Assembly: GCA_964371335.1 (NCBI GenBank)
Contig: CAYJMC010000003.1
Location: 41,962 to 105,961 of the forward strand
Origin: an uncultured Anaerolineaceae bacterium
Lineage (GTDB): Bacteria > Chloroflexota > Anaerolineae > Anaerolineales > UBA11579
Length of the DNA: 64,000 bases
Direction of reading: 5' to 3'
Part shown: piece by piece, positions 1 to 64,000 of the stretch
How the letters are laid out: every line of letters starts with the position of its first letter
How positions within the stretch are numbered: position 1 is the first letter of the stretch
Program-made: the position numbers and the translations under genes
The notes under the pieces: model-generated
Told to the model about the DNA's origin: nothing
Seen by the model: the letters and a program-made list of their open reading frames with translations, nothing else
The model's database searches: none

Positions 1-123
1 CTGCAGCCAAAAAACGGCCAGCACGCTGGCAAGGAACAGCAGCCAGCTGCGGTTGACCTGCTTATAGAAGCGCCCGGCCAGCAAACCCAGCAAAGCAAAG
101 ATTAAAACTTGCGTGAGGTTCAA
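1..123 (-). CDS. 5' part of a polytopic membrane protein, possibly an MBOAT (AlgI/DltB-like) O-acyltransferase; continues past the window start
   Basis: Hand translation on the minus strand from TTG 121-123, open to position 1: LNLTQVLIFALLGLLAGRFYKQVNRSWLLFLASVLAVFWLQ (hydrophobic). It is absent from the ORF track because it is truncated. The family call rests on 41 aa plus context and is weak. Confidence 0.3.
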   Translation of the reverse strand, partial: MNLTQVLIFALLGLLAGRFYKQVNRSWLLFLASVLAVFWLQ

Positions 124-126
124 GGA

Positions 127-246
127 CTAGAACCCCTGATAGATCCAAAGAGGGCTGGCATCGGCGGTCATGATCAACAGCAGAACGGCGATCAGGCAGA
201 GCAGGATTGCGTAAAGATTTTCGCGGGAGAATAATTTTCTCAGCAT
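127..246 (-). CDS. 39-aa single-TM microprotein with aromatic C-terminal tail WIYQGF (DltX-like)
   Basis: Hand translation: MLRKLFSRENLYAILLCLIAVLLLIMTADASPLWIYQGF*. It has a basic N-terminus, one TM helix and a short tail. Its stop lies 3 nt before the TTG of the downstream membrane ORF. A TATAAT box lies at 256-261 on the minus strand. It is below the 60-aa track cutoff. Confidence 0.35.
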   Translation of the reverse strand: MLRKLFSRENLYAILLCLIAVLLLIMTADASPLWIYQGF

Positions 247-295
247 CGAGGCAAGATTATAAACGGCCAATATCCAAGGCTTCTACAATCAGCCT

Positions 296-402
296 TGCCG
301 TCTTTGCGAGCCCGCAATGCGGGCGAAGCAATCCCCAACCTCAACGTGCAAAAGGCTTGGGGATTGCTTCGTAAGGCTTTGCCATCCTCGCAAAGACGGA
401 CA
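296..402. repeat. Family A palindromic (dimeric) MITE/REP-like element
   Basis: Perfect 13-bp outer inverted repeat ccgtctttgcgag (298-310) / ctcgcaaagacgg (387-399). Perfect 14-bp inner inverted repeat cgaagcaatcccca (324-337) / tggggattgcttcg (358-371). The architecture matches 14921-15030. Confidence 0.8.
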
Positions 403-458
403 GGCGCGCCCCTTCTAAGTTGGCGGTCGGCCGCTGGACGTTTTTGTATAATTACACC

Positions 459-1340
459 GTGAATCCGTTTCTCGCCCGTCTCGCTAACCCGCGCCCCATC
501 ATCCTCGATGGCGCCACCGGCACCGAACTCGAGCGCCGCGGCGCGGATACCAGCACGCCGATCTGGTCGGCCATGGCGCTGTTGGACGCGCCGGAGATTG
601 TCGAGCAGGTACACCGCGACTATCTGGATGCAGGCGCCGAAGTCATCATCACCAACACCTTCCGCACGCACCGCTGCAATCTGGAAAAGCTCGGCATGGG
701 CGACGAGGCGGCCCGGCTCACCACGCTGGCCGTCTCCATTGCTCAAAAAGCCATGCGTGCAAGCGGCAGGCAAGCCTGGGTAGCCGGTTCCATGGCGCCG
801 CTAGAAGATAGCTACTCCACCGCCAAACCATCCTCGCGCCAAGAATATCTCCGCGCGCACACTGAGATGGCGCGCAACCTGGCTGCCGCGAGTGTCGATC
901 TGCTGCTGATCGAAACGATGAAAGATATCGCCGAAGCGGAAGCGGCCGCCGAGGCGGCCAGCGCCACTGGGCTGCCCTTTGGGGTCAGCTTCATCTGTAA
1001 GCCCGATGGGAATTTGCTCTCGGGAGAAATGATTGCCGATGCGGTAAAAACCGTCGAGCCGCATGGTCCAGCTTTCTTTGGGATCAACTGCACCCCCGCG
1101 CCCACACTCCACGTCGCGCTAAAAGAACTGCGTGCCGTCACCCGGCTGCCGATTGCTGTTTATGCCAACTCCGGCCACACCGACGATTACCAAACATGGG
1201 GCGAGACCGAGGCCACGCAGCCCGCCGCCTATTGCCAGTTTGCCGAGCTTTGGATCAAACTCGGCGCGCACCTGGTGGGCGGATGCTGTGGCACGCGGCC
1301 GGAACACATCCAAGCCATCGCCCACGCTGTTAAAGCCTGA
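459..1340 (+). CDS. mmuM: homocysteine S-methyltransferase
   Basis: Track ORF 420-1340. ILDGATGTELERRG, INCTPAP and a C-terminal GGCCGTRPEHI motif are typical of the Hcy S-methyltransferase domain. The likely start is GTG 459 (VNPFLARL...), 6 nt after TATAAT at 447-452. The TTG at 420 lies inside the repeat element. Confidence 0.85.
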   Translation: MNPFLARLANPRPIILDGATGTELERRGADTSTPIWSAMALLDAPEIVEQVHRDYLDAGAEVIITNTFRTHRCNLEKLGMGDEAARLTTLAVSIAQKAMRASGRQAWVAGSMAPLEDSYSTAKPSSRQEYLRAHTEMARNLAAASVDLLLIETMKDIAEAEAAAEAASATGLPFGVSFICKPDGNLLSGEMIADAVKTVEPHGPAFFGINCTPAPTLHVALKELRAVTRLPIAVYANSGHTDDYQTWGETEATQPAAYCQFAELWIKLGAHLVGGCCGTRPEHIQAIAHAVKA

Positions 1341-1544
1341 ACCACTCCCTGGGCCGTCCTTTTACTGCCTTGGTATCCTTTCAAAAATGTTCAGTACCTG
1401 TTCATAAGGATCTGAGTAAAATCACCCTGCCCGTGCGAGTTTTGGTCGGGAAAGAACACATTTTTTACCAATCCAGAGCTCGGGACGGAGGGATCAATCG
1501 CCAATCAAAATATCCCCGCATCCAGGACGGAACTATTCGACAAC

Positions 1545-2963
1545 TTGCTCGAGGGTTGCCAGATCATTGATTTTAACTGGGTCTATCTGTATTTGAACAA
1601 CGCAGCCATCGCGCACGCCCAAAAGTCACGGGAGGAATTGATAGGTTATACGATGATGGAAGCATATCCCGGGATCGAGGGGACACCCTTGTTCGCAAGA
1701 ATGCGCAAGGTGATGAAGGATCGTGAACCAGATCGTATTGAGAACCCATTCAAGTATCCAAACGGTAACCAAGGCTGGTTTGAATTGCTTATCCAACCTT
1801 GTCCGGAAGGCATCCTGGTGCTCTCACAGGACATCAGCGACAGAAAACTGGCCCTCGAGCGGGCACACGACCAATTGAAACGCTTGAATGCCTTGCATCA
1901 AATCGACCGGGCGATCACCTCAAACTTCGATGCGTCTGTAGTTTTGGAAAGCGTCTTGAAACAAATCCACCAGATCCTGAATCTGGATGCCGTTGCCATC
2001 TTACAGCTTGATCCGGTTACGCATGATCTGCGAGCCAGCGGTTCGAGTGGTTTCAAAAAAGCCCACTTGGAGGATTTAATCTTAAAAATGGGGAAAGGCA
2101 TTGCAGGAATGGCGGCCTTGGAACGACGTACGATAGCAATCGATGATTTGGCCAACGAGCCTACATTTGTCCGCCGGACTTTAGTGGAAAAAGAAGGCTT
2201 CGTTAGTTATGTGGGCGCCTCATTGGTCTCCAGAGGAGAAACTCTCGGATTGCTAGAAGGCTTTCATCGGAGCAAGCTAACGCCAAACAAGGATTGGCTG
2301 CACTACTTCAACATCGTAGCTAATCAGATGGCAATTGCCATCGTTCACATGCGAACATTTGGCGATTTGCAAAAAGCCAATCAGGAATTGATGATGGCCT
2401 ACGACCGCACTATCAATGGCTGGGCGAAGGCCTTGGAAATACGCGACTTCGAAACGCAGGGCCACTCGAAACGTGTAACCGAACTATCGGTTACCTTGGC
2501 AAGGGCATTCGGTTATAGCGATAGCGAACTAGTCAACCTCCGCCGAGGCGCTATGCTGCACGATATTGGCAAGATGGGGATTCCTGACAAGATACTCCTC
2601 AAGCCGGGAAAGCTAAGCGATAAGGAATGGAAGATCATGAAGCAACATCCCCTGATCGCTTACGACCTTCTTTCCAACATAGAATTTCTTAAGCCAGCCC
2701 TGGATATCCCTTATTGCCATCACGAGAAATGGGATGGGAGTGGATATCCCCGTGGACTTAAGGAAAACGTGATTCCAGAACCAGCCCGCATCTTTGCTGT
2801 GGCGGATGTATGGGATGCACTGCGTTCAGACCGACCTTATCGCAAACACTGGTCGGACGAGGACGCCTTCGCGTATATCAAAAAGGAAACCGGCAGCCAG
2901 TTCGATCCTCGTGTCGTGGAAGAGTTTGAACCATACGCCATGGAAGCGCTCAAGGTTCAATAG
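1545..2963 (+). CDS. PAS-GAF-HD-GYP signalling protein (putative c-di-GMP phosphodiesterase)
   Basis: N-terminal PAS-like segment, central GAF-like segment, and a C-terminal HD-GYP domain (MLHDIGKMGIP, HHEKWDGSGYPRGL). TTG 1545 is the first canonical start after the in-frame stop at 1413. Confidence 0.8.
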   Translation: MLEGCQIIDFNWVYLYLNNAAIAHAQKSREELIGYTMMEAYPGIEGTPLFARMRKVMKDREPDRIENPFKYPNGNQGWFELLIQPCPEGILVLSQDISDRKLALERAHDQLKRLNALHQIDRAITSNFDASVVLESVLKQIHQILNLDAVAILQLDPVTHDLRASGSSGFKKAHLEDLILKMGKGIAGMAALERRTIAIDDLANEPTFVRRTLVEKEGFVSYVGASLVSRGETLGLLEGFHRSKLTPNKDWLHYFNIVANQMAIAIVHMRTFGDLQKANQELMMAYDRTINGWAKALEIRDFETQGHSKRVTELSVTLARAFGYSDSELVNLRRGAMLHDIGKMGIPDKILLKPGKLSDKEWKIMKQHPLIAYDLLSNIEFLKPALDIPYCHHEKWDGSGYPRGLKENVIPEPARIFAVADVWDALRSDRPYRKHWSDEDAFAYIKKETGSQFDPRVVEEFEPYAMEALKVQ

Positions 2964-3034
2964 ATTATTAGTTACAGGATAAGGGGCTGAGTCCCGTTGC
3001 CTACATTAGGTGGGTCAAATCATCCATTCAAATC

Positions 3035-3670
3035 ATGACAAATGACACATCTGAGAAGGAGCGAGTAATTCTAGAATTTTGCTGGGCCTGCTCTGGAGGA
3101 CCCATGCCTATTCCCAAAGCCCAAAAATTACCTCTGCCTGCTGGAATCGAACCTGCGAAAATTCAGATTGTGATGATATGTGAAGCATTTCCAAAGGATA
3201 TGCGGGATTATTTTTACTCCTCATCCAATTCCCTCTACGTCACCAACATGATAGATGCATTTAATAGCACGGGTATCAAAGTCAAAAACATCAGCGACAT
3301 TCTCAGAAAAGGTTCTTTTCTTACGGTGGCAGTAAGACAATCACGAAAGGGATTGGTTATTCCCAGCGCAATAATCGAAAAACATTCCTACACTCTCGAA
3401 GAAGAGCTGAAACTATTCCCCAACACCAGGGCCATCGTATTGATGGGTGATGCCGCCATCAAAGCTTTGAATTTCATTTCCCGCAGAACATATAAGGCCA
3501 GGGTGGTACCGGCGGGATCAACATACAAAATCAGGCATGAAAAGTATTATTTCGGAAACATTCGGGTATTCCCGTCTTACCTACCCACAGGGAAAAATTT
3601 CCTGATCGAAAAATCGAAAAGGGAAATGGTGGCGGAGGATATTAGAAATGCTTTTCAGCTTATACGCTGA
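3035..3670 (+). CDS. uracil-DNA-glycosylase-superfamily-like protein with divergent motifs
   Basis: The layout resembles family-4 UDGs. IVMICEAFP stands in place of the GEAPG motif, FLTVAVRQSRKG in place of NvvKCRPP, IVLMGDAAIKAL in place of the LG..A block, and VFPSYLP in place of HPS. The region is visibly AT-richer than its neighbours. Confidence 0.4.
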   Translation: MTNDTSEKERVILEFCWACSGGPMPIPKAQKLPLPAGIEPAKIQIVMICEAFPKDMRDYFYSSSNSLYVTNMIDAFNSTGIKVKNISDILRKGSFLTVAVRQSRKGLVIPSAIIEKHSYTLEEELKLFPNTRAIVLMGDAAIKALNFISRRTYKARVVPAGSTYKIRHEKYYFGNIRVFPSYLPTGKNFLIEKSKREMVAEDIRNAFQLIR

Positions 3671-3685
3671 CCACCTCTCTTAGTC

Positions 3686-6355
3686 TTATCCCTTTGTAAA
3701 TTTCCTCTTCCATTCCCACAATTTATTCAGCGCTTCAATTGGCGAGAGGCCTTCGATATCCAGCCCCTTCAGTTCGTCCACCAGCGGGCTGCTCTCGGGG
3801 AACAAGGCCGCTTGCTTGGCGGCCAGGCCGCCGGTATCCGCATTTCGTCCCGAGCTCGCTTCCAACTCCTTCAAGATCTCCTGCGCTCGCTGCAGCACCG
3901 GCCGCGGCAGCCCGGCCAACTGGCCCACGTGAATGCCATACGAACGATCTGCCCCGCCGGGGATGATCTTGTGCAGGAAAACAACATTGCCAGCGGCTTC
4001 GCTGACTGCGACGTTGTAATTGCGCACACCGGGCAGTTGCACGGCCAATTGAGTCAACTCGTGATAATGCGTGGCGAACAGCGTGCGGGCGCGCAACTTG
4101 GGATGGTTATGGATGTATTCGACAACCGCCCAGGCGATGGAAAGCCCGTCATAAGTGCTGGTGCCGCGTCCGATCTCGTCGAGGATCAACAGGCTGCGCG
4201 GCGTGGCATGGTGCAGAATGTTAGCGGTTTCCACCATTTCCACCATAAACGTGGACTGCCCAGCATGGATTTCATCTTGGGCGCCGATGCGGGTGAAGAT
4301 ACGGTCCACCAGGCCGATGCGTGCGCTGGCGGCGGGCACGAAGCCGCCCATCTGCGCCATCAGCACGATTAGCGCCACCTGGCGTAAATAGGTGGATTTG
4401 CCGCTCATGTTCGGCCCGGTGATCAGGCGGACACATTCGCCTGATTCGAATTGAGTGTCGTTGGGCACGAAGCGCGCCTGCCCGGGCAGCAACCGCTCCA
4501 CCACAGGGTGGCGCCCCTCACGTATATCGAGTACGGTGCCATCTTCGAGTTCCGGGCGCGTGTAGCCATTGAGCGCTGCCACTTCTGCGAGCGAGGCCAG
4601 CACATCCAGCATCGCCAGGGCACGTGCAGAGGCCAGCATGGTCGCGGCAGTTTTCGCCAACTCGGCGCAAACCTGCTTGAACAAGCGCGTTTCCACTTCA
4701 AGGATTCGCTCCTCGGCGTTCAACACTTGCGCCTCAACTTCTTTCATCTCGGGCGTGATATAGCGTTCGGCGTTCACCAAAGTTTGCTTGCGAATGTAAT
4801 CTGAGGGCAGGCCAGCATCTTTGGCTTTGGTCACCTCGATGTAATAGCCGTGCACCTTATTGAAGCCCACCTTCAATGTCTTGATGCCCGTGCGCGCCCG
4901 TTCGGCCGTTTCGAGATTGGCAATCCACTGGCGCGCTTGTTTCGTGGATTCCAACACTTCGTCGAGCTCGCTCGAATACCCATTTCGAACGATCCCAATG
5001 TGACCCAGTACCGCGGGCGGGTCATCGGCGATGGCGGTTTGCAGCAGCTTCAATTCTCCCGAGCAAGGAGATAAGCCGGCGATGAGATTCTGGAGTCGAG
5101 GCTTTAGCCGGTTTTCTCGAGCACCGGCTAAAGGCGGGATTGCTTCGTCGACCTTCGGCCTCCTCGCAACTGCGGAAAGCAAGCTTTCCTTGGCCTCGAC
5201 TCCGTTTAGAAGAGCGATCACCGCCGGAATGGCTTCCAGCGTTTCTCGGATCGCCACCAAATCGCGCGGCTGGGCGCTGCCGCCCAATACCCGGTTGGCC
5301 AGCCGCTCCAGATCGCCCAGCGGCTTGAGGGCGGCGCGCAGCTCGGCGCGCCGCAGACCATCTGCGTGGAAAAAGGTCACGCCGTCCTGGCGCTGGCGGA
5401 TTTTGCCCAATTCCAACAGCGGCTTGCTTACCCATTGGCGCAGCATGCGCCGCCCCATCGGCGTCACGCAAAGTTCCAGCACATGCAACAGCGACCCTTG
5501 TACTCCACCGCGCAACGTTTCGGTGAGCTCCAGGTTGCGCCGCGCTTCGCCGTCTAATGTCATAAACTCGGCAAGACTGTATGAGTGCAAACTGGTTAAC
5601 AAGTTTAAAGTTGAAGGTTGGGTTTCCTGCAGATACTGCAGCAGCGCGCCCGCCGCCTGCATGGCGAGCGGTTTGTCTGTCAACCCATAAGCCTTCAGGC
5701 TGGAGGTTTTGAAATGCGCCAGGAGAGCTTCTCTGCAGCGGCCGGGCTCGAAGCGCCAGGCCGTCCACGCAGTGGCATGGCCTGGTAGATTCTCGAACCC
5801 TGGTGTTTTGTCAGGATGAAGGATTTCTGCCGGCGCCAGTCGCTGGATTTCTGCGCGCAAGGCTGCAGCGTTTTCCAATTCGGCGGCGGCAAACTCGCCG
5901 GTGGTCACGTCGGCGTAAGCCAAACCGGCTTTGGCATCCTCCAGCACCACCGCGGCTAGATAATTGTTGGCATCGCCAGGCAGCAGGCCGGGTTCGACCA
6001 CAGTGCCGGGAGTGACAATGCGCACCACCTCACGGGGCATCAGGCCCTTCACTGGCTCCTCAGCCACCTGCTCGCAGATGGCCACATGGTGGCCGCGTTC
6101 GATCAACTTAGCAAGGTAATTTTCCGCCGCGTGGAAGGGAACTCCAGCCATCGGCACCCGAACGCCCTTGGCCACGTTGCGCGAAGTGAGCACAATGTCC
6201 AGTTCGCCGGCCACTAGCTCGGCATCGGCATCGAAAGTCTCGTAGAAATCGCCTAAGCGAAAGAACAAAATCGCCTGCGGGTATTGGCGCTTGATGTCCA
6301 GATATTGCTGGCGAACGGGACTGATCCGATCATCGATGGCGGTGTCAGAGGCCAT
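3686..6355 (-). CDS. mutS: DNA mismatch repair protein MutS
   Basis: N-terminal mismatch-binding region (FFRLGDFYETF), Walker A GPNMSGKST, and conserved DEIGRGTSTYDG and ATHYHEL segments. At 889 aa it includes the repeat-derived insert at 5092-5203. Confidence 0.97.
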   Translation of the reverse strand: MASDTAIDDRISPVRQQYLDIKRQYPQAILFFRLGDFYETFDADAELVAGELDIVLTSRNVAKGVRVPMAGVPFHAAENYLAKLIERGHHVAICEQVAEEPVKGLMPREVVRIVTPGTVVEPGLLPGDANNYLAAVVLEDAKAGLAYADVTTGEFAAAELENAAALRAEIQRLAPAEILHPDKTPGFENLPGHATAWTAWRFEPGRCREALLAHFKTSSLKAYGLTDKPLAMQAAGALLQYLQETQPSTLNLLTSLHSYSLAEFMTLDGEARRNLELTETLRGGVQGSLLHVLELCVTPMGRRMLRQWVSKPLLELGKIRQRQDGVTFFHADGLRRAELRAALKPLGDLERLANRVLGGSAQPRDLVAIRETLEAIPAVIALLNGVEAKESLLSAVARRPKVDEAIPPLAGARENRLKPRLQNLIAGLSPCSGELKLLQTAIADDPPAVLGHIGIVRNGYSSELDEVLESTKQARQWIANLETAERARTGIKTLKVGFNKVHGYYIEVTKAKDAGLPSDYIRKQTLVNAERYITPEMKEVEAQVLNAEERILEVETRLFKQVCAELAKTAATMLASARALAMLDVLASLAEVAALNGYTRPELEDGTVLDIREGRHPVVERLLPGQARFVPNDTQFESGECVRLITGPNMSGKSTYLRQVALIVLMAQMGGFVPAASARIGLVDRIFTRIGAQDEIHAGQSTFMVEMVETANILHHATPRSLLILDEIGRGTSTYDGLSIAWAVVEYIHNHPKLRARTLFATHYHELTQLAVQLPGVRNYNVAVSEAAGNVVFLHKIIPGGADRSYGIHVGQLAGLPRPVLQRAQEILKELEASSGRNADTGGLAAKQAALFPESSPLVDELKGLDIEGLSPIEALNKLWEWKRKFTKG
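5092..5203. repeat. Family A monomer embedded in frame inside mutS
   Basis: Terminal inverted repeats ggagtcgaggc / gcctcgactcc, an internal hairpin tagccgg/ccggcta, and the core gattgcttcgtcg-N-tcctcgcaactgcggaaagcaagctt. It aligns along its whole length with the intergenic copy at 17649-17765. Confidence 0.7.
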
Positions 6356-6539
6356 GAAAGAATTCTAACAGTACGGATTAGAAAAATAGCTCCGTGGCTT
6401 GACGATGCACTGGCGCCAAGCTAGCATCTAGCAAGTTTTTAGGGGTGCCTTTGTCCCCTTTCGCCTGTTACGCCGATTAATCTTATGTCAAGCTAAAAGC
6501 GCCGTTTCCACTGGTGCTTTGTCGAAAGGAGACTCGGAC

Positions 6540-8687
6540 ATGTCACGCAAGTTCTCAGTTCCAGGTTCGGTTATACCGGCGATCGCTACCCTCGCCATTC
6601 TGCTGCTCGGTTGCCAACCCGGACTCTCAGGTGTTATGACCTCGACCGACCCGTCAGCAACCCAACCCCAGAACAGCGCCCCTGTGGAAGCCGCTACGCC
6701 GTCCGCGAACAGCTATAGCTGGCGCGGAACTACGCTCACCCTGGAAGTTGCTCTGCCCAAGGAGCCCGGCGAAGCCGGCGTTTACCTCGGCCATCCGGAT
6801 ACGCCGACCACCATCGAAGATGCTCGCGCCCTGGCAGACCGATTCGGCATGCAGGGTCATGTGTACTCCAGCGGCAGCGTATATTCCAGCGGCGCAGGGT
6901 TTCTGGTGGTAGATGGAAACCGGCGGCTTTCGGTGCAGTCCGACTACCAATTCATCTACTATCCAAGCCACTTCAATTACTCGATTTCTGATACCGCGAA
7001 TCAAAGCCCGGAAAATGCCGAGGCCTTAATTTCCGAGTTTATGCAGGAATACGGCTTCGATATGGACTATATAGTGTCGTATTCTGAGCTGCATAATGCT
7101 TATTTCGCGCTCCCGCTCTCGCCAGATGGATCCCCCTTGCGATTTCCTCATTTCGCCGCATCCGGCTTCCAGTTCAGCTTCGACAAGGAGGGCATTGTTT
7201 CCGTTTACGCCATTTTGCTCCAATACGAGCCGATTGGGACCTTTGGGATTATTTCGGCGGATGAAGCTTTTCAAAAATTGCTGGCTCCTGATCCCAAATA
7301 CGGGTCGCTGGAAGGAGGCATCAGTCCTTCGGGGTCCCCACAGGCATGGGTCCGTAAATATCCACTCGACGAAACAATCACACTTTACGGTTGGATGAAC
7401 TCTATACCTTCCGCCGAGGGCGGAGAACGGCTGATAAGTCTGGACAGCTACATCGTTACCGGCAACACCACCGGCATCGACTCGAACATGTCCGATACCT
7501 ATGTTGAAGCCACCGGGCGCTTCAACACCGAAGCCGGCACGGATTACTTCGTTCTTGATTCTTGGCGCGCTCATGCTTCCCAAGAAGGCTGGCTGGGAAC
7601 TTTGCAGCGACAAGGCGATGATGTCGTTCTAGTCACCAGTGAGCATGGAACATTGCTAATGCCGGACGTCCCCGCGGATGTCCCGCTGCCATTGGAGGAT
7701 GTATACGCATTGGGAGTGACGGTCGGAAACACGTTTGAATGGAATTTCTTCGATCTTCGCATGGTCGACGGAGGTGGAGGTGGTGGCGGTGGAGGTCTGG
7801 GCTTTTACGATGTGAATCTGAGCGGCACGCCCCAGCCTCTACCAACTCTGGCAAGTCAACAGCAATTGCAGCCAAAGGTCGGCGAGCATTTAGATGGCTT
7901 GCGTGGTTTCGTGAACGTGACTCTATTCAACCAGCCAGATGGCAGCCAGCGCGCCGAATATTATTTGTTCTATGTGCCCGAGGGCCAGCCGTTTTCTACA
8001 ATGATCATGTTGCAAGGCGAGGGCTTGGAAGTGCTGCAAGCAAACCACAACCGGCCGGTCGACATGTGGGGAACGGTAACTGGATTCAACGAGCAATTGG
8101 GGATGGCCGTTGTCGACGTCGATCGCTTCGCGGTCCCCTTCCCAGACCTGCAGTTCCAGGTCCTGCGGGGAACCCAGCAAACCCTCCAAGTTGACGGGCA
8201 ACCTGGGATTTTGTTCATCACCACGGAAGGGCAGAGCTATTTGCAGCTGATGCCCGGAGGCGGATTGGATGGCATGCTGATCGGAAATGAAGGCGACGAA
8301 GTCTTATTGGAAGCGCTGATCGTCCCCGATGAGACATTCGCTGGATATGCGACCGTGCACGATTTTTCCGCGTCAATGGCCGTCAACCCAAAGAATGGAC
8401 AAGCCATGAATTTGCAGATCACCGCCGACCAGCCCTACGTAACGGACGCACCCCAGCCGCAGGTTCAGGAGACGGTTGAAGTTCCTACGGCTGTAATCGA
8501 CAATGTGGAATTGGTTCATCTGATCCCCTACCCGAGTTACGCGTTACCAGACAGCGATTTCTACATCCAGCCTATGTGGCATTTCACCGGGCACTATAGC
8601 CAGGGGGATGTCTTTGAGGTCTTCGTGCAGGCTCTCAGGCCCGAATTTCTCAGCCCAGAAATCGTGACCGTAGAGCCGCCAGGGTAA
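6540..8687 (+). CDS. secreted lipoprotein of unknown function with poly-Gly linker
   Basis: Track ORF 6519-8687. AAGGAG lies 8 nt before ATG 6540. Signal peptide with lipobox LLLGC. Nine consecutive Gly residues are encoded at 7770-7796. I recognised no family. Confidence 0.7.
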   Translation: MSRKFSVPGSVIPAIATLAILLLGCQPGLSGVMTSTDPSATQPQNSAPVEAATPSANSYSWRGTTLTLEVALPKEPGEAGVYLGHPDTPTTIEDARALADRFGMQGHVYSSGSVYSSGAGFLVVDGNRRLSVQSDYQFIYYPSHFNYSISDTANQSPENAEALISEFMQEYGFDMDYIVSYSELHNAYFALPLSPDGSPLRFPHFAASGFQFSFDKEGIVSVYAILLQYEPIGTFGIISADEAFQKLLAPDPKYGSLEGGISPSGSPQAWVRKYPLDETITLYGWMNSIPSAEGGERLISLDSYIVTGNTTGIDSNMSDTYVEATGRFNTEAGTDYFVLDSWRAHASQEGWLGTLQRQGDDVVLVTSEHGTLLMPDVPADVPLPLEDVYALGVTVGNTFEWNFFDLRMVDGGGGGGGGGLGFYDVNLSGTPQPLPTLASQQQLQPKVGEHLDGLRGFVNVTLFNQPDGSQRAEYYLFYVPEGQPFSTMIMLQGEGLEVLQANHNRPVDMWGTVTGFNEQLGMAVVDVDRFAVPFPDLQFQVLRGTQQTLQVDGQPGILFITTEGQSYLQLMPGGGLDGMLIGNEGDEVLLEALIVPDETFAGYATVHDFSASMAVNPKNGQAMNLQITADQPYVTDAPQPQVQETVEVPTAVIDNVELVHLIPYPSYALPDSDFYIQPMWHFTGHYSQGDVFEVFVQALRPEFLSPEIVTVEPPG

Positions 8688-8712
8688 GGAACTATCCTTT
8701 CCTTGAAGGCAC

Positions 8713-8747
8713 AACGCGCAATACAACAAGTATTGCGCGTTTGTTTT
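8713..8747 (+). terminator. rho-independent terminator
   Basis: 12-bp stem aacgcgcaatac / gtattgcgcgtt with a 5-nt loop, followed by tgtttt. It lies about 25 nt after the stop at 8687. Confidence 0.7.
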
Positions 8748-8776
8748 CCGCGGCACTCGACATTTGTGGCCAGCGA

Positions 8777-8805
8777 TTGATAGGTAACCGATTTCATCTT
8801 ATAAT
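8777..8805 (+). promoter_or_regulatory. sigma-70-type promoter of the ABC ATPase gene
   Basis: TTGATA (8777-8782), a 17-nt spacer, then TATAAT (8800-8805). Confidence 0.6.
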
Positions 8806-8842
8806 TCGGCCACTATACTTTCAAGAAACGGAGGAACAAGCT

Positions 8843-9943
8843 GTGGCAAGCGTAACCTATGATCATGTTTCCAAGCGTTTTGGCGATGTAGTTGCCGTGA
8901 ATGACCTCAATATCTATATTGAGGATAAAGAATTTCTGGTACTGGTAGGGCCTTCGGGCTGCGGTAAGACCACCGCGTTACGCCTGCTGGCCGGCCTCGA
9001 AGACATCACTGAAGGGCAGATTTCGATCGGCAAACGGGTGGTCAATGACCTGGCACCCAAAGATCGCGACATCGCAATGGTTTTCCAGTCGTATGCCCTA
9101 TACCCCCACATGACTGTTTTCGACAATATGGCCTTCGGCTTGCGCCTCCGCAAGATGGATAAGAAAGAAATCCAGAAGCGCGTGGACAAAGCCGCCAACA
9201 TCCTGGGCATCCAGGACCTGCTCAAGCGCAAACCGCGCCAGCTCTCCGGCGGGCAGCGCCAGCGCGTCGCCCTGGGCCGCGCCATCGTGCGCGAACCTAA
9301 TGTCTTCCTGCTGGACGAGCCGCTTTCCAACCTGGACGCGAAACTGCGCGTGCAAACGCGTGCGGAACTCAGCAAGCTGCACAAAGACCTGGCCACCACC
9401 TTCATTTACGTGACCCACGACCAGGTGGAGGCCATGACTATGGCCTCCCGTATCGCGGTGATGAATTACGGCGTGCTGCAGCAGATTGACACTCCGCATA
9501 ACCTATACGATATGCCCGCCAATAAATTCGTGGCCGGGTTCATTGGCTCGCCAGCCATGAATTTCTTCGATGCCAAGCTCTCCAAATCCGATGGCGCTTT
9601 GGTGGTGGATACGGGCAGCTTCAAAGTAGATGTGCCTAAGTCGCGCAACAAAGCTTACGAGCCTTATGTCGACAAATCGGTTACCCTCGGCATTCGCCCA
9701 GACGACATCCACGATAGCAAGTTCACCCCACCCAACATTACTCCTTCCAAAGTGGAAGCCAACGTGGAAGTGGTGGAATTGATGGGCAACGAAATTGTCG
9801 CCTATCTCAAGACCGGCAAGGAAAGCTACGTCGCGCGCGTCGATCCCCGCTCTGCCTATACTTTCGGCGACAAGGTCGAAGCAGTGATGAATGCCGACAA
9901 CATGCACCTATTCGACAAGGAAACTGAGAAGGCCGTCCGCTAA
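8843..9943 (+). CDS. sugar ABC transporter ATP-binding protein (MalK/UgpC/MsiK type), orphan ATPase
   Basis: Walker A GPSGCGKTT, signature LSGGQRQRV, Walker B FLLDEP, and a C-terminal MalK-like regulatory domain. GTG 8843 is preceded by GGAGGA. The track start at 8741 would read through the promoter. Confidence 0.9.
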   Translation: MASVTYDHVSKRFGDVVAVNDLNIYIEDKEFLVLVGPSGCGKTTALRLLAGLEDITEGQISIGKRVVNDLAPKDRDIAMVFQSYALYPHMTVFDNMAFGLRLRKMDKKEIQKRVDKAANILGIQDLLKRKPRQLSGGQRQRVALGRAIVREPNVFLLDEPLSNLDAKLRVQTRAELSKLHKDLATTFIYVTHDQVEAMTMASRIAVMNYGVLQQIDTPHNLYDMPANKFVAGFIGSPAMNFFDAKLSKSDGALVVDTGSFKVDVPKSRNKAYEPYVDKSVTLGIRPDDIHDSKFTPPNITPSKVEANVEVVELMGNEIVAYLKTGKESYVARVDPRSAYTFGDKVEAVMNADNMHLFDKETEKAVR

Positions 9944-10044
9944 CAGCAGAACCTTGCGAAGAGCCTGCCCTGAGCGCAGCGAACTGGTTGGACGGGATAT
10001 CCATTTTGCAAAAAGGACAACTTTCGCAAGGTCAAAAAGACCGA

Positions 10045-10087
10045 AACGTAACGCGTAAGATAACCCCTGCGCGTTACGTTTTCATTT
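10045..10087 (+). terminator. rho-independent terminator
   Basis: Stem aacgtaacgc / gcgttacgtt followed by ttcattt. Confidence 0.6.
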
Positions 10088-10099
10088 CTTGAGGAAAGA

Positions 10100-11308
10100 A
10101 TGCCATTCGAATATTTAGCCCCGCTACTTCGCGAATCCAAAACCAAGCTCGTTCTGTTGGTAATGGACGGTCTTGGCGACGTGCCCGAGGCGCGCAGCGG
10201 CCTAACTCCACTGGAGGCTGCCCAAACGCCCAATATGGATCGACTGGCTGCCGAAGGAACTCTAGGCCGCAGCGTTCCTTTCCGTCCCGGTATTACTCCG
10301 GGATCAGGGCCGGCCCATCTGGCGTTGTTCGGTTACGACGCGTTGCAATACCCCGTGGGCCGCGGCGTGATGGAAGCGCTCGGCATCGGCATGGACATCA
10401 GACCCGGCGACGTCGCCGCCCGTGGCAACTTCTGCACACTAGACGCAGCCGGGCTGATTACTGATCGCAGAGCAGGCCGCATCCCCAGCGAGGAAGCAAA
10501 ACCGATCGTGGAATCCCTGCAAGGCATCAAGTTGGAAAGCGCCAAGGCCGAAGTGCGCCACGTGAAAGAATATCGCTTTGCGCTGGTGCTGCGCGGCAAA
10601 GGGTTGAAAGGTGACATTGAAGACACGGATCCGCAAGTCACCGGCGCCAAGCCATTGGCTGCTAAGTCGCGTGACAAAGCTTCGGCCAAAGCCGCGAAAC
10701 TATTTAATGAATGGACACGCAAAGCACTGAAGATCCTTGCCAAGCAGCCGAAGGCAAACGGCCTCACCTTGCGTGGCTTCGGTGGGGACCCTAAGTTGCC
10801 CAAATACAAAGACGTCTACGGACTTCAAGCCGCCTGCGTCGCTGTGTACCCCATGTACCGCGGCGTCTCCAAGCTGGTAGGCATGGACGTGATCTCTTTT
10901 AGTGGCGAGTCGCCGAGGGACGAATTCGCCGCGGTGAAATCCATTTGGGCGGATTATGATTTTGTTTTCATCCACGTCAAGAAAACTGACAGCATGGGCG
11001 AGGATGGCAATTTCGATGGCAAAGCAAAAATCATCGAAGGAGTCGACCAGGCCTTGCCAGATTTATTGGCGCTCAAGCCCGACGTGTTGGCCATCACCGG
11101 CGATCACTCTACTCCGGTGCCAATGCGCAGCCACTCCTGGCACCCGGTGCCGCTGCTGCTCTGGTCGGCGAAGAATATGTTCGCCGATGAGCAAACTAAA
11201 TTCGGCGAGCACGCCTGCGCCAGAGGCGGCCTGGGCACTATGCCTGCCACCGACCTAATGCCGTTAATGCTGGCACATGCTGGGCGGTTGGAAAAATTCG
11301 GAGCCTAG
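10100..11308 (+). CDS. apgM: cofactor-independent phosphoglycerate mutase, archaeal ApgM type
   Basis: LVLLVMDGLGD near the N-terminus, the ITGDHSTP metal-site motif, and about 400 aa, all typical of the ApgM family. Confidence 0.85.
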   Translation: MPFEYLAPLLRESKTKLVLLVMDGLGDVPEARSGLTPLEAAQTPNMDRLAAEGTLGRSVPFRPGITPGSGPAHLALFGYDALQYPVGRGVMEALGIGMDIRPGDVAARGNFCTLDAAGLITDRRAGRIPSEEAKPIVESLQGIKLESAKAEVRHVKEYRFALVLRGKGLKGDIEDTDPQVTGAKPLAAKSRDKASAKAAKLFNEWTRKALKILAKQPKANGLTLRGFGGDPKLPKYKDVYGLQAACVAVYPMYRGVSKLVGMDVISFSGESPRDEFAAVKSIWADYDFVFIHVKKTDSMGEDGNFDGKAKIIEGVDQALPDLLALKPDVLAITGDHSTPVPMRSHSWHPVPLLLWSAKNMFADEQTKFGEHACARGGLGTMPATDLMPLMLAHAGRLEKFGA

Positions 11309-11355
11309 GACCAGAACGACCTGCCCATACTCTGTTCCAGCCTTTATAGGATTAG

Positions 11356-12006
11356 GTGCCATTCGCCATGGATATCCTTTCGCCACAAATCACAGAATTC
11401 CTCGAGAACCTGGTTCCGCCGCGTGCCCCTGAGCTGCAAAAGATGGAGGCTTACGCCGAAGAGCGCGATTTTCCCATCATTGGGCCCATATGCGGCCACC
11501 TCTGTTATCAAATCGCCCGCACTTCCGGCGCCACGCGCATCTTCGAAATGGGCTCCGGCTATGGGTATTCGACCGCCTGGTTTGCCCGGGCTGTCAAAGA
11601 AAACGGCGGCGGTGAGGTGCACCACGTCGTCTGGGACGATGCCTTATCCAATAAGGCGCGGGTGCATCTGGAAGCCCTGGGCTATAACGGCATCATCAAA
11701 TATGGAGTTGGAGAAGCCATCCAGGCGCTGCACGCCGCTGAAGGCCCGTTCGACCTCATCTTCATGGATATCGACAAACAGGATTACGTGAAGGCATTGC
11801 CGGTTATCTACAGCAAATTGCGCGCGGGCGGTATCCTCATTATTGACAATATGCTTTGGAGCGGCCGCATCTTCGATGAGAAAGACCAGTCCCCCGCCAC
11901 CAAAGCCATCCGCGAAACGACCGGAATGTTGGCCAACAATGATCGCTGGCTGACCTCAATCATCCCTATTCGGGATGGGTTGCTGCTGGCTACAAAATTA
12001 CCCTAG
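11356..12006 (+). CDS. class I SAM-dependent O-methyltransferase (family 3, caffeoyl-CoA OMT-like)
   Basis: IFEMGSGYGYST SAM-binding motif, FMDIDKQDY, and IIDNMLWSG, as in the O-methyltransferase 3 family. An alternative start is ATG 11368. Confidence 0.8.
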   Translation: MPFAMDILSPQITEFLENLVPPRAPELQKMEAYAEERDFPIIGPICGHLCYQIARTSGATRIFEMGSGYGYSTAWFARAVKENGGGEVHHVVWDDALSNKARVHLEALGYNGIIKYGVGEAIQALHAAEGPFDLIFMDIDKQDYVKALPVIYSKLRAGGILIIDNMLWSGRIFDEKDQSPATKAIRETTGMLANNDRWLTSIIPIRDGLLLATKLP

Positions 12007-12014
12007 CCGGTAAG

Positions 12015-12566
12015 CTAGGGCTTGAAGCTAACACTGTCGACGATCAAGTCGAAAGCGACTTTCCCCTCCGGGATCCAATCGTTATCACCGGTCACGCGAA
12101 CCACCGAACCCATGGCAATGAAGACAAAGTCCCCGACGTCGTAAATAATGTATTCCCCTTCAATGGGATCTCCGCCCACCGAAGCGGCAATGAAGTGACG
12201 TGAGTAGCCCGCATAATTGGCGTGTTTATATTCCTCAATATCGCTCAATTCGATATTATTTTCAAATCCCAGGATCAAGAGGATTTCAAATGGGAATCGC
12301 TCCTCAGGGTATTTCGCCCCAATCATGCGGGGTGTCATATCCTGTGTGAACATCTCCGATGGAAGGTAGAGCATAAAGACGCTGATTTCCGCGTCGGGGC
12401 TGCCGATGTACACACCGCCCTGCCCGTCATCCTCCACAGTAAAACCGGGCACATTTTGAAACGAAATTAAGCCTATGGTCTGGCGCTTGGTGAGGTCGGG
12501 GTTATCTGAGGCGCATGCAGACAATAAAACGGCAAGAAACAAAAACAGGATACTTGATTTCTTCAT
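12015..12566 (-). CDS. lipoprotein of unknown function
   Basis: Track ORF extends to 12710. The internal ATG at 12566 has a GGAG upstream and gives MKKSSILFLFLAVLLSAC (lipobox). The upstream part overlaps the neighbouring gene. Confidence 0.6.
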   Translation of the reverse strand: MKKSSILFLFLAVLLSACASDNPDLTKRQTIGLISFQNVPGFTVEDDGQGGVYIGSPDAEISVFMLYLPSEMFTQDMTPRMIGAKYPEERFPFEILLILGFENNIELSDIEEYKHANYAGYSRHFIAASVGGDPIEGEYIIYDVGDFVFIAMGSVVRVTGDNDWIPEGKVAFDLIVDSVSFKP

Positions 12567-12613
12567 AAGGCGAACTCCTTTGGGCCCAGCCAAGGCTTGG
12601 ATAACCATACCTT

Positions 12614-13288
12614 TTAATTTTTTCTTGTCCTTTTCCCACCAAAAACAACCCAAATCGCCGCCGCGCCTGCAACAGTCAACACGCCGAGCGCAATGAACAC
12701 ATCCTGCCAAAAGCGAATGGGGAACATGCGAATTAGTGTGTCTGAGTACTGAAACAGCCAGGAGTCGCCTTCGAAAAAGATTCGGTGGAAACCGGTAAAA
12801 ATCGCGTTAAAACTAAGGGCGACAAAAATCAGCACGGTGACGATCAGTCCAATAGTCAATTGACCGCCGCGCACCATCCAGGCGCTGAACCGGGGGAAAA
12901 AGCCAAAATGCCAGGCCGCGGCGCCCAAGGCCACCAGCAGCGCCAGCGACAGCATCCACACATTCAATACGATCTGAGTCAAATCCTTGACGTCCTGCAT
13001 GTGGCCAAGTTCGCGTTCGTTATACATTGGCGCACCGTCGTCAAATCGCATTTCACCGAGGAAAGAAACATCCTCGTCATTCAACAAATACTCAAGGGCT
13101 AACTTGGCATTCTGGCGCCGTTCCGCAAAGGTCATTCCGTACGAATCGTCCGGGAAACCGGGCATGGAGTAAGCCAGGTCTACGTAGGTTGGGGTGAGCA
13201 AGATGCGAATCGACGTAAACAGGAGAACAAAAGGGATCGCAAGAGTAACCAGCCAACCCAATACAGCCAACCATGGGGATTTTTTCAT
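12614..13288 (-). CDS. TIGR01906/DUF1461-type integral membrane protein (Lit-like)
   Basis: N-terminal TM helix, then TPTYVDLAYSMPGFPDDSYGMTFAERRQNAKLALEYL, then C-terminal TM helices, as I recall for DUF1461. Its ATG overlaps the stop of the upstream gene. Confidence 0.55.
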   Translation of the reverse strand: MKKSPWLAVLGWLVTLAIPFVLLFTSIRILLTPTYVDLAYSMPGFPDDSYGMTFAERRQNAKLALEYLLNDEDVSFLGEMRFDDGAPMYNERELGHMQDVKDLTQIVLNVWMLSLALLVALGAAAWHFGFFPRFSAWMVRGGQLTIGLIVTVLIFVALSFNAIFTGFHRIFFEGDSWLFQYSDTLIRMFPIRFWQDVFIALGVLTVAGAAAIWVVFGGKRTRKN

Positions 13289-14841
13289 TGCAGATCCTCA
13301 ACTCCCTCGGAGCCTAGAAAGTTCAGCACCATTCTGTTTACCATCCATTCTACCGGGGCGCGCTCGTCGGTCAGCAATGTGCCTTCCGCCGGCGTCTCGC
13401 GCTGGTTAGCCAGAGCGCGCTCGATGGAAGCCAAGAGCAAAGGGTGAACGCCAGGCTGAGTCGACAGCAAATCGTAATTGGCCTGCAGGTTCTCGAACGT
13501 TGTCGGCTGCACCGTGGCATACAGAATTGAATTGAACGAATTGGGTACATCCATTACATGCACGCTGGGGAAGACCTGCAGCAGGGTGACCGCCATCGCG
13601 TCCACTAGGCTGCGATCCTCCGGCGTGCGGCCAACATTCATAGCGAGCACGCCGTCATCCGTGAGGTGCGCGCGGCACAACGCGAAGAATTCCACGGTGG
13701 ACAGGTGCGGGGGTATATACGGCGGGCGGTATGCATCGATCTCGATCAAGGAATACTTCTGATTGCCATGCTCCAAACCCCAGCGGCCATCTTGGGCAAC
13801 CACATTTAAATTGGACATCGTCATCCCGAAATATTCTCGCCCCACCTCGGCGATCTGGGGATCGAGCTCGTATCCATCGATGGGCAGGTCGCCGAAGACG
13901 GCGGTCGCCTGCCGGGCGGAGGTGCCGCCCGCCAGACCGATCACTGCGATGCGTTCGATGTCGATGGTCGCAAAGGGGGCTGCGTTAAAAAAGGGCGCCG
14001 CCAGAAATTGCTCCCAAGTACCGTGGAAATCTAACTGGTCCGGGTTGTACACTGAGTGGACGCCTTGCCCCTCGTTCAGGCGCAGGTAGCGCGTGCCGTT
14101 CAGTTCGAGCACCTGAATGTAGTTATAAGCCGATTCGGCTTCGTAGATTTGGCCGGTGCTGGCCTTGAATGCGCCGCCCGCCCATATCGCGGCCAGCACC
14201 ACCAGCAAAAGCGGCAGCCATAGCCAACGCGCTGCCGCCCGCCAGCCCCCGGATAGACCCAAACCCACCAAGGCGACCGCCATGAGAAAGCCGCTGAAAA
14301 TCAAGAAGGTGAAGGTGCTGCCAACCAGCGGAATGAATACCAAGACAGGCAGAAATGTCCCAATGAAAGAACCCAGGGTCGAAATGGCATACAAGCGCCC
14401 GGATACGCGGCCAGCGTGCTGCTTGTCGCTGAGCGCCAAGCGGATGGCAAAGGGGGAAACGGTGCCCAACAAGGTGACCGGCACGATGAAAAGCACCAGC
14501 ACCGAAACGAAGGAACCCGCCAGCACCGCAAGCTGCAGCTGATCAAACGCGTCAGCCGCGGCGCGCAAGACTGGTCGCGCCACCAAGGCGGCCGCCCCAG
14601 CGGTGAATGCTCCCCAAAGTATTATCAGGTAAAAGGTACTGAATCTCGGTGATCGATCCGCCCAGCGTCCGCCGATAAAGTAGCCCACGGTCAGATAGAT
14701 AAGAATAAGACCGATGATGCTGGCCCAAACCAGGTTGCTGGTGCCGAACACGTTGCCCAGCAAGCGCGAGGCGGTCAGCTCGACGGCCAAGGTTGTCATC
14801 CCGGCGGAGAATACGGCAAAAGAAAGGTAACGGGAGGACAT
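13285..14841 (-). CDS. membrane-anchored spermidine-synthase-like (aminopropyltransferase fold) protein
   Basis: About 220 aa of TM helices, then a SpeE-like domain (VIGLAGGTSARQ, LIEIDAYRPPYIP). The start is set to ATG 14841, 7 nt after TACAAT. Track ORF extends to 14874. Confidence 0.75.
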   Translation of the reverse strand: MSSRYLSFAVFSAGMTTLAVELTASRLLGNVFGTSNLVWASIIGLILIYLTVGYFIGGRWADRSPRFSTFYLIILWGAFTAGAAALVARPVLRAAADAFDQLQLAVLAGSFVSVLVLFIVPVTLLGTVSPFAIRLALSDKQHAGRVSGRLYAISTLGSFIGTFLPVLVFIPLVGSTFTFLIFSGFLMAVALVGLGLSGGWRAAARWLWLPLLLVVLAAIWAGGAFKASTGQIYEAESAYNYIQVLELNGTRYLRLNEGQGVHSVYNPDQLDFHGTWEQFLAAPFFNAAPFATIDIERIAVIGLAGGTSARQATAVFGDLPIDGYELDPQIAEVGREYFGMTMSNLNVVAQDGRWGLEHGNQKYSLIEIDAYRPPYIPPHLSTVEFFALCRAHLTDDGVLAMNVGRTPEDRSLVDAMAVTLLQVFPSVHVMDVPNSFNSILYATVQPTTFENLQANYDLLSTQPGVHPLLLASIERALANQRETPAEGTLLTDERAPVEWMVNRMVLNFLGSEGVEDLQ

Positions 14842-14920
14842 GGGCAGCATTGTAACGGCTAAGTCAACCCGCACTATGGGGAGAATTGCTTACCCGACCT
14901 AAGGTTACTCACCCATGATA

Positions 14921-15030
14921 GCCTTTGCGAGGGCGTGAAACGCCAGAAGCAATCCCCAACACGGCCCGGCAAATCAACTTGGGGATTGCTTCGTCGGCCT
15001 CATTTCATTCGGCCATCCTCGCAAAAACGG
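14921..15030. repeat. Family A palindromic (dimeric) element
   Basis: Outer inverted repeat tttgcgagg (14924-14932) / cctcgcaaa (15017-15025). Inner inverted repeat gaagcaatcccca / tggggattgcttc. It is homologous to 296-402. Confidence 0.8.
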
Positions 15031-15119
15031 ATGCGGCGTCTGGCAAGGCGGAGTAACCCCACCGTCTCGGTAACCGATTTCACAAGGGCTGATTATGTTG
15101 GTTATAGAATTGCAATCGA

Positions 15120-15623
15120 ATGGCAACCAAACCAGACTTCGAATCCCTGGTCGAGCAGCATAGTGGCGAACTATTCGGTTACCTATGGCGACTGACAGGT
15201 AACGAGGCTGACGCCCGAGATTGCCTGCAAGACACCTACCTACGCGCTTTCCGCGCCTTTGAGCGGCTGCAGGGCTTTGACAATCTGCGCGCCTGGCTCT
15301 ACAAGATCGCCACTAACACGGCGCGCACCCACCATACGCGCAACCATGGCCGCCAAACTGACCCGCTGCTCGAACCTATCGCATCCGGTGAAAAGTCCGT
15401 GGAACTGCAGGTACTGGAACGCACGCAGATGGCCGCGGTCAAGCAGGCGGTGATGAAATTGCCGGCTCGCCAGAGAGCGGCGCTGATGATGCGGAAATAC
15501 CAGGAGCTTGATTACGCCGAGATCGCCGAAGCATTGGATTGCAGCGAGGATTCTGCGCGGGCGAATGTGTATCAGGCGCTCAAAAAGTTAAGAGAACAAT
15601 TCGCCGAGGTGAATAATGAATAG
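15120..15623 (+). CDS. ECF-type RNA polymerase sigma factor
   Basis: Region 2 (DCLQDTYLRAF) and region 4 (LPARQRAALMMRKYQELDYAEIAEAL), 167 aa. Confidence 0.9.
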   Translation: MATKPDFESLVEQHSGELFGYLWRLTGNEADARDCLQDTYLRAFRAFERLQGFDNLRAWLYKIATNTARTHHTRNHGRQTDPLLEPIASGEKSVELQVLERTQMAAVKQAVMKLPARQRAALMMRKYQELDYAEIAEALDCSEDSARANVYQALKKLREQFAEVNNE

Positions 15624-16293
15624 AAAAGACAGCCATCTCTACGACAATTGGCTGGATGGCAAAGCCTCTCCAGCAGATGAAGTAACTTCCGCACTCGACA
15701 CAGTCTACGCGCCTGGCCCTGGCGCCGAGGCTACGCGCCTTGCTAAGTTAGCGCTGGGAAACAGCTTATCGAAAAAACTGCCCCTCATTTACTACGACCG
15801 CCTGGACGAGAGCCCTCTCGGGCCCGTATGGCTGGCAGCCGGACCGCGCGGCCTGGTCGCCGTGGAGTACAACGGCAGCGAAGAGAACTTCCACGGCTAC
15901 TTGGCGCGCGTCACCAAAGGCCGACCGCAGCGATCCGGTGAGAAGGTGGCTGCCGCGAAAAAGATGCTGCTCGCGTACCTGCGCGGCGCGACCAAACGAA
16001 TCGATGTCGAAGTTGACCTGAGCGGCATAACGCCATTCCAGCGCCGCGTGTTGGAAGAGACGCGCAAAGTTCCCCGCGGCCAGGTGTCCACCTACGCCGA
16101 GATCGCGCGCCGCATCGGTAATCCGAAGGCGGTGCGCGCGGTAGGCCAGGCGTTGCGCCGCAACCCGGTGCCCATCGTCGTTCCCTGTCATCGCGTCATT
16201 GCTTCGGATGGTAGCCTGGGCGGCTACGGCGGCGAACTGCGCAGCAAACGCAAAGTGCAATTGTTGAAGTTGGAAGGGGTGGCGCTGGCATAA
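15616..16293 (+). CDS. ogt: methylated-DNA--protein-cysteine methyltransferase (Ogt/MGMT) with about 55-aa N-terminal extension
   Basis: Active site VPCHRVI, the helix-turn-helix segment STYAEIARRIGNPKAVRAVGQA, and an N-terminal MGMT domain (SPLGPVWLAAGPRGLVAVEY). Its start overlaps the sigma gene stop by 8 nt (ATGAATAG). Confidence 0.85.
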   Translation: MNRKDSHLYDNWLDGKASPADEVTSALDTVYAPGPGAEATRLAKLALGNSLSKKLPLIYYDRLDESPLGPVWLAAGPRGLVAVEYNGSEENFHGYLARVTKGRPQRSGEKVAAAKKMLLAYLRGATKRIDVEVDLSGITPFQRRVLEETRKVPRGQVSTYAEIARRIGNPKAVRAVGQALRRNPVPIVVPCHRVIASDGSLGGYGGELRSKRKVQLLKLEGVALA

Positions 16294-16297
16294 TAAT

Positions 16298-16327
16298 GTC
16301 CAATGTCTAAGTCCAACGTCCAACGTC
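16298..16327. repeat. low-complexity GTCCAA-type periodic repeat
   Basis: gtccaatgtctaagtccaacgtccaacgtc. It is followed at 16344-16360 by ggctaagcctcgactcc, a solo terminus of the family A monomer. Confidence 0.6.
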
Positions 16328-16388
16328 AAAAACAAAAATGACCGGCTAAGCCTCGACTCCAAGAAGCAACCACGTAGAAAGAGGAACC

Positions 16389-17603
16389 GTGCAAACTATT
16401 CGCTCGAGATTCGCATCGCTGACAACCGACATTCCGCCGATGTATTGGTTCCTGTGGCTGGGAACGCTAATCAACCGTTTCGGTTCTTTTGTCATCCCAT
16501 TCCTATCGCTCTACCTGACAAGCCAACGTCAAATATCCGTAAGCCTAGCTGGTCTCATCGTTTCGCTGTTTGGAGTCGGCGCATTCGCGGCTCAACTTGT
16601 TGGCGGAGAGTTGGCGGATCGATTAGGCCGCCGACCGGTGATGTTAATGAGCTTATTTGTCACGCCAGTGTTCATGGCCCTGCTGGGCTTTGTGAATTCT
16701 TTGCCCATGATCGCAGTTTCAACGCTGATCCTGGGCTTCTTCAGTGAGCTGTATCGCCCGGCGACAGGCGCCATCGTCGCTGACATCGTTCCGTCTTCAG
16801 CGCGGACACGCGCTTATGGGTATCTCTACTGGGCAGTCAATTTAGGCTTCGCATTTGCGCCAATCCTGGCAGGCTTCATGGCTAACATTAACTATCTGTG
16901 GCTGTTCATCGGCGATGCGCTGACCACATTTATGTATGGACTCTTGATTTTCTTCCGCGTTCCCGAGACGCGGCCGGAAGCAGCTGGCAAAACCGTCCAT
17001 GTTTCATTGCGGCAAAGAATTCGCCAGGTTAGGCAGGAGCCCATACTGCTGGCGTTCACTGGATTGACGCTATTAATCGGTGTCGTTTACATGCAAGGTT
17101 ACGTGACCCTGCCGCTGGACATGCGTGCACATGGACTCACGCCGGCGGATTACGGAATGGCAACTTCGGTGAATGCCATCCTGGTAGTTTTGCTTTCCAT
17201 CCAGGTGAGTAACCTGGCGGGCAAATGGCCGCGCTTCGGGGCGATGGCTGTTTCTGCGCTTCTGCTAGGAATTGGCTTCGGCTATACAGGCTTAGCGTTT
17301 AACCTTGTTACCTTTGTTCTTTCGGTTGCCATCTGGACACTGGGTGAGATCGCGTTCAACGCGGTGGCGCCAGCCCTCATCGCCGATCTTTCGCCTGTTG
17401 AATTACGCGGACTGTATCAAGGTATTTTCGGTTCTGCTTGGGGGCTGGCATTCTTTATTGGACCGGTGCTAGGCAGCTGGGTGTTTGAACATTTCGGCGC
17501 CGGTGTGCTTTGGTCAGCCAGCCTCGTAATCGGCTGTGTGGTGGCGGTGAGCTATCTAGCGATGTCAAGAGCGGCGCGAAAGCGTCTGGCCGTGATGTCG
17601 TAG
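16389..17603 (+). CDS. MFS transporter
   Basis: About 12 predicted TM helices and the GELADRLGRRPV loop motif between TM2 and TM3. GTG start preceded by AGAGGA. Confidence 0.85.
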   Translation: MQTIRSRFASLTTDIPPMYWFLWLGTLINRFGSFVIPFLSLYLTSQRQISVSLAGLIVSLFGVGAFAAQLVGGELADRLGRRPVMLMSLFVTPVFMALLGFVNSLPMIAVSTLILGFFSELYRPATGAIVADIVPSSARTRAYGYLYWAVNLGFAFAPILAGFMANINYLWLFIGDALTTFMYGLLIFFRVPETRPEAAGKTVHVSLRQRIRQVRQEPILLAFTGLTLLIGVVYMQGYVTLPLDMRAHGLTPADYGMATSVNAILVVLLSIQVSNLAGKWPRFGAMAVSALLLGIGFGYTGLAFNLVTFVLSVAIWTLGEIAFNAVAPALIADLSPVELRGLYQGIFGSAWGLAFFIGPVLGSWVFEHFGAGVLWSASLVIGCVVAVSYLAMSRAARKRLAVMS

Positions 17604-17607
17604 GAAA

Positions 17608-17640
17608 GACGTCCGACGTCCCACATCCAAAGTCCAAAAG
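17608..17640. repeat. low-complexity GTCC-type periodic repeat
   Basis: gacgtccgacgtcccacatccaaagtccaaaag, directly before the family A monomer. Confidence 0.55.
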
Positions 17641-17648
17641 CCCAAACC

Positions 17649-17765
17649 GGAGTCGAGGTTTTAGCTGGAAAGGGAAACTGGCTTAAGAATTGATTGCTTC
17701 GTCGCCTCGCTAGCGCTCATCTCCTCGCAAATGCGGAAAAGCAAGCTTCACCTTGGCTTCGACTC
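17649..17765. repeat. Family A monomer (intergenic reference copy)
   Basis: ggagtcgaggttttagctgg...attgcttcgtcg...tcctcgcaaatgcggaaaagcaagcttcaccttggcttcgactc. It is collinear with the copy inside mutS. Confidence 0.75.
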
Positions 17766-17780
17766 GATGTTCTGGTATGG

Positions 17781-18401
17781 CTAACTGGCGGGGAAGAGAA
17801 AGTAGACGGTAACCGAGATGATTTCGCGAGTCATGAAATTGACGATGGCGCGAGTTGAATCGATGCGGCTGGTGGGGGTTGGCGAAGGATACGCGGTCAT
17901 TTGGAGATCGCCGGCTATGGACATGGCCCGGTACATATGGAGAGGATCGCTGACGATCAGGGCTGTCCTGAAATTCCGACTTTCCATCACTCGCAACGCC
18001 TCATATAAGTTCTCACGGGTGTCCGTTGAGTTGGTCTCGATAAAAATGGACGCCCGCGGAACGCCGTGTTCTACTGCATACTGCCGGGCGACCTCGGAAC
18101 CAGCCAACTGGTTTCCCGGGCCTACCCCGCCGGTAAAGATAATAGAGTTCACTATACCGCGCTCGTACAAATCGATGGCGTGATCGATGCGTTCTCGGAA
18201 TATTCCGGATGGTTGGCCATTGCGGACGCCCGCCCCAAGAACAATGACCACGTCCGCTGGGGTGGTTTCATCTATTTGCGCATACGCAACAATGGAATAG
18301 GCAACATAAACTGACCAGCTCAATAACAATATCATCAGGACCAGAAAGATCTTCCAGAAGCGAGATTTCTTCGGCGGAACCGGCAGGGGAGTTGTATTCA
18401 T
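17781..18401 (-). CDS. YdcF/DUF218 family membrane-anchored protein
   Basis: N-terminal TM helix, then VIVLGAGV...IIFTGG...TDTRENL, the DUF218 pattern. Confidence 0.7.
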   Translation of the reverse strand: MNTTPLPVPPKKSRFWKIFLVLMILLLSWSVYVAYSIVAYAQIDETTPADVVIVLGAGVRNGQPSGIFRERIDHAIDLYERGIVNSIIFTGGVGPGNQLAGSEVARQYAVEHGVPRASIFIETNSTDTRENLYEALRVMESRNFRTALIVSDPLHMYRAMSIAGDLQMTAYPSPTPTSRIDSTRAIVNFMTREIISVTVYFLFPAS

Positions 18402-18520
18402 CGATAACGTAAGTCCAAAATTCTATCGTCGCCAAGCAAAAATGTGGGCAGTAAGAATTGCATAGCCTGATTGGTCAGTACAGTAACAAGTACTTGGCAC
18501 CCCGTTAATAAGAAGGAAAG

Positions 18521-19477
18521 ATGACATTCGCCCATGGAATCCACCACATTACAGCTATCGGGTCCGACCCGCAACGGCTGGTTGATTTTTATACCGAAGT
18601 CCTTGGTTTGCGCCTGGTCAAGAAGACGGTGAACCAGGACGATGTCAGCGCCTATCACCTCTTCTTCGGCGACCGCACCGGTGAACCCGGAATGGACCTC
18701 ACCTTCTTCACCTTCCCGCACGCCGAAGCCGGCTCCCGGGGTCGCGGACAGGTGACCAGCATTTCGCTGGCCGTCCCGAAAGAGTCGCTTAATTTCTGGC
18801 TCGATCGTTTCGAGCAATTTGAAGTTCGAAACGAGGGCATTTCAAAGTTATTCGATTGGGAGCGGATCATCTTCTTTGATTTCGATGACCAACGCCTCGA
18901 ACTGGTCGGCGTACCCGCTGAAGAGTTATTCGTTTCCCCCCATTTTTGGACCACAAACGAGATTAGCGCCCAACAGGCCATTCGTCATTTCCATTCCGCA
19001 TTGATGACTGTAACCAACAAGGCTTCCGTTGAATCGATTCTGTCCGAGGTGCTCGGCTATCAGACGGTTCAGACCAATGCAAACATGACCCTCTTTCATC
19101 ATGACGGGCTACAACGCGCCGCTTATCTCCAGGTCGAAGAAGCGCCTTCGCAGGCCATGGGTTACAACGCGGTTGGCACCGTGCACCATATCGCCTTTGC
19201 GGCAGAGAATGAGGCGATCCAAGATGAGCTGCGTGACAGGGTGATCCAATTGGGCTTAAAACCCACACAGGTTGTTGATCGTTTCTATTTCAAGTCGGTG
19301 TACTTCCGTATCCCAGCTGGGATCCTTTTCGAAATCGCCACCATGGGGCCGGGCTTCACCGCCGATGAAAACGAAGCCGAACTCGGCCAAAAGGTCTCGC
19401 TGCCGCCTTTCCTCGAGGAATATCGCAGCCAGATCGAAACGAACCTTGCTCCTGTTTTTACCAAGAAAGTTAATTAG
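18521..19477 (+). CDS. VOC-family ring-cleaving dioxygenase (MhqA/MhqO-like)
   Basis: Two glyoxalase/VOC repeats (GIHHITAIGSD...FYTEVLGLRLVKKTVNQDD; TVHHIAFAAEN...YFKSVYFRIPAGILFEIAT). Confidence 0.75.
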   Translation: MTFAHGIHHITAIGSDPQRLVDFYTEVLGLRLVKKTVNQDDVSAYHLFFGDRTGEPGMDLTFFTFPHAEAGSRGRGQVTSISLAVPKESLNFWLDRFEQFEVRNEGISKLFDWERIIFFDFDDQRLELVGVPAEELFVSPHFWTTNEISAQQAIRHFHSALMTVTNKASVESILSEVLGYQTVQTNANMTLFHHDGLQRAAYLQVEEAPSQAMGYNAVGTVHHIAFAAENEAIQDELRDRVIQLGLKPTQVVDRFYFKSVYFRIPAGILFEIATMGPGFTADENEAELGQKVSLPPFLEEYRSQIETNLAPVFTKKVN

Positions 19478-19711
19478 TAACGGAGCGAACTCCTCGCTTC
19501 CGGCAGACGTGAATTCGGTATAGGCAGCATAGGGATTTCTCGTCGGGCAGCAATGCTAAAGGCGTTGCTTCGCTTCGCTCGCAATAACGGGAGGGGCCTT
19601 AGACCCTCCCCTACAAATAATAATCTGCTGGTTTTGAATCAGTGTTCATCAGTGTTCATCTGTGGTTTAGAAATCGACCATTGCGTATAATCTATCGACC
19701 ACGGAGCACTA

Positions 19712-22441
<2,730 letters not shown>

Positions 22442-22474
22442 CTCAAATTCACAAAATGCATATGCAAGTGCGGC

Positions 22475-22503
22475 TTGACAGCTCTTTCAAAGAGCGTTAT
22501 ATT
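22475..22503 (+). promoter_or_regulatory. sigma-70-type promoter with a palindrome in the spacer
   Basis: TTGACA (22475-22480), a 17-nt spacer, then TATATT (22498-22503). The spacer contains the palindrome gctctttcaaagagc (22481-22495). Confidence 0.5.
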
Positions 22504-22545
22504 TAGTCTTACCTAAATATTATCTTCTAGACAGGATTTTCACCA

Positions 22546-23457
22546 ATGTCGTCCACCAACACCGCAATCCTCACACAGAACCTGACCAAATTCTACGGCT
22601 CTTTCCAGGCCCTGCACGGCGTCGACCTCAGCGTACAGCGCGGCGAGATCTTCGGCTTCCTGGGTCCCAACGGCGCCGGCAAGACCACCACGATTCGCTG
22701 TCTGCTGGACCTCATCCACCGCGATGGCGGCGAGGTGACCGTGCTCGGCATCGACCCAGCTGCCGACCCGGTCGCCGTCCGCCGCCGGGTGGGCTACATG
22801 CCCGGCGAACTTCACCTCGATGAGAGCCTGACCTCGGAAGCTCTGCTGCGCTATTTCAATGAGCTGCGCCACTGGGCCGCCGATTGGGACAACGTGCGCC
22901 AACTCGCCAAGCGGTTGGACCTGGAACTCAAGCGCCCCATCCGCAACCTCTCGCATGGCAACAAACAAAAGGTCGGCATCGTCCAGGCTCTGATGCACAA
23001 ACCCGAACTCATCATCATGGACGAACCCACTCAGGGTCTCGACCCCATGATGCAGCAGGTTGTGCTCCACCTACTGAAAGAACTGCAAGCGTCAGGCAGT
23101 ACGGTCTTCTTCTCTTCGCACATCATGAACGAAGTGGAGAGCATCGCCCACCGCGTGGGCATAATCCGAGACGGGCGCATCATCGAAGTGGCTGACCCCA
23201 AGACGCTTGGCAAGCGCTCGCTGAATCGAGTGCGCATCCGCTTCCAGCAGCCGGTGGATGGCGGCCAGTTGGCAAAAGTCAGCGGCGTTACCCTGCTCTC
23301 GCAAGACAATGGCCATCTGGTTCACTTGCAGATCGAAGGGGAGATGGACCCGCTGATCAAGGCTCTGGCGAAAATGCCGGTCGGCGATTTCGAAACCGAA
23401 CGCCCCAGCTTGGAAGAAGCTTTCCTGGCTTACTACGACGAACCGGAGAAAAAATGA
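22546..23457 (+). CDS. ABC transporter ATP-binding protein (ABC-2 exporter type)
   Basis: Walker A GPNGAGKTT, signature LSHGNKQKV, Walker B IIMDEPTQGLD. Confidence 0.9.
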   Translation: MSSTNTAILTQNLTKFYGSFQALHGVDLSVQRGEIFGFLGPNGAGKTTTIRCLLDLIHRDGGEVTVLGIDPAADPVAVRRRVGYMPGELHLDESLTSEALLRYFNELRHWAADWDNVRQLAKRLDLELKRPIRNLSHGNKQKVGIVQALMHKPELIIMDEPTQGLDPMMQQVVLHLLKELQASGSTVFFSSHIMNEVESIAHRVGIIRDGRIIEVADPKTLGKRSLNRVRIRFQQPVDGGQLAKVSGVTLLSQDNGHLVHLQIEGEMDPLIKALAKMPVGDFETERPSLEEAFLAYYDEPEKK

Positions 23458-24308
23458 TCACTGTTTTCAAACACACCCTCTCAAGATCTCGCGGCGCCAT
23501 TCTGGGCTGGGGTCTGACCCTGGCAATCATCGCTATGATCTTCGTTCCTTTCTATGATTCCATCGCCGAAAATGCCGAGCAATTCCAGCAAATGATCGAG
23601 CTGTATCCCGAAGAGCTGATGGCCTTCTTTACGGGAGGGAGCTCCTTCAACTTCACCACCCCGGAAGGGTTTCTCTCTGTCGAATATTTCTCCTTTATGC
23701 CGCTGGTCATCGGCGTTTTCGCCATCCTGGCAGGCAGCGGCTTGCTGGCCGCGGACGAAGAACGCGGCGTGCTCGATCTGGTTGCCGCCCACCCGGTAAG
23801 CCGAACAGCATTGTTTTGGGGGCGACTGTGGTCATTAGTGGCCTCTTTGTTCGTCATCCTGGTTTTGGGTTATGCGGGGGTCATGATCGGCACCACCTAT
23901 TCCCTGATGGACCTCGATGCGGTGGAAACCATCATTCCATTTGCCTCGCTGTTTGCCTATCTTCTATTTTTCACAGGGCTTTCTTTGCTGCTCAGCATGT
24001 GGCTGCCCTCGCGAAGTTCTGCCAGTATGGTGGCGGGCATCGTGCTGGTCGCCAGTTTCCTCCTAGCCGGTCTCACTCAACTCAACGATACGCTGGCCGC
24101 CATCGAACCGTTCTTGCCAAACGTCTATTACCAGGGATTAGGTTGGACCGACGGGTTCAAATGGGATTGGTTCTTCATCCTTTCGGGATTCGGATTCTTG
24201 TTCATCTTGATGGCCTGGTGGGCATTCCTGCGCCGCGATATCCGCGTGGGCGGCGAAGGCAGCTTGAAGCTGCCTTGGTTCCGGCGCCCGCAAAAATCTC
24301 TGGCCTGA
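23454..24308 (+). CDS. ABC-2 type transporter permease
   Basis: Six predicted TM helices. Its start overlaps the ATPase stop by 4 nt. Confidence 0.7.
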   Translation: MITVFKHTLSRSRGAILGWGLTLAIIAMIFVPFYDSIAENAEQFQQMIELYPEELMAFFTGGSSFNFTTPEGFLSVEYFSFMPLVIGVFAILAGSGLLAADEERGVLDLVAAHPVSRTALFWGRLWSLVASLFVILVLGYAGVMIGTTYSLMDLDAVETIIPFASLFAYLLFFTGLSLLLSMWLPSRSSASMVAGIVLVASFLLAGLTQLNDTLAAIEPFLPNVYYQGLGWTDGFKWDWFFILSGFGFLFILMAWWAFLRRDIRVGGEGSLKLPWFRRPQKSLA

Positions 24309-24314
24309 ACTTTT

Positions 24315-24453
24315 TTTTGCCATTCTGAGCAGCCAGGATGCCAAGTGGCATCTTGGCGTCGCGAGGAATCCATCATTACGTGTATCTGAAAAGCGCGCTT
24401 GTAAGTAACGCAAAGTTAAGGATGGATGCTTCGTTCCACTCAGCATGGCAAAA
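24315..24453. repeat. Family B palindromic element
   Basis: Termini ttttgccattctgagcagcc ... ctcagcatggcaaaa. Inner arms gtcgcgaggaatccatc / gatggatgcttcg. It is homologous to 34696-34860. Confidence 0.75.
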
Positions 24454-24544
24454 TAAAACTGATTTGCTTAGAATTGATCTTATTCGACTATCCGACTAAT
24501 CAACTAACAGACATCTTTCAACATGCCCTTGTATACTACTCTGC

Positions 24545-24973
24545 ATGAAGATCCTCGCCATCGATCCCGGTGAAGTGCGCATCGGGCTGGCCATTAGCGA
24601 CCCGACCGGCACTATCGCCCGCCCTCTGCAAATCCTCATGCATGAAGCGCGCGATAAAGACGTGGATCGCATCGCCGCCATCGCTAAAGAGCAAGGCGCC
24701 GAGATGATCGTGGTCGGCCATTCGCTCACCGAGCACGGTCGCCCCACGCGCACAGGCCGCAAAGCCGCGCAGATCGCCACCGCGCTGCGCGGCACCACCG
24801 GCCTGGAGGTCGAACTTTTCGAGGAAAGTTTCACCACCCAAGATGTACGACTGGCTCGTTTAGAGAGCGGCATGAAAAAGAAGAAACGCCGCGCGCCCCT
24901 GGACGCGGAAGCCGCGGCAAGGATCTTGCAAGCGTACTTGGATGAAAGAAAGCAAGGTTACTTGATTAATTGA
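24545..24973 (+). CDS. ruvX: Holliday junction resolvase-like RuvX (YqgF)
   Basis: MKILAIDPGEVRIGLAISD start, 142 aa, typical of the YqgF family. Confidence 0.9.
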   Translation: MKILAIDPGEVRIGLAISDPTGTIARPLQILMHEARDKDVDRIAAIAKEQGAEMIVVGHSLTEHGRPTRTGRKAAQIATALRGTTGLEVELFEESFTTQDVRLARLESGMKKKKRRAPLDAEAAARILQAYLDERKQGYLIN

Positions 24974-24993
24974 TTAACCGATTAGCAGATTGG
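24962..24993. repeat. GATTAAY 8-nt periodic array
   Basis: ttgattaattgattaaccgattagcagattgg. It overlaps the ruvX stop codon and fills the spacer to mltG. Confidence 0.65.
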
Positions 24994-24999
24994 AATTGA

Positions 25000-26124
25000 A
25001 TGAGATCTAACTTTGGCTGCTTTCTTATCCTCGGCGTCCTAACTATTCTCGCCTTCGTCGCCTTCATCGGCGGCTCCGCCATGCTCGCCCGCGCCGAAGA
25101 CGCTTTCGGGCCACCATCGCCCGCGCTCAATACATTCCAACGCGTTCGTATTGGTCTCGAGCTCGGCTTCCGTGCCGATGCCTTGCTGCGCCCGGCAGAC
25201 CCCAACGCCGCTCCCGTTCGCTTCGATATTGGCCTGGATGAGCCCACCAGCCAGATCGTCTCACGCCTGTGGTTCGCCGACCTCATCCGCGAAGGGAATC
25301 TATTCAGCAATTACCTGATCTATACCGGTCTCGACACCCAGCTGCTAGCCGGTAGCTACGAACTCAGCGCGTCGATGAATTCAGTGGAGATCGCCACGGC
25401 CCTGCTCGACCCGACGCCCGAAAGCGTCACATTAGTCATCTTGCCCGGCTGGCGCCTGGAAGAGATCGCTGCCGCCCTGCCCAGCGCAGGCGTCCAGATA
25501 ACACCTGAAGAATTCCTGCTGGCAGCCTGGGACCCGCCTGCCGGCCTACTGCTGCCTGACGGGTTCCAGTCAGGCTCGAGCCTCGAGGGCTATTTGCGCC
25601 CGGGTAGTTATGAGATCGACCGCGAGGCAGATGTAATCGGATTGTTGAACGCCTTGCTGCTCACCTTCGATAGCACCGTGAGCGCGGAGGTGCGCGCCGG
25701 CTTTGAACAGCAGGGATTGACCTTGCACCAGGGTCTTACCCTGGCTTCCATCGTAGAGCGCGAAGCCGTCAACGAGGAGGAGATGCCTTTGATCGCCTCT
25801 GTTTTCCTCAATCGCCTGGATGCAGGCATTAGATTGGAAGCGGACCCCACGGTTCAATATGCGCTCGGCTATGACGAGGTTGGCAGCACCTGGTGGAAAA
25901 CGTCCCTCTCTTCGGCCGACCTCGCCGTCGGTTCGCAATACAACACCTACGAGATTGCCGGTCTTCCGCCAGGCCCCATCGCTGCCTCAACCACAATGGC
26001 GCAGGAAGCCGTTGCATTCCCGCAAACTTCGCCCTACTTTTTCTTCCAAGCCGCTTGCGATGGCTCCGGTCGCCACGTCTTCGCCGTCACCTACGAAGAG
26101 CATATTGCCAATAATTGTCCGTAA
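25000..26124 (+). CDS. mltG: endolytic murein transglycosylase MltG (YceG-like)
   Basis: N-terminal TM anchor and a YceG domain with LASIVEREA, FLNRL and LEADPTVQY. Confidence 0.9.
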   Translation: MRSNFGCFLILGVLTILAFVAFIGGSAMLARAEDAFGPPSPALNTFQRVRIGLELGFRADALLRPADPNAAPVRFDIGLDEPTSQIVSRLWFADLIREGNLFSNYLIYTGLDTQLLAGSYELSASMNSVEIATALLDPTPESVTLVILPGWRLEEIAAALPSAGVQITPEEFLLAAWDPPAGLLLPDGFQSGSSLEGYLRPGSYEIDREADVIGLLNALLLTFDSTVSAEVRAGFEQQGLTLHQGLTLASIVEREAVNEEEMPLIASVFLNRLDAGIRLEADPTVQYALGYDEVGSTWWKTSLSSADLAVGSQYNTYEIAGLPPGPIAASTTMAQEAVAFPQTSPYFFFQAACDGSGRHVFAVTYEEHIANNCP

Positions 26125-26218
26125 AACAATGTCCCGCGTTCTAGTAGGACGTAGGATATTTTTCGCGGTACACTACCGTTAGCAACAACGCCTCATCCCG
26201 ACTAGAGAAAGAGTAAGA

Positions 26219-27634
26219 ATGAGTCATCCCGGGCTTCCCGAGTCCGAATCCTTACGTGTCTATAACAACATCCTCGGCACCATTGGGCGCACTCCTCTAG
26301 TGCGCCTCAGCAAATTAGGTCGAGATCTTCCCTGCCCCCTGTACGCCAAGATCGAGTTCTTCAATCCCGGCGGTTCGGTCAAGGACCGCATCGGCGTCAA
26401 CATCATCGACGCCGCCGAGCGCGAAGGCCGCCTGAAGCCGGGCGGCACCGTGGTGGAAGCTACCTCGGGGAACACGGGCGTTGGGTTGGCTATCGTGGCA
26501 GCTATCCGCGGCTACAAGTGCATCTTCGTTATGCCCGACAAAATGAGCCAGGAAAAGATCCAGCTTCTGCGCGCTTTTGGCGGCAAAGTGGTCATCACTC
26601 CCACCGCCGTCGCCCCGGAGGACCCGCGCTCCTATTACCGCGTCGCCGAACGCATCGCCGCCGAGACGCCAAACGCCATCCTCGCCGACCAGTATCGCAA
26701 CCCGCAGAATCCCCTCAGCCATTATCAGACCACCGGCCCGGAGATCTGGGAGCAGACCGGCGGCAAGGTTACCGACGTGATCATCGGCATGGGCACCGGT
26801 GGTACTTACAGCGGCATTGGCAAATATCTAAAGGAAAAGAATCCCAATATCAAGATCGTCGGGATCGACGTGCAAGGTTCTATCCTGAAAGAAATCTGGG
26901 CGAACAAAGGCAAGGTACCGCCCGGTGTCGAAGCGATTACCTACAAAGTCGAAGGCATCGGTGAAGATTTCTTGCCAAAGACTTCAGACCTTTCGCAGGT
27001 GGATGAAATTGTACGCGTCAACGACAAAGAATCCTTCCACTGGACGCGGCGCCTGGTAGCTGAAGAAGGCATCTTCGCCGGCGGCTCTTCCGGCGCGGCT
27101 GTGGCCGGCGCGTTCAGCTACTGCAAAGGATTGTCCGCCGATCGTCTGGCCGTGGTGCTGCTGCCCGATTCCGGTTCTCGCTATCTCTCCAAAGTCTTCG
27201 ATGACAAGTGGATGCGCGAGAACGGTTTCCTGGAATCCGAATGGAGCGAAGCCACTCTGCGCGAAGTCCTTGGTTCCAAGAGTTTCAGCGAATTGATCTC
27301 GGCCTCCGCCAATGACCGCATCACGGATGTAGTTGCCAAGATGAAGGAGTACGGTATTTCGCAATTGCCTGCCATGAATGGCGGCACAGAGGTGATCGGT
27401 CTGGTGCGCGAAGGCGATCTGCTCACCCATTTGTTGGAGAGCAAAGCCGAGCGGCCAGGCGAAGACAGCATCCGCGGCCTGCTGCAGCCCGCGCCGCCCA
27501 GCCTGCCCGCCCACACCCCGCTGGCCGACGCCATGCCCGATCTAGTCAAGCACAACGCCGTACTGGTGAATGACGGCGGCCGCGTGGTCGGCATCCTCAC
27601 GAAAATTGATGTGCTTGATTTTATTCAAAGATAG
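26219..27634 (+). CDS. cystathionine beta-synthase-type PLP enzyme (CysK/CysM fold plus C-terminal CBS-domain pair)
   Basis: FFNPGGSVKDR with the PLP lysine, TSGNTGVGLA, GTGGT, then two CBS repeats (about residues 340-470). Confidence 0.85.
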   Translation: MSHPGLPESESLRVYNNILGTIGRTPLVRLSKLGRDLPCPLYAKIEFFNPGGSVKDRIGVNIIDAAEREGRLKPGGTVVEATSGNTGVGLAIVAAIRGYKCIFVMPDKMSQEKIQLLRAFGGKVVITPTAVAPEDPRSYYRVAERIAAETPNAILADQYRNPQNPLSHYQTTGPEIWEQTGGKVTDVIIGMGTGGTYSGIGKYLKEKNPNIKIVGIDVQGSILKEIWANKGKVPPGVEAITYKVEGIGEDFLPKTSDLSQVDEIVRVNDKESFHWTRRLVAEEGIFAGGSSGAAVAGAFSYCKGLSADRLAVVLLPDSGSRYLSKVFDDKWMRENGFLESEWSEATLREVLGSKSFSELISASANDRITDVVAKMKEYGISQLPAMNGGTEVIGLVREGDLLTHLLESKAERPGEDSIRGLLQPAPPSLPAHTPLADAMPDLVKHNAVLVNDGGRVVGILTKIDVLDFIQR

Positions 27635-27640
27635 CTTCTG

Positions 27641-28480
27641 ATGTCCGTCGATCTTCCGAATCTTCGCGTTCTGCCTACCGAGTCGCTGGTTCCCCATGAA
27701 TGGCACGATACGTCGCGCTCCGGGCCATTGGTCGAACGATTGCGCGCCAGCGGCGTCCTGCGCAACCCTCCCATCGTTACCCCGTTCGAGGACGGCAGCG
27801 ATCGTTACATGGTGCTCGACGGCGCCAACCGAAGCAGCGCCTTTAGGCAAATGGGGCTGCCGCATATCCTGGCGCAGGTGGTTAAAGCCGACGACCCAGG
27901 TCTTGAACTGCAAAAGTGGAACCACGTCCTGTGGAACTGGGACGCTCAGGCGCTGGTTGAATCTATCCGCAATCTGCCCGACATCTCATTTCGCGAGATC
28001 GATCCGGGTGTCAAACGTCCACAAAGCGAATGGCCGCCCAAAACGCTGGTTTGGCTGCAATTGCCGGACGAGTCCGCTTTTATCGCTCGTTTCGAAGACA
28101 CCGATCTGCGCGCCCGCGCAGGCCAATTGGCCAAGATCGCGCATCTCTACACCGGCAAAGCTCACCTGGACCGCACCACCGCACAGCGCATCAGCGAACT
28201 AAACGGCCAATACGACGGCTTGACGGCCATCGTGGTTTATCCACCTTTCAAAGTGCACGAGGTACTCGAGCTCTGTGAAGCCGGCATCCTGCTTCCGCCT
28301 GGGGTGACTCGTTTCCTGGTTTCCCCGCGCGCCCTGCGCGTCAACTATCCGTTGGATGAATTATCCTCAAACAAATCGCTGCTCGACAAAAACGGCGCGC
28401 TCGAACGCTGGGTGAATGAGCGCGTGGCCCGCAAGGGCATTCGCTATTACGCGGAAGCGACTGTATTGTTTGACGAATAA
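27641..28480 (+). CDS. ParB/Srx (sulfiredoxin)-fold domain protein of unknown function
   Basis: N-terminal LPTESLVPHEWHD...RNPPIV...YMVLDGANRSSAF resembles the ParB N-terminal/Srx DGxxR motif. The ATG lies 6 nt after the upstream stop. There is no HTH or ParB dimerisation region. Confidence 0.5.
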   Translation: MSVDLPNLRVLPTESLVPHEWHDTSRSGPLVERLRASGVLRNPPIVTPFEDGSDRYMVLDGANRSSAFRQMGLPHILAQVVKADDPGLELQKWNHVLWNWDAQALVESIRNLPDISFREIDPGVKRPQSEWPPKTLVWLQLPDESAFIARFEDTDLRARAGQLAKIAHLYTGKAHLDRTTAQRISELNGQYDGLTAIVVYPPFKVHEVLELCEAGILLPPGVTRFLVSPRALRVNYPLDELSSNKSLLDKNGALERWVNERVARKGIRYYAEATVLFDE

Positions 28481-28528
28481 AAGCCTCATCGGGTTCCCCA
28501 AAGTCTAGATAATATTTTTTCGGGATTC

Positions 28529-28915
28529 TCAGCGGATTCCGGTGTCGCAGAGCACTTTGACTTCGGTCATCGCCCCTGCTTCGACAGTCACCGGTTCATT
28601 GGTCGTGCAATAAGGCAACCCACCGGGGTTGGGTGAGCGAATAGCATAGGTCCCTATGGGCAAGCCCACCTCAAATTCGCCGTTCGCATCCGAAGAGAAT
28701 TCCCGGATGACGTTCGTCCCGTCTGGGCGGGTCACCACCAGGTCCGTCGCATAAGGCGTATCGGGACACGGGACGCCTTCTTGTACAACGGGGCAATTCG
28801 GCCCCAGCAGCACTACGCCTCGAATGCCTTGACCCTCCGGCACGGCATACCCGCAAGCCGCCAGAATCGAAAAGACGAATATGACTACAGCCAGAAACTT
28901 CCTATTCATTACCAA
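28529..28915 (-). CDS. small lipoprotein with carboxypeptidase-regulatory-like beta-sandwich
   Basis: Signal peptide with lipobox ILAAC, then GIRGVVLLGP...DANGEFEVGLPIGTYAI. The start is ambiguous between TTG 28915 and ATG 28909. Confidence 0.5.
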   Translation of the reverse strand: MVMNRKFLAVVIFVFSILAACGYAVPEGQGIRGVVLLGPNCPVVQEGVPCPDTPYATDLVVTRPDGTNVIREFSSDANGEFEVGLPIGTYAIRSPNPGGLPYCTTNEPVTVEAGAMTEVKVLCDTGIR

Positions 28916-28995
28916 ATCCCAAATCTAGAATAAACAACAAAAATCAGAAATTCCTTCCTTATTCTTCTCCTTTCTTTTCTTGACCTTCCTCCCTC

Positions 28996-29523
28996 CTATT
29001 TGCAGCTCCATACCCAATCTGCATTGTTCTTGGCCTTCAGCCCTTTTTCACCGGTGCGAAAAGCACCGCAAACAAAAGCTCTGTACTCGTAACGACCGGC
29101 ATGCACCGTATATTTATGATCACCAGTAATAATCGTCAGAAAATACGTTTTCGGACCGTGGAGGAGTAATTCAAATGTTCTCCCCGTCAGGTTGGTGATC
29201 ACCACTGTGCCAAACAAATCTTTTTCGCACTTTAAAACTTTGAGCGTGGCGCCGTGGCTCCCAACCTGAATGGTGCCCGAGACGGTACGACCACAACCCA
29301 AGTATCTATAGTCGTAATTGCCTGGTTCGACGCGCACCTTGGTGATCTGCCGTTGGATGGCGATGTCCAAATCCATGGGTCCACGCAGGATCAAGGTCGT
29401 TTTTGACTGACCCAGGTTGAGAATAGTCAAGGTAACCTCGCTGTAAGCCAGCGCAGGGGAAACTGTCGCCATCAATAGCACTGTGACCAGTGCGAACAAA
29501 ATAATGCGAGACCAGATTTTCAT
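28996..29523 (-). CDS. secreted protein of unknown function
   Basis: AGGAGG RBS, signal peptide ending PALAYS, a beta-rich sequence, and visibly lower GC. Confidence 0.55.
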   Translation of the reverse strand: MKIWSRIILFALVTVLLMATVSPALAYSEVTLTILNLGQSKTTLILRGPMDLDIAIQRQITKVRVEPGNYDYRYLGCGRTVSGTIQVGSHGATLKVLKCEKDLFGTVVITNLTGRTFELLLHGPKTYFLTIITGDHKYTVHAGRYEYRAFVCGAFRTGEKGLKAKNNADWVWSCK

Positions 29524-29586
29524 GTCTGCCTCCTGTTACTGCTGATTGGAATTATAGACCGCCCCGCCTGCCGCGCCCGTTTTAGA

Positions 29587-30735
29587 TTAGACCTTCTTGA
29601 GTCCCTGCTCTAAGTCGGCAATTAAATCTTCCACATGCTCCACGCCCACCGAAAGCCGCACTAAGCCTGGGCTCACCTCCAGCGGCGACCCAGCCGTCGA
29701 GAGGTGGGTCATAGCGGCGGGTACCTCTATCAGCGACTCTACGCCTCCCAATGACTCCGCCAGGGCGAAGATGCGCGTACCTTCGGCTACTCTGCGAGCA
29801 GCGCCTCCCCCACCCTTCAATTCGAAAGACACCATGCCGCCGCCATTGCGCATCTGCTTCCGCGCCAATTCGCGTTGTGGATGTGAATTATGGAATGGGT
29901 AGTAGACCTTGCTCACCTTCGGGTACGCCACCAGGAACTCGGCAACCGCGGCCGCGTTGGTCGCGTGGCGGTCCATGCGCAAGTGCAATGTTTTGATGCC
30001 GCGCAAGATGAGGAAGCAATCCATCGGCCCTGGAACCGCTCCAGCCGCGTTCTGCAAAAAGAGCAATCGCTCGTACAGTTTGTCTTCGTTCAAAGCGATA
30101 AGGCCAAGCACGGCGTCTGAATGCCCGCCTAGATATTTTGTTGCCGAATGCACCACGACGTCCGCGCCCAACTTCAGCGGCTGCTGTAAATAAGGAGTGG
30201 CAAAGGTATTGTCGACAACCAGCAATGGTTTTGTGGAATGCGCCTTTGATATGTTCGCAATTGCAGCCAGATCGGCAATGCCTAAATATGGATTCGTCGG
30301 CGTCTCCAGCCACAGCATTCGGGTCTTCGGTGTCAGCGCCGCCTTAATCGCTGCCGGATCAGCCACGTTCACATAGCCAAACTCCAGCCCAAACCGTGTG
30401 TATTCCTTGTCGAACAGCCTAAATGTGCCGCCGTACACGTCACCGGCCACTAACACGTGGTCCCCGGGGTTGAAGGTGCGGATGATGGTGTCAATGGCTG
30501 CCATCCCGGAGGCAAATGCCAGCCCATGCTTCGCACCTTCCAATGCGGCAATGCTTTCCTGCAGCGCCGTGCGCGTTGGGTTGCCGGTGCGCGAGTACTC
30601 GTAGCCCTTGTGCCTGCCGACGCCCACTTGAGCATAGGTGGATGTTTGGTAGATGGGGGTCATTACCGCGCCCGTTTCCGGGTCTGGCGGCTGCCCGGCG
30701 TGGATAGCTAGCGTCTCAAAATGGTCTTCGGCCAT
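29587..30735 (-). CDS. cystathionine gamma-lyase/gamma-synthase family PLP enzyme (trans-sulfuration)
   Basis: FETLAIHAG, YSRTGNPT, and SATKYLGGHSD with the PLP lysine. The start is set to ATG 30735 (MAEDHFETL). The track extension to 30888 is non-homologous. Confidence 0.9.
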   Translation of the reverse strand: MAEDHFETLAIHAGQPPDPETGAVMTPIYQTSTYAQVGVGRHKGYEYSRTGNPTRTALQESIAALEGAKHGLAFASGMAAIDTIIRTFNPGDHVLVAGDVYGGTFRLFDKEYTRFGLEFGYVNVADPAAIKAALTPKTRMLWLETPTNPYLGIADLAAIANISKAHSTKPLLVVDNTFATPYLQQPLKLGADVVVHSATKYLGGHSDAVLGLIALNEDKLYERLLFLQNAAGAVPGPMDCFLILRGIKTLHLRMDRHATNAAAVAEFLVAYPKVSKVYYPFHNSHPQRELARKQMRNGGGMVSFELKGGGGAARRVAEGTRIFALAESLGGVESLIEVPAAMTHLSTAGSPLEVSPGLVRLSVGVEHVEDLIADLEQGLKKV

Positions 30736-30873
30736 GGATACCTCGCTGGAATTGTAATCCAGCCCTTTCGTGTGGCGATATGGAGATACCGTAGCCTTAT
30801 AGTGAAACTTGCACAAAAAATAGCAGGGGTTTTGCAGGATTTTTGATGTGCAACGTGAATTAAAATCACGTGG

Positions 30874-31848
30874 ATGGATTCCAAACACGACGTTGTAACC
30901 CCGCCAGATCAGAGATTTCCCGCCAAGGATGCTGCGGGCATGGCCATTCTGGGCGGCCTGCTGCTGGCGCCTTTGTTGTATGCAGCGCCTTTGCTTGGCT
31001 GGGACTGGTTCATGGTGTATTTTGAAAACAAAGAGTCGTTGTTCTGGTATCCGCCCTGGACCAGTTTGATAACCAGCCCCTTGGCACTCGCGCTTCCGTG
31101 GCGTTGGGGGCTGGCAATCTCCAACGGGCTCACGCTGTCGGCTGTAGCTGTTGTTACTTTGCGCGAAAGTGGCGCAAATAATCGCTGGGGTTATGTGGGG
31201 GCAGCCTTAGCAATCCTCACACCTCCCATCGCGGTGCTATTGTGGGCAGGCCAGGTGGATGGTTGGGGGTTAATCGGCTATCTGCTCCTGCCCTGGGGCG
31301 TGCCGCTACTGCTAGTAAAGCCAACCATTGGAGCTTTCGCCCTTCTGGCACGCAAGAGCTGGTTCCTTGCCGGTTTGATCTTTGCCCTGATTACTTTTCT
31401 CGTTTGGCCGGGCTGGCCGGCCCAACTCATTGGCATCCACGTAGTCGGGGAATTCGATCATATGGCATCCATGGGATGGTACAAACTGAGCTGGCCGATT
31501 GCGTTGTTGGGTTTGGTGTTGATGCTGTTTACCAATCGCAAAGATCCGATGCACCTGATGGCCGCGGGGGTGTTCCTGATGCCATATGTATTTCCATATC
31601 ATCTTGTGCTTTTGCTGCCTACGCTGGGGCGTTTTACTTATCTCCGCCAATTGTTACTGTGGCTGTGCGTTTGGTTGATGGCGCTGCCGTTTGCTCTTGG
31701 CAGCCAATGGGCATGGTCAGGTTATGTATTTCCTTTGGTGGTTTGGTTTTTGCTTTGGCAAGAGGCGCCGAAAGAATCTACCTGGTGGGCCTTATTGCGG
31801 CGGCTTACCGGCAAATTTCAGGAACGGATGACAAGACAAAAAAAGTAA
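30874..31848 (+). CDS. polytopic integral membrane protein, unknown function
   Basis: 8-9 hydrophobic segments. I recognised no motif. Confidence 0.5.
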   Translation: MDSKHDVVTPPDQRFPAKDAAGMAILGGLLLAPLLYAAPLLGWDWFMVYFENKESLFWYPPWTSLITSPLALALPWRWGLAISNGLTLSAVAVVTLRESGANNRWGYVGAALAILTPPIAVLLWAGQVDGWGLIGYLLLPWGVPLLLVKPTIGAFALLARKSWFLAGLIFALITFLVWPGWPAQLIGIHVVGEFDHMASMGWYKLSWPIALLGLVLMLFTNRKDPMHLMAAGVFLMPYVFPYHLVLLLPTLGRFTYLRQLLLWLCVWLMALPFALGSQWAWSGYVFPLVVWFLLWQEAPKESTWWALLRRLTGKFQERMTRQKK

Positions 31849-31905
31849 TCGATAACATTCCCCCCCAAGGGCTCTTCCTCTTTCATCCTCGTACCGATAC
31901 CTGCG

Positions 31906-32235
31906 CTATCCCCATCCTCCCAACAATAGCCACACTCCCGCGCCCCAAAACAGCAACACAGTCACATACCCCCAAAACGCCGCCCATTTCCCCTCGATCT
32001 TTCGGCTCAAATCCTTTACCAGGGCCTGGCGCCGCCACACAACCACCCAGCCGGCCATCCCCAGGATGAATGCCATTCCGGCATAGATAAGGTTGCCCGT
32101 ATTCGGGTCAATGCCGCCGGGGAAACCGGTGTCGGCAATTACGTAAGCCAGTCCCAAGAAAGCAAAGGCAGCCAGGGTAATTAACACAATCAGCAGCGCA
32201 ACCGGTGTCTGGTCCAAAAACTTCATTTTCACCAC
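31906..32235 (-). CDS. small membrane protein (3 TM helices)
   Basis: Hydrophobic 109-aa ORF with coding-like composition. Confidence 0.45.
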   Translation of the reverse strand: MVKMKFLDQTPVALLIVLITLAAFAFLGLAYVIADTGFPGGIDPNTGNLIYAGMAFILGMAGWVVVWRRQALVKDLSRKIEGKWAAFWGYVTVLLFWGAGVWLLLGGWG

Positions 32236-32323
32236 TGGTTAGAACGATATTGTCAGTCATTGATTACACGCTTAATCATTTTCATTATTCCCTTATTCCC
32301 TTCTTAATGATTACCCTCGTTCT

Positions 32324-32836
32324 TTGGGTAAAAGGGCAACACCAGTAACAAATAACCATGTCCCTGCTTCATCCCTCCGCTATAATCGCACAGCCTTGGC
32401 CTCCGACATCTTTTTCACCGACGCCAGTGAAGCCCCCTTGCTGCCCGCCGAGGTCCGCATCCGCACCCTGGATGCAGACCCGCGGCCTGATGGCGTCCGC
32501 GTCGACGTCCGCCTGGAGCTCACGCCATTCCTGCAGCGCCCCAACATCGAAGTATCTGTCACGAACGCGACCGGCCGCGAAGTAACCAGCCTCAGCGTGG
32601 TGGAAGCCATCGAGCCTAAGATGGATTTCACTATGCACCTGCGCGAACGAGAGACTGGTGGCCGCTACAAACTGGCGGTGCAGGTCTTTTACGCCGATGT
32701 GGAATCCAAAGCGCCGCCCAACGGCGTACTGTCTTCCAGTGGCGGACAACCCTCTGCAGGCGAGATCCTGAAGAAAGCCAAACAAATCGTGGATCAGCGC
32801 GAACTCCATTTCGAGATAACCGCTAGTAATAAATAA
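32324..32836 (+). CDS. hypothetical protein
   Basis: 170-aa ORF with no recognised motif. A possible leaderless TTG start at 32396 lies 9 nt after TATAAT at 32381-32386. Confidence 0.45.
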   Translation: MGKRATPVTNNHVPASSLRYNRTALASDIFFTDASEAPLLPAEVRIRTLDADPRPDGVRVDVRLELTPFLQRPNIEVSVTNATGREVTSLSVVEAIEPKMDFTMHLRERETGGRYKLAVQVFYADVESKAPPNGVLSSSGGQPSAGEILKKAKQIVDQRELHFEITASNK

Positions 32837-32890
32837 CCAGTGCGAGACGCAAGCCAGTTGGCGTGTTTCTTGCTTTAATTAGCTTCCTGC

Positions 32891-34660
32891 ATGCTGCCCC
32901 CCGAACCCGACCTCCCATCCGCTCCTTCCTGGCGAATCCGCGTGCTACGCGGCGTGATTATCCTTGCCGCGCTCGGTGCGGCAGTCGTCGCATTATTGGG
33001 TTCGCCCTGGCTCAGCCAGCTTTTGTGGCCTGGCAGCGGCAATGCGGAAGGTTCCGTATTGCAACTCACCGCAACTCCCACGGCCTTTCAGCCAACAACC
33101 ACTTCAACCCTCACCGCGACCCTCGCACCGACCGCCACTGCGCTCCAGCCGTTTGAGGCCGGCGGTGCCACATCACTCGACGGGTTGATGATTGTCAGTC
33201 TCTCAGAGCGAGGTTACGCACATCTCTACAGCCACCAGTTTCTCGGGCAGCCATTCACGCGCCTGACCTACGGCGCCTGGGATGACATCCATCCTTCGCT
33301 CAGTCCCAGTGGAGAGCAGATCGCTTTCGTCTCCAACCGCGGCGGGGCCTGGGATCTGTACGCGCTCGACTTGTTCAGCGGCCGCACCACGCAACTCACG
33401 GACGACGCCGAATATGATGGCCGCCCTTCCTGGTCGCCGGATGGCACCTGGTTGGGGTACGAACATTACGCTAACGGCGATCTGGAGATTTTCATCCAGC
33501 CCCTGGATGGTTCGGTGGACCCGGTGCGCATTTCCGCGGGCAACGGGGCCGATTACGCGCCCGCCTGGCGGCCTGGTGCACAGCAGCTTGCCTTCATTTC
33601 CGATCGCAGCGGCATTGCGCAAATTTGGCTGGTCGATCTCGAACAAGATGGCGACGCGCGTTTTCAACCCGTTACTGAAAGCGCCAATTCGCAGAATTCT
33701 CCCGCCTGGTCGCCCGATGGCGCCTGGCTGGCCTGGTCCCAAATGGACGATGGTGCTTGGACCATTTATGCCCAAAATGTCGGCGATTCCGATTCGGCGC
33801 CGCGGCGCATCGGCCTCGGCGAAGAGCCGCGCTGGTCTTTCTCCGGCACCGCCCTCCTTGCCGGGTTGCGCACGCCCAACGAAACCTATCTCACCGCCTA
33901 TACATTGAGCGGCGGCCTGACACTGGCCCCCGAATTGATGCCAGGCCACCTGGATGGCGTCGCCTGGGGCGCGGGCGCCCTCCCCGACCCGCTGCCCGAT
34001 GCGATGAGTTCCGCGGCTGAAGTTATTCCCACAACAGTTGATCCCGCCGCCTTTGGCGACTCTATTGCTGAACTCAGCGATGTGAACGCGCCCTTCGAAG
34101 AACTCAACGAAGCCGCGCTGCCCGCCTTCGGTGCGCTTCGTGCTCGCGCGGCGCAGCTCCTGGGATGGGATGCGCTCTCCGAATTGTCGAACGCCTTCGT
34201 TCCGCTGGACCAGCCGCTGCCGCCTGCGCGCCAGCAAGATTGGCTCTACACCGGCCGCGCCTTCGAACTGCACGGCGGCCTGCTGGGCGCGGGTTGGATG
34301 GCCATCGTGCGCGAAGAATTCGCAGGCGAAACTTATTGGCGCGTCTACCTGAAGGCCGCCGGCGACCTCGGCCGCCCACTAAGCGAACTTCCCTGGGATC
34401 TCAGCGCGCGCTACTCGGGAACGGAAAGCGATTACCAGGCTGGCGGAGAGCCGGCCGAATCCCTGCCCGCCGGCACCTGGCTGGATTTCACCGCCCTGGC
34501 TGCCGACCATGGTTTCGAACGCGTACCCGCATTGAGCAACTGGCGCAGTTATTACCAGGGTGCGCTGTTCAATCTCTTCGTGTTGCGCGCCGGCCTCACT
34601 TGGGAAGAGGCTATGTTGCAAATCTATTCGCCCGAAGAGCTGGCAACCATCCAACCATAA
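32891..34660 (+). CDS. TolB-like (PD40/WD40-like beta-propeller) protein with N-terminal TM anchor and C-terminal domain of unknown function
   Basis: Repeated SPSGEQIAFVSNRGG / SWSPDGTWL / APAWRPGAQQLAFISDRSG / SPAWSPDGAWLAW blades. Confidence 0.75.
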   Translation: MLPPEPDLPSAPSWRIRVLRGVIILAALGAAVVALLGSPWLSQLLWPGSGNAEGSVLQLTATPTAFQPTTTSTLTATLAPTATALQPFEAGGATSLDGLMIVSLSERGYAHLYSHQFLGQPFTRLTYGAWDDIHPSLSPSGEQIAFVSNRGGAWDLYALDLFSGRTTQLTDDAEYDGRPSWSPDGTWLGYEHYANGDLEIFIQPLDGSVDPVRISAGNGADYAPAWRPGAQQLAFISDRSGIAQIWLVDLEQDGDARFQPVTESANSQNSPAWSPDGAWLAWSQMDDGAWTIYAQNVGDSDSAPRRIGLGEEPRWSFSGTALLAGLRTPNETYLTAYTLSGGLTLAPELMPGHLDGVAWGAGALPDPLPDAMSSAAEVIPTTVDPAAFGDSIAELSDVNAPFEELNEAALPAFGALRARAAQLLGWDALSELSNAFVPLDQPLPPARQQDWLYTGRAFELHGGLLGAGWMAIVREEFAGETYWRVYLKAAGDLGRPLSELPWDLSARYSGTESDYQAGGEPAESLPAGTWLDFTALAADHGFERVPALSNWRSYYQGALFNLFVLRAGLTWEEAMLQIYSPEELATIQP

Positions 34661-34695
34661 TCGTAGCAATGAATTCCCCAAAAAAGGAACCAAGT

Positions 34696-34860
34696 CTTGC
34701 CATTCTGAGCAGCCTTCCCGCGTTTGCGGGAAGACGTCGCGAAGAATCCATCCTTATCGTCGCTTTCAAATCAAGCTCGATTTTTAAATTGACGTATCGG
34801 TGGATTCTTCGCGGGCGCACGGCTGGCTACGCCCGCCTTAGCTGGCTCAGAATGGCAAAA
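34696..34860. repeat. Family B palindromic element
   Basis: cttgccattctgagcagcc...gtcgcgaagaatccatcc...ggtggattcttcgcg...gctcagaatggcaaaag. The right terminus contains the ATG of the next gene. Confidence 0.75.
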
Positions 34861-35973
34861 GCGAGTTGGTTTTGCCATTCTGTATTGATACTGCTTGCGA
34901 TCCTAATCTCCTCCTGCGCCCCTCCCCCTATCGCCTCAGTTCCTCTGCCCAGCTCCACCGTTCCTTTACTGCCGACTGCGACTCCCTCATTGTCTCCGAC
35001 TGAGACCAGCACTCCAATCTTTACCCCCTGGCCAACCTACGAAATCCCCACCCTGGCGCCCTTCCCGCTCAGCGCAGAGGATTTCGATCCCGACACGCTG
35101 CCGGTCACCGGCGGATTCCCGTCATCCTTCGCCTCGCCCCTGGCGCTAAGCGAGCACGATCACTTTTACTTTTCCAAACCCATCGCCAACGCCGATTACT
35201 GGCTGCTGATCCCCTCGCAGCGCTATGGCGTCATCCAGGAAGCGGGCGAATTGCAGAACGAGCACCTCGGCACCGATATTGGCGCTTACCTCGCCACCCG
35301 CGTTTATGCCGCCGCCGAAGGCGAGGTGATCTGGGCCGATTATGGGCTGCTCTATAACTCGGTGAATTACCTCGAAGACCCCTATGGCATCGCCGTGGTC
35401 ATCCGCCACGATTTTGGCTGGAATGGTGAGCGGCTCTACACCGTTTACGCACACCTCTCCGAAACCAAAGTGAAAAAGGGCGACCGCGTGGAGCGCGGCG
35501 ACATCATCGGCCTCACCGGCATGACCGGCCTCACCACCGGTCCCCACTTGCATTTGGAGGTGCGCCTGGGTGGCAACACCATTTATTTCACGCGCAACCC
35601 GGAACTATGGGTCGTGCCGCCCGAGGGCTACGGCGTGCTGGTGGGCCGCGTGGCCAGCCGCACCGACGCCGTGCTGTTAAACCGCCTGGTAGAGGTGACC
35701 AACCTGGACACCGGCAAAAAATGGACTAGCTACACCTACGCCAGCGAATTCAAGCTCCTGCCCGACGACTATTACCTCGAAAACTTCGTACTGGGAGACC
35801 TACCTGCCGGCCGCTACGAGATCGCGATCCCCTACATCAGCGTCTGGCGCCGCGTCGAGGTTGAGGTGAAGCCGGGCGCGGTTACCTATTTCCACTTCAA
35901 GGGCACAGATGGCTACAGCTTTGATTTGCCGGAGGAAATTCCGCCTCTAAATGTCCCGGGTACGCAAAATTAA
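34852..35973 (+). CDS. M23 family metallopeptidase lipoprotein
   Basis: MAKASWFCHSVLILLAILISSC signal peptide with lipobox, then the M23 motifs HLGTDI and GLTTGPHLHLEV. The track ORF from 34165 overlaps the TolB-like gene and the repeat, so the start is set to ATG 34852. Confidence 0.8.
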   Translation: MAKASWFCHSVLILLAILISSCAPPPIASVPLPSSTVPLLPTATPSLSPTETSTPIFTPWPTYEIPTLAPFPLSAEDFDPDTLPVTGGFPSSFASPLALSEHDHFYFSKPIANADYWLLIPSQRYGVIQEAGELQNEHLGTDIGAYLATRVYAAAEGEVIWADYGLLYNSVNYLEDPYGIAVVIRHDFGWNGERLYTVYAHLSETKVKKGDRVERGDIIGLTGMTGLTTGPHLHLEVRLGGNTIYFTRNPELWVVPPEGYGVLVGRVASRTDAVLLNRLVEVTNLDTGKKWTSYTYASEFKLLPDDYYLENFVLGDLPAGRYEIAIPYISVWRRVEVEVKPGAVTYFHFKGTDGYSFDLPEEIPPLNVPGTQN

Positions 35974-35990
35974 GAAGCGCAAAAGCGCTT

Positions 35991-36284
35991 TTATTTTTTC
36001 TTCTCGTCCCCCTCGATTGCCCTCAGCAGCGCCTCTTCCTCCAGCGTCGTCAGGTACTCCTCTTCGATGGTTTTGGTTGGCCGCAGCACCAGGTAAATGA
36101 TCACCCCGGGGATAAACAGCACCACGGACACCAACACCGCCAACGCCCGCTGCAGCGGCTCCCGCAGTCTGGACTTTGCATCTCGCCAGGTCCAAAAGAT
36201 TAGACTGGCCCATAGCGCCAGCAAAAATGCCGCGCCCCAAAATGTGAGTGCCGTAGCCAGACCGCTGAAAGTTTCAATATCCAT
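35991..36284 (-). CDS. small membrane protein, PLDc_N-like
   Basis: Two TM helices with WTWRDAKSR between them and an acidic coiled tail. Confidence 0.5.
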   Translation of the reverse strand: MDIETFSGLATALTFWGAAFLLALWASLIFWTWRDAKSRLREPLQRALAVLVSVVLFIPGVIIYLVLRPTKTIEEEYLTTLEEEALLRAIEGDEKKK

Positions 36285-36300
36285 CGCCGCGGATTATAAA

Positions 36301-36398
36301 GGAAGTCGGGAGGTCAAGGGTCTGGAGGTCGAGAGGTCTTTGGTGATAACCGATGGACATCAGGACATCGAGACTTCAGGACATCAAGACTTCAAGGC
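36301..36398. repeat. two blocks of degenerate short tandem repeats (GGAGGTCRAG; GACATCRAGACTTCAG)
   Basis: ggaagtcgggaggtcaagggtctggaggtcgagaggtc, then ggacatcaggacatcgagacttcaggacatcaagacttcaagg, in a divergent promoter region. Confidence 0.65.
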
Positions 36399-36500
36399 AT
36401 TTTTTGACGTTACGCCCTTCCCATGTTACACTTTCGGCGCTTCGCAGAATCAGGCGCTCTCTTGGAGGGCGTCTTTTACTGTGAGCAGGTAACTCGCGTA

Positions 36501-37480
36501 ATGGATATCCTCATCACCGGTTCAGTCGCTTACGACTACCTGATGACCTTCCCGGGGTTCTTCAAAGAACACCTACTCGCCGAGCACCTCGAAAAAATCA
36601 GCCTTTCCTTCCTGGTCGAAACCCTCATCCGCCGGCGCGGCGGAATTGCCCCCAACATCGCCTACACTCTGGCGCTGCTGGGCGCCCGACCTCGCGTGCT
36701 GGCTACCGTGGGCGAAGACTTCGAGGAATATCGCGCCTGGCTGGAAGAGCAAGGTGTGGACACGCTCAATATCAAAGTGGTGCCGGGCAAATACACCGCC
36801 TCCTACTTCTGCACCACCGACAAAACCAACGCGCAAGTCGCCAGCTTCTATCCAGGCGCCATGGCGCACGCCATCGAACTATCGCTGCACGAGCTGGCCG
36901 GAGGCAAGCCCGACCTGGTCGTCGTTTCTCCTAATGAGCCGGCCGCCATGGAGCGCACCATTCGGGAATGTAAAGAACTGGGTATCGCCTATATCTACGA
37001 CCCCAGCCAGCAGATCATCCGCTTCGAAGGTGACATATTGCGCCGCGGTGTAGAAGGCGCCCGCGCCCTTTTTGTCAACGAATACGAGTTCGAACTGATC
37101 AAAGACAAGACACGCATGAGCGTTGAGGACATCATGTCGCTGCTCGAGTTCATGGTGGTCACCCTGGGGCCGCAGGGCGCCACCGTTTATCACAACGGCC
37201 TGCAGACCTCAGTAGAAGCCGTGCCCACCGACAACATCGTCGACCCTACCGGCGGCGGGGATGCGTTCCGCGGCGGCTTTCTTACCGGTTACCGGCTGGG
37301 CCTGGATTGGCAGACCTGCGCCCGCCTGGGATCGCTGGCTGCCACCTTCTGCCTGGAAAATGACGGCCCGCAGGCGCATCACTTCACCCGCGAAGAATTC
37401 CTGGCGCGCTACCGCCAGTTCTACGACGACGGCGGGAAACTCAATGTCCTTCTGCAAAGTCAGCAACCTTCTATTGCCAC

Positions 37481-37484
<4 letters not shown>
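36501..37484 (+). CDS. PfkB-family carbohydrate/nucleoside kinase (adenosine kinase candidate)
   Basis: MDILITGSVAYDY start, GGIAPNIAY, and the C-terminal DPTGGGDAFRGG motif. It lies directly upstream of ahcY. Confidence 0.8.
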
Positions 37485-38813
<1,329 letters not shown>

Positions 38814-38818
38814 CAAAT

Positions 38819-38855
38819 AAGCGCCTGGCTAATGCCAGGCGCCTTGTTATTTTTC
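38819..38855. terminator. rho-independent terminator between convergent genes
   Basis: Stem gcgcctggc, loop taat, stem gccaggcgc, followed by cttgttattttt. Confidence 0.7.
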
Positions 38856-38865
38856 CGTACGCTCG

Positions 38866-40662
38866 TCATCGCAGTGTGCACTCCACAGCCCGATAGACAC
38901 TCAGTGTTGGCGTCACGATCGTGCACCTCGCCACGGGGAAGATGACACGCAGCTCGCCCAGACTTTTTTCGGGGTAGGACAGGAAGAAATACACCCGAGG
39001 TTCCGTGATCGAGGCCATGTTGCTGACTGTCTCGTACTCGATCTCGTAAGTTTCCAGATAAGTGGTGAGCGCGAAATCGTAGCGAGTATTGTTGCCGTCA
39101 ATCAGAACCGGGATGGCTGGATCGGCTCGATCGGAGAATTCATTGATCACGTCGCGGACGGAATAACGGTCCAAATAAACACTGGCCGCAAGTCGCTCGT
39201 CCCGGTATTCAACGAAGTCCACATTTTCGGTGACCAAAACCTGTCGGATCAAAGTGGAGATGTTCCCATAGTATAGGAAGAAAGCCGCAGTCGCATAAAC
39301 GAAGAGCATAAATATTAGGGCGATTTCAATCCACTTCTTTCCTGATTTCGAGATCGCAGTAAACAGGTTGTGCAAGCCCAGCGTCGCCAACAGGAAGAAA
39401 GCGGGCATGCAAAAAAGGAAAGTTCTTGGTGGAGGGTCATCACCCCGCGCCATGCTAAGCAAAAAGGGCAGAAGGATGCTGGACCCCAAAAAAACAGAAG
39501 ACGCTAAGATTTCCTTTCTTCGTTTTGTAGAGATAAAAATACCCGTCAGCAAACCGGCGAGAGCTAATCCGAACACCAGCCAGCGGTTGGAACCAAAGGC
39601 GGAAAAGACTTCTATGAAACTATGTGTGAAGGCAGTTCCCTGTAAGAAGCCAATCGTGACGATGTATTTGTTATCCAAAACATCGTGGAGGATGGGTAAA
39701 TAGAAAACTACAGCAAGCAGACAACCCAATACGATCAAAATACAAATGGACAGGGCGGGATTTAGAACGTAAATATCATCTCTCTTCAAGGATATCTTGC
39801 CGGGAGAGGAACGCAGAGCCAAAAGCCCCGCCAGACCAAAATAGATTAACAGTCCGCCAAGCAAATAAAGATTCGAGGGCATGGTATAGAGCAACAGAGT
39901 ACAGAAAACTAAAATCACGGCGCCCGTTGCTAGGGTTGGACGATTCTTGTATTGAAGGATAGCCAAAAGCAATACGGAAACAAATAAGAGCGATGGCGCG
40001 TAACCGCGCACTTGGGCGGCAAAGTTTAGAAACGCAATAGTCGTCGTCCACAGAATCACAATAATGATGCTGGCATATCTTCCGATGAATCGATGCGCGG
40101 TAAAGGCGGCAACCGCAACGGCGGCAAGGCTGAACAATAAATAGAAAATGCGCAATATCTCGGGGGTCTGAAGCACATGAAGCAAATCCTTGGCGCCTAG
40201 TAACTGGAGATATATCCCCGAAAGGGCGTTTATAAAGACGTGATTATTGGGGACCGGATACCAGAAGAGGGCCCTGTCCATGGTTGTGACGATGTGTCTC
40301 CGGATCGAAATTAGCTCATCCAGCCAAAAATCCAGATGAAGGCGCTTGGTCGTGATCAAATACATAAAAGGCAGAGCCACAATCAGATTAGCCCCGATCA
40401 GGAACGCATTCTGCCTTAAGGTCTGAACTAAGGAGACGAAGCGGCTGCGCCGCTCAACGGCATACAGTATAAAGACAGCCAGGGACAGGGCAATGGAAAG
40501 ATAATAGAGGGGTCTGAGCAATAACAGTACATATTGAGTGTTAAAGAGATCGGCAAAGAATGAACTGGGGATCACACCCCGAAGGCCAAAGAGGCCGAAA
40601 ATCAGGGCTGGCCAAGCCAACCAAAGAAAGACATTCAGGCGGTTAATCAGAATGGCTTTCAT
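38866..40662 (-). CDS. large polytopic membrane protein, GT-C-fold glycosyltransferase-like (ArnT/PMT-like)
   Basis: About 13 TM helices, a first-loop DE motif (FWLDELISI), a soluble C-terminal domain, and visibly AT-richer sequence than the surroundings. Confidence 0.45.
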   Translation of the reverse strand: MKAILINRLNVFLWLAWPALIFGLFGLRGVIPSSFFADLFNTQYVLLLLRPLYYLSIALSLAVFILYAVERRSRFVSLVQTLRQNAFLIGANLIVALPFMYLITTKRLHLDFWLDELISIRRHIVTTMDRALFWYPVPNNHVFINALSGIYLQLLGAKDLLHVLQTPEILRIFYLLFSLAAVAVAAFTAHRFIGRYASIIIVILWTTTIAFLNFAAQVRGYAPSLLFVSVLLLAILQYKNRPTLATGAVILVFCTLLLYTMPSNLYLLGGLLIYFGLAGLLALRSSPGKISLKRDDIYVLNPALSICILIVLGCLLAVVFYLPILHDVLDNKYIVTIGFLQGTAFTHSFIEVFSAFGSNRWLVFGLALAGLLTGIFISTKRRKEILASSVFLGSSILLPFLLSMARGDDPPPRTFLFCMPAFFLLATLGLHNLFTAISKSGKKWIEIALIFMLFVYATAAFFLYYGNISTLIRQVLVTENVDFVEYRDERLAASVYLDRYSVRDVINEFSDRADPAIPVLIDGNNTRYDFALTTYLETYEIEYETVSNMASITEPRVYFFLSYPEKSLGELRVIFPVARCTIVTPTLSVYRAVECTLR

Positions 40663-40709
40663 TGCTTTCGCCGGCTTTCCTGAGTAATCCCCCAGCGCCC
40701 ATCAAGCTT

Positions 40710-41183
40710 TCAGCCAATCCAGTCGACCCACTGCTCGTGCAATTCCTTGCCCAGGGCATGAAGATGCACCCAGGCCTTGCCGCAGAAGATAAGCACCGCC
40801 TGCAAATAGATATCCAGATTTAACTCGATGGGAACCATCCAGTTGCCGCGGCCAACGCGCTTGGTCTCCAGGTCGCCGTCGCTGAAGGATTCCAGGATGG
40901 CCTGCATTTCTTTGTCCAAGTCGGCGTACCAGGCCGCCAGGGCTGCGGTGCTCGTAGTCAGAGTCGCATCGGGGTTGCGATAGCTAAAATTCAACTTGAA
41001 GCTCTTGAACGAGTCGATGTAGGACTGCTGTATCTCGCCCATCTCTTTGCACAAAGCGCCCAGGCTGGGGCTGCCGGGAATGGTGTGTGCCAGGTCTTCG
41101 TCGCTCAGGATCTCAAGCATTTGATGCTTGAGGTTTTGATAGTGTGGCAACAGCTTGAGAAATTCTTTGAACGTTTGGCTCAT
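40710..41183 (-). CDS. DinB/YfiT-like four-helix-bundle protein
   Basis: 157 aa with a helical pattern and His positions reminiscent of DinB_2. The RBS overlaps the ybaK-like stop. Confidence 0.45.
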   Translation of the reverse strand: MSQTFKEFLKLLPHYQNLKHQMLEILSDEDLAHTIPGSPSLGALCKEMGEIQQSYIDSFKSFKLNFSYRNPDATLTTSTAALAAWYADLDKEMQAILESFSDGDLETKRVGRGNWMVPIELNLDIYLQAVLIFCGKAWVHLHALGKELHEQWVDWIG

Positions 41184-41191
41184 CTTCGCTC

Positions 41192-41671
41192 CTATGCGAC
41201 CTTGATCACTTTCGCGCCTGTCAGCCGCACCAGTTCCGCGGGCGTCAGCGGGAAGACCGCGTTCGGCGTCCCGGCCGCCGCCCAGATGGTTTCGTAGCCG
41301 AGCAGCGTTTCATCCAAGAAGGTATGCGGCAGTGGCCGATAGCCAAAAGGCGGCACGCCGCCGATGGCATAACCCGTCGCCGAGCGCACGAAATCCGCAT
41401 CGGCCTTGCCGAGATTTTCGCCCACAACGGACTCTACCCGTAGCTCGCTGACGCGGTTCGAACCGCTGGTATAGACCAAAACAGCGCTACCGCTGTTTTT
41501 TGTCTTGAAGATCAGCGATTTGACGATCTGCCCCACTTCGCAGCCGATGGCTGCGGCTGCGTCGGCGGCGGTGCGCGTGGTTTGATCGAATTCAACGACC
41601 TGGCCGCTGAGGCCAAGTTGTTTCAGGGTGTCCTGGAATTTGATGGCGGTGGGATTTGTCGGTGAGCGCAT
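41192..41671 (-). CDS. YbaK/ProX-type aminoacyl-tRNA deacylase domain protein
   Basis: IVKSLIFK, GYAIGGVPPFG and IWAAAGTPNAVF are typical of the YbaK/EbsC family. Confidence 0.8.
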   Translation of the reverse strand: MRSPTNPTAIKFQDTLKQLGLSGQVVEFDQTTRTAADAAAAIGCEVGQIVKSLIFKTKNSGSAVLVYTSGSNRVSELRVESVVGENLGKADADFVRSATGYAIGGVPPFGYRPLPHTFLDETLLGYETIWAAAGTPNAVFPLTPAELVRLTGAKVIKVA

Positions 41672-41695
41672 GATTGCTTGAATAGTGGAACGTGG

Positions 41696-41887
41696 TTATT
41701 CCGAACACTTGGTTTTAGGTATTCCTCGCTGAGATTGCCTCGGCTTTGATACTGATTTCCTACCCGCTCGGAAGGACAAAAAGGCATGAGTGCAATGGCG
41801 GTTGGATTCGTTGGTGGCGCATGCGGTTCAGCCTTGCGAAGGTTGGATTTATATCAAGCTTCTCTTCAAGTCCAACCTTCGCAAGGC
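41696..41887. repeat. Composite family C + D element
   Basis: C part: ttattccgaacac...ggtattcctcgctgagatt...acccgctcggaaggacaaa. D part: perfect 17-bp hairpin gccttgcgaaggttgga (41831-41847) / tccaaccttcgcaaggc (41871-41887). The layout matches 59003-59204. Confidence 0.75.
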
Positions 41888-41889
41888 TC

Positions 41890-42435
41890 TTATTCCACGA
41901 TGATCTCTACGTAGATCTGGACGCCAAAGGGTTGCTCGATCTGGTCGTGAGCCTTCCAGGCAGAGCGGTAGGTGCCCGGTTGCTGGGGCGCAGTGAACTG
42001 GATGGTGATTTCCACTACGTCGCCGGGCACGGCTTCAGGCAGGGCCTGGCGGTCAATGGCGCCCATGGCGATGCCATCCACGAGGCGCAGGGAGTAGCCG
42101 CGCCCCCAGGCGCAGCTGCCATCGTTGCGCACTTGCCAGGTTTTGACGATGGGCTGGCCGGCGAGGAAATGCTGGCCGTCTGGAACGGTGATGTCTTGCA
42201 TGAAGACCAGGTCGTTCTCGCAGGGCGGCGTCGCCGTTGCCGGCATCGGGGTGTGCGTTTCTAATATGAGCGGGGTGGCGTTGCCGATCAGGGTCGGGGC
42301 GACGAACGGCGCCTGGTTGGCGGGCAGCGCCGAACGCGTGCAGGCGGCTACGAATAAAAGAACGCCCACGGTGAGCAGCAAGCTCCTCACAGGAGCGCTC
42401 TTTTTAAGTTGGTTCCAACCGATAATGTTGAACAT
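41890..42435 (-). CDS. lipoprotein with NBR1-like Ig (FW) domain
   Basis: Lipobox LFVAAC, then DGQHFLAGQPIVKTWQVRNDGSCAW...PGDVVEITIQFTAPQQPGTYRSAWKAHD. Confidence 0.6.
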   Translation of the reverse strand: MFNIIGWNQLKKSAPVRSLLLTVGVLLFVAACTRSALPANQAPFVAPTLIGNATPLILETHTPMPATATPPCENDLVFMQDITVPDGQHFLAGQPIVKTWQVRNDGSCAWGRGYSLRLVDGIAMGAIDRQALPEAVPGDVVEITIQFTAPQQPGTYRSAWKAHDQIEQPFGVQIYVEIIVE

Positions 42436-42495
42436 TTCTCCCCTCAGTATACAACGCTAGAGGTTGCAGCACATTTAACTTGGCGTGCGGGACTC

Positions 42496-42583
42496 GATTA
42501 TTCCGAAGACCGCGCTTTAGGGATTCCTCGCTGAGATCGTCTTTGTTTTGGTGAGGGTCTTCATACCCGCTCGGAATGACAAA
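42496..42583. repeat. Family C element
   Basis: gattattccgaagaccgcgctttagggattcctcgctgagatcg...tcatacccgctcggaatgacaaa. Confidence 0.7.
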
Positions 42584-42639
42584 TTGAATTGAGACAGAAA
42601 ATGGGCGAGACACCCATTTCCCGTCTCGGATCTCGTGAT

Positions 42640-43833
42640 TTATATCTCGGCGGGTTCCAGGTCCTCGAGAATTTCGGCGGGGGCAAGCTCAGCGTCTTCT
42701 TCGCCGGCGAACATGGCGGGCTGCGCGGTCAGCACCTTTTCGCGGATCTGGCTTTCGATGGCCTCCGCCAGATCGGGGTGGTCGCGCAAATATTCCTTGG
42801 CGGATTCGCGTCCCTGGCCCAGGCGCTCGTCCCCGTAGTTGTAGAAGGAACCGCGCTTGACCACCAGTTCGTACAGCACGGCGAGATCCAGCAGGTCGCC
42901 GCTCTTGGAAATGCCTTCGTTGTACATGATATCGAACTCGGCAGTCTGGAATGGCGGCGCCACTTTGTTCTTCACCACGCGCACTCGCGTGCGGTTGCCG
43001 ACTACGTCTTGCCCGGTCTTGATGGATTGAATGCGGCGCACGTCCAGGCGCACGGAGGAATAAAACTTGAGCGCCATGCCGCCGGTTGTCGTCTCCGGGT
43101 TGCCGAACATGACGCCGATCTTCTGGCGCAACTGGTTGGTGAAGACCACCGCGGTGTTGGTTTGCTTGATGGCGCCGGAGAGTTTGCGCAGTGCCTGCGA
43201 CATCAGGCGGGCCTGCATGCCCATGGTGGCATCTCCCATGTCGCCTTCAATCTCGGAGCGGGGCACCAGCGCCGCCACCGAGTCGACCACCACCAGGTCC
43301 ACCGCGCCGGAGCGCACCAGCGCCTCGGCGATCTCCAAGGCTTGCTCGCCGGTGTCGGGCTGGGCGATGAGCAGGGTGTCCAAGTTCACGCCGCAGCGCG
43401 AGGCGTAGGTGGGATCGAGGGCGTGCTCCATGTCGATGAAGGCGGCGGTGCCGCCGCGCTTCTGCACTTCGGCCACCAGGTGCTGGCAGAGGGTGGTCTT
43501 GCCGGAGGATTCGGGGCCGTAGATCTCGGTCACCCGCCCGCGGGGAAGGCCGCCGACGCCCAGCGCCAGGTCCAGCGAAATGGAGCCGGTGGAGATGGCC
43601 TCCACGGCCATGCCTTTGGCTTCGCCCAGGCGCATGATGGCACCTTCGCCGTAGCGCTTCATGATGTCGTCCAGGGTGCGCTGCAGGGTCTTGAGGCGCG
43701 CATCTTGTTCAGGGTTATGCCCATTGGAGGAGGTTGCTTCGTCGGCTGAATGCCTCCTCGCAACTGCGGGAAGCGTAGCTTCCCTTGTCTCCGGGGCGAC
43801 TTTGAGATCGGTTATTTTGACTTTTTTCGCCAT
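42640..43833 (-). CDS. recA: recombinase RecA with repeat-derived N-terminal extension
   Basis: Walker [10 protein letters not shown], plus [21 protein letters not shown] and [20 protein letters not shown] 43833 has GGAGA 9 nt upstream, and there is no alternative in-frame start before residue 58. Confidence 0.97.
43732..43793. repeat. Family A core copy inside the recA coding region (N-terminal extension)
   Basis: ggttgcttcgtcggctgaatgcctcctcgcaactgcgggaagcgtagcttcccttgtctccgg. It has the same core and the same orientation as the mutS and 17649 copies. Confidence 0.6.
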
Positions 43834-43856
43834 TGGTCTATCTCCTATGCCATGCT

Positions 43857-43944
43857 GGGAATTGCTTCGTCGTGGTTGCTACGCAACGCATCCCTCGCAA
43901 CTACAGAAGGCAAGATTGCCACGCAACTCGGCCCTCCTTGCCTC
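43857..43944. repeat. Family A-like copy in the recA 5' untranslated region
   Basis: gggaattgcttcgtcgtggttgctacgcaacgcatccctcgcaactacagaaggcaagattgcc... Confidence 0.55.
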
Positions 43945-43958
43945 CGAACTAGTGTTCT
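43945..43958 (-). promoter_or_regulatory. Cheo-type LexA (SOS) box upstream of recA
   Basis: cGAACtagtGTTCt is a perfect GAAC-N4-GTTC palindrome, located just downstream of the predicted recA -10 box. Confidence 0.6.
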
Positions 43959-43970
43959 AATATAGAGTAA

Positions 43971-43999
43971 ATAATAGAACATATATGCTAGTTTGTCAA
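43971..43999 (-). promoter_or_regulatory. recA promoter
   Basis: On the minus strand: TTGACA (43999-43994), a 17-nt spacer, then TATTAT (43976-43971). Confidence 0.55.
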
Positions 44000-44094
44000 G
44001 CAAGGAGGACATTAGGTTTTAGGGCGGCTAGTTGCGCTGAGGGCCAAACGGTCATAATATAAGATCGTTGCGTAACCCGAGCTAGGAGGAAAAG

Positions 44095-44433
44095 ATGTTC
44101 GATGATGATGAAATCAGCCTGCCCTGGCCAGAAATTCCAATTGACCAGCTACAGTTATGGCTTAAGGTGCGTCAGGGGGAGCCGGTAAAGTATATGCTTG
44201 CTCCTATCGGTAAATTTCCGATGCTGTCTACCCACAAGGCGGTTCCTGGAGACCTTGCTTTTGAGTGGGCTGAGATCCCTATGGAAAAATTAGCCCAGGA
44301 CTTAGGAGTAAATGACGGAGATCTAGTGCTTTACGGCTTGATTTCCGCAAAAACTGTTGCCGTGCTCAAAGAGGACGGCGCTAGCCTTGAAGCCGCGGCG
44401 GAATCAGTGAAGGATTTGTTTGGTAAAGAGTAG
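44095..44433 (+). CDS. hypothetical acidic protein (112 aa)
   Basis: AGGAGGA RBS and coding-like composition. I recognised no motif. Confidence 0.5.
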   Translation: MFDDDEISLPWPEIPIDQLQLWLKVRQGEPVKYMLAPIGKFPMLSTHKAVPGDLAFEWAEIPMEKLAQDLGVNDGDLVLYGLISAKTVAVLKEDGASLEAAAESVKDLFGKE

Positions 44434-44594
44434 ATAAGCAAACGCGAAAAAGCCCAGTACGGATCTGGCACAAAAACAAGGGCCTTACCCCGGCATCGTG
44501 TAACTGCAAACAAAAAAGTAACCGCGTTTCGGCGGCTCTTTTTGTTGCCGATCCCGGCTTTGCGGTATTCAGCTAAAATAACAAAGAGGTCAAT

Positions 44595-46274
44595 ATGAAA
44601 TTCGCCAAAATGTGGTTGGTCGCCCTGTTTTTGTTATTAACCGCGTGTGGTTCCGCAGAACAGATCGAAACACCGTCTTCGACCGAAAACCATGTCGAGG
44701 AGGTGGAGGAAGTTGAACCCGTCAACATCGATGTGACCCTGGATAATTCTCATGCGGTTAGCCAGGTGATCCCAATTACCGGCGGCAGTTTGACCACCAC
44801 TGGGGCCGACGGCACTACTTATACGCTGGATATTCCGGATGACGCGCTGATCTATGAAACTGAGATCACCATGACCCCTGCAGAGTTCTCAGGGTTGCCT
44901 GCTGGCCTTGAACCAGGCCCCGGCGTACAACTGGAGTCGGAAGGGTTGAGCTTGTTTAACTTCGCCACGCTGACCATAATTCCTGCACGCGAGATCCCCA
45001 TTGATCAGCAGGTATTTTTTGGTTATGCGGCGGATGGGCAGGATCTTTCTCTGGCCTTGCCGGATATCGATAGCAGCGAAATAAAAATTCAACTGCTACA
45101 TTTCAGTGGCTATTTCGTGGGCACCGGCAACCTGGAGAATATCGCGGCTGTCCTTCCGCAACGCGGCGGAGCGGTGGTCCGGGAATTGAGCAACAAAGTG
45201 GCGGAAATGACGCAGCGCGAACGCCAGCGCCAGCAATTGGAGGGGAGAAAACCGCTAGCCCCCGAATATTCGAGCGAATTGGCCAAGATCTTCCAGGAGT
45301 ATTACGTTAGGTACGTCAAAGTGTATTTGGATATTTCCGGGGAGAGCTGTTCGAAGGGACGCCTGGCCATTGATATCTATGGGCACTATGCGCAGTTGAT
45401 GAGAAAAGTTGGACTCGCCGATCGCATCGTCGAGCTGGATTATCTCGCCCTGGTGGAAAAGGTGGCAGGTATCTGCCTGCAGGAAGAATACAACATGTGC
45501 GTCAACGAACATGTGGTGCATCGCATGATCCCTATCTTGCTTGGCCTTGAGCGGCAAATGCAGCTTACGCGCGAAGCCCTGGGACTTGGTGAAGAAAGCG
45601 CCTCGTCCTCCGCGCTTTTGCAACGCGCCAGACAGCTCACTGAGAAATGCTTGCGCTTCGAACTGGAGTTTACGTCCACCTCTACCGGGCCGGCCGCCGG
45701 GGGCGATGCCGGCGGCTCGGGAGAGATCAGGGTTTCGGTGAGCGCATCCGTTCCCATCCGCCTCACCGACTTCGTCCTGTCTGGGGAAGCTCCCTTGGTG
45801 CACGAGGATTTCTCCGCGGTCCTGGAAGGTTGCACCACAATCATTTACCCTGCCAGCGGCTTCGAAGACGGCAAATTCAGCGTGAGCGGACTCAGCTGGG
45901 CCATCGAAAAGTCCATTCACGTTGATAGCGGCGAAGTGACGTTCAAACTTACCGATCTTAATGTGCGTTTCGATGCTGACAGCCGCGATCTTTTTGCTTT
46001 CGGGGGTAATTGCAATCCCGGCCTTGTAATTAGTCCCGACCAGGTTTCCCACTGGGACCTGGTTTTTTTCGAACGGCACAGCGACCAAGTTTGCGGGGTG
46101 TTGGGTACGGGGGATCAACGGCTGGAAGCACTCTGTGCCGGGTCAACTGGCATTTATATTTTTGAAGGCTGGCAGATTTTGGGCGATGAGCTGTTTGCCA
46201 CCCTGGAATGGAACAGGGAAGGGTTATACACAGAGAGCGGGTCCTTCCTCATCTATCACCGCCCGGGAAAGTAG
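44595..46274 (+). CDS. lipoprotein of unknown function (559 aa)
   Basis: Signal peptide with lipobox LLLTAC and an AGAGG RBS. I recognised no family. Confidence 0.65.
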   Translation: MKFAKMWLVALFLLLTACGSAEQIETPSSTENHVEEVEEVEPVNIDVTLDNSHAVSQVIPITGGSLTTTGADGTTYTLDIPDDALIYETEITMTPAEFSGLPAGLEPGPGVQLESEGLSLFNFATLTIIPAREIPIDQQVFFGYAADGQDLSLALPDIDSSEIKIQLLHFSGYFVGTGNLENIAAVLPQRGGAVVRELSNKVAEMTQRERQRQQLEGRKPLAPEYSSELAKIFQEYYVRYVKVYLDISGESCSKGRLAIDIYGHYAQLMRKVGLADRIVELDYLALVEKVAGICLQEEYNMCVNEHVVHRMIPILLGLERQMQLTREALGLGEESASSSALLQRARQLTEKCLRFELEFTSTSTGPAAGGDAGGSGEIRVSVSASVPIRLTDFVLSGEAPLVHEDFSAVLEGCTTIIYPASGFEDGKFSVSGLSWAIEKSIHVDSGEVTFKLTDLNVRFDADSRDLFAFGGNCNPGLVISPDQVSHWDLVFFERHSDQVCGVLGTGDQRLEALCAGSTGIYIFEGWQILGDELFATLEWNREGLYTESGSFLIYHRPGK

Positions 46275-46294
46275 CCCCTTTCCTCTAACCCAAA

Positions 46295-46322
46295 ATAAGA
46301 GCCGCCGAGGCGGCTCTTATTC
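46295..46322. terminator. hairpin terminator between convergent genes
   Basis: ataagagccgcc / ggcggctcttat stem. The U-run is better on the minus strand (ttattttgg). Confidence 0.6.
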
Positions 46323-46425
46323 ATACTATCTGTGGATGTTGCCAGTCGGCAAAGCCGAACGCGTGGTCTCTTTTGCCACGCAAAGCATCTCCAACGCGTC
46401 GCTTCCCTTGCGACGCAAGCGCTCG

Positions 46426-46590
46426 CTAGGCGACCGGGCGCCGCCCCATGATCAGCGAAATAACGAACATGATCAGGAAGATCACGAACAGGACCTGCGC
46501 AATGCCTGCGGAGGTGCCGGCGATCCCCGTGAAGCCTAAGGCGGCTGCGATCAGAGCTATAACTAGGAATGTTAACGCCCAACTAAGCAT
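46426..46590 (-). CDS. DUF1328/UPF0391 (YtjA-like) small membrane protein, 54 aa
   Basis: Hand translation: [58 protein letters not shown] lies 6 nt upstream. It is below the track cutoff. Confidence 0.7.
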
Positions 46591-46696
46591 GGCAATCTCC
46601 TTTCTTTTTCTTGCCGCTGAGAACGGAGCAGAGGGCGGATGTATTATGCAAGTATAGAATTAGACTTACCCTCCACCAACGGGTTGCCGATTGCTG

Positions 46697-47056
46697 TCAA
46701 TCGAGGTGAAGGGTCAGCGCCAAGGCAGTTTCGATTTGCCGCATCTGCTCCACCCCCAATTCGCCCACTTTTTTCACCAGGCACTGTTCGCTGACCGAGC
46801 GCACCTGAAAACAATCCACGGCAGATTTCTTAACCAGGCCTATCTTGGGGTTGCGATCCAGGGGAACCAGCCAGGGAGCTTTGGCAAACTCTTCGCGCCA
46901 ACCGGTAATGGGCACTATGATCTTGAGAGGAAGAATGCCTATGGAATCCCGGCTGACGATGACAGCCGGGCGCGATTTGCGAATTTCCGACCCGATGCTT
47001 GGGTCGAGATTGACCTGCCAGATCTCGCCCCTACGCATGCCAGTCTTCGGCATCAA
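46697..47056 (-). CDS. mazF: MazF/PemK-family type II toxin (mRNA interferase)
   Basis: RRGEIWQVNLDPSIGSEIRKSRPAVIVS and IVPITG are typical of PemK/MazF. The real start is possibly at 47038 (MRRGEIW). Confidence 0.85.
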   Translation of the reverse strand: MMPKTGMRRGEIWQVNLDPSIGSEIRKSRPAVIVSRDSIGILPLKIIVPITGWREEFAKAPWLVPLDRNPKIGLVKKSAVDCFQVRSVSEQCLVKKVGELGVEQMRQIETALALTLHLD

Positions 47057-47300
47057 GGTCGGTGAAGGTGGTTAGGTCCTCATCGGCCGCATAAGTAGCG
47101 CGCAGTTCGCGTGCCGCCTGGTGAAGCCTGGCTTCTTTGGCGGTACGCATCTTTTCGCCTACCAGTTCGCGGATCAAGGCAGACACGCTCTTTCCGCTCT
47201 TTTTAGATACGCGGGCAAGGTATTTCTGCTGCTCATCATCCAGCAGGACCTGCAGACGGCGAAGCTTTTGCTTAACGTTCACTGACCCAATGATACACAT
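47031..47300 (-). CDS. ribbon-helix-helix (CopG/MazE-like) antitoxin
   Basis: LQVLLDDEQQKYLARVSKKSGKSVSALIRELV is an RHH pattern. It overlaps the toxin start. The real start may be GTG 47282. Confidence 0.7.
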   Translation of the reverse strand: MCIIGSVNVKQKLRRLQVLLDDEQQKYLARVSKKSGKSVSALIRELVGEKMRTAKEARLHQAARELRATYAADEDLTTFTDLDAEDWHA

Positions 47301-47319
47301 GAAGAGTGTGTACTGTCAA
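47290..47319 (-). promoter_or_regulatory. promoter of the toxin-antitoxin operon
   Basis: On the minus strand: TTGACA (47319-47314), an 18-nt spacer, then TATCAT (47295-47290). The track ATG at 47300 lies inside the spacer, and GTG 47282 lies 7 nt after the -10. Confidence 0.5.
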
Positions 47320-47463
47320 TGTGTAATTCCGTGGGCAAAACGGCCCCCCGCATTGATGTTTATTTGCGCGCCAAAAGGCGGCATGCTCGGTTGACGCTAA
47401 GTATCGAAACAACCACGTTTCTCATCCGGCCACCTGCCGCCCGGCGGCAGACGGGCGCAAAGG

Positions 47464-48009
47464 TTACGAGTCCCCCAGGATTTGTCCCACGCGTTCGCGC
47501 AGCACCTCTACGGTCATCGGCCCGCCAATCACCACCGCTTGGATGATCCCATCGCCATCGATGAAGAAGGAGGTGGGCAGCCCGCGCAACTGGTAGGCCT
47601 CCTCCACCCGGCCATCCTGATCAAGGAGGATGGGGAAGGTCAGCTCATGTTCCTCAACGAAAGCTTCCACCGAGCTGAGCATGTCTTTTTTGGTTAGATT
47701 CACCGCCAGCACCATAAAGCCCTGATCGCTGAATTCCTCGTAGGCTTGCTGAATGGCGGGCATCTCATATTTGCACGGCGTGCACCAGCTCGCCCACATA
47801 TTGACCAACACCGGTTGCCCCCTAAATTCGGATAAGCTAACGAGCTCTCCATCCAGGGTCTGCAGGCTGAAATCCGGCGCCAGCAGGCCGGGCTGCGGGC
47901 CCGGGATGAGCGCGTCCACTGGGCTTGGCTGCCGCGCGGCGGCAAACCAAAGCCCGCTCACCCCGATCAGCGCAAACGCAAGGAAAAAAGTCTTCCTGGG
48001 TACGAACAT
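47464..48009 (-). CDS. TlpA/ResA-like membrane-anchored thiol:disulfide oxidoreductase
   Basis: N-terminal TM anchor and the WASWCTPC thioredoxin active site. Confidence 0.85.
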   Translation of the reverse strand: MFVPRKTFFLAFALIGVSGLWFAAARQPSPVDALIPGPQPGLLAPDFSLQTLDGELVSLSEFRGQPVLVNMWASWCTPCKYEMPAIQQAYEEFSDQGFMVLAVNLTKKDMLSSVEAFVEEHELTFPILLDQDGRVEEAYQLRGLPTSFFIDGDGIIQAVVIGGPMTVEVLRERVGQILGDS

Positions 48010-48074
48010 TTTCCGCTTACCAGCCCGTCAGCGGAGGCGGCCAACGCCGCCTCCGCTGGCTTTGGGCGAACCGG

Positions 48075-48521
48075 CTAGTTCTCGAGCACGATCAGGTAGC
48101 CAACCATGGTGCCATGGTCGGCGTCGCACTCACCCTCGGCGGCGTCCTGAGGGATGTTGCACATCCATTGGAAGACGCCGGACTGATCGGCGGTGAATTC
48201 CAATGTGACCTCGCCTGTGCGCGCTTCGAGCGGACCCGTGTCCAGGTTGTATCCGGGCAGGAAGAAGGAATGGATGTTCTTGCGCGGGTTCATCACTGTC
48301 AAGTTGACGTTGTCACCCTTATGGACGACGAGGACGTTGGGTTCCCAGCGATGGTACTCGCCGGTCAAAGCCTCTGCCCCGTCCACTTCGCCAATCACTT
48401 CGCCTTCACCCATGATGACGGTGAAGTTCTGGGTGCCGCCGGCCCCGGCCGCCGGCTGGCAGGCGGCGAGCACCAGCAGCAAGCCCGCAGCAATGAGAAA
48501 AACAAACAACTTCGATTTCAT
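48075..48521 (-). CDS. CoxB-like (CuA-type) cupredoxin lipoprotein with expanded metal loop
   Basis: Lipobox LVLAAC. NIHSFFLPGYN resembles the cytochrome oxidase subunit II motif VIHSFWVP. The C-terminal CNIPQDAAEGECDADHGTM reads C-x11-C-x3-H-x2-M. AAGGAG RBS. Confidence 0.65.
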   Translation of the reverse strand: MKSKLFVFLIAAGLLLVLAACQPAAGAGGTQNFTVIMGEGEVIGEVDGAEALTGEYHRWEPNVLVVHKGDNVNLTVMNPRKNIHSFFLPGYNLDTGPLEARTGEVTLEFTADQSGVFQWMCNIPQDAAEGECDADHGTMVGYLIVLEN

Positions 48522-48575
48522 TTTCTGTCTCCTTTGATAGTTGAAAAAATTATTTTCGGTAATCCAGCGATTAGG

Positions 48576-48905
48576 CTAGTTCACCACCATATGTGGACTC
48601 CTTTCGACCTTGGTTTCCCCCTCGGCGCCCGAAGTAACTTGCGCGTCCTGTCTCTCGCAGAGCAGCTGCCAGGAATCGAAAGCCTCGGGCCAATTCCCTT
48701 CATCCAAAACCAGGAGCTTGCTTCCATCCCAATCTTTGATATAGAAAGTAGCCTCGTTATGGCCATCGTCAACGGATTCGACGATGCATCCGCCGGGTTC
48801 GAAATTCCAGCCTGCGCCTCTGGCCTTGAGCAGCTTGGCGCCGAAACTGGCTTCGCAAGCTCCCAGCCAGCAGGAACATTGGGTGCGATCCATGTAGATT
48901 TTCAT
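48576..48905 (-). CDS. Cys-rich small protein of unknown function
   Basis: GGAGG RBS before ATG 48905. MKIYMDRTQCSCWLGACE... with 5 Cys. The track extension to 48983 overlaps the upstream gene. Confidence 0.45.
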   Translation of the reverse strand: MKIYMDRTQCSCWLGACEASFGAKLLKARGAGWNFEPGGCIVESVDDGHNEATFYIKDWDGSKLLVLDEGNWPEAFDSWQLLCERQDAQVTSGAEGETKVERSPHMVVN

Positions 48906-48928
48906 TTGCGTACCTCCAGTGATCCTGG

Positions 48929-49768
48929 TCAGCCTCGTTGAATGCGGAAGACCTGATAGAGCACGGTGCCAAATACAGCCCACACCCCACCCAGCACAAC
49001 AAACAGAATGAGGGCCAAAGACAGCGGGGGTGTAGGCGACGAGAGCGCACTGGGAACGTAGACCACAGATTCTTCGGATGCGGAAATCTCAGCGGATGTC
49101 TGCGCAAATCCAAACCCGCCTCCGCCTTCGAACTGGGCAGTGACCTTTAACGTCTTCCCCGGCATTGCCGGAATGGCGATCACCGCGCTGCCGTTTTCGA
49201 TAGTGATCGGCCCACCCAGTTCCAATTCGCCCCCGACCGCGGTGGCGAGCGTAAAGAGGATGGGCACGTCGCCGATCGGCTTGCCGCGCGCGTCCTGCAG
49301 CACGGCGCGCGCCAGGTTACTGCCATCGCCGCGGGGCTCGAGTTCGATGGACAGGAAAGTCAGGGCGCCAGATGTATGCGGCTCCACAACTCGGATGGCC
49401 CCACCCAGGAGATGGTCCATGCCGATACAGGGGATGACGCATAAAATGCGCAGGATCCCCGTTTCGGTGGGCGTGAAGGTGATGGAAGCAGTGGGATGTT
49501 CGCGGCTGAGAGTTACCGTGGGCAGATTCAGGCCGCGACCCACGATCTGGATCTCGTGGGGATTATCCTGGTCTAGGTGCTCGTCATAGTTGAAGGTTAT
49601 GGTGATCTGGTGCCCCGCCTCGACCTCGATCATATAGTTGCCGGATTGATCGAAGCCGTCTTTACTGACGGAGATGGTGATGGTGTGCGAATAGGCCTGC
49701 ACGGAAAGCGGGCTGACCGTTGCGACCAGAAAGGCCAGAACGAGCGCGGGGATTAATTTTCGCAACAT
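48929..49768 (-). CDS. secreted, C-terminally TM-anchored protein with N-terminal cupredoxin-like domain
   Basis: Signal peptide MLRKLIPALVLAFLVATVSPLSVQA, NPHEIQIV...GILRILCVIPCIGMDHLL (C-x3-C-x4-H), a second beta domain, and a C-terminal TM helix. The start lies 2 nt after the nrfD-like stop. Confidence 0.55.
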   Translation of the reverse strand: MLRKLIPALVLAFLVATVSPLSVQAYSHTITISVSKDGFDQSGNYMIEVEAGHQITITFNYDEHLDQDNPHEIQIVGRGLNLPTVTLSREHPTASITFTPTETGILRILCVIPCIGMDHLLGGAIRVVEPHTSGALTFLSIELEPRGDGSNLARAVLQDARGKPIGDVPILFTLATAVGGELELGGPITIENGSAVIAIPAMPGKTLKVTAQFEGGGGFGFAQTSAEISASEESVVYVPSALSSPTPPLSLALILFVVLGGVWAVFGTVLYQVFRIQRG

Positions 49769-49770
49769 AG

Positions 49771-51381
49771 TTACACCTCTGGGGAAGATGTGGTGGCGGG
49801 TTGCTTCAAAGCAGGGCTGAAACCTCGAACGGGTTCTTCCGCTTTGCGCTGGTGCAGCGTCTCCCACACCGAGACAATGGGGACCATGCGCGAGATAAAG
49901 AAATAAATCAGCAGGAAACCGGCCATAGAGCCCGCGGTGATGGCCCATTCGATCCAGGTTGGGCGGTAAAGCACTTCGCTGATAGCTGAATTCGGGAGGA
50001 AGGGATGTTCCATGACGGGAACAACGATAATGAAACGCTTCACCCAGGCCTGAATGACGATGAGGCTCGAGGCAATCACGAAAATGGCGATGGGCCGAGC
50101 CTGAAGCACGGGGATCAATGAAACGGCAAATAAACCGGCCAGAATCAAGCCACCAATGCGCAGGACCAAGGCCAGCGGAGCCAGGTCAAGGCCAACCATG
50201 GATTGGAAGAACGCCGGGGCGAAGGAAGCGGCGATAAAAGCAACGGCAGCGGCCGCCAGGGGGATGGGGCGCAACAAATGAATGCGCTTCAACCACTCGA
50301 TCGGTTTCATCATCGAAAATGCAAGCAGGAAGGCCGGGACGAGCAGGCCAAGGATTTGCGTAAACCAAAACATGCCTGCATACGAGCCGCTGAATAGATC
50401 GGTCAGCAAGGCCTTATCGGACGATTCCATCTTGTAGGCCAGGGTGACGTATTCAGAAATATTGAAGTAAAGGTAAGTCAGATCCAGCGTCAAAACCAGA
50501 GTCGCCATGTTCTTGAAGTGGCGCAGGGTGATGAATTCTTCAAGGTGATACATTTTGCGGAAAACAACCATGGCCAGCACCACCGAGGCGGCTCCCGAGG
50601 CCAGGGCGCCGGCGACGAAATACGGCCCAAAGATCGTGGAGTTCCAGCCGGGACGCAATGTCATGGCAAAGATCCACGAGACGACGGTGTGCACCATGAT
50701 GGCGACCGGAAGGATCAATACGGCCATGGCATTCATGGCACGCTCCAGGCGCGCGTGCTGCTCAGGAGTCCCGCGCCAGCCAAAGGAGAACAGCTTGTAT
50801 ATCCAACGCCGCCAGAAAGGTGCGTTGGTGAATTTGTCTCGCAGCAGAGCCATATCGGGGATTAACGGCAAGAGCAGGAAAATAGTCGAACCGGTCAGGT
50901 AGGTGGTGATGGAGAGAATGTCCCAAAGGATCGGCGACTGCAAGCGTCCATGCAGCAACAGGTTCAGCACGCGCTCCGGGCGTCCCAGGTCGATGATGGG
51001 CATCAGCGCGCCCATCAACAGGGCGGCGAAGGTAATCGCTTCCGCCATGCGCGTGATGGGATGCCGCCATTGGGCTCCGGTCAGCCGCAGAATGGAAGAC
51101 AGCAGCGCCCCCACGTGGCTGATGCCGATGAAGAATACGAAGTTGGTGATGTAAAGCCCCCAGGATACGGTATCGCCCATCCCAGTCACGGATAAACCGG
51201 TTTGCCATTGGACAAAGTAGGCATAGATACCCACCAGGACGACGGCGCCCAGCGCGCCGATGGTAAGGTAGGTGCCCCGCCCCCATTTAACGACCGGGGC
51301 AAGCAATGTCCTTTCTTGTGAATTGAGGCTTTCCAAACCTGCTGAAGCCTTTTTCGCAGAGCCGGCAATCGTCGTAGTCAT
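49771..51381 (-). CDS. NrfD/PsrC/ActC-like polytopic quinol-interacting membrane subunit
   Basis: 536 aa, many TM helices, and the N-terminal pattern of the NrfD family. It lies immediately downstream of the FeS subunit gene. Confidence 0.8.
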   Translation of the reverse strand: MTTTIAGSAKKASAGLESLNSQERTLLAPVVKWGRGTYLTIGALGAVVLVGIYAYFVQWQTGLSVTGMGDTVSWGLYITNFVFFIGISHVGALLSSILRLTGAQWRHPITRMAEAITFAALLMGALMPIIDLGRPERVLNLLLHGRLQSPILWDILSITTYLTGSTIFLLLPLIPDMALLRDKFTNAPFWRRWIYKLFSFGWRGTPEQHARLERAMNAMAVLILPVAIMVHTVVSWIFAMTLRPGWNSTIFGPYFVAGALASGAASVVLAMVVFRKMYHLEEFITLRHFKNMATLVLTLDLTYLYFNISEYVTLAYKMESSDKALLTDLFSGSYAGMFWFTQILGLLVPAFLLAFSMMKPIEWLKRIHLLRPIPLAAAAVAFIAASFAPAFFQSMVGLDLAPLALVLRIGGLILAGLFAVSLIPVLQARPIAIFVIASSLIVIQAWVKRFIIVVPVMEHPFLPNSAISEVLYRPTWIEWAITAGSMAGFLLIYFFISRMVPIVSVWETLHQRKAEEPVRGFSPALKQPATTSSPEV

Positions 51382-51393
51382 GTGTGCGTACCT

Positions 51394-52242
51394 TTACCCT
51401 TGAGCGGCGGGATGGTCGGCGGATAATTGTTCGGATGGCGCCTGGGCTTGCATGGTGCGCGGCGGCAGGTACCAAACGCGCGGCTCCGTGCCAAGTTCTT
51501 CCAGGTGGCGTTCAGCAGCCCCCTCGACCAGCAGGTCGCTGAACCGCAGGGTTTCACCCTGGCTGTTGGTTACGGCGTCCTCGTTCTCATCGCCAAAATA
51601 GATGGCGCCCATTGGGCAGCCGCTCACGCAAGACGGGAGCAGGCCCTGGCTGGTGAGCGAGGGGCAAAACAGGCACTTTTCGACCACCCCTTTTCGATGA
51701 GGCATGTTCATCTCGACGGAATAGTCTTCGGCCAGTTCTTGCTCGGTATGAGGCGGCTCGGCCCAGTTGAAATAGCGAGCGGAATACGGGCAGGCGGCCA
51801 TGCAGATGCGGCAACCGATGCAGCGATCCTGATCGATCAGCACCAGGCCATCCGAGCGTTTGTAGGTGGCATCCACGGGGCACACGTTCACGCAGGGAGG
51901 ATTGTCGCAATGCATACAGGGGCGCGGGAAGAAATAGGAACTTTCCAATGTGGGGTGCTGCATTTTGTAGACTTTGATCCACTCCTGCCCTGTGGGAACC
52001 ATGTGCATCGCCGAGCAGGCGTCGGTGCAGGCCCCGCAGCCGTCGCAGCGCGCCAGGTCGATGACCATCACCCAACGGTGATTGCCTCCGCCGGTGTCTC
52101 CGGGGTGAGCGCTGCCGCGCAGCGCGGAACGCAGTGCAGGGCCGACGACTTCGCCGACTTTTGGAGCGGCAATAACTGCTGCCGCCGTGCCCAGGCCGGC
52201 CAGCTTTAGGAATTCACGTCTGTTGATTTTTTGATCTGCCAT
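51394..52242 (-). CDS. Tat-exported 4x[4Fe-4S] ferredoxin subunit (NrfC/PsrB/DmsB/ActB2-like)
   Basis: Twin-arginine signal NRREFLKLAGLG. Cys clusters CDGCGACTDAC, CMHCDNPPCVNVCP, CIGCRICMAACP and CLFCPS...CVSGCP. Confidence 0.9.
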   Translation of the reverse strand: MADQKINRREFLKLAGLGTAAAVIAAPKVGEVVGPALRSALRGSAHPGDTGGGNHRWVMVIDLARCDGCGACTDACSAMHMVPTGQEWIKVYKMQHPTLESSYFFPRPCMHCDNPPCVNVCPVDATYKRSDGLVLIDQDRCIGCRICMAACPYSARYFNWAEPPHTEQELAEDYSVEMNMPHRKGVVEKCLFCPSLTSQGLLPSCVSGCPMGAIYFGDENEDAVTNSQGETLRFSDLLVEGAAERHLEELGTEPRVWYLPPRTMQAQAPSEQLSADHPAAQG

Positions 52243-52298
52243 TTTTTAGATAATCCTCAGGTCGTTTTTTTCTAATTTCACTCGCAATGCTGACTCTT

Positions 52299-52865
52299 CT
52301 AGTCTTCCGCCATGCCTAACAATTCTTCCAATTCATGATTTACATCATGCGTGTCCCCAAACTCAATCGCCTGGATCATTTCGTCATACACGGCGGCAGC
52401 CTCATCAGTGGTCAGGGCCATCGCCTGTTGGAGATGATTGATGGCCACTTCGCTATCCACGGTTTCGGAGTCATTGATTGCTGCATAAGCCGCCATCAAG
52501 TGCGCTTTTTCTTCATCACTCGGCATGATGTCGGCATGGGTTTCCTTTCGCTCGGAGTCCAAACTGAGCGCATATTGCACCAGGAGCTCTAGGTCGCTAT
52601 CAGGCAGCAAGGTGGAAGAAAAGGTCGGCATATTGCCTGCCGGATTGCGAACCTGGCTCATGATCTCTTCGGAATCATGACCGAAAATGGAAGGCGCCGA
52701 AGCGCTGCCAGTCCCGTCGCCCCCGTGGCAGCTCGCACAAAAGGCATCAAATTGGCTCTTGCCCTGCGCCGCGGTGTCGGGCCCAGCTTGGGAAGACGCG
52801 GAGGGGCCGCAGGCTGCCAGCACCAAACCGGCCAAAGCAAAAACGGCAAGCAGTTTAGCGATCAT
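52299..52865 (-). CDS. monohaem c-type cytochrome lipoprotein (ActE-like) with helical C-terminal extension
   Basis: AGGAG lies 5 nt before ATG 52865. Lipobox LVLAAC, a single CASCH haem motif, and a distal Met candidate (GNMPTF). Confidence 0.8.
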   Translation of the reverse strand: MIAKLLAVFALAGLVLAACGPSASSQAGPDTAAQGKSQFDAFCASCHGGDGTGSASAPSIFGHDSEEIMSQVRNPAGNMPTFSSTLLPDSDLELLVQYALSLDSERKETHADIMPSDEEKAHLMAAYAAINDSETVDSEVAINHLQQAMALTTDEAAAVYDEMIQAIEFGDTHDVNHELEELLGMAED

Positions 52866-53088
52866 TTTTTCTCCTGATGGGTTCAACCTTTCCATGCGGG
52901 AATTCCGATCGCCTTTGTTCTTCCAGGTCGCGCAGCCGGGTCTGCAACCGGCCAATCTCGCGCACCAGCCGGGCGCGTTCTTCGCCGTAGTCCGCGAGAA
53001 TTACCTCCAACTCGGAGAGTTGATGCTCATTGGCTGCAAGCTCATGCTGCAGCTGTGCAAGCTGATGGAAGCCAGACGGTTCCGCCAT
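52855..53088 (-). CDS. possible 77-aa coiled-coil protein (doubtful)
   Basis: The ORF has heptad-like, Leu/Glu/Arg-rich sequence. There is no clear RBS, and it overlaps the cytochrome c start by 11 nt. Confidence 0.25.
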   Translation of the reverse strand: MAEPSGFHQLAQLQHELAANEHQLSELEVILADYGEERARLVREIGRLQTRLRDLEEQRRSEFPHGKVEPIRRKNDR

Positions 53089-53195
53089 GGTTGGCCGCTG
53101 GAATCAGGTTAGCACTCGATAGTTCGAAACGGGTGAGAAGCGAGGGGATTAAGCAGTGCGAATTCCCCCTGGCGCCTGGTCACAGGCAGAAAGAA

Positions 53196-53906
53196 TTAGT
53201 TCAGGTAATAACCGAAGCCGCGTTCGGTCATGATCAATTGAGGTTTCGTGGGCTCCAGTTCGAGTTTTTGCCTGAGGTAATGGATGTAGCGCTTGACATT
53301 TTCCAGGTCATCGGCATATTCGCTGCCCCACACTTTAGCCAGGAGTGTTTCCGGGGCAAGCATGTGGCCCGGCCGTTCGGCCAGGGCAGCCAGCACCCGG
53401 AATTCGATCGGGGTGAGATGGATCAATTTCCCGGCGCGGCTCACGCGTCGTTCGGCAAGATCGATCACCAAATCGCCGCGTACCACCGGGGCCTGGCGGG
53501 TTTCCGATTGGCCGCGCTGGCTACGGTTGAGGATTGCCTCTACCCGGGCTATCAACTCGGCGGCGCTGAAAGGCTTGGCCACGAAATCATCCACCCCCAG
53601 GCGGAAACCCCGCAACCGGTCCCGTTCATCTGCCTTGGCGGTCAGCATGAGAATGGGCACATCGGAGACCTCGCGCAGCCTTCCGCAAACGGTCCATCCG
53701 TCCATCCTTGGCATCATCACGTCCAGGATGACCAGGTCGATTTTGTCATCGTAAAAAGCCTGCAGGCCGTCGAGGCCGTTGGAAGCCTTTGCCGCTTGAA
53801 AATCCGCCTTAGCGAAATGCTTGACCAGAAGGTTGAGCAGGGTTTGGTCGTCGTCGATGATTAGGATTTTTTTTGCTTTCACAACAGCATCCGCTGACTT
53901 CATCAT
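53196..53906 (-). CDS. OmpR/PhoB-family response regulator
   Basis: Receiver domain (ILIIDDD, DLVILDVMMP, TAK) plus a winged-helix domain (LTPIEFRVLAAL, RGFGY). Confidence 0.9.
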   Translation of the reverse strand: MMKSADAVVKAKKILIIDDDQTLLNLLVKHFAKADFQAAKASNGLDGLQAFYDDKIDLVILDVMMPRMDGWTVCGRLREVSDVPILMLTAKADERDRLRGFRLGVDDFVAKPFSAAELIARVEAILNRSQRGQSETRQAPVVRGDLVIDLAERRVSRAGKLIHLTPIEFRVLAALAERPGHMLAPETLLAKVWGSEYADDLENVKRYIHYLRQKLELEPTKPQLIMTERGFGYYLN

Positions 53907-53907
53907 C

Positions 53908-54990
53908 TCATCGCCCTTCGCTTAGCTCGACGGTTTGGCGTTCAGGTTGGCGCCTGAACTTGGAGGACAGGGGCAGAGCAATCTTGAACGTGGCCCCCTC
54001 GCCGGGTTGGCTCTCCACCCAAATCCTGCCATCCATTGCTTCGATCAATCGCCGGCTGATGTACAAACCAAGGCCGTAACCATAGGTTTCCTTTGAATCT
54101 TTCGAATCCAGTCGGTGGAATTTCTCGAAAATTCGTTTCCGGTCCTGGTCAAAAATACCCGGACCCTGATCGCTAACGGAAATGATGCTTTCTCCATCCT
54201 GAACCGCCACCGCCAGGGTGACATCGCTGTCGACCGGCGAATATTTCATCGCATTGTCCACTAGATTGGCAATGACCTCGTAAAGAAAGTCCCGATCGGC
54301 CCACACCAGCGGATGCAGGTCGCCCTGCGGTCGCCGCAAACGGTGCCCCGTTTGTCGGGCAGAGAATTCATCGAATACATGATCGGCGACTTGTAAGACG
54401 TCCACCTCGGCGCGGTTCACGTTTAATCCTCCCGCCTCGATCCGCGAAACGTTCAGCACCTCGTCCACCATGCGGGTCAACCGGCTGACCTGTTCATTCA
54501 TGATCGCCAGGATGGGTGCGCCATTTTGGTCCAATGGGTTTTCCTCCCCTTCGATAAGCTCCAACGCGCTGCGCATATTGGTTAACGGGGCGCGCAATTC
54601 GTGCGAAACAAGCGAAACAAACTCGGACTTCATCCGGTCGAGCTGCTGCAAGTCTGCGTTGGCAATTGCCAAAGCCTCGTTTTTCTTGCGCAGCTCGTGC
54701 GTGCGTTCGTCGACGCGTTGCTGCAGTTCCACGTTCAGGCGATAGACTTCGGCTTCAGCCTCTTCTTTCTCGGCCAACCAATGGCGGATCTGGCGTAGCA
54801 CGAACCAAACCGTTATGGGTCCCACCGTCCCATAGAACAAGATCTCAACCCCCCAGTGGATGTCGTGACCAAAGTTATCGTGCACATAGAGAGCCGGCCC
54901 CAGTTGAAAAAACGTGGCCAAGACGACGATACTGAGCGGCATTGCCCACTGAAGCAAACCTATGCGCTTGGATAGAGTGGAAGGTTTCAT
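53908..54990 (-). CDS. sensor histidine kinase (HisKA/HATPase_c)
   Basis: Two TM helices, H-box SHELRAPLT, N-box NLVDNAMKY, and G-boxes DQGPGI and GYGLGL. Confidence 0.9.
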   Translation of the reverse strand: MKPSTLSKRIGLLQWAMPLSIVVLATFFQLGPALYVHDNFGHDIHWGVEILFYGTVGPITVWFVLRQIRHWLAEKEEAEAEVYRLNVELQQRVDERTHELRKKNEALAIANADLQQLDRMKSEFVSLVSHELRAPLTNMRSALELIEGEENPLDQNGAPILAIMNEQVSRLTRMVDEVLNVSRIEAGGLNVNRAEVDVLQVADHVFDEFSARQTGHRLRRPQGDLHPLVWADRDFLYEVIANLVDNAMKYSPVDSDVTLAVAVQDGESIISVSDQGPGIFDQDRKRIFEKFHRLDSKDSKETYGYGLGLYISRRLIEAMDGRIWVESQPGEGATFKIALPLSSKFRRQPERQTVELSEGR

Positions 54991-55418
54991 AATCTCAATT
55001 CATTAGCTCGAATTATGCTCCTTTGCGGGCACAACCTCCGCATAAATTTTCGATAAAGCCACAAAAAGGCTCGTTGATGCTAAGGCAAACTGAGAGCCGG
55101 CGATTATTGTTCATTATTGGGAAAAGAGACCTAAAAGTTAACGGGAGGATGTTAGCCCTTATGGGTGACAAATGTCCCCGGTATTTTTTTCTTGCCGTGC
55201 TGGCGCGATTGTGAAACGAAACACGATGAAAATAATTTGTGGAACATCCTGATTTTTGTCAGGTTGTGAAAATTGCCGCGAGTTACTTTTTCCCAGAAAT
55301 AGAATCTTTGACAACCCGCCCTCTTTCCCCCAATGCTCCCAATTCGTGTAATTAATTGCGCGCCGGGCGCTCCAGGCGCGGATTCCAGCTATCTGCTGCC
55401 AGAAGGAGGTCGAAAAGT

Positions 55419-55491
55419 TATTGCTACTCCTTAAGCCCCATCTCGCGGAATAATATCTTTCCTCCCTGGCGCGAGGGAAACAGTAGCAATA
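55419..55491. other. nested inverted repeat (possible structured RNA or terminator) in a 0.5-kb gene-free spacer
   Basis: Outer arms tattgctact (55419-55428) / agtagcaata (55482-55491). Inner arms ctcgcg (55442-55447) / cgcgag (55470-55475). Confidence 0.4.
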
Positions 55492-55517
55492 TCTATAGAT
55501 AAAAAGAGCGGAAGTAC

Positions 55518-56858
<1,341 letters not shown>

Positions 56859-56880
56859 TCACACATCATCATGCCAGGCA

Positions 56881-56910
56881 CACAAAAAGCGCTTCCTTTG
56901 CGCTTTTGTG
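56881..56910 (-). terminator. hairpin cacaaaaagcgc/gcgcttttgtg (terminator-like), copy 1
   Basis: An 11-bp stem followed on the minus strand by a U-rich run. It is duplicated at 57050-57084. Confidence 0.4.
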
Positions 56911-56914
56911 GATC

Positions 56915-56985
56915 CCCTCCCCTTGTCATTCCCAGGGCTGCGCCTTTAAAAAGACTCAAACCGCCCTCGCGCGAAATGACAAGAT
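56915..56985. repeat. Family C-related palindromic element
   Basis: cttgtcattcccagggctgcgcc...ccctcgcgcgaaatgacaag, with termini cttgtcatt / aatgacaag. Confidence 0.45.
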
Positions 56986-57049
56986 GGAAAAATGCAGAAA
57001 CTGGATGCAAACGAATATTTTCTCATTATTCATAACGCTCATCGCGCAG

Positions 57050-57084
57050 AAACACAAAAGCGCCTCTTTTGCGCTTTTGTGTTT
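57050..57084 (-). terminator. hairpin aaacacaaaagcgc/gcgcttttgtgttt, likely pyrG terminator, copy 2
   Basis: Stem-loop followed on the minus strand by ttttgtgttt, downstream of pyrG. Confidence 0.5.
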
Positions 57085-57092
57085 CACTCCTA

Positions 57093-57182
57093 TTGTGTCA
57101 TTCCGAAACGGGTTTATAAATCAGTGCCCAAGGAAGATCAAGATCAGTGAGGAATCCTTATAGTGATCTCTTCTGAATAACC
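57093..57182. repeat. Family C element, inverted orientation
   Basis: The reverse complement reads ttattcagaagagatcactataaggattcctcactgatc...acccgtttcggaatgacacaa. Confidence 0.6.
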
Positions 57183-57209
57183 CTTTTTTAACGGCCACTC
57201 GTTTAAAAA

Positions 57210-57272
57210 GGGATTCTTCCTCAGGCAGCGTCGCTAAAGGCGACGCTAGGCGCCCTCGTTCGGAATGACGAG
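57210..57272. repeat. Family C-like element abutting the pyrG stop codon
   Basis: gggattcttcctcaggcagcgtcgctaaaggcgacgctaggcgccctcgttcggaatgacgag, with an internal 8-bp hairpin agcgtcgc/gcgacgct. Confidence 0.5.
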
Positions 57273-59000
<1,728 letters not shown>

Positions 59001-59002
59001 TC

Positions 59003-59204
59003 AGTTCTTCCGAAGACGGCGTAATTGGGATTCCTCGCTGAGATTACTTTTACTTTGATGCGGATTTCCAGACCCGCTCGGAATGACAATAAGCGGCTTG
59101 CGCCGTTTATTGTGGGCGACGCATGCGTCGCCCTACGGCGATTCAACCTTGCGAAGGTTGGATATAAATTCTCGTTGTCTTCAAGTCCAACCTTCGCAAG
59201 GTTT
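59003..59204. repeat. Composite family C + D element
   Basis: C part: ttcttccgaagacggcgtaattgggattcctcgctgagatt...gacccgctcggaatgacaa. A 20-bp perfect palindrome gggcgacgcatgcgtcgccc lies at 59115-59134. D part: 18-bp hairpin aaccttgcgaaggttgga / tccaaccttcgcaaggtt. Confidence 0.75.
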
Positions 59205-59285
59205 TCGCTAATTAAAAGAACAGGGAGGGGCGCTAAGAGCCCCTCCCTGAAGGAGAAGAATGCAAGTTGGTCTTGATCGGATTCC

Positions 59286-59660
59286 TTATGATACATACGC
59301 TTCCAAATCAACTGCGGCTCTGCGCATCTCGAGGAATATGATACCTAATTTTGCCTCATTGCGGGAGAGGGCAGTCAGCACAGCGTCTCTGCCCACAGCG
59401 GTGAGCAAGACCATGCCTTCGTCACCACGGATGTAGACTTCTTCGAGCTCGCCACGCTGCAGCTCGGCAGCTATGCGTTCACCCAGGCTTAGCATGGCGG
59501 CGGACATGGCCGCGATGCGTTCCTCCTCGACATCGGAAGGCAGCGCCGAAGCCAGGGTGAGGCCGTCGGCGGTGACCACGGCCGAGGCGATGATGTCGGG
59601 CGCCACGGCTTGCAGATTGCGGAGGCGGTTTACCATCTGGGCGGAACGCGAGGTAGCCAT
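59286..59660 (-). CDS. Roadblock/LC7 (MglB-like) domain protein
   Basis: 124 aa. AVVTADGLTLAS...MSAAMLSLGERIA...VLLTAVG is the Robl/LC7 pattern. Confidence 0.8.
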   Translation of the reverse strand: MATSRSAQMVNRLRNLQAVAPDIIASAVVTADGLTLASALPSDVEEERIAAMSAAMLSLGERIAAELQRGELEEVYIRGDEGMVLLTAVGRDAVLTALSRNEAKLGIIFLEMRRAAVDLEAYVS

Positions 59661-59753
59661 AAGTTATTGGGCAGTCTACCATAACCAGGAAAACCACAAA
59701 GACGCAAAGGGCACAAAGTTTTAAATATTCAAAACCCCAAGGATTTGGAAGTA

Positions 59754-60455
59754 TTAATCCTTGCGAAGCAAATTCTGGATGTGATGCTCGTTGGCGTAAT
59801 TGGCGGCTTCGATGCGATTCATAACACCCAACTTGCCCAGGATGGCGCTGACGTGATGGCCAACTGTTTTTTCGGATAAGTAGAGCGCCTCACTGATCTG
59901 GGCGTTCGATTTCCCTGCCGCCACGAGGCCAAGGACCTCCAATTCCCGATCGGTAAGGGACTGGAAAGCCCGATCATGTTGCTCCCGTTGCTGCTGGCGA
60001 ACACGGTCGATCAACTTTTGGGTAATCTGGGGATCCAGAACCGGTTCCCCCTTGCAAACCGCTTCCAGCGCGCTAATCAATTGCTGGTTACCTACCTGCT
60101 TCAAGATATACCCCGAGGCGCCTGCTTCTAGCGCCTTGAAAACCAAAGCATCCTCAGCGTAGGAAGTAAGCATCAGCACGTTGATGTGAGGATGCTTGGC
60201 CTTGATCTGACGGCAAGCCTCAATGCCGCTCTCGCCAGGAAGGCGAATATCCATCACCACCGCATCCGGCTGGAACTGCTCCACAACTTTCATAGCTTCC
60301 TCAGCCGAACCAGCCTCAGCGACTGAACTGACGCAAGTAACCTCTTTGAGCAGCGTGGCCAAGCCCAAGCGCACCACTTCGTGGTCATCGACCAGCAAGA
60401 CCCTTATCTTCTTCAGATTGTTGTTTCCCTTCTCAGTTCCTCTTCGTTCAGGCAT
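59754..60455 (-). CDS. NarL/LuxR-family response regulator
   Basis: Receiver domain ([19 protein letters not shown]) plus a LuxR HTH domain ([32 protein letters not shown]). Confidence 0.9.
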
Positions 60456-60458
60456 GGC

Positions 60459-61859
60459 TCAGGGCAGGCTCCACGGAGCTGATAATACTATCTTTGTGCC
60501 TATGCCGGGCTTAGACTGAATATGCAGGCTTCCATCCAAAAGGCGAGCCCGGTCTTGCATGTTGCGCAAGCCGTAGCCGCGTTCATCCAGGTGTTTGTTA
60601 AAGCCGCGGCCATCATCTTCGATGACCAATTCGAGCTTGTTATCCGAATGGCTGGCATGAACGCGAACGTGCCGAGCACCGGCGTGACGGATGGCGTTCG
60701 ACAAAGCTTCGTTCAGAATTCCCAGCACGTGGGGAATGCGGGCGGTCTGGAAACTCAGGTCCTCGGGAAGATCGAGCGACCAGTCGATATCCACCAGTGA
60801 AGCCAACTGGCTATCCGCGGCCCGTTCAGCCAGCGCATGGCGCAGCGATTGGCGCTCCTCTGGTGGTCGCAAACCTCCGATGTAGCTGCGCAAATCGGCA
60901 ATGGCTTCGTTGATGGCCTTACCGGCCCTCGTTAGGGGTTGGGTCAGGTCGCTATCTTGGTTCAACCTGCGGGTGGCTGTTTCTACCAAGAGGCCGGCCG
61001 TATAGATGGTCTGGATAGCGCCATCGTGCAATTCGCGGCCAATGCGGTCGCGCTCATATATCAATTCGCGCTCCACCTTCATCTGTTGGATGGTCCGGTC
61101 CACTTCAATTTGAAACACCTCTAAAGCACGGATGACGGCAATCGCCAGGGTCAAACCAATGATCGAGCGAATCACCGGAGGGTTAATGCCCAGAACTGCG
61201 ACTACCGTATCGTTGTTCAACCATGAGGCGGGGAAAAAATCGGCCGGCGGCACAATCAACCCGCCCGTTACTGCGTAAGCCGCCAAAGTGAAGCTGGCAA
61301 TTCGAAACGGCGTTTCAATCCGCTTCAGATGCAGAGGTTTGATTTGTTTTTGGACTTGATAATGCAAACCGACCGCACTCAGCAACGCACCCGGGAAACC
61401 GATCAGATAGCGTGCCCACGCGGATGCGATATCCCTGTGCGCGAGCATGTCGCCTTGTAATTGGGCATGTGAAATGAGGAACCACGCCAGCCAAGCGAGG
61501 GAGATGAATGTAGGCAGCAACCTTGAGGCGGGCCATCGGTCGTGCAGCAATTCAGCACCGAATTGAAACAATACGGCAAAGGAAGCAGCCAATATGAGGC
61601 TTTGCACGAAATACAAGAGGTTGACGGTAGCTGCTGAAAGGTAGGTGGCTTGGATGGGAATGAAGAGGTCTCCCCACTCGTTGAGCCCATGCAGGAATCC
61701 AAAGGCAGCCAGCCAAACCAGGTGCCGGGCAAGTTCCAGGCGGCTGTGGGCACGGGAGCGCAAAGTGATGGCTAGCCCCAATACAAAAAACACCAGTCCG
61801 TATACAAACCAAACCAGGACTGAGTTAATTTCAAGGAATTCCCGCAGGAAATCCAACAT
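60459..61859 (-). CDS. sensor histidine kinase (HisKA_3 / NarX-DegS type) with 6-7 TM N-terminal sensor domain
   Basis: H-box RIGRELHDGAIQ and HATPase motifs (NALSNAIRHA, DDGRGF, GYGLRNM). Confidence 0.85.
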   Translation of the reverse strand: MLDFLREFLEINSVLVWFVYGLVFFVLGLAITLRSRAHSRLELARHLVWLAAFGFLHGLNEWGDLFIPIQATYLSAATVNLLYFVQSLILAASFAVLFQFGAELLHDRWPASRLLPTFISLAWLAWFLISHAQLQGDMLAHRDIASAWARYLIGFPGALLSAVGLHYQVQKQIKPLHLKRIETPFRIASFTLAAYAVTGGLIVPPADFFPASWLNNDTVVAVLGINPPVIRSIIGLTLAIAVIRALEVFQIEVDRTIQQMKVERELIYERDRIGRELHDGAIQTIYTAGLLVETATRRLNQDSDLTQPLTRAGKAINEAIADLRSYIGGLRPPEERQSLRHALAERAADSQLASLVDIDWSLDLPEDLSFQTARIPHVLGILNEALSNAIRHAGARHVRVHASHSDNKLELVIEDDGRGFNKHLDERGYGLRNMQDRARLLDGSLHIQSKPGIGTKIVLSAPWSLP

Positions 61860-61865
61860 GTTTCT

Positions 61866-61894
61866 ACTCTAAGTTCTTGCTTGAATTATGTCAA
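61866..61894 (-). promoter_or_regulatory. promoter of the kinase operon, leaderless geometry
   Basis: On the minus strand: TTGACA (61894-61889), a 17-nt spacer, TAGAGT (61871-61866), then 6 nt to ATG 61859. Confidence 0.5.
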
Positions 61895-61906
61895 TGATAC
61901 ACGTGA

Positions 61907-61938
61907 CAAAAAGCCCGCTTTGCCTAGCGGGCTTTTTG
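61907..61938 (-). terminator. rho-independent terminator after the DoxX-like gene
   Basis: Stem aaaaagcccgc, loop, stem gcgggcttttt, with U-runs on both strands. Confidence 0.7.
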
Positions 61939-61956
61939 ACAGTCAATCGTGTTTTG

Positions 61957-62535
61957 CTATTTTGCCGGAGCAGGGACCCTGGCTTTAGCGCCGGACCTGC
62001 TGAAGAGACGGCTGATGATCGGGAAAAGGAAATAATCGAAGCCGATGTAACCTGCGATCTTCCAGGCCGCCAGGATGCCCAGGGCGAGTACAAACAGCCA
62101 GGGGTTCGTGCTGGCGGAACCAGCCATCATGAAATTCCAGTTCATGAAGGCGCCAAAAAAGGCAGCCACGCCGGTAAGCGCGCCCACGATGAGGGCAATG
62201 CCAATCAGCATTTCACCATAAGCCACAAGTTTGGCAAACCAGGTGTAAGACTGGGTATCCAGCAGGAACTGGATGAAGGAGCGGTACCAATCGAAGGAGA
62301 TCGCCGGGCGTCCTTCCGCAGGGATAGCCACAGCACGGGTCCAGAAGCCCATGAGTGATTCACCGGTTTGGGTCCAACCTGGATCGGTGACCTTATGCAG
62401 GCCAGCCTCGATCCACTGGTATCCGAGCCAAACACGCAGGATAAGCCAGAACCAGGCGGCGCGAGGGTTGCTGAACAGCTTCGCCAGAATGGGAGGGTCT
62501 TGGATAGTGCGGCCTTGAATTGAAACAGTTGCCAT
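61957..62535 (-). CDS. DoxX-family membrane protein
   Basis: AGGAGG lies 5 nt before ATG 62535. Four TM helices. LRVWLGYQWIEAGLHK...GEMLIGIALIVG is the DoxX/DoxD pattern. Confidence 0.6.
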   Translation of the reverse strand: MATVSIQGRTIQDPPILAKLFSNPRAAWFWLILRVWLGYQWIEAGLHKVTDPGWTQTGESLMGFWTRAVAIPAEGRPAISFDWYRSFIQFLLDTQSYTWFAKLVAYGEMLIGIALIVGALTGVAAFFGAFMNWNFMMAGSASTNPWLFVLALGILAAWKIAGYIGFDYFLFPIISRLFSRSGAKARVPAPAK

Positions 62536-62788
62536 TTGTTCCTCCTTTAAGGACAAATAATGATGAAGATACGGCTATATGGTAGGTCATACACAAGGTT
62601 ATGAGATCGGGAGAAACCCCTATTTTGACTGGGGACAATGTCCCGACCCAAGGTTTGCCAATCCCTTCGGTACCCTCGCTTCACTCGGCACGGCGGCCAC
62701 GGCAAACTGGCTCGCAATACGGGTCAGGTGAAACCTAATGCTACAATAGCCGTGGATTTCAACCACCCGGGTGAACGCCCGGGTGGCG

Positions 62789-62854
62789 TACGGTTTTAAA
62801 CCACCGTGCGGTTTTAAACCACCGTACGGTTTTTAAGCCACTGCAGCCCGTTTT
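62789..62854. repeat. tandem 18-nt repeat, each unit a small hairpin
   Basis: cggttttaaaccaccgtg / cggttttaaaccaccgta / cggtttttaagccactg... It is preceded by the duplicated palindromes cacccgggtg and cgcccgggtg (62763-62787). Confidence 0.7.
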
Positions 62855-62866
62855 CCAGAGGATGCG

Positions 62867-63478
62867 ATGTTTTTCAAACGACGAAAGCAAGAAACTAATT
62901 CCAACCCGCCCTTCCTGATCGTTGGCCTGGGCAATCCCGGGCCCGAGTACAAGTTCAACAGGCATAACATCGGTTTTATGGTGGCTGATGAGTTGGCGCG
63001 AAAACTGGACGCCGAATTCAGCCGCGTTCAATCCAATGCACTGGTTGCCCAAGCTCGCCGCAGCCAACAGCGCATCATCTTAGCGAAACCGCGCACGTAT
63101 GTGAATCGGTCAGGTTTAGCGGTAGGCGCGCTGCTGCGCTTCTACAAAGCGCCCCAGGAAAAGCTACTAGTCATCTACGACGATGTGGATCTGCCCTTCG
63201 ATACGCTGCGTTTGCGCAGCGAAGGCGGGTCGGCGGGCCACAATGGCATGAGGTCGATCATCGAAAACTTGGGCAGCCAGGAGTTTGCGCGGCTGCGGGT
63301 GGGCGTCGGACGCCCGAAAGGCCGCATGCGGACGCCGGATCACGTGCTTCAGGATTTTTCAAAATCGGAACAAGAGGAGTTGATCTTCGTTTTGCAAAGG
63401 GCAACAGAAGCTGCACTGACTTTTATCGATGAGGGGATCGTTGCGGCAATGAATCATTACAACAAGGTGGGAGACTAG
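62867..63478 (+). CDS. pth: peptidyl-tRNA hydrolase
   Basis: LIVGLGNPGPEY, HNIGF, YVNRSG and GHNGMRS are conserved Pth motifs. Confidence 0.95.
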   Translation: MFFKRRKQETNSNPPFLIVGLGNPGPEYKFNRHNIGFMVADELARKLDAEFSRVQSNALVAQARRSQQRIILAKPRTYVNRSGLAVGALLRFYKAPQEKLLVIYDDVDLPFDTLRLRSEGGSAGHNGMRSIIENLGSQEFARLRVGVGRPKGRMRTPDHVLQDFSKSEQEELIFVLQRATEAALTFIDEGIVAAMNHYNKVGD

Positions 63479-63490
63479 AGCTTGGAGATT

Positions 63491-63532
63491 AGTAACTGGT
63501 AATTAATAACTGGTAATTAGTAACTGGTTATT
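63491..63532. repeat. tandem 14-nt AT-rich repeat x3
   Basis: agtaactggtaatt / aataactggtaatt / agtaactggttatt, in the pth-mfd spacer. Confidence 0.75.
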
Positions 63533-63547
63533 CGTTATTGAGGATTC

Positions 63548-64000
63548 GTGGAAGAAATTCTGAAGAAGATCAGGGAACAGGAGGCTTTCAGGCAGTTTGA
63601 AAGCGAACTGACTTCGGGCGAATCGCCGATTCAATTGGGAATGATGCGTGCTGCGCGGTTGCCGGTGGTGGCCGCGTTGGTTGAAGCCCAGCCGCGCCCC
63701 ATCTTGCTGCTCACCCAGCGCCGAGACCGTTCATTGGCGTATTTCGAAGAGTTGAAGCTCTGGGCGCCGGAGGCCGAACGTCTTTACTTCCCCGAGCCCA
63801 GCGCCCTGTTCTACGAGAACGCCCCCTGGTCCGAAACGGCGCGGCGAGAACGGCTCGGCGTGCTGGCGCGGCTGACCACGCCCGAAAAGGAAAAGCCAGC
63901 GATCATTGTGGCGTCGGGGCGAGCGTTGATGGCGCGCACAATGCCAAAGAAGGATTTCGCCAACGCGAGCCTGCGGATTGACCGCAGGTCGCGCCACGAA
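63548..64000 (+). CDS. mfd: transcription-repair coupling factor Mfd, N-terminal part (continues past window end)
   Basis: Hand translation from GTG 63548, with GAGGA upstream: VEEILKKIREQEAFRQFESEL...PILLLTQRRDRSLAYFEELKLWAPEAERLYFPEP... This is the UvrB-homology module. The frame is open to position 64000, and pth-mfd synteny is classical. Confidence 0.75.
   Translation, partial: MEEILKKIREQEAFRQFESELTSGESPIQLGMMRAARLPVVAALVEAQPRPILLLTQRRDRSLAYFEELKLWAPEAERLYFPEPSALFYENAPWSETARRERLGVLARLTTPEKEKPAIIVASGRALMARTMPKKDFANASLRIDRRSRHE

Follow-up and report, generated by a model that had tools for sequence, protein, structure and literature searches.

How did a repeat come to lie in frame within mutS of an uncultured Anaerolineales bacterium, and what kind of element is it? 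The gene occupies positions 3686–6355 (minus strand) of the window, by which we mean the whole 64-kb stretch of DNA analyzed here. Its 889-aa ORF matches all five Pfam MutS domains in a Pfam profile search and aligns with E. coli MutS structures (E = 2e-200), the match being split at query residues 388/436. The motifs GDFYE, GPNMSGKS, DEIGRGT and THYHEL are all intact in spite of the insert, and, judged by domains I–V and the mismatch-binding/ATPase motifs, the product is a bacterial MutS1. The insert is a 112-nt composite at positions 5092–5203 that starts exactly at MutS codon 385 and encodes residues 385–421 and the first base of codon 422, with the translation GVEAKESLLSAVARRPKVDEAIPPLAGARENRLKPRL. 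An earlier sequence-only reading had described this segment as in frame in mutS, translated in this way, with an internal hairpin and with termini (GGAGTCGAGGC and GCCTCGACTCC) that are perfect inverted repeats over 11 bp; the sequence confirms all of this. Folded as mutS sense-strand RNA, the composite reaches -55.6 kcal/mol (z = -5.2), a value equalled by none of 200 shuffles. The MutS peptides LLNGVEAK and LKPRLQNLIAGL span its junctions.

The 112 nt amount to 37 codons plus 1 nt (3n+1), and in comparison with the closest empty orthologues the composite and 5 flanking nt (39 codons together) stand in place of an 8-codon native linker. The net gain of MutS over these orthologues is about 31 aa, not the 38 or so originally proposed. 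Alignment of orthologues thus bears out the proposed insertion, with empty sites for comparison, but not the clean indel that was expected with it, since the insert is one nucleotide longer than a multiple of three and takes the place of native linker codons. In the AlphaFold model residues 386–415 have pLDDT <50 and lie between confident helices at 363–384 and 419–441; the insert peptide is predicted to be disordered, and its placement between conserved core-domain helices in an intact ORF stands as first described. Five other orthologues have unrelated insertions at residues 386–388, and the site is a permissive, length-variable linker or loop in MutS domain III. The same reading had suggested that the insertion may modulate MutS function, for which the analysis gives no support. 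The catalytic motifs are intact and dN/dS of mutS between two composite carriers is 0.065 (at dS 0.47), which argues that the protein works; at the sequence level, this strong purifying selection on the gene after insertion indicates that MutS is still functional.

The element is missing from 116 of the 120 closest MutS orthologues (67–94% identity), in agreement with the original view that it is an inserted dispersed repeat and not ancestral MutS sequence. Orthologues P0003, P0004 and P0006 (about 90% identity over shared columns) have an empty site with an 8-aa linker, P0005 and P0008 carry a 52-nt hairpin alone, the window has this hairpin with a 60-nt inner repeat, and P0002 (94% identical) has a further 39-nt repeat nested inside the hairpin and inner repeat. 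This is an unusually clear stepwise record of the lengthening of a protein loop by nested selfish repeats, from the empty site to the hairpin and then to a second and a third repeat. The composite insertion is also present in the independently assembled MAG GCA_023485685.1, with 89% nucleotide identity over the gene, and the hairpin-only form is found in two further independent assemblies. Such recurrence speaks against a chimera made by repeats during assembly. A related reading, that the segment is an ancestral or lineage-specific expansion of the MutS linker whose resemblance to an intergenic element is incidental, draws on the fact that this site is a natural hotspot of length variation in MutS, but it must contend with the segment's nucleotide-level match to repeats that occur in more than 118 contigs (among the matches listed) and with absence from more than 100 orthologues. 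We regard linker expansion and chimera alike as extremely improbable.

The sequence-only reading took the 112 nt to be a single MITE; they are instead a REPIN-type hairpin with an independent 60-nt repeat nested in it. The outer unit, a hairpin of 52 nt, consists of two 20-nt arms, GGAGTCGAGGCTTTAGCCGG and CCGGCTAAAGCCTCGACTCC, on either side of a 12-nt loop. In mutS the intact arm GGAGTCGAGGCTTTAGCCGG lies at 5092–5111 and the 12-nt loop TTTTCTCGAGCA at 5112–5123, and the second arm is in two halves, CCGGCTAAAG at 5124–5133 and CCTCGACTCC at 5194–5203. What look like terminal repeats are the outer stretches of arms that base-pair from end to end, and the palindrome within each arm is only 3 bp (GGC-TTTA-GCC). 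A second composite copy lies at 17649–17765, between convergent genes for an MFS transporter and a DUF218 protein, and has the inner repeat at the same position in the hairpin arm. A solo arm fragment, CCGGCTAAGCCTCGACTCC, is present at 16341–16360 in the intergenic space downstream of a methylguanine methyltransferase gene, so that the 64-kb window contains two full REPIN copies and one fragment. The proposed relationship between 5092–5203 and 17649–17765 holds up, with a blastn E value of 1.6e-9 for a 45-nt core (within the window) and termini that match collinearly. The core motif TCCTCGCAANTGCGGAAA has three matches against 0.00 expected; the 11-mer terminus alone is not above chance, with four matches at up to one mismatch where 1.38 are expected, a count attained in 8 of 100 shuffles. 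When folded as RNA, the hairpins of the hairpin-only mutS alleles L002 and L003 reach -38 and -42 kcal/mol (z = -7.9 and -11.3). Rfam 15 at the gathering score gave no matches in the whole window, a tRNA and tmRNA scan found nothing, and text-string searches of the literature with the arm and core sequences gave nothing beyond chance matches to primers.

The inner repeat (5134–5193, plus strand) lies within one REPIN arm and is 60 nt long, with the order GGGATTGCTTCGTCG, stem-loop, CCTCCTCGCAACTGC, stem-loop, CCTTGG. It is absent from the hairpin-only mutS alleles L002 and L003. It is a separate repeat, independent of the REPIN and amplified in this lineage, because its motif has 8–9 copies in the window (0.01–0.08 expected), free copies occur in L001 and L005, and an in-frame copy in recA is absent from orthologues. 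This recA copy (60 nt at 43729–43788, minus strand) encodes 20 aa of an N-terminal extension of the recA product (gene at 42640–43833, minus strand), in which the Pfam RecA domain begins at residue 48. It is missing from eight orthologues at 81–89% identity (including P0122–P0126, P0128 and P0129), and in the DNA comparison with L125 the 60 nt stand in place of 9 nt. The extra 30–40 aa in these MutS and RecA proteins are thus repeat-derived, a point to be heeded in annotation. There is also a 91-nt core-repeat insertion in the recA 5′ leader (43848–43938, minus strand), between a GAAC-N4-GTTC box (43946–43957) and the ribosome-binding site; it has GGCA at either edge, perhaps by chance. Inverted core-repeat pairs occupy intergenic positions 304–393 and 14925–15024.

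What sort of family does the outer hairpin belong to? Among the matches listed, the exact 20-mer of the intact arm occurs in more than 118 Chloroflexota contigs and spans MAGs of Anaerolineae, Caldilineae, Chloroflexia, Ardenticatenaceae and Dehalococcoidales; one listed match lies outside the phylum, in a MAG labelled Roseobacter. Other genomes yielded 88 complete hairpins with inverted 20-nt arms and spacers of 2–75 nt, 73 of them with no spanning ORF of at least 150 aa, so that the family is mostly intergenic and a few per cent of copies are intragenic. Two are in frame between Pfam domains, in a GT4 glycosyltransferase (L038) and a shikimate dehydrogenase (L059). Six of ten long ORFs that span hairpins elsewhere lack any Pfam domain and probably represent spurious ORFs in GC-rich sequence, and the L009 hairpin was rejected as intragenic because it sits upstream of the true start.

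The same arm also flanks RAYT genes, in six independent loci of other Chloroflexota (L018, L067, L207, L208, L209/L210 and L211/L213). Scored against NCBIfam NF047646 (REP-associated tyrosine transposase; cut-off 80), the arm-flanked ORFs of L018 and L067 reach 101 and 116 bits; these scores are for L018 and L067 only, and the other four loci are assigned as homologues (61–67% identity) with Pfam Y1_Tnp. In those four, arms with 0–3 mismatches lie on both sides, the nearest within about 45 nt of start and stop, and 250 kb of unrelated Chloroflexota loci contain no arm at up to four mismatches. Because the family flanks RAYT genes in six independent loci, the outer hairpin is a REP/REPIN-type element. 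It represents an apparently undescribed REP/REPIN family tied to its RAYT across the phylum Chloroflexota, recovered from uncultured genomes. At the foot of the hairpin, where REPs have a conserved GTAG (or CGTC) tetranucleotide, the tag varies, being GGA-GTCG-AGGC in mutS and most copies and often GTGG or GTAG in copies beside RAYTs; the GTCG of the mutS arm is related to the classical GTAG tag but not canonical, and to that extent speaks against the REP assignment.

MITEs have terminal inverted repeats and target-site duplications and are derived from DDE insertion sequences. Could the mutS element be a classical MITE, that is, a deletion derivative of such an insertion sequence moved by cut-and-paste? 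It is small, occurs in several dispersed copies and has terminal inverted repeats that are perfect over 11 bp, as one would expect, but these termini are the outer part of fully pairing 20-nt arms, spacer lengths range from 2 to 75 nt among the copies, and the 112-nt unit is two separate repeats. No target-site duplication was found at the three mutS hairpin junctions or in the flanks of listed family copies. In addition, the only arm-flanked transposase genes found are Y1/HUH RAYTs, with no parent insertion sequence having matching termini, and the best 25 of 134 Pfam families from the 148 ORFs nearest to hairpins include no DDE transposase, Y1_Tnp being the sole transposase family. We therefore consider a MITE origin very unlikely. 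At L207 an IS66-type gene adjoins the RAYT, but the arms do not flank it as termini. Bacterial MITEs known to insert in frame include ERIC, Coxiella QMITE1, the Anabaena MITEs and Nezha (PMC10969869, PMC5896051, PMC3184786). The mutS element resembles them as a small non-autonomous repeat able to make translational fusions, and also has inverted termini, but differs in that neither a target-site duplication nor a DDE parent was found for it.

REP/REPIN–RAYT systems were reportedly described by Nunvar in 2010, Bertels and Rainey in 2011 and Ton-Hoang in 2012. Comparison with such elements, as in E. coli and Pseudomonas (PMC3733652, PMC6006769), is informative. Shared features are short inverted units with a variable spacer that form a hairpin, many dispersed and mostly intergenic copies along with solo units and clusters, the lack of target duplication, and RAYT genes (NF047646 above cut-off) with repeats on both sides. 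The Chloroflexota family differs in its GTCG arm consensus (GTGG/GTAG beside RAYTs) in place of a strict GTAG tag, in having only a 3-bp palindrome within each arm, and in the spread of one 20-mer across several classes, where REPs are usually species- or genus-specific; the 64-kb window itself, searched by tblastn with RAYT, has no RAYT gene.

Intragenic REPs give a close precedent, and the Rickettsia palindromic elements are not, as had been supposed, the only one; in-frame REPs (PMC3733652) and in-frame MITEs (PMC10969869) are others. According to Di Nocera et al. (2013; PMC3733652), REP units and dimers lie in frame in known proteins and add 20–30 aa, many of them in genes such as uvrA, uvrB, recB, dnaE2 and polA, and the bias toward repair and recombination genes is reported there and left unexplained; the authors speculate on mutator effects of REPs in repair genes. 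Their survey deals mainly with Proteobacteria, Opitutus and Rickettsia, and notes GTAG repeats in Chloroflexi with no intragenic case there; mutS is absent from the text of the paper, and recA comes up twice, though not in the consulted passages that treat genes with REPs. REPs read in frame within repair genes have thus been described before, and the mutS case is of the same known kind. Both are in-frame repeats in DNA replication or repair genes, and the present locus differs by its nesting of up to three repeats and its graded series of orthologues. With mutS and recA, the list of repair genes with translated REP-type inserts grows longer; that list has prompted the speculative idea that mutation and recombination rates are tuned. 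Rickettsia palindromic elements (Ogata et al. 2000 and 2002, cited in PMC10969869) are about 100–150 bp long with a conserved encoded peptide, and nearly half are intragenic. They too are palindromic repeats that are translated in frame within housekeeping genes, at places where the protein fold can accommodate them, but only a few per cent of the Chloroflexota copies are intragenic and these have an identified transposase partner. Judged by its host (an Anaerolineales bacterium) and by the contigs in which the family occurs (among the matches listed, Chloroflexota with one exception), the element does not belong to RPE-1 to RPE-10, and it probably has no sequence relationship to them.

The explanation that we think is probably correct is that two nested non-autonomous repeats lodged in a permissive MutS linker, where they are carried as a translated passenger. 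The outer one would be a REPIN from the Chloroflexota-wide REP family whose members flank RAYT (HUH/Y1 transposase) genes, and by analogy with REP/RAYT and IS200/IS605 the members of this family presumably move as single-stranded hairpin DNA, leaving no target duplication. That a RAYT mobilised it in this organism we infer from other genomes, the window having none. The inner one would be an independent 60-nt repeat of two stem-loops that settled inside one REPIN arm, and the product would be MutS with about 31 additional residues, predicted to be disordered, in a length-variable loop of domain III. Survival of the ORF can probably be put down to three things: of the three frames that cross the arms two are open, the inner repeat measures exactly 60 nt, and about 16 nt of native linker were lost, which compensates for the 3n+1 length of the hairpin.

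The conservation of the arms sits poorly with a passenger. Among the window, P0005 and P0008, 39–40 of 40 arm positions are identical, whereas gene-wide third-codon positions are 56–59% identical (dS >1) and the loops have diverged (3–6 of 12 identical); Fisher tests of arm conservation against loop divergence give p = 6e-6 to 3e-4. None of the 13 third-codon positions in the arms has changed (P about 1e-3 for each pair). A neutral passenger of one old insertion should have decayed where dS exceeds 1. The carriers are also not monophyletic, P0008 being sister to the empty P0012 with flanks that follow this tree up to the junction, and a single insertion with vertical descent does not fit. Arms frozen in this way within a coding region bear on whether resident REPINs persist by selection, conversion or re-insertion.

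The mutS hairpin could instead be a selected cis-element whose arms are kept by purifying selection, either as an mRNA or single-stranded DNA stem that sets MutS expression (by ribosome pausing or double-stranded RNA cleavage) or as a RAYT binding or processing site. The frozen arms and their 13 unchanged third-codon positions are what this would predict, and the hairpins are very stable as RNA. The three mutS hairpins share a loop length of 12 nt and a right junction located 14 nt ahead of the GLS codons, which favours a single origin and long retention thereafter, and within the element the window and L001 differ at four positions, all of them synonymous. We nevertheless think such selection rather unlikely, since the hairpin is absent from most close orthologues, its carriers are not monophyletic, and the same arm is kept in hundreds of intergenic copies across the phylum. 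This last conservation could reflect family dynamics, namely recent independent insertions from conserved masters, or conversion, rather than selection at mutS.

We put forward, tentatively and at low odds, the view that the mutS REPIN is not a decaying passenger, for which there are two accounts: either selection holds its arms, or the same nucleotide of the mutS linker was hit independently in three lineages. Independent hits would imply that a particular sequence or structure in mutS is targeted. Either account, if true, would together with the inner repeat in recA and the core repeat in its leader suggest a mechanistic link between REP-type elements and the repair/recombination machinery. 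Short-patch recombination was rejected as a source of the patchy hairpin, as 60 codons on each side (element columns excluded) follow whole-gene relationships, with P0008 closest to P0012. An apparent local grouping of carriers in a sliding window came from the right arm of the hairpin aligned against native linker. The P0012 linker, with only a 5-nt match (AGGCT), is not convincing as the remnant of a deleted hairpin. A metagenome scan for more mutS carriers added only L129, which is of the P0005 type and has an identical hairpin.

The mutS ORF (3686-6355, minus strand, 889 aa) of this uncultured Anaerolineales bacterium (phylum Chloroflexota) encodes all five Pfam MutS domains, and its product matches E. 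coli MutS structures with E = 2e-200. The match falls into two pieces (query residues 9-388 and 436-881 against E. coli 8-387 and 405-848), and thus the window protein carries about 30 extra residues at that point. Re-reading the window DNA confirmed the layout that the sequence-only reading had described for the 112-nt element at 5092-5203, as well as its in-frame position inside mutS: its first codon is exactly mutS codon 385, and it is translated as GVEAKESLLSAVARRPKVDEAIPPLAGARENRLKPRL. The RNA fold of the element on the mutS sense strand has an energy of -55.6 kcal/mol (z = -5.2). The proposed kinship with the element at 17649-17765 is significant (blastn core E = 1.6e-9), with collinear terminal matches. 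We also note that the adjoining 722-aa ORF (6519-8687) codes for eight consecutive glycines (DGGGGGGGGLGF), and that its orthologous loci in other genomes (L001:7687-9816, L003:7734-9878) are without Pfam annotation.

The 60 best MutS homologues were aligned and all 120 were scanned for the motif; only four carry this insert. The site is empty in P0003, P0004, P0006 (about 90% identical to window MutS over shared columns) and more than 100 others, whose linker is 8 aa long (for example, PPERNSLA or PKQKSPIS). Since these empty alleles retain a linker motif, K/Q-S-P-I/V, that outgroups also have, they represent the ancestral state and did not arise by deletion, and the alignment bears out the claim of an insertion. 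The carriers form a graded series: homologues P0005 (86% identity to the window protein) and P0008 (83%) have only VEA-LAGDRETRLKPR and VEA-LAGKEDDRLKPR, respectively, the window protein (P0001, 100%) has the complete 37-aa insert, and P0002 (93-94%) has the complete insert plus 13 extra residues in its middle. DNA comparison of six of these loci gives the same gradation. P0005 and P0008 contain a perfect hairpin of 52 nt, in which GGAGTCGAGGCTTTAGCCGG and CCGGCTAAAGCCTCGACTCC enclose a 12-nt loop. The window allele has this same hairpin with 60 extra nt (5134-5193) between CCGGCTAAAG and CCTCGACTCC, and the P0002 allele (L001:11189-11239, assembly GCA_023485685.1) has another 39-nt insert within the 60 nt, adding the 13 aa. 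This third repeat contains the hairpin GCCGCC-TTT-GGCGGC and has relatives elsewhere (L129:902-942, L125:5474-5506). The graded alleles thus replace the single 112-nt MITE first proposed with a hairpin repeat that has a second repeat nested in one arm.

The boundaries are not those of the clean indel that had been anticipated, since the 52-nt hairpin and the 112-nt composite are both 3n+1 in length, no target duplication was found at the mutS element junctions, and native linker was replaced. With 5 flanking nt the element spans 39 codons where empty alleles have the 8-codon linker, so that the insert is indeed in frame but the net gain is 31 aa and not about 38. Where the hairpin stands alone, the native linker must have been shortened by about 16 nt. 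The repeat itself also helps to preserve the frame: inspection of the sequence shows each arm to be open in two of three frames, and the inner unit measures exactly 60 nt.

Evidence on the history of the mutS insertion is conflicting. The carriers do not form one clade in a MutS tree from which the insert was left out: P0008 pairs with the empty P0012 (89% aa identity, dS 0.73), and P0001/P0002 are sister to a clade of empty alleles. This, together with element flanks that track the MutS tree right up to the junctions and the ancestral empty linkers, argues against one insertion followed by vertical descent. On the other hand, the three mutS hairpins agree in their right junction, which lies 14 nt ahead of the GLS codons, in their reading frame and in a loop length of 12 nt that only 4 of 88 family members have; this argues for a common origin. 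Their arms are identical at 39-40 of 40 positions across carrier lineages with dS > 1 and a gene-wide third-position identity of 56-59%; within the arms, none of the 13 third positions has changed (P about 1e-3 per pair), and the loops are identical at 3-6 of 12 positions (Fisher p = 6e-7 to 1e-3, five between-lineage pairs). Judging from these sequence comparisons, the mutS site may be a targeted hotspot into which conserved master copies have inserted more than once, or a single old insert may have persisted or spread, its arms kept constant by selection or conversion.

Length variation is frequent at this point of MutS. Residues 386-388 are a hotspot, with unrelated inserts of 8-15 aa in five other orthologues, and in an AlphaFold model (110-sequence alignment, mean pLDDT 70) residues 386-415 have pLDDT < 50 and lie between confident helices 363-384 and 419-441. 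In three mutS alleles (L130, L131 and L133) the native linker is tandemly duplicated (LRSPISSLRPPIS) at the same site, again indicating that it tolerates length change. The suggestion that the insert modulates MutS function found no evidence: the Phe-X-Glu, Walker A, Walker B and THYHEL motifs of the window protein are intact, and comparison of the two composite carriers gives dN/dS 0.065 at dS 0.47, which indicates strong purifying selection on mutS since the insertion. All four substitutions within the shared element are synonymous. Another way of interrupting mutS is seen in P0088 and P0100, Chloroflexota homologues of about 1290 aa, which contain inteins (Pfam intein and LAGLIDADG, PF14890 and PF14528).

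The outer hairpin belongs to a wide family. The arm 20-mer, with Y (C or T) allowed at two positions, was searched for in 185,579 species-representative genomes and matched at least 118 stretches; among the matches listed are Anaerolineae, Caldilineae, Chloroflexia (Oscillochloris), Ardenticatenaceae and Dehalococcoidales MAGs, and one contig of a MAG labelled Roseobacter. Across the family the arms are conserved and the spacers measure 2-75 nt; arms are also found singly or in tandem arrays, and the second arm has a variant form, CCGCCTRAAGGCTCGACTCC. In a Pfam census the 148 ORFs nearest the hairpins included two Y1_Tnp proteins (L018:2262-2798 and L067:441-971, 67% identical to each other), both with an HUH motif (HYHLLLK) and a YIHxNPV motif, and scoring 101 and 116 bits against NCBIfam NF047646 (REP-associated tyrosine transposase, RAYT; cut-off 80 bits). 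Family arms abut both ends of the L018 gene; the L067 gene has a hairpin cluster immediately upstream, and no arm was found on its other side. A homology search gave 929 relatives at E <= 1e-10, some of those from Anaerolineae already named REP-associated tyrosine transposase. Four further independent RAYT loci (L207, L208, L209/L210, L211/L213) were fetched, and all four have arms on both sides, the nearest at most about 45 nt from the gene start and stop with 0-3 mismatches; no arm at up to 4 mismatches occurs in 250 kb of unrelated Chloroflexota loci. Arms around RAYT genes are the REPtron architecture, and the hairpin is therefore a REPIN-type element (two inverted 20-nt REP arms and a loop). 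By analogy with known REP/RAYT and IS200/IS605 biology it would be mobilised as single-stranded DNA by a RAYT; none was found in the 64-kb window.

In-frame insertion is minority behaviour of the REPIN family. Among 88 complete hairpins in other genomes, 15 are spanned by an ORF of at least 150 aa, and Pfam confirmed two as internal in-frame inserts between domains, in a GT4 glycosyltransferase (L038) and a shikimate dehydrogenase (L059). The remaining spanning ORFs were rejected, being unsupported or having the hairpin upstream of the true start.

The core of the inner repeat is TTGCTTCG, a variable short stem-loop and CTCGCAA, and the full unit runs to about 60-65 nt with a second stem-loop and a CCTTGG end. 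Both stems have compensatory differences between copies, and full units without any hairpin occur free in L001 and L005. The window holds 8-9 core copies (0.01-0.08 expected), compared with only 9 in 1.17 Mb of retrieved loci (nearly all of other Chloroflexota), and four of these 9 copies are in the close relative L001; the repeat has thus been amplified in the window's lineage. It lies at the identical REPIN-arm position in both window composites (5134-5193 and the 17649-17765 copy), so either the composite propagates as a unit or the arm position is a preferred target. Unrelated short inserts also interrupt the second arm at L030:5204-5300, L109:3223-3330 and L088:7768-7850, a few nt from the position used in the window copies, and this position may be an insertion hotspot.

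The inner repeat is also found in frame in recA (ORF 42640-43833, minus strand; Pfam domain from residue 48), within the N-terminal extension. Eight RecA orthologues (81-89% identity; P0122-P0126, P0128, P0129) have in common with it the N-terminal extension MARKVKLTEIKVAPE..SNGHNP and are without 18-20 of its residues; in DNA, a stretch of exactly 60 nt in the window (43729-43788) corresponds to 9 nt in L125. The frame through the repeat (..AVARR..DEA..) is alike in RecA and MutS. The recA leader has an insert as well, of 91 nt (43848-43938), which contains one more core copy and separates the ribosome-binding site from a GAAC-N4-GTTC box (43946-43957) that is similar to SOS or Cheo boxes. 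This insert is missing from the orthologous leader of L125, and it could affect recA expression.

The mutS finding is real but of a known kind. The sequence-only reading knew only the Rickettsia parallel; in-frame palindromic repeats, as in mutS here, are known both as the RPEs of Rickettsia and in several MITE families (PMC10969869). Like the mutS and recA repeats, REPs lie inside repair genes in passages of Di Nocera et al. 2013 (PMC3733652), which describe many intragenic REPs in replication and repair genes (uvrA, uvrB, recB, dnaE2, polA and others) and speculate on mutator effects. The text of that paper yielded no mutS; recA has two mentions and is not among the REP-bearing genes in the passages covered on those. 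The paper notes GTAG repeats in Chloroflexi and gives no sequence there that matches this REPIN family. The repeat sequences were not found in any paper of the library searched. What is new is the REPIN-RAYT family of Chloroflexota, together with the series of nested repeats, the parallel insert in recA and the frozen state of the arms.

Several variant forms of the repeats deserve mention. Many copies (e.g., L007, L008, L015, L016, L024) pair a standard arm with the variant arm, which breaks two inter-arm base pairs and keeps the 3-bp mini-palindrome GCC-TGAA-GGC within the arm; judging from this pairing, there appear to be two REP half-site types. In the USDE_maxbin.019 MAG one arm is repeated head-to-tail (L048:2702-2915 and L076:5894-6085; periods 34 and 38 nt, six and four copies), and the arrays are not CRISPR-like since they are without unique spacers. 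In Chloroflexia (Oscillochloris and others; L007, L019, L021, L042, L098, L112-L114, L119, L120) the hairpin sits between TTGGGGTTGTTGCGT and TTTTCATAACCTGTGTAGGATTGCTATA in a longer conserved unit, which suggests a clade-specific composite element. Directly upstream of the REPIN-flanked RAYT of L209, and separated from it by several REPINs, a reverse-transcriptase gene (RVT_1) and a bAvd-like gene (L209:1-857) look like a diversity-generating retroelement. Finally, TTGCTTCGCTTCGCTCGCAA at window positions 19565-19584 is the core repeat in minimal form. Closely similar strings (..GATTGCTTCG..CTCGCAATGAC..) probably occur across many bacterial phyla, where they yield spurious hypothetical peptides.

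What the first reader, a model, noticed from the sequence alone, without database searches (positions are those of the whole stretch)
26219..28480. ParB/Srx-fold protein coupled to a CBS-type enzyme: candidate serine-kinase-like partner in Cys/cystathionine synthesis
A 279-aa protein with an N-terminal ParB/sulfiredoxin-like domain (LVPHEWHD..., VLDGANRSSAF) starts 6 nt after the stop of a cystathionine-beta-synthase-type PLP enzyme. It has no HTH or ParB dimerisation region. A cystathionine gamma-lyase-family gene lies 1.1 kb away. The window also carries mmuM, ahcY and an adenosine-kinase candidate. As I recall, the archaeal ADP-dependent serine kinase SerK, which makes O-phosphoserine for cysteine synthesis, has a ParB/Srx fold and was originally annotated as ParB. 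Some CysK/CBS-fold enzymes use O-phosphoserine. The pair may therefore form an O-phosphoserine-dependent cystathionine or cysteine route in a bacterium.
Basis: inference. Interest (0 to 1): 0.6.

Follow-up and report, generated by a model that had tools for sequence, protein, structure and literature searches.

The report
Serine-kinase-like gene behind CBS
A small gene just behind a cystathionine beta-synthase gene encodes a relative of the two known free-serine kinases, and comparative genomics suggests it fills the missing last step of serine synthesis in these bacteria rather than driving a new phosphoserine-based route to cysteine.

Summary
A 471-aa Bateman-domain cystathionine beta-synthase (CBS, 26219-27634) is followed after 6 nt by a 279-aa protein (27641-28480). 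That protein has no Pfam hit. It matches SbnI and SerK over its whole length by sequence and by fold, and it keeps their catalytic Glu and Asp.

The CBS looks ordinary: it is closest to M. tuberculosis Rv1077, and no residues are specific to kinase-linked copies. Most Chloroflexota CBS genes occur without this gene.

Family-wide evidence points to the serine/O-phosphoserine node of the phosphorylated serine pathway:
- The family is often fused to SerA, once directly behind a SerC-like aminotransferase.
- Canonical SerB is nearly absent from the phylum.
- The family is almost mutually exclusive with DUF1015 "SerBK", the published SerB substitute (0 of 38 and 5 of 63 genomes hold both, about 24 expected in each sample).
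- In congeneric genomes the two occupy the same chromosomal slot.

Best reading (0.55): a SerBK-like serine/phosphoserine enzyme co-transcribed with a serine-consuming CBS. O-phosphoserine-dependent CBS remains a rival (0.2). No activity was measured.

This scan noted the same arrangement before in other Anaerolineales genomes.

The parts
26219..27634 (+). Cystathionine beta-synthase (P0001, 471 aa): PLP fold-type II catalytic core plus C-terminal Bateman (2x CBS) module, no heme domain
   Evidence: PALP 272.8 bits and CBS 58.8 bits. TIGR01137 scores 523.7 bits against a cut-off of 510.25. The best solved relative is M. tuberculosis Rv1077 (E 2.4e-112, full length), then human CBS (E 4.5e-104). 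The motifs SVKDR, TSGNTG, DQY, GTGGT and GGSSG are present.
27635..27640 (+). 6-nt intergenic spacer (cttctg) between the CBS stop and the next start; probable co-transcription
   Evidence: Sequence read. No terminator-like site lies between the genes.
27641..28480 (+). SbnI/SerK-fold protein (P0002, 279 aa): ParB/Srx-like N-domain plus C-domain; candidate L-serine / O-phospho-L-serine phosphotransferase
   Evidence: NCBIfam SbnI E 6.3e-15 and SerK E 5.7e-8, both below cut-off. PDB phmmer finds SbnI at E 1e-9 over residues 7-247. The AF2 model has pLDDT 91.9. Foldseek's top hits are SbnI and SerK, E 1e-18 to 1e-14, TM 0.74-0.78 over the whole length. Residues invariant in 38 homologs are H19, E20, R26, D60, G61, R64, Q79, W93, H95, R224, R230, R268, Y270 and E272.
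29587..30888 (-). Cys/Met-metabolism PLP enzyme (cystathionine gamma-lyase/gamma-synthase type, P0004); the real start is probably the Met at residue 52 (about 30735)
   Evidence: Cys_Met_Meta_PP 484 bits. PRK07811 scores 562 bits against a cut-off of 513. Homologs in related loci align from residue 43-52 onward.
37551..38813 (+). Adenosylhomocysteinase (ahcY), the source of homocysteine; pathway context only
   Evidence: TIGR00936 scores 662.8 bits against a cut-off of 497.6.

Best explanation
P0002 is a two-domain enzyme of the free L-serine kinase superfamily (SbnI/SerK fold) and belongs to a distinct, unnamed bacterial subfamily. In Chloroflexota this subfamily behaves as the alternative to DUF1015 'SerBK'. 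It most likely interconverts L-serine and O-phospho-L-serine at the end of the phosphorylated serine pathway (SerA -> SerC-like -> this enzyme). In that role it would stand in for the SerB that the phylum largely lacks, and it may also open the reverse route from serine to 3-phosphoglycerate.

In this lineage the gene lies 6 nt behind an ordinary, Bateman-domain CBS and is probably co-transcribed with it. That would tie serine supply to reverse transsulfuration: homocysteine + serine -> cystathionine, then cysteine via the nearby gamma-lyase-type enzyme.

Shown here: fold, catalytic residues, gene order, fusions and distribution. Inferred: substrate, direction and physiological role.
For: Fold and residues:
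- Whole-length matches to SbnI and SerK by sequence and by structure.
- E20 aligns with the SbnI LHE Glu. By the offset of the alignment it also aligns with SerK E30, the residue mutated in PDB entries 5x0e/g/j/k.
- D60 of the DGxxR motif is invariant.

Links to the serine pathway:
- N-terminal SerA (phosphoglycerate dehydrogenase) fusions: P0125 scores 402 bits to TIGR01327.
- Six more such fusions occur among the top 150 global cluster representatives.
- About 15 of 63 Anaerolineae hits lie in 560-640-aa frames.
- In G210 a SerC-like class-V aminotransferase sits directly upstream of the SerA fusion.
- The own genome has a short SerA and the same type of aminotransferase. It has no SerB, CysE, CysK/CysM or DUF1015 over cut-off, at 87% completeness.
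- Canonical SerB was found in only 4 of 401 Chloroflexota genomes.

Relation to DUF1015:
- Anti-correlated with DUF1015: 0 of 38 positive genomes hold both in the phylum sample, and 5 of 63 in the class sample. About 24 were expected in each.
- Switches occur within genera g4, g7 and g61.
- In-situ exchange: in congeneric G274 and G330 the same slot between the pseudouridine-synthase gene and the small-120-aa/PD40 genes holds either this gene or DUF1015 plus an aminotransferase. In G112 and G019, DUF1015 follows SerA.
- DUF1015 complements E. coli serB, and its closest fold is SbnI (PMC13759103).
Against: - No enzyme activity or direction was measured.
- The reverse kinase reaction is thermodynamically unfavourable (Keq about 4e-4, quoted in PMC13759103).
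- The anti-correlation is not absolute. Five Anaerolineae genomes hold both genes, though one DUF1015 copy is split by a frameshift.
- Genomes in the samples are related, so the Fisher p-values overstate the case.
- 105 of 401 genomes have neither gene, so a third solution exists that this genome might also carry.
- The own genome is only 87% complete.
- Archaeal serK-serA-aminotransferase clusters were read as catabolic, not biosynthetic (PMC5120207).
- The explanation does not account specifically for why the gene sits behind CBS in two separate lineages.
Confidence: 0.55

Rival explanations
1. P0002 is a dedicated serine kinase that makes O-phosphoserine for the co-transcribed CBS-type enzyme. 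The CBS would then condense O-phosphoserine, not serine, with homocysteine (or sulfide) to give cystathionine (or cysteine).
For: - A 6-nt gap and conserved adjacency in 7 of 7 close relatives, plus an apparently independent second lineage, g21.
- 31 of 38 kinase-positive genomes carry CBS, against about 37% of negatives (hand count).
- No CysE and no CysK/CysM were found in the own genome, so O-acetylserine is unlikely.
- SbnI feeds a CysK-fold enzyme (SbnA), and SerK feeds cysteine synthesis (PMC5120207).
Against: - The CBS is closest to serine-using Rv1077 and human CBS, with identical active-site motifs.
- No residue distinguishes kinase-adjacent CBS from non-adjacent Anaerolineae CBS.
- About 133 of 164 CBS-bearing genomes lack the kinase-like gene.
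- In most kinase-positive genomes the two genes are unlinked.
- O-phosphoserine is already available from SerA and the SerC-like enzyme, without a kinase.
Confidence: 0.2
2. P0002 phosphorylates a different hydroxy-amino acid, for example homoserine. O-phosphohomoserine would then feed threonine synthase or a plant-type cystathionine gamma-synthase.
For: No ThrB over cut-off in the own genome (best 40.6 bits). There are three ThrC-like genes and a gamma-synthase/lyase-type gene nearby.
Against: - The fusions and neighbours are SerA and SerC-like, which are serine-pathway enzymes.
- The functional analogue by distribution is the serB-complementing DUF1015.
- SerK does not act on threonine or homoserine (abstract of PMC5120207).
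Confidence: 0.07
3. P0002 is mainly a regulator or nucleotide-binding partner, as SbnI also acts as a heme-responsive transcription factor. It would modulate CBS or gene expression rather than catalyse a metabolic step.
For: - SbnI is annotated as bifunctional regulator/kinase (NF033589 name).
- ParB-fold proteins bind diverse NTPs, and some act as scaffolds (PMC12704722).
Against: - No HTH or DNA-binding domain was detected.
- The catalytic Glu and Asp and many polar residues are invariant across 28-85% identical homologs.
- Fusion to an enzyme (SerA) and exchange with DUF1015 fit a metabolic role.
Confidence: 0.06

Closest known systems
SbnI (Staphylococcus aureus / S. pseudintermedius), ATP-dependent free L-serine kinase of staphyloferrin B synthesis (PDB 5uje, 5ujd, 6nr6)
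   Same: Same two-domain fold over the whole length (Foldseek E 1e-18 to 1e-17, TM 0.77-0.78). Detectable sequence similarity over residues 7-247. The LHE Glu and the DGxxR Asp are conserved.
   Different: - Only about 20% identical, and 55 bits against the 350-bit equivalog cut-off.
- Not in a siderophore (sbnA/sbnB) cluster.
- Its partners are CBS, SerA and a SerC-like aminotransferase.
- No evidence of heme or DNA binding.
SerK (Thermococcus kodakarensis TK0378), ADP-dependent free serine kinase (PDB 5x0b and others)
   Same: Same fold (E 1e-15 to 1e-14, TM 0.74-0.78). The catalytic Glu (E30) is aligned. Archaeal homologs also cluster with phosphoglycerate dehydrogenase and aminotransferase genes (PMC5120207).
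   Different: About 16% identical, and 32 bits against the 380-bit cut-off. Bacterial. Nucleotide preference unknown. Here it is fused to SerA in many relatives, and it replaces DUF1015.
DUF1015 / 'SerBK' (PF06245; Price et al., PLoS Genet 2026, PMC13759103)
   Same: Appears to work alike. Both are found with serA and serC-like genes. The two are nearly mutually exclusive in 401 and 186 Chloroflexota genomes and occupy the same chromosomal slot in congeneric genomes. The closest fold to DUF1015 is reported to be SbnI.
   Different: Not a member. There is no PF06245 hit, and the profile-profile comparison is not significant (probability 1%). P0002 has 279 aa, against about 440 aa for DUF1015.
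M. tuberculosis Cbs (Rv1077) with MetB (Rv1079): reverse transsulfuration pair
   Same: P0001 aligns full-length, Bateman module included (E 2.4e-112). P0004 passes the PRK07811 model. A CBS lies near a gamma-lyase/synthase-type gene.
   Different: A serine-kinase-fold gene is inserted directly behind the CBS here.

Membership tests
Free serine kinase superfamily (SbnI/SerK fold) | Two-domain architecture: ParB/Srx-like N-domain plus the SbnI/SerK-specific C-domain, about 240-280 aa | tested here: met
   The AF2 model (pLDDT 91.9) aligns over 243-279 columns with SbnI, Pfu 1vk1 and SerK, TM 0.74-0.78.
Free serine kinase superfamily (SbnI/SerK fold) | Catalytic Glu (SbnI E20 / SerK E30) and Asp of the DGxxR motif (SbnI D58) | tested here: met
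   E20 and D60 align with these residues and are invariant in 38 homologs. The roles of SbnI E20 and D58 are from my memory of Verstraete et al. 2018, a paper not held here. The importance of SerK E30 is visible in the PDB titles.
Free serine kinase superfamily (SbnI/SerK fold) | Phosphorylation of free L-serine with ATP or ADP | not testable with these tools
   Needs an enzyme assay.
SbnI equivalog (NF033589) | Score over the curated cut-off (350 bits), and location in the sbn siderophore cluster with sbnA/sbnB | tested here: not met
   55.2 bits. The neighbours are CBS, mltG and a gamma-lyase-type gene.
Archaeal SerK equivalog (NF053625) | Score over the curated cut-off (380 bits) | tested here: not met
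   32.2 bits, N-domain only.
ParB / Noc DNA-clamp proteins | ParBc N-domain followed by an HTH DNA-binding domain and a C-terminal dimerisation domain | tested here: not met
   No Pfam hit. ParB and Noc structures match only about 80 N-terminal residues (E >= 7e-5, TM by query about 0.24).
Sulfiredoxin | Single domain of about 100 aa with a catalytic Cys in the FGGCHR motif | tested here: not met
   The corresponding motif is LDGANR, with no Cys. The protein has an extra C-domain of about 180 aa. Srx matches only the N-domain.
DUF1015 / SerBK (PF06245) | Match to PF06245 | tested here: not met
   No hit at E <= 0.1. hhalign of alignment A1 against the DUF1015 alignment A2 gives probability 1%. 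Functional analogy is inferred from distribution only.
Cystathionine beta-synthase (TIGR01137), for P0001 | Score over the curated cut-off; PLP-binding Lys motif, TSGNT loop, and a C-terminal Bateman module | tested here: met
   523.7 bits against a cut-off of 510.25. Motifs and full-length alignment to Rv1077 and human CBS. Two CBS domains.

The most novel reading that the evidence does not exclude
The kinase-like enzyme and the CBS form a phosphoserine-driven transsulfuration unit. O-phosphoserine, made from serine by P0002 or taken directly from SerA and the SerC-like enzyme in a SerB-less cell, would be the physiological electrophile that CBS condenses with homocysteine. As far as I know that reaction has not been described for a Bateman-domain CBS.
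Probability: 0.15. Interest if true: 0.75.

Novelty: new variant of a known kind. Interest (0 to 1): 0.55.

Why it matters
The phosphoserine phosphatase step is one of the most persistent gaps in reconstructed amino-acid biosynthesis. GapMind 2026 still lists serB as missing in 8% of prototrophs after adding DUF1015.

The data here point to a second, unnamed SbnI/SerK-fold family: at least 560 clusters at 50% identity, and about a third of sampled Anaerolineae genomes. It swaps with DUF1015 and is often fused to SerA.

If confirmed, three things would follow:
- A gap would be filled for a large uncultured lineage.
- The list of 'kinase-fold' enzymes that stand in for SerB would grow.
- Many 'ParB N-terminal domain' or 'hypothetical' annotations would be corrected.

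The hypothesis is directly testable by serB complementation. The CBS linkage also leaves a cheap biochemical question open: serine or O-phosphoserine as the CBS substrate.

Tried and rejected
- **SerB profile.** I tried canonical SerB (TIGR00338) absence as a discriminator. It is found in only 4 of 401 genomes of the phylum, so it says nothing specific about kinase-positive genomes.
- **Homology to DUF1015.** The profile-profile comparison of the P0002 family with DUF1015 was not significant (probability 1%). The two are analogues or very remote relatives, not one family by sequence.
- **Specificity residues in CBS.** A first comparison against CBS from other classes gave 17 candidate columns. 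All disappeared once non-adjacent Anaerolineae CBS were added, so they were phylogenetic, not functional.
- **N-terminal extension in L053.** The 508-aa frame in G279 is a junk alternative frame, not a fusion.
- **JAB and SerA fusion contexts.** The gene context of the Prok-JAB fusion P0209 and of the SerA fusion P0246 was uninformative.
- **Papers.** The SbnI paper (Verstraete 2018) is not held. The mBio SepRS paper was irrelevant.
- **Not run.** I did not run complex prediction, because no binding claim is made. I did not run the look-up of sequencing runs or read laying, because co-transcription would not separate the hypotheses.
Full report
**Observation**

The window comes from an Anaerolineales (Chloroflexota) MAG of 2.43 Mb, 87% complete.

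- ORF 26219-27634 (+) encodes a 471-aa protein, P0001. ORF 27641-28480 (+) encodes a 279-aa protein, P0002.
- The CBS stop (TAG, 27632-27634) and the next ATG are separated by 6 nt. No terminator-like site lies between them.
- P0001 carries PALP plus two CBS domains and passes the curated cystathionine beta-synthase model (523.7 bits, cut-off 510.25).
- P0002 has no Pfam hit.
- A Cys/Met-metabolism PLP gene (29587-30888, minus strand) ends 1.1 kb downstream. It passes the PRK07811 model.
- The rest of the context is alaS, an ABC ATPase, ruvX and mltG upstream. Downstream lie a PfkB nucleoside-kinase-like gene and ahcY. An S-methyltransferase-domain gene sits at 498-1331.

**What P0002 is**

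- NCBIfam finds SbnI (E 6e-15) and archaeal SerK (E 6e-8). Both are far below their equivalog cut-offs.
- phmmer against PDB sequences aligns residues 7-247 with SbnI (E 1e-9), and more weakly with Pyrococcus 1vk1 and T. kodakarensis SerK.
- An AlphaFold2 model built on 38 homologs has pLDDT 91.9.
- Foldseek's nine best hits are all SbnI, 1vk1 or SerK over the whole length (E 1e-18 to 1e-14, TM 0.74-0.78). ParB, Noc and sulfiredoxin match only about 80 N-terminal residues.
- E20 (in LVPHE) aligns with the SbnI Glu of LHE. By the offset of the alignment it also aligns with SerK E30, the residue mutated in the deposited SerK structures.
- D60 and R64 (in LDGANR) align with the SbnI DGVHR motif.
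- These residues, plus H19, R26, Q79, W93, H95, R224, R230, R268, Y270 and E272, are invariant across homologs 28-85% identical.

P0002 is thus a member of the free-serine-kinase fold superfamily, but of neither named equivalog. The subfamily is large. An exhaustive search found 952 clusters at 50% identity with E <= 1e-3, and 560 with E <= 1e-10. Public sources name its members 'hypothetical' or 'ParB N-terminal domain-containing'.

**Is the CBS pairing general?**

- The order CBS, then P0002 homolog, is kept in all seven related MAG loci that include upstream DNA. Their P0002 homologs are 66-97% identical to P0002. The gamma-lyase-type gene lies 1-4 kb beyond in six of them.
- In a 401-genome Chloroflexota sample, 38 genomes have a homolog.
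- In the nearest other family (f2, about 47% identity) the gene lies between a pseudouridine synthase gene and small-120-aa/PD40 genes, not next to CBS.
- CBS adjacency reappears only in genus g21 (33% identity to P0002, CBS 50% identical). That looks like a second, independent origin.
- Full-length CBS occurs in about 164 of 401 genomes. It is in 31 of the 38 kinase-positive genomes, but also in about 133 of 363 negatives (hand count). Most CBS genes therefore work without this partner.

**Is the CBS unusual?**

P0001 aligns end to end with M. tuberculosis Rv1077 (E 2.4e-112) and with human CBS (E 4.5e-104). It keeps the SVKDR, TSGNTG, DQY, GTGGT and GGSSG motifs.

I aligned 52 Chloroflexota CBS sequences: both adjacency lineages, 12 non-adjacent Anaerolineae copies and 30 from other classes. 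No column has a residue shared by both adjacency lineages and missing from the non-adjacent Anaerolineae copies. There is no sign of a re-tooled substrate pocket.

**Where the family points instead**

1. **Fusions.**
   - In G210 the homolog is the C-terminal half of a 601-aa protein. Its N-terminal half is a short phosphoglycerate dehydrogenase (TIGR01327, 402 bits over profile positions 1-304). The kinase-fold domain sits where the regulatory domains of long SerA would be.
   - G322 has the same fusion.
   - G250 adds a serine/threonine-dehydratase-like PLP domain in front, giving 922 aa.
   - Six more SerA fusions are among the top 150 global representatives.
   - About 15 of 63 Anaerolineae hits lie in 560-640-aa frames.
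2. **Neighbour.** In G210 a class-V aminotransferase of the AGXT/SerC-like type lies immediately upstream of the fusion. The own genome has the same type of aminotransferase and a short SerA elsewhere.
3. **Missing steps.**
   - The own genome has no hit over cut-off for SerB, CysE, ThrB or DUF1015, and no CysK/CysM-type enzyme.
   - Canonical SerB was found in only 4 of 401 genomes of the phylum.
4. **Anti-correlation with DUF1015.**
   - Price et al. (PLoS Genet 2026, PMC13759103) showed that a DUF1015 protein rescues an E. coli serB mutant. They also report that DUF1015 genes lie near serA and serC, and that their closest fold is SbnI. They named the family SerBK.
   - In the same 401 genomes DUF1015 occurs in 258. 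It is in none of the 38 kinase-positive genomes, where 24 were expected.
   - The split runs inside families and genera. In family f2, 13 genomes have DUF1015 and 11 have this gene, which accounts for all 24. Genus g4 splits 5 to 1, g7 splits 1 to 3, and g61 holds one of each.
   - A denser sample of 186 Anaerolineae gave 63 with this gene, 71 with DUF1015 and only 5 with both, again against 24 expected.
   - In one of those five the DUF1015 copy is split across two frames.
   - Related genomes are not independent, so the Fisher p-values (2.6e-19 and 1.6e-10) overstate the case. The repeated switches are the real evidence.
5. **In-situ exchange.**
   - In congeneric G274 and G330 the flanking genes are collinear.
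   - The slot between the pseudouridine synthase gene and the small-120-aa/PD40 genes holds this gene in G274. In G330 it holds DUF1015 plus a class-V aminotransferase.
   - In G112 and G019, DUF1015 directly follows a SerA-like gene.

**Interpretation**

The simplest account is that this subfamily does the same job as DUF1015 SerBK. It would handle the serine/O-phosphoserine step of the phosphorylated serine pathway in a phylum that lacks SerB.

Direction is unresolved:
- The serB complementation of DUF1015 argues for O-phosphoserine to serine.
- The archaeal SerK precedent, with its serA/aminotransferase clusters, was read as serine assimilation (PMC5120207).
- Price et al. note that the reverse kinase reaction is unfavourable.

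Placing the gene behind CBS, twice independently, fits a serine-consuming partner that pulls the reaction. It fits equally well a CBS that takes O-phosphoserine. Other substrates or a regulatory role are minor rivals.

**Novelty**

- SbnI, SerK and DUF1015 SerBK are all published.
- The GapMind 2026 paper mentions neither Chloroflexota nor ParB-fold proteins.
- The ParB-fold survey does not mention dehydrogenase fusions.
- My literature searches found no description of this subfamily as a SerB or DUF1015 alternative.
- Earlier notes of this scan had already recorded the CBS/kinase-like/gamma-lyase arrangement in other Anaerolineales genomes. They had also judged the CBS ordinary.
- As far as the notes shown to me go, the additions here are the SerA and SerC-like links, the anti-correlation with DUF1015 and the in-situ exchange.

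I class the finding as a new variant of a known kind.

Noticed in passing
L052:6001-8766 (-) (G250) and a 915-aa frame in G516: A triple fusion of 922 aa: serine/threonine-dehydratase-like PLP domain (threo-3-hydroxy-Asp ammonia-lyase model, 438 bits), then a SerA-like dehydrogenase, then an SbnI-like domain. Three serine-related activities sit in one polypeptide.
   Followed up: partly
P0209 (L110:5001-6317): A Prok-JAB (Mec/deubiquitinase-like) domain is fused N-terminally to an SbnI-like domain (438 aa). Its neighbours (molybdopterin oxidoreductase, NrfD, response regulator) gave no clue to its role.
   Followed up: partly
own genome, G000:C4:17372-18937 (-) next to a ThrC-like gene at C4:19781-21031: A 521-aa protein resembles CysK only remotely (83 bits) and sits beside one of three threonine-synthase-like genes. 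The genome otherwise shows no CysK/CysM, CysE, SerB or ThrB over cut-off, at 87% completeness.
   Followed up: no
L128 (G471:C171) 539-1916 (-): The DUF1015 gene of a genome that also has the SbnI-like gene is split between two reading frames near position 1132-1212. This is either a pseudogene or an assembly error.
   Followed up: partly
window 29587-30888 (-): The longest ORF of the gamma-lyase/synthase-type gene begins with a 51-residue GTG-initiated extension that has no counterpart in relatives. The real start is probably the Met at about 30735.
   Followed up: partly
window 28529-28915 (-) and 28996-29523 (-): Two ORFs of 128 and 175 aa lie between the kinase-like gene and the gamma-lyase-type gene. 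Neither has an NCBIfam match.
   Followed up: no
L106:157-1305 (-) / L105:2757-3677 (-) / L107:2680-3654 (-): In Anaerolineales family f2, the DUF1015 gene is flanked by a class-V aminotransferase (G330) or directly preceded by a SerA-like dehydrogenase (G112, G019). This repeats, in Chloroflexota, the serA/serC linkage published for DUF1015.
   Followed up: yes

What the first reader, a model, noticed from the sequence alone, without database searches (positions are those of the whole stretch)
43732..43833. RecA carries an N-terminal extension of about 35 aa partly encoded by the same repeat, in the same frame as in mutS
The canonical RecA N-terminal helix begins around [30 protein letters not shown]. 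Upstream of it, the only start with an RBS is ATG 43833, and no ATG/GTG/TTG occurs in frame in between. This adds [41 protein letters not shown]. Nucleotides 43732-43793 are a family A core. The encoded [16 protein letters not shown] parallels LSAVARRPKVDEAIPP in the mutS insert, with the same element strand and reading frame. Two core recombination/repair proteins thus carry peptides from one mobile repeat family.
Basis: seen in the sequence. Interest (0 to 1): 0.7.

Follow-up and report, generated by a model that had tools for sequence, protein, structure and literature searches.

The report
Hairpin repeat inserted in-frame in RecA
A 51-60 base copy of a dispersed two-hairpin DNA repeat sits in-frame in the floppy N-terminal tail of this Anaerolineales bacterium's RecA, and again in a MutS loop; this adds another example to a known kind of tolerated "selfish DNA inside genes".

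Summary
recA (42640-43833, minus strand) starts at ATG 43833 and has no in-frame ATG/GTG/TTG before M58. A repeat copy (43729-43788) lies in-frame, and the same repeat is read in the same strand and frame in mutS (5134-5193).

One correction is needed. About 22 of the 39 extra N-terminal residues ([15 protein letters not shown]...SNGHNP) are shared by related Anaerolineales RecAs and are under purifying selection. Only 17-20 residues ([19 protein letters not shown]) come from a clean 51-60 nt insertion, which is absent from six related recA loci.

AlphaFold2 gives residues 1-39 no secondary structure at low confidence. The mutS copy is exactly 60 nt, nested in a palindrome in a length-variable domain III loop.

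The repeat is a variant of the NTS/SRM (CGTC-REP-like) hairpin repeats. In relatives, sister units flank a small GIY-YIG gene directly downstream of recA. That protein is 44% identical to the NTS-flanked GIY-YIG protein I take to be Neisseria gonorrhoeae SsnA.

In-frame palindromic repeats in proteins are already described, notably in DNA repair genes (Rickettsia RPEs, intragenic REPs). This is most likely a tolerated passenger insertion: a new member of a known kind, of moderate interest.

The parts
42640..43833 (-). recA CDS, 397 aa
   Evidence: ORF list. Pfam RecA 1.6e-134 and RecA_C. PDB RecA matches. Closest homologues are Anaerolineales RecA.
43789..43833 (-). Codons 1-15 ([15 protein letters not shown]): the ancestral part of the N-terminal tail, translated
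   Evidence: Shared by six related loci. Variable columns at codon positions 1/2/3 = 4/2/13; 126 synonymous vs 45 nonsynonymous pairwise codon differences.
43729..43788 (-). Family-A repeat element inserted in-frame. 60 nt match the full element; the minimal gap against relatives is 51-54 nt (43738-43788). Encodes [19 protein letters not shown](SS).
   Evidence: Clean gap in DNA alignments against L001, L002, L004, L005/6, L008, L009. Near-identical to L008 UTR copy 1. Core hit.
43768..43784 (-). Hairpin 1 of the element: GGGAAGC-TAC-GCTTCCC, followed by GCAG (43764-43767)
   Evidence: RNA fold -24.8 kcal/mol, z = -3.95. A 7-bp stem in 47 of 56 distinct copies, with five perfectly complementary stem variants.
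43734..43763 (-). Hairpin 2 / conserved core: TTGCGAGGA-[GGC ATTCA GCC]-GACGAAGCAA
43711..43728 (-). SNGHNP: the ancestral tail segment downstream of the insert, followed by canonical helix alphaA (residues 41-61)
   Evidence: Conserved in relatives. AlphaFold2 helix 41-61.
43841..43846 (-). Shine-Dalgarno AGGAGA, 7 nt before the ATG
   Evidence: Read from the sequence. Conserved in relatives.
43850..43940 (-). Second family-A copy (91 nt, expanded hairpin 1) in the recA 5'UTR, between the LexA-like box and the SD
   Evidence: Absent in L001, L002, L004, L009. Shorter copies lie at the same site in L005/6, L008 and L024.
43946..43957 (-). GAAC-N4-GTTC LexA (Cheo-type) box-like site; the assignment rests on my own knowledge of the consensus
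   Evidence: Read from the sequence. Conserved in all relatives aligned.
43971..43999 (-). Sigma-70-like promoter TTGACA-17-TATTAT (11 of 12 matches)
42520..42580 (-). Solo family-B unit GTCATTCCGAGCG...GCGAGGAATCCC downstream of recA. It sits where relatives carry a GIY-YIG (SsnA-like) gene flanked by such units.
   Evidence: (D1).
3686..6355 (-). mutS CDS, 889 aa
5134..5193 (-). Family-A element, exactly 60 nt, in-frame in mutS (AKESLLSAVARRPKVDEAIP), with no target-site duplication
   Evidence: DNA alignment against L012 (palindrome only) and L011 (empty site). Protein alignment.
5092..5203 (-). Outer palindrome GGAGTCGAGG/CTTTAGCCGG...CCGGCTAAAGCCTCGACTCC, which hosts the family-A copy. 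It lies in the MutS domain III loop, between Taq MutS residues ~367 and ~375.
17640..17762 (-). Intergenic copy of the same composite (family A nested in the outer palindrome, with the same flanks as in mutS)
304..393 (.). Inverted pair of short units (CCGTCTTTGCGAG...GAAGCAATCCCC), intergenic
14925..15024 (.). Second inverted pair of short units, intergenic

Best explanation
Shown: a ~60-nt dispersed two-hairpin repeat (family A: CAAGG-hairpin 1-G(C/T)AG-TTGCGAGGA-variable hairpin 2-GACGAAGCAATCCCC) was inserted in-frame and without a stop codon in two places. One is the length-variable N-terminal tail of RecA, after codon 15. The other is a length-variable loop of MutS domain III. Neither insertion is present in closely related species. 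Inferred: translation starts at ATG 43833, because the upstream tail codons evolve as coding sequence and no other start exists. The element would therefore be translated as about 17-20 residues in a low-confidence, probably disordered segment ahead of helix alphaA. Inferred: the insert is a tolerated passenger. Selection would have kept only insertions that preserve the frame and land at permissive sites. Inferred: the repeat is a diverged member of the NTS/SRM (CGTC-REP-like) hairpin-repeat superfamily. Sister units (GTCATTYCGAGCGAGG-hairpin-CGACGAGRAATTCC) flank a small single-domain GIY-YIG gene immediately downstream of recA in relatives. That protein is 44% identical to the NTS-flanked GIY-YIG protein of N. 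gonorrhoeae, which I take to be its SsnA. How such repeats spread is unknown. The junctions show no terminal inverted repeats and no target-site duplication, which fits a hairpin/ssDNA-based route rather than a classical cut-and-paste MITE.
For: Insertion: DNA alignments give a clean 51-54 nt gap in six related recA loci and a 60-nt gap in mutS. Three independent assemblies carry the recA insert. Translation: conserved SD; tail codons 1-15 vary at positions 1/2/3 = 4/2/13; no in-frame ATG/GTG/TTG before M58, and M58 would remove most of helix alphaA. Permissive sites: RecA residues 1-39 have pLDDT 30-37 and no secondary structure. N-tail length varies from -3 to +27 aa in relatives. The MutS loop also carries unrelated inserts in P0125/P0128, P0122 (+13 aa) and P0196. 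Repeat family: 7 core hits against 0.01 expected. There are 43 further distinct copies in metagenomes. Hairpin 1 is kept through compensatory changes. SsnA link: GIY-YIG Pfam hit at 3.7e-14; inverted flanking units; BLASTP 44% identity, E = 8e-22, to a 94-aa N. gonorrhoeae ORF surrounded by 12 NTS copies; graded motif alignment from NTS to family B to family A. Precedent: PMC3733652, PMC10969869, PMC11893778.
Against: There is no direct evidence of translation, and no proteomics. The AlphaFold2 model is of moderate quality (mean pLDDT 59.8, 35-sequence alignment), so 'disordered' is soft. Family A does not match the published SRM search pattern, and its 5' tag is CGCAG rather than CGTCA. No ssnA homologue lies in the 64-kb window. 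None of the 43 metagenomic copies is convincingly inside a gene, so two intragenic copies, both in repair genes within one window, look more than random. Neutrality is assumed, not tested. Only one substitution exists among strains (P22T, in a 2.5x-coverage contig).
Confidence: 0.75

Rival explanations
1. The element is not translated. RecA would start downstream, at M58 or at a non-canonical codon, so the repeat lies in the 5'UTR. This is what Di Nocera et al. suspect for many 'N-terminal' REPs.
For: One gene caller produced a 340-aa RecA starting at M58 (P0007). PMC3733652 warns that many REPs at ORF N-termini are really extragenic. Most family-A copies do lie in 5' leaders.
Against: P0007's short call is caused by a run of N in that contig. 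Codons 1-15 upstream of the insert show third-position-biased variation and a conserved SD in all relatives. There is no in-frame ATG/GTG/TTG between M1 and M58. M58 would delete most of helix alphaA, which aligns with E. coli residues 7-22.
Confidence: 0.05
2. The insertions are adaptive rather than neutral. Three routes are conceivable. The RecA or MutS peptide could modulate activity, giving mutator or hyper-recombination tuning as Di Nocera et al. speculate. The hairpins 45-105 nt into the mRNA, together with the 5'UTR copy, could tune recA translation or mRNA stability. The DNA hairpins could mark recA and mutS as substrates of an Ssn-type ssDNA nuclease that restricts allelic replacement.
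For: Both intragenic copies in the window are in recombination/repair genes, while 0 of 43 metagenomic copies are clearly intragenic. PMC3733652 reports REPs enriched in replication and repair genes. The recA locus carries repeat copies in the UTR and the CDS, and in relatives an ssnA-like gene sits next to recA. In Neisseria, NTS/SsnA modulates RecA-dependent transformation (PMC11893778). The recA copy retains strong hairpins (z = -3.95).
Against: The insert is confined to one species-level lineage. It sits in a low-confidence, probably disordered, length-variable tail. The one strain difference breaks a hairpin-1 base pair. The sample is two genes in a window that was picked out because of them.
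Confidence: 0.15
3. The feature is an assembly or chimera artefact, or the recA/mutS resemblance reflects a shared protein motif rather than a DNA repeat.
For: The source is a metagenome, and repeats can cause misassembly.
Against: The same insert occurs in three assemblies from different samples. The mutS insert also occurs in an NCBI MAG (L010). Identity is at the DNA level, and most copies are intergenic.
Confidence: 0.02

Closest known systems
Rickettsia palindromic elements (RPEs) and intragenic GTAG/CGTC REPs (Ogata et al. 2000; Claverie & Ogata 2003; Di Nocera et al. 2013, PMC3733652; review PMC10969869)
   Same: These are short palindromic dispersed repeats found inside ORFs, in-frame and stop-free, and absent from orthologues. 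They encode about 20-30 aa, often at termini or loops, and are notably frequent in DNA replication and repair genes (uvrABCD, recBCD, polA, dnaE2). REPs are also reported nested in 'target' palindromes, as in the mutS copy here.
   Different: The host is an Anaerolineales (Chloroflexota) bacterium. The decorated proteins are RecA and MutS; mutS is not mentioned in PMC3733652, and I saw no recA entry there. The element is a two-hairpin composite with a CGCAG tag rather than a clean GTAG or CGTC tag. RPE-1 elements are longer (~150 bp).
NTS / Ssn-related motifs (SRM) with SsnA GIY-YIG ssDNA nucleases (Chenal et al. 2025, PMC11893778)
   Same: These are oriented hairpin repeats with a conserved non-palindromic 5' tag (CGTCATTCC...GGAATC), in many copies. 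They flank a small single-domain GIY-YIG gene as inverted repeats. The relatives' GIY-YIG protein is 44% identical to the NTS-flanked N. gonorrhoeae GIY-YIG protein that I take to be SsnA. Family-B units share the GTCATTCC/GGAATCC tags.
   Different: Family A and family B do not match the published SRM degenerate pattern. The stems are interrupted by a purine-rich internal loop and a hypervariable inner hairpin. Family A has an extra 5' hairpin. NTS copies are rarely intragenic (2% in N. meningitidis). No ssnA lies in this window, and cleavage was not tested.
REP/BIME elements mobilised by RAYT (IS200/IS605-type Y1 transposases)
   Same: Imperfect palindromes with a short 5' tag (G(C/T)AG here), occurrence as inverted pairs (304/364 and 14925/14986), and no target-site duplication.
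   Different: The tag is mostly GCAG, not GTAG. No RAYT was seen next to any copy, and the gene actually found flanked by sister units is a GIY-YIG nuclease.
Classical bacterial MITEs (for example Correia, ERIC, Nezha)
   Same: Small, non-autonomous, dispersed, and occasionally fused in-frame to ORFs.
   Different: There are no terminal inverted repeats matching an IS and no target-site duplication at the recA or mutS junctions.

Membership tests
Intragenic palindromic repeat insertions (RPE / intragenic REP type) | Repeat copy lies inside a bona fide ORF, with length a multiple of 3 and no stop codon | tested here: met
   recA gap is 51-54 nt (element 60 nt). mutS gap is exactly 60 nt. Both reading frames stay open.
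Intragenic palindromic repeat insertions (RPE / intragenic REP type) | Insert is absent from orthologues of related species, with the flanks colinear | tested here: met
   Six recA loci and the L011/L012 mutS loci lack it.
Intragenic palindromic repeat insertions (RPE / intragenic REP type) | The same repeat family also occurs in intergenic DNA of the genome | tested here: met
   Seven of nine units in the window are intergenic. There are 43 further copies in metagenomes.
Intragenic palindromic repeat insertions (RPE / intragenic REP type) | Insert is expressed as part of the protein | not testable with these tools
   Translation is inferred from coding-type conservation upstream and the lack of another start. 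No proteomics is available.
Ssn-related motif (SRM/NTS) repeats | Matches the published degenerate pattern HGTCWYN(0-2)YYVSBRHN(0-5)WNVSBRGN(0-2)RNCYNB | tested here: not met
   There is one hit in the window (34709-34736), and none at the family A or family B copies or in L001-L009.
Ssn-related motif (SRM/NTS) repeats | Oriented hairpin with a conserved 5' CGTCA-type tag and ATTCC/GGAAT-type arms | tested here: inconclusive
   Family B and the L005/L024 units have GTCATTCC...GGAATCC. The short units at 304/364 have a CCGTC tag. Family A has CCGCAG and TTGC/GCAA arms.
Ssn-related motif (SRM/NTS) repeats | Units flank an ssnA (cd10448-type GIY-YIG) gene as inverted repeats | tested here: met
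   This holds for family-B-like units in L001/L004, L005 and L024. The GIY-YIG protein is 44% identical (E = 8e-22) to the NTS-flanked N. gonorrhoeae ORF. It is not shown for family A itself, and CDD assignment was not run.
Ssn-related motif (SRM/NTS) repeats | Cleaved as ssDNA, in a strand-specific way, by the cognate Ssn nuclease | not testable with these tools
   This needs an enzyme assay.
GTAG-REP / RAYT (REPtron) | Terminal GTAG tetranucleotide next to the stem-loop | tested here: inconclusive
   Among the window copies, GCAG occurs twice and GTAG and GCAT once each; the short units have GTCT, GTTT or GCCT. GYAG variants are allowed in PMC3733652.
GTAG-REP / RAYT (REPtron) | Association with a Y1 (IS200/IS605-type) transposase gene | not tested
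   No systematic search was run. None was noticed beside the copies examined.
MITE | Terminal inverted repeats plus a target-site duplication | tested here: not met
   The junctions are GTCGAGG|CCAAGG...CCCGC|CTTTAGCC (mutS) and CCGGAG|ACAAGG...CCTCC|TCCAAT (recA). They show no duplication and no terminal inverted repeats.
RecA recombinase | RecA core and C-terminal domains, with N-terminal helix alphaA | tested here: met
   PF00154 residues 48-309, PF21096 residues 312-367. PDB RecA E-values down to 1e-137. Predicted helix 41-61.

The most novel reading that the evidence does not exclude
The Ssn-type hairpin-repeat system may be functionally coupled to recombination genes in this Anaerolineales clade. 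An ssnA-like ssDNA nuclease gene sits directly downstream of the SOS-box-controlled recA in several species. Repeat copies occupy the recA 5'UTR between the LexA-like box and the SD in at least four lineages. In this species copies have entered the recA and mutS reading frames in the sense orientation. On this reading the intragenic hairpins would not be neutral. They would mark recA and mutS ssDNA, or their mRNAs, for Ssn-dependent cleavage or regulation, for example by restricting allelic replacement of recombination and mismatch-repair genes or by tuning their expression.
Probability: 0.1. Interest if true: 0.7.

Novelty: new member of a known kind. Interest (0 to 1): 0.4.

Why it matters
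RecA and MutS are among the most conserved proteins in bacteria, so a repeat-derived peptide in both shows how far selfish hairpin repeats can enter essential genes when they land in permissive, flexible segments. The case extends a pattern already noted for REPs and RPEs, namely enrichment in replication and repair genes, to Chloroflexota and to RecA and MutS themselves. It also ties the repeat to the recently described Ssn GIY-YIG ssDNA-nuclease/hairpin-repeat system, whose role outside Neisseria is unknown. There is a practical lesson as well. Gene callers mis-start this recA (P0007), and mechanical ORFs absorb the 5'UTR copies, so such repeats distort annotation of N-termini.

Tried and rejected
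- **Rfam.** A gathering-threshold scan of the whole window and an E-value scan of 43650-44050 found no RNA family at the element.
- **Published SRM pattern.** It does not hit family A or family B, so I do not file the element as an SRM sensu stricto.
- **Target-site motif.** The first junctions suggested insertion 3' of GGAG/GAGG. Upstream flanks of more than 40 further copies are heterogeneous (roughly RRGY), so I dropped this idea.
- **Other intragenic copies.** Six candidates among 43 metagenomic copies had long open frames on both sides. All look like spurious GC-rich ORFs, and the other copies lie in leaders or 3' regions. L016 (RimM-like) and L052 copies are upstream of the likely starts.
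- **Genome-collection scan of the core motif.** The pattern is too short: I estimate about 500 chance matches in 596 Gb. The broad phylum list is therefore only partly meaningful, and only the Anaerolineales hits share hairpin 1.
- **Literature search by sequence strings.** It found only unrelated primers. A search for RecA repeat insertions found nothing specific.
- **ssnA in the window.** tblastn with the GIY-YIG protein gave no hit in the window.
- **Selection test on insert codons.** It is impossible with these data: there is one difference among strains, in a 2.5x-coverage contig.
- **ORF 240-773(-) over the 304/364 pair.** I judged it spurious. The real gene is 420-1340(+), an S-methyltransferase-like protein.
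- **NCBIfam.** It has no model matching the GIY-YIG protein.
Full report
**1. What is in the sequence**

On the minus strand, ORF 42640-43833 encodes a 397-aa RecA. Pfam RecA covers residues 48-309 and RecA_C covers 312-367. Residue 46 aligns with E. coli RecA residue 7. The ATG at 43833 is the first start after an upstream stop and is preceded by AGGAGA with a 7-nt spacer. Between M1 and M58 the only in-frame near-cognate codons are ATA7, CTG50, CTG54 and ATC57.

Upstream lie a near-consensus promoter, TTGACA-17-TATTAT at 43999-43971, and a GAAC-N4-GTTC site at 43957-43946. From my own knowledge that site is the Gram-positive/Chloroflexi-type LexA box. A hairpin-plus-T-run terminator follows the stop codon. 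The tail is 39 aa longer than in E. coli.

**2. The repeat is real**

The core TTGCTTCG-N(8-30)-CTCGCAA occurs 7 times in the 64 kb against 0.01 expected. A looser scan finds nine units, of which seven are intergenic. The two inside genes are in recA (core 43734-43763) and mutS (core 5140-5169).

In the gene-sense orientation the full element reads: CAAGG, then hairpin 1 (GGRAAGC-loop-GCTTYCC), then G(C/T)AG, then TTGCGAGGA, then a hypervariable inner hairpin, then GACGAAGCAATCCCC.

The two-hairpin fold is predicted for the recA, mutS, L008 and L024 copies. Only the recA copy (-24.8 kcal/mol, z = -3.95) and the L024 copy (z = -4.19) stand clearly apart from shuffled controls; the mutS copy does not (z = -0.70).

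Across 56 distinct copies from the window, relatives and metagenomes, 47 have a 7-bp hairpin-1 stem. That stem comes in five perfectly complementary versions: GGAAAGC, GGAAGGC, GGGAAGC, GGTAAGC and GGAGAGC. The changes are compensatory, so the hairpin itself is conserved. No Rfam family matches.

**3. Comparison with relatives: the key result**

The closest RecAs are from Anaerolineales. Those at 86-93% identity (P0002-P0009, 374-382 aa) begin MA(K/R)KVKLTEIKVAPE, then 0-3 residues (P0008 also lacks SNGH), then [16 protein letters not shown]. Most of the 'extension' is therefore a clade feature that does not depend on the repeat.

DNA alignments of six such loci against the window show a clean 51-54 nt gap between GCCCCGGAG and TCCAATGGGCAT. 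All 60 nt at 43729-43788 match the full element. For example, they match L008 copy 1, CCAAGGAAAGCTTGCTTTCCGCAGTTGCGAGGAGGCATTCAGCCGACGAAGCAATCCCC. The exact right boundary cannot be fixed, because the 6-9 native bases there vary among relatives.

Two other assemblies of the same species (L003, L007; 99.7-99.8% identical) carry the insert. The 340-aa protein P0007 starting at M58 is an artefact of a run of N in L007.

Among 112 related cluster representatives the tail ranges from -3 to +27 aa relative to E. coli. Only the window's species reaches +39.

**4. Is it translated?**

Codons 1-15 upstream of the insert vary at codon positions 1/2/3 in 4/2/13 columns. Pairwise they show 126 synonymous against 45 nonsynonymous codon differences. 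That is the same pattern as the 29 codons after the insert (2/3/17; 126 vs 40), and the SD is conserved. The tail therefore evolves as protein.

With no alternative start, the ribosome must read through the element. This gives [19 protein letters not shown](SS). The conclusion is inferred, not observed.

**5. Likely effect on the proteins**

AlphaFold2 on the 35-sequence alignment gives pLDDT 30-37 and no secondary structure for residues 1-39. Helix alphaA is placed at 41-61. The model is only moderate (mean pLDDT 59.8). The insert thus lies ahead of the helix that contacts the neighbouring protomer, in a segment whose length already varies.

In MutS, typical relatives are 856-865 aa, while the window's protein is 889 aa. 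The extra residues fall between the segments that align with Taq MutS 333-367 and 375-454, which is a domain III loop.

At that loop, P0125 and P0128 carry only a palindrome, GTCGAGGCTTTAGCCGG...CCGGCTAAAGCCTCGA. The window, P0121 and P0122 have in addition exactly 60 nt of family A nested between GTCGAGG and CTTTAGCC, without a target-site duplication. P0122 has a further in-frame 39 nt inside hairpin 2. P0196 has an unrelated low-complexity insert at the same loop. The same nested composite, with the same flanks, recurs intergenically at about 17640-17762.

Both genes were therefore hit at permissive sites.

**6. Same frame**

The recA and mutS copies are in the sense orientation and the same relative frame. 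At least three frames are open across each copy. Agreement by chance is therefore about 1 in 6, which is suggestive only.

**7. What the repeat is**

In relatives L001/L004 (frameshifted copy), L005 and L024, a small single-domain GIY-YIG gene lies immediately downstream of recA. It is 113-115 aa where intact, with Pfam PF01541 at 3.7e-14. It is flanked by inverted hairpin units of the form GTCATTYCGAGCGAGG-hairpin-CGACGAGRAATTCC. At that position the window has only a solo unit (42520-42580).

Chenal et al. 2025 (PMC11893778) showed that Neisseria SsnA, a cd10448 GIY-YIG protein, is a site-specific ssDNA nuclease. Its cognate hairpin repeats are NTS (CGTCATTCCCGCGMAVGCGGGAATCYRG) and, in other phyla, 'SRM'. 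These repeats flank ssnA and occur in hundreds of copies.

The L005 protein hits N. gonorrhoeae chromosomes at a single place each; these records are filed as plasmids in the collection. The place is a 94-aa ORF surrounded by 12 NTS copies within 1.5 kb. I take that ORF to be ssnA on the strength of its NTS flanks. Pairwise BLASTP gives 44% identity and E = 8e-22.

Aligning the motifs gives a graded series. It runs from NTS, to the units flanking the GIY-YIG gene, to window family B, to the short units at 304/364 (CCGTCTTTGCGAG...GAAGCAATCCCC), and finally to family A (CCGCAGTTGCGAGG...CGAAGCAATCCCC). The stems TTTC/GAAA and TTGC/GCAA differ by a compensatory pair.

The published SRM search pattern does not match families A or B. 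I therefore call family A a diverged relative of SRM/CGTC-REP repeats, not a member sensu stricto. There are no terminal inverted repeats and no target-site duplication, so it is not a classical MITE. RAYT association was not tested.

**8. Where copies usually sit**

A metagenome scan for the family-A signature returned 52 loci and 43 distinct copies. None is convincingly internal to a gene. Several lie in the sense orientation a few to a few dozen codons upstream of likely start codons, that is, in 5' leaders.

The recA 5'UTR copy (43850-43940) fits this habit. Copies occupy the same UTR site in L005/6, L008 and L024 but not in L001, L002, L004 or L009. In L008 a second copy entered after recA codon 4 and brings an in-frame TAG. 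A diverged duplicate of SD-ATG-GCACG-AAAG follows it and appears to restore the gene.

**9. Comparison with what is known, and verdict**

In-frame palindromic repeats in proteins were described for Rickettsia (RPEs; Ogata 2000, cited in PMC10969869). Di Nocera et al. 2013 (PMC3733652) described them for GTAG and CGTC REPs. They note enrichment in replication and repair genes, frequent N-terminal positions, nesting in target palindromes and probable neutrality in flexible regions. They also speculate about mutator effects.

The present case is a new example in a new host clade, in RecA and MutS, with a two-hairpin variant element. Its sister units flank an SsnA-like nuclease gene.

The most likely mechanism is passenger insertion filtered by selection (confidence about 0.75). 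An adaptive or regulatory role is possible (about 0.15) and would be the interesting outcome. Overall this is a new member of a known kind, with interest of about 0.4.

Noticed in passing
window 43850-43940 (-): A 91-nt family-A copy sits in the recA 5'UTR, between the conserved LexA-like box and the SD. Copies occupy the same site in L005/6, L008 and L024 but not in L001, L002, L004 or L009. Their hairpin sequences differ far more than the flanking promoter does. Either the site has been hit repeatedly, or an old copy is turning over quickly.
   Followed up: partly
L008 200-420: In the closest relative's recA, one element lies in the UTR and a second lies after codon 4, where it brings an in-frame TAG. 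A diverged duplicate of SD-ATG-GCACG-AAAG (~26 nt) follows and seems to rescue the gene. This could be a long target duplication or a compensatory duplication. It rests on a single short Logan contig.
   Followed up: partly
L001 4188-4725; L005 4208-4719; L024 5537-6320; window 42520-42580: An SsnA-like GIY-YIG gene flanked by inverted hairpin units lies directly downstream of recA in four related loci; in L001 and L004 it is frameshifted. The window keeps only one solo unit there, and L002 has neither. The cassette therefore looks mobile or decaying, and the recA-ssnA adjacency may be worth testing for co-regulation.
   Followed up: partly
window 41676-41780, 42478-42582, 58985-59089; also 41823-41886 and 59138-59201: There are three copies of a ~105-nt repeat (D1, family B) and two copies of a 64-nt hairpin-containing repeat (D5) nearby. 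This suggests a larger composite repeat present at about 41.7 kb and about 59 kb.
   Followed up: no
window 34709-34736 (-), with inverted repeats 34682-34710/34845-34873 and 24360-24433/34740-34813: This is the only match to the published SRM pattern (CGTCTTCCCGCAAACGCGGGAAGGCTGC; 0.13 expected). It sits inside a region with 29-nt and 74-nt inverted repeats, so another hairpin-repeat family or a small mobile cassette may be present.
   Followed up: no
window 5092-5203 and 17640-17762; L010 mutS: Family A is nested at the same position of an outer ~20-bp-stem palindrome at two loci. The mutS of a 93%-identical relative (P0122) has 39 extra in-frame nt inside hairpin 2. The inner hairpin is therefore a hotspot for indels that keep the reading frame.
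   Followed up: partly
loci L013-L128: The core AGTTGCGAGG...CGAAGCAA, often preceded by GTCATTGCGAG, recurs in clearly non-random sets across phyla: several Flavobacterium species, Kamptonema, Campylobacter and Bradyrhizobium. However, I estimate about 500 chance matches in that collection. This may reflect the wide spread of SRM-like repeats.
   Followed up: partly
window 24937-24991, 37456-37532, 63469-63538: AT-rich oddities occur in an otherwise GC-rich window. One is TTGATTAACCGATTAACGGATTAATCGAT-type palindromes at two loci. The other is a 14-nt periodic array (TGGTAATTAGTAAC) near the window end.
   Followed up: no
P0208, P0220: Two related MutS proteins of ~1290 aa carry intein/LAGLIDADG-type Pfam domains (PF14528, PF14890). 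MutS in this group therefore also hosts inteins.
   Followed up: no
L007 ~2840 (P0007): A 10-N scaffold gap inside recA codons 6-8 made the gene caller start RecA at M58. The result is a database protein that wrongly suggests a short RecA for this species.
   Followed up: yes

Follow-up and report, generated by a model that had tools for sequence, protein, structure and literature searches.

An undescribed variant of the NrfD-family respiratory modules, encoded by a conserved operon in an uncultured Anaerolineaceae bacterium

The window, that is, the whole stretch of DNA analysed (64,000 nucleotides), carries a block of seven genes on the minus strand, and an ORF check returned all of them at the coordinates given in the initial annotation. 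The ENA/NCBI gene calls for the source contig independently list the same seven products (188, 282, 536, 279, 109, 148 and 181 aa). From the cytochrome c gene through the thioredoxin-like gene the intergenic gaps, calculated from the coordinates, are 56, 12, 2, 23, 54 and 65 nt, which confirms the tight, one-strand spacing first described, the range being 2–65 nt. The block exceeds seven genes, with a histidine kinase (HK), a response regulator (RR) and a small coiled-coil ORF lying directly upstream on the same strand:

53908–54990, minus strand: sensor histidine kinase, 360 aa, HisKA and HATPase_c domains
53196–53906, minus strand: OmpR-type response regulator, 236 aa, Response_reg and Trans_reg_C domains
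52855–53088, minus strand: small conserved coiled-coil ORF, 77 aa, recognised by tblastn conservation and codon substitution pattern
52299–52865, minus strand: monohaem class-I c-type cytochrome lipoprotein, 188 aa, Cytochrome_CBB3 [3e-12]
51394–52242, minus strand: Tat-exported NrfC/DsrO/PsrB-type protein (FeS protein), 282 aa, four [4Fe-4S] motifs, Fer4_11 [3e-23]
49771–51381, minus strand: NrfD-family quinone-interacting membrane subunit, ActC-like, 536 aa, PF03916 [6e-33]
48929–49768, minus strand: third (Ig/TM) subunit, gene 4, 279 aa, with signal peptide, cupredoxin domain, Ig-like domain and C-terminal TM helix
48576–48905, minus strand: small Cys-rich protein, 109 aa, conserved C10, C12, C17 and C40
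48075–48521, minus strand: lipoprotein cupredoxin, gene 6, 148 aa, Cupredoxin_1 (24.6 bits vs. a cutoff of 27)
47464–48009, minus strand: membrane-anchored ResA/TlpA-family thiol-disulfide oxidoreductase, 181 aa, AhpC-TSA [5e-34], WCTPC active site

Overlooked in the initial annotation were the HK/RR pair (53196–54990), the small ORF and, in gene 4, the Ig-like domain lying in the middle of the protein.

The HK has two N-terminal hydrophobic segments (hydropathy peaks at residues 10–34 and 47–65) separated by a very short loop; by hydropathy it lacks an extracytoplasmic sensor domain. No specific NCBIfam equivalog was found for it, and neither HK nor RR reached the heavy-metal NCBIfam cutoffs. 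The RR overlaps the HK stop and its position is kept in relatives, the pair lying directly upstream of the module in related loci L001 and L004–L007. The small ORF ranges from 58 to 77 aa, its first ~58 aa being conserved, and tblastn found it at the same position in L004, L005, L006 and L007 with 53–72% identity. Substitutions concentrate at third codon positions (28/46, 24/43 and 38/70), and in L004 and L005 the ORF is annotated as a gene of 60–61 aa.

As read from the translation, the FeS protein carries the Tat motif RREFLK and 16 cysteines, grouped as C66/69/72/76, C109/112/117/121, C141/144/147/151 and C190/193/205/209. Its PDB matches include PsrB [2vpw_B, 6e-33] and the B2 region of ActB [6e-24], with which it aligns over residues ~770–990 only. 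The NCBIfam scores lie under the cutoffs both for DsrO (194.5 bits vs. 200) and for NrfC (128.6 bits vs. 377.6). The domain search returned ferredoxin and Tat matches only, and no molybdopterin-like domain, in this protein, which supports the four-cluster FeS protein proposed initially.

The membrane subunit, originally described as NrfD/ActC-like, proved to be specifically ActC-like. Its matches to the ActC chains 6btm, 6lod, 8k9e and 6f0k have E values of 4e-55 to 5e-53, and it scores 191 bits to ActC vs. 24 bits to ActF [2e-4]; the NCBIfam score for DsrP is 110.7 bits vs. a cutoff of 350. Hydropathy indicates about 10–12 TM segments, and there is a hydrophobic insertion of ~70 aa relative to ActC. 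The quinone-site residues of ActC are partly conserved: S149 and D154, invariant in the family, align with ActC Ser164 and Asp169, D131, likewise invariant, occupies the position of ActC His139, where DsrP, QrcD and HybB also have Asp, and I237 replaces the quinol-site Asp253.

The AF2 model of gene 4 (pLDDT 74.8) shows two beta-sandwich domains and a helix at residues 249–278. The N-domain matched cupredoxin profiles with 92–97% probability (hhalign), and the Ig-like domain is of the Big_1 type, with Big_1 and Big_3_5 matches below the Pfam cutoff. The invariant residues H71, C110, C114 and M117 form the pattern H71...C110-x3-C114-x2-M117, in which, relative to CuA, Met replaces the second His and Leu replaces the axial Met. 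Gene 6 has a CuA-like extended loop (H84...C121-x10-C132-x3-H136-x2-M139) and, besides these copper-loop residues, invariant GEG and GE[YF]HRWEP motifs. It gave weak NCBIfam matches to nitrosocyanin, NosZ and CoxB, and hhalign aligned it with CoxB-linked cupredoxins at 97.4% [1e-11]. Its AF2 model (pLDDT 85.5) has nitrosocyanin as the top Foldseek match [6e-9] and fits the NosZ CuA domain with an rmsd of 1.3 Å over 93 columns. These comparisons support the assignment of genes 4 and 6 as cupredoxins homologous to CoxB-type CuA domains, and both sites are predicted to hold copper. Of the earlier proposal of two CuA-type cupredoxins, the CoxB/CuA-fold homology and the aligned ligand positions stand (hhalign 92–97%); the canonical motif H...C-x3-C-x3-H-x2-M is ruled out for both, given the x10 Cys-Cys spacing in gene 6 and the missing second His in gene 4.

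The cytochrome has one CxxCH, a LAAC lipobox and a GNMP axial-Met motif. It is indeed a monohaem c-type lipoprotein, but the specific likeness to ActE that had been suggested is not supported, the best PDB relatives being QcrC and CcoP [4e-7] and ActE being matched only at 0.0035–0.15. Its C-terminal extension, rich in His/Met/Asp/Glu, is helical with a conserved His, and this region is kept in L001, L006 and L019. In the close relatives L004 and L005 classic type-1 blue-copper lipoproteins take the place of the cytochrome. The Cys-rich protein has no Pfam or NCBIfam family and no signal peptide, and is kept, at the same position, only in the closest relatives L004–L006 (74–88 bits).

The thioredoxin-like protein has an AhpC-TSA/Redoxin fold and an N-terminal hydrophobic segment (residues 7–25), and by sequence belongs to the ResA/TlpA/DsbE superfamily. 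The initial label "TlpA-type" does not fit well: ResA is closer both in the PDB search (94 vs. 74 bits) and in NCBIfam, where each stays below its cutoff (134.6 bits vs. 170 for ResA; 82 bits vs. 230 for TlpA, so that the TlpA equivalog is ruled out). Since it lies nearer ResA than TlpA, it may just as well serve in cytochrome c maturation. Every redox partner has features for export or anchoring, be it a lipobox, a signal peptide with a C-terminal TM helix or an N-terminal anchor.

The genes within ~10 kb of the module and the largest remaining ORFs of the window include none for a molybdopterin or multihaem protein, a haem-copper oxidase, NosZ or an Nrf/Psr catalytic subunit. They have housekeeping functions (among them MutS, AlaRS, RecA, enolase and CTP synthase), encode two-component regulators or match no family; there is no copper transporter or chaperone in the window, and there are no sulfur-metabolism genes near the module. 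The claim that no catalytic subunit is present thus holds for the 64-kb window. So does the reported absence of ActA, ActD and ActF, the operon having one NrfD gene and one CxxCH, with no multihaem ORF in it or beside it.

The same gene order was found again in one Anaerolineaceae MAG, and the seven-gene block is a real, conserved operon. Across the family, surveyed as 79 related loci with 142 operon-linked neighbours, the unit that is conserved is not the seven-gene order asked after originally; the conserved core is NrfC, NrfD and the Ig/TM subunit, to which a regulator and differing carriers are added. The Ig/TM subunit, which has 612 cluster representatives at E ≤ 1e-3, lies downstream of NrfD, or is fused to it (Terriglobia), in nearly all family loci. 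It is missing only from distant loci, seven of which, with an NrfC-like score below ~185 bits, have a molybdopterin subunit in its place; among the 79 these seven are the only loci where such a subunit adjoins the scored pair, and all lack the Ig/TM subunit. In L013 a molybdopterin subunit adjoins another NrfCD pair, which is the weaker of the two. The Ig/TM subunit has as its N-domain a cupredoxin or a monohaem cytochrome c, or has no N-domain, as one would expect if electrons leave the complex there; NrfD also occurs naturally fused to Ig or to a cytochrome.

Of the 142 neighbours, 15 are cytochromes c, 13 Cupredoxin_1 and 10 multihaem cytochromes, these and two-component regulators being the commonest families, and no oxidase, reductase or molybdoenzyme family is among the 25 most frequent neighbour families listed. 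Operon-linked genes with a recognisable redox function across the 79 loci specify electron carriers (cupredoxins, cytochromes c and multihaem cytochromes). Multihaem proteins occur in particular branches: L024 has an 881-aa decahaem protein directly downstream (MtrC/MtrF domain, 95.6 bits vs. a cutoff of 30), 8–10-haem cytochromes adjoin the module in L020, L026 and L027, and a 945-aa putative porin precedes it in seven Terriglobia loci, five of which also have a decahaem Paired_CXXCH cytochrome. The module is spread over at least five bacterial phyla, among them Chloroflexota, Armatimonadota, Acidobacteriota and Planctomycetota, and over several archaeal phyla. The searchable literature yielded no description of this gene set, in agreement with the initial annotation, which did not recognise it from described NrfD-family complexes; within a known type of respiratory module it represents an undescribed variant.

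The complex probably moves electrons from membrane quinol to extracytoplasmic copper proteins and the cytochrome. Based upon sequence, we would assign the block, with a probability of roughly 55%, to a regulated three-subunit menaquinol:cupredoxin/cytochrome c oxidoreductase with mobile carriers, functionally like alternative complex III (ACIII) or NetBCD. Menaquinol would be bound by the ActC-like NrfD subunit on the outer (P) side of the membrane, and the Tat-exported NrfC/DsrO-like subunit would relay its electrons, via four [4Fe-4S] clusters, to the copper centre in the cupredoxin domain of the third subunit, a domain which the Ig-like part and the TM helix would position above the membrane. 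From there they would go to the lipoprotein cytochrome c, the lipoprotein cupredoxin or both, and these carriers would serve a terminal acceptor encoded elsewhere (for instance an oxidase, an N-oxide reductase or one outside the cell). Keeping the copper-site and CxxCH cysteines reduced during cofactor insertion would fall to the ResA/TlpA-like thioredoxin, and the adjacent two-component system presumably controls expression of the operon. Which way the electrons flow, which metals the copper sites hold, whether the subunits form a physical complex, what the acceptor is and whether protons are translocated are matters of inference.

By established midpoint potentials, electrons would move downhill from menaquinol (about -70 mV) to a carrier at about +200 to +300 mV, be it a cupredoxin or cytochrome c. 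The carrier-only redox neighbours across the 79 loci fit the quinol:cupredoxin/cytochrome c oxidoreductase that had been proposed at the outset, and the blue-copper lipoproteins that replace the cytochrome in L004 and L005 parallel the pairing of ACIII with auracyanin. Counting against this assignment are copper-site motifs that differ from CuA (in gene 4 neither the second His nor the axial Met is present), the Ile at the position of ActC Asp253, an architecture that could run in reverse, and the copper-resistance genes adjoining some loci, which hint at a copper-specific role. The proposal does not account for the Cys-rich protein or the small coiled-coil ORF, nor for the invariant GE[YF]HRWEP motif of gene 6.

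The same complex might run backwards as a cupredoxin/cytochrome c:quinone reductase, with proton-motive force acting through NrfD to drive electrons into the quinone pool from a donor outside the cytoplasm, which could be Fe(II), Cu(I), Mn(II) or, via multihaem cytochromes, an electrode-like mineral. Gene 6 would then be the substrate-facing oxidase, as its invariant acidic/His motifs and its best structural match could suggest, nitrosocyanin being suspected to be catalytic and not a pure carrier. NrfD-type modules are known as quinone reductases, e.g., QrcCD, and the Terriglobia operons pair the module with a decahaem cytochrome and the putative outer-membrane beta-barrel of 945 aa, a layout which serves both directions of extracellular electron transfer. 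With menaquinone, however, this route is uphill by ~300 mV, and ActC, the closest relative of the membrane subunit, works as a quinol oxidase. Given also that no substrate-oxidising enzyme was found and that Anaerolineae are mostly described as organoheterotrophs, we consider reverse flow unlikely.

A role in copper homeostasis, in which the two-component system senses envelope copper stress and the NrfCD/cupredoxin chain alters the extracytoplasmic copper redox state (e.g., by oxidising Cu(I) without oxygen and passing the electrons to quinone) or else protects or repairs cuproproteins, would account for the dedicated regulator and for the His/Met/Asp/Glu-rich extension of the cytochrome. In L001 the module adjoins CopA, an HMA protein and cupredoxins (one beside copA), in L003 CueP and a redoxin are nearby, and in 11 loci cupredoxins with a His/Met-rich insertion, which we take to resemble CopI, lie beside it. 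Copper genes near cuproprotein genes may, however, merely supply the cofactor, and in many loci only cytochromes accompany the module. The absence of a copper transporter or chaperone from the window, an HK without a CusS/CopS-type periplasmic sensor domain and regulators below the heavy-metal cutoffs make this explanation improbable here. That the module is an inner-membrane quinol dehydrogenase for extracellular electron transfer and metal-oxide respiration, like NetBCD (an NrfCD-type system accepted as quinol dehydrogenase for Mtr) or CymA for MtrCAB, suits the multihaem- and porin-bearing loci listed above, but we think it quite doubtful for this locus, since the window and the closest relatives have a monohaem cytochrome and cupredoxins only and no multihaem cytochrome near the module, so that it fits other branches of the family.

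Returning to the quinol:cupredoxin/cytochrome c oxidoreductase, one might tentatively go further and suggest that NrfC, the ActC-like NrfD and the Ig/TM subunit represent an unrecognised, widespread class of quinol:periplasmic-carrier oxidoreductases, a third solution beside bc1/b6f and ACIII. Its exit domain would be interchangeable (CuA-derived cupredoxin, cytochrome c or none), with a new Cys2-His-Met copper centre in the present case, and it may conserve energy via ActC-like proton paths. Many MAG-only lineages have no assigned component that connects the quinone pool with periplasmic copper proteins or cytochromes, a gap which the compact three-subunit module could fill. It is recognisable by its Ig/TM subunit, and would alter genome-based inference of respiration, denitrification and extracellular electron transfer. 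It would also provide a small, tractable ACIII relative in which to examine the coupling of quinol oxidation to proton movement by ActC-type subunits, and the two variant CuA-derived sites may interest those working on copper-site chemistry.

Among known systems, the CISM molybdoenzymes (Psr, Ttr, Dms, Arr) are set aside, there being no molybdopterin catalytic subunit in the window. DsrO and DsrP are the best NCBIfam matches, and the Asp at the quinone protonation position is as in DsrP; membership in DsrMKJOP is rejected on the sub-cutoff scores given above and on the lack of DsrM, DsrK and DsrJ neighbours. Both cupredoxins resemble nitrosocyanin and the CuA domains of CoxB and NosZ in that the His, Cys, Cys and His/Met positions align, and gene 6 keeps C-x3-H-x2-M in a fold matching nitrosocyanin and the NosZ CuA domain; they differ in that its cysteines are spaced by 10 residues instead of 3 and that neither protein is part of an oxidase or N2O reductase.

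With NrfBCD (nitrite reduction) and NetBCD (extracellular electron transfer in Aeromonas) the module shares a two-subunit quinol dehydrogenase composed of a Tat-exported four-cluster FeS protein and a cofactor-less NrfD membrane protein, which has no catalytic subunit of its own and hands electrons to periplasmic carriers. The pentahaem NrfB/NetB is replaced by the Ig/TM-anchored cupredoxin, or at other loci by a monohaem cytochrome, and the NrfD subunit is ActC-like with about 10–12 TM segments, unlike the short 8-TM type. The module departs from NrfCD/NetBCD proper in having no NrfB-like gene and in its low NrfC score.

Compared with ACIII, the module is without the B1 molybdopterin-like domain, the second NrfD-like subunit ActF, the pentahaem ActA and ActD; its FeS protein is DsrO/PsrB-like with four 4-Cys motifs, its cytochrome does not seem specifically ActE-like, and the Ig/TM-cupredoxin subunit is new. 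It has in common with ACIII a membrane subunit most similar to ActC with quinol-site residues partly kept, an FeS subunit on the P side and periplasmic monohaem cytochrome or blue-copper acceptors, and both occur in Chloroflexota. In function the module would be a stripped-down analogue of ACIII or NrfBCD/NetBCD, with a tethered cupredoxin in place of the haem exit subunits.

All seven genes of the proposed module were found as ORFs on the minus strand at 47464–52865, with gaps of 56, 12, 2, 23, 54 and 65 nt as calculated from their coordinates. The public gene calls for the source metagenome contig (ENA, NODE_137, 120.8 kb) agree, their seven products measuring 188, 282, 536, 279, 109, 148 and 181 aa. 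The initial annotation was correct as to this block but overlooked a histidine kinase, an OmpR-type regulator and a small ORF upstream.

Features of the module and its surroundings (coordinates, strand, description)
53908–54990, minus: histidine kinase without an extracytoplasmic domain, directly 5' of the module
53196–53906, minus: OmpR-type regulator, directly 5' of the module
52855–53088, minus: small coiled-coil ORF between the response regulator and cytochrome genes, inside the 330-nt "gap" before the latter
52299–52865, minus: cytochrome (gene 1); one CxxCH, lipobox LAAC, Cytochrome_CBB3 (E 3e-12)
51394–52242, minus: FeS protein; RREFLK Tat motif, 16 Cys forming four ferredoxin motifs
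48929–49768, minus: gene 4, Ig/TM subunit; signal peptide, two beta-sandwich domains and C-terminal helix 249–278 (AF2 model, pLDDT 74.8)
48075–48521, minus: gene 6, lipoprotein cupredoxin; Cupredoxin_1 24.6 bits (cutoff 27), weak nitrosocyanin, NosZ and CoxB matches
46697–47300, minus: PemK-family toxin (113 aa) and overlapping upstream 89-aa ORF, directly 3' of the thioredoxin gene (public gene calls)
44595–46274, plus: 559-aa ORF downstream of the module, no Pfam or NCBIfam match
41890–42435: 181-aa ORF with an N_BRCA1_IG Ig-like domain
38866–40662, minus: large ORF, no Pfam or NCBIfam match
13285–14874, minus: large ORF, no Pfam match
6519–8687, plus: large ORF, no Pfam match

The two-component system would render the module conditional. 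The small coiled-coil ORF, which may have a regulatory role, is found at the same position in four related loci (L004–L007; 53–72 % identity), with substitutions concentrated at third codon positions. A promoter and terminator scan was uninformative, its terminator-like matches being at shuffle level. The 89-aa ORF overlapping the toxin gene probably specifies the antitoxin, and 5' of the kinase lie genes for enolase and CTP synthase. The remainder of the window contains housekeeping genes such as those for MutS, AlaRS, RecA and SAH hydrolase, and four large ORFs lacking a Pfam match (529–722 aa). The window as a whole has no tRNA genes. Its G+C content is 49–60 % per 2-kb window, with no break at the module. 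The claim that no ACIII operon or catalytic partner adjoins the module holds within the 64 kb: the ORFs scanned include neither an ACIII operon nor a gene for an oxidase, NosZ, or an Nrf or Psr catalytic subunit.

The description of the second product as a Tat-exported, four-cluster ferredoxin lacking a molybdopterin subunit stands, both the four motifs and the RREFLK sequence being present. A molybdopterin-like domain is absent from the protein, whose alignment with ActB is confined to the C-terminal B2 portion. It reaches 194.5 bits with the DsrO model (cutoff 200), also falls under the QrcC, TtrB and NrfC cutoffs, and is related to PsrB (E 6e-33).

The 536-aa membrane protein belongs to PF03916 (E 6e-33), its placement in the NrfD family having been made from HMM and pairwise scores. 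In a search of all PDB chains the four ACIII ActC subunits were the sole strong matches (E 4e-55 to 5e-53); ActF gave E 2e-4. Based upon the list of quinol-site residues of ActC taken from Calisto & Pereira (PMC8076601), pairwise alignment with the R. marinus protein equates Ser164 and Asp169 with S149 and D154, His139 with D131, and Asp253 with I237. Asp also occurs at the His139-equivalent position in DsrP, QrcD and HybB (PMC8076601). S149, D154 and D131 are invariant in 12 diverse NrfD-like family members, and the membrane subunit appears, from these alignments, to have mostly kept the ActC-type quinol site, on the outer membrane side. About 80 residues with two hydrophobic segments (367–391 and 405–423) are without an ActC counterpart.

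Gene 4 had been described as a TM-anchored protein with a CuA-type cupredoxin. The cupredoxin N-domain and TM helix are confirmed, but the canonical second His and axial Met of CuA are missing, and an Ig-like middle domain (Big_1 and Big_3_5 matches) had been overlooked. Foldseek searches with the whole model returned only generic tandem Ig/FN3 matches and did not resolve the N-domain, which was identified by profile–profile comparison with the gene-6 cupredoxin family (96.9 %, E 1e-10) and a CoxB-linked cupredoxin family (91.7 %). In these alignments H71, C110, C114 and M117 fall on the CuA motif's His, Cys, Cys and His, respectively; the four residues are invariant in 26 homologues, and more distant ones have C-x3-C-x2-H. 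A profile search with this subunit recovered 612 cluster representatives at E≤1e-3.

As to the carriers, the gene 1 product is indeed a monohaem lipoprotein, yet its resemblance to ActE of ACIII, the likeness first proposed, is only E 0.0035, as against 4e-7 for its best solved relatives, the actinobacterial bc1 cytochrome c subunit and CcoP. A specific assignment to ActE was rejected on this ground; because of these PDB scores we regard the protein as a class-I monohaem lipoprotein, not specifically ActE. Its C-terminal 85 or so residues (52299–52560, minus strand) form a conserved helical extension rich in His, Asp and Glu, with no family match. Repeated His-containing motifs (aHL, I.HL, HE.EELLG) were noted in this extension, which is duplicated in L019.

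In the gene 6 cupredoxin H84, C121, C132, D135 and H136 are invariant and M139 is usually present. The resulting C-x10-C-x3-H-x2-M motif is the C-terminal half of a CuA-type site with an enlarged Cys–Cys loop. The AF2 model (pLDDT 85.5) matches nitrosocyanin best in Foldseek (E 6e-9, TM 0.77), followed by NirK domains and the NosZ CuA domain (rmsd 1.3 Å over 93 columns). The sequences GEG and GE[YF]HRWEP, at residues 38–60 in a long N-terminal beta-hairpin, are invariant in gene 6 and 24/24 homologues and could form either a docking surface or an additional site for metal or substrate. The 109-aa Cys-rich protein (gene 5) has no signal peptide; its C10, C12, C17 and C40 are conserved, and homologues occur in the three closest loci only. 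Gene 7 encodes a membrane-anchored thioredoxin fold with WCTPC. It is closer to ResA than to TlpA, the type first named (134.6 bits versus 82 in NCBIfam; 94 versus 74 in PDB).

The NrfD-like protein has thousands of relatives. With one genome per species, 548 related loci were recovered as contig fragments, and the best 80 (79 distinct) were examined; ORFs were called in the 79 and sorted by profiles built from the window proteins. These best 80 of the 548 are all from MAGs or uncultured bins, and belong to the Chloroflexota, Armatimonadota, Acidobacteriota (Terriglobia), Planctomycetota, Thermoplasmatota, Nitrososphaeria and others. The seven-gene order recurs identically in an Anaerolineaceae MAG (L006, 78 % identity), where kinase, regulator, cytochrome c, NrfC, NrfD, Ig/TM, Cys-rich protein, cupredoxin and thioredoxin follow one another as in the window; the small coiled-coil ORF is also present. 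In the close relatives L004 and L005 neither the cytochrome nor the thioredoxin is present, and classic type-1 blue-copper lipoproteins are found instead. After these come two conserved membrane proteins (L004 14065–15571; L005 13215–14721) of about 150 and 344 aa, devoid of cofactor motifs or Pfam matches.

Among the 79 loci, every one whose FeS subunit scored at least about 240 bits carries the Ig/TM subunit, contig-end cases aside, while the seven scoring below 185 bits all (7/7) possess a molybdopterin subunit but lack the Ig/TM gene. None of the high-scoring loci has a molybdopterin subunit beside the scored FeS/NrfD pair; that of L013 adjoins a second, weaker NrfCD pair. Because of this clean split we consider the Ig/TM protein to be a third subunit that is diagnostic for a subfamily without molybdopterin. 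An overlooked molybdopterin subunit was rejected, since such subunits occur only with the distant NrfC/NrfD subgroup lacking Ig/TM. The N-domain of the Ig/TM subunit is swappable across loci.

Nature of the Ig/TM N-domain
CuA-derived cupredoxin: window, L019, L036, L040 (Thaumarchaeota), L045, L063
Monohaem cytochrome c: L010, L018, L027
Another CxxCH domain: L060
None: L003, L031, Terriglobia

Many of the loci without an N-domain, L003 and most Terriglobia among them, have a cupredoxin encoded separately nearby. The Terriglobia have the Ig/TM part fused to the NrfD C-terminus (about 680 aa), and their cupredoxin gene, directly upstream of NrfC, specifies a canonical C-x3-C-x3-H-x2-M. In a Pfam tally of 142 operon-linked neighbours, cytochrome c (15), Cupredoxin_1 (13), response regulators (10), Paired_CXXCH multihaem cytochromes (10) and MtrC/MtrF-like domains (8) are frequent; the 25 families listed as commonest contain no terminal reductase or oxidase.

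Gene content, homology, topology signals and conservation are observed directly for the module, and its redox parts lie on the outer side of the membrane, since all carry export or anchoring signals. A three-subunit menaquinol dehydrogenase is the reading best supported. Electrons from quinol would pass to the four FeS clusters, then to the tethered cupredoxin of the Ig/TM subunit, from there to the lipoprotein cytochrome and lipoprotein cupredoxin, and finally to an acceptor encoded elsewhere. For the thioredoxin, maintenance of the cofactor-binding cysteines in reduced form is proposed, a TlpA-like or a ResA-like role fitting equally. The core idea of the initial annotation, a quinol:cupredoxin/cytochrome c oxidoreductase, is thereby retained without several of its labels. 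We infer its function, including direction of flow, metal content, physical complex, acceptor and any energy coupling. Operation in reverse, as a carrier:quinone reductase, is one rival.

A second rival is a role in copper homeostasis. Near the module L001 (226–5818) has a CopA P-type ATPase, an HMA protein and a cupredoxin beside copA, and L003 (18691–19709) has CueP and a redoxin; NCBIfam gives no heavy-metal or other specific family for the window's two-component system. A His/Met-rich cupredoxin was also seen among the copper-handling genes of the L001/L003 regions.

A third rival, a part in extracellular electron transfer, suits other family branches more than it does the window locus. 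Of the MtrC/MtrF-like domains, the individually checked one clearing its cutoff is an 881-aa decahaem cytochrome with MtrC/MtrF domain II/IV (95.6 bits; L024 4494–7139, plus strand), directly 3' of a cytochrome c-type Ig/TM subunit in a groundwater Chloroflexi MAG. Seven Terriglobia loci have upstream of the module a 945-aa protein without a Pfam match which looks like an outer-membrane beta-barrel, and 5/7 also a decahaem cytochrome. In L037, L044, L046, L050 and L067 (at about 4.2–12.1 kb) decahaem Paired_CXXCH, ~945-aa protein, cupredoxin with canonical CuA motif, NrfC and NrfD–Ig/TM fusion follow one another in that order, and this operon looks like a porin–cytochrome conduit wired to the quinone pool via the cupredoxin.

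No description of the module's composition was found in the full-text literature that is open without subscription. A copper-induced "NrfD" of Kineococcus was ruled out as the same module, having been reported with co-expressed formate dehydrogenases. Unlike ACIII (ActABCDEF), the module lacks ActA, ActD and ActF as well as the B1 domain. It is neither NrfABCD nor NetBCD, lacking the pentahaem subunit and scoring far under the equivalog cutoffs, nor DsrMKJOP, the DsrP score being far under cutoff and DsrM, DsrK and DsrJ missing; nor is it one of the CISM molybdoenzymes. It brings together an ActC-like membrane subunit, a DsrO/PsrB-like FeS protein and a new Ig/TM-cupredoxin subunit, and we classify it as the known NrfCD/ActBC dimeric redox module to which a new exit subunit has been added. 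The functional logic proposed here is the same as that of ACIII with auracyanin, NrfBCD and NetBCD.
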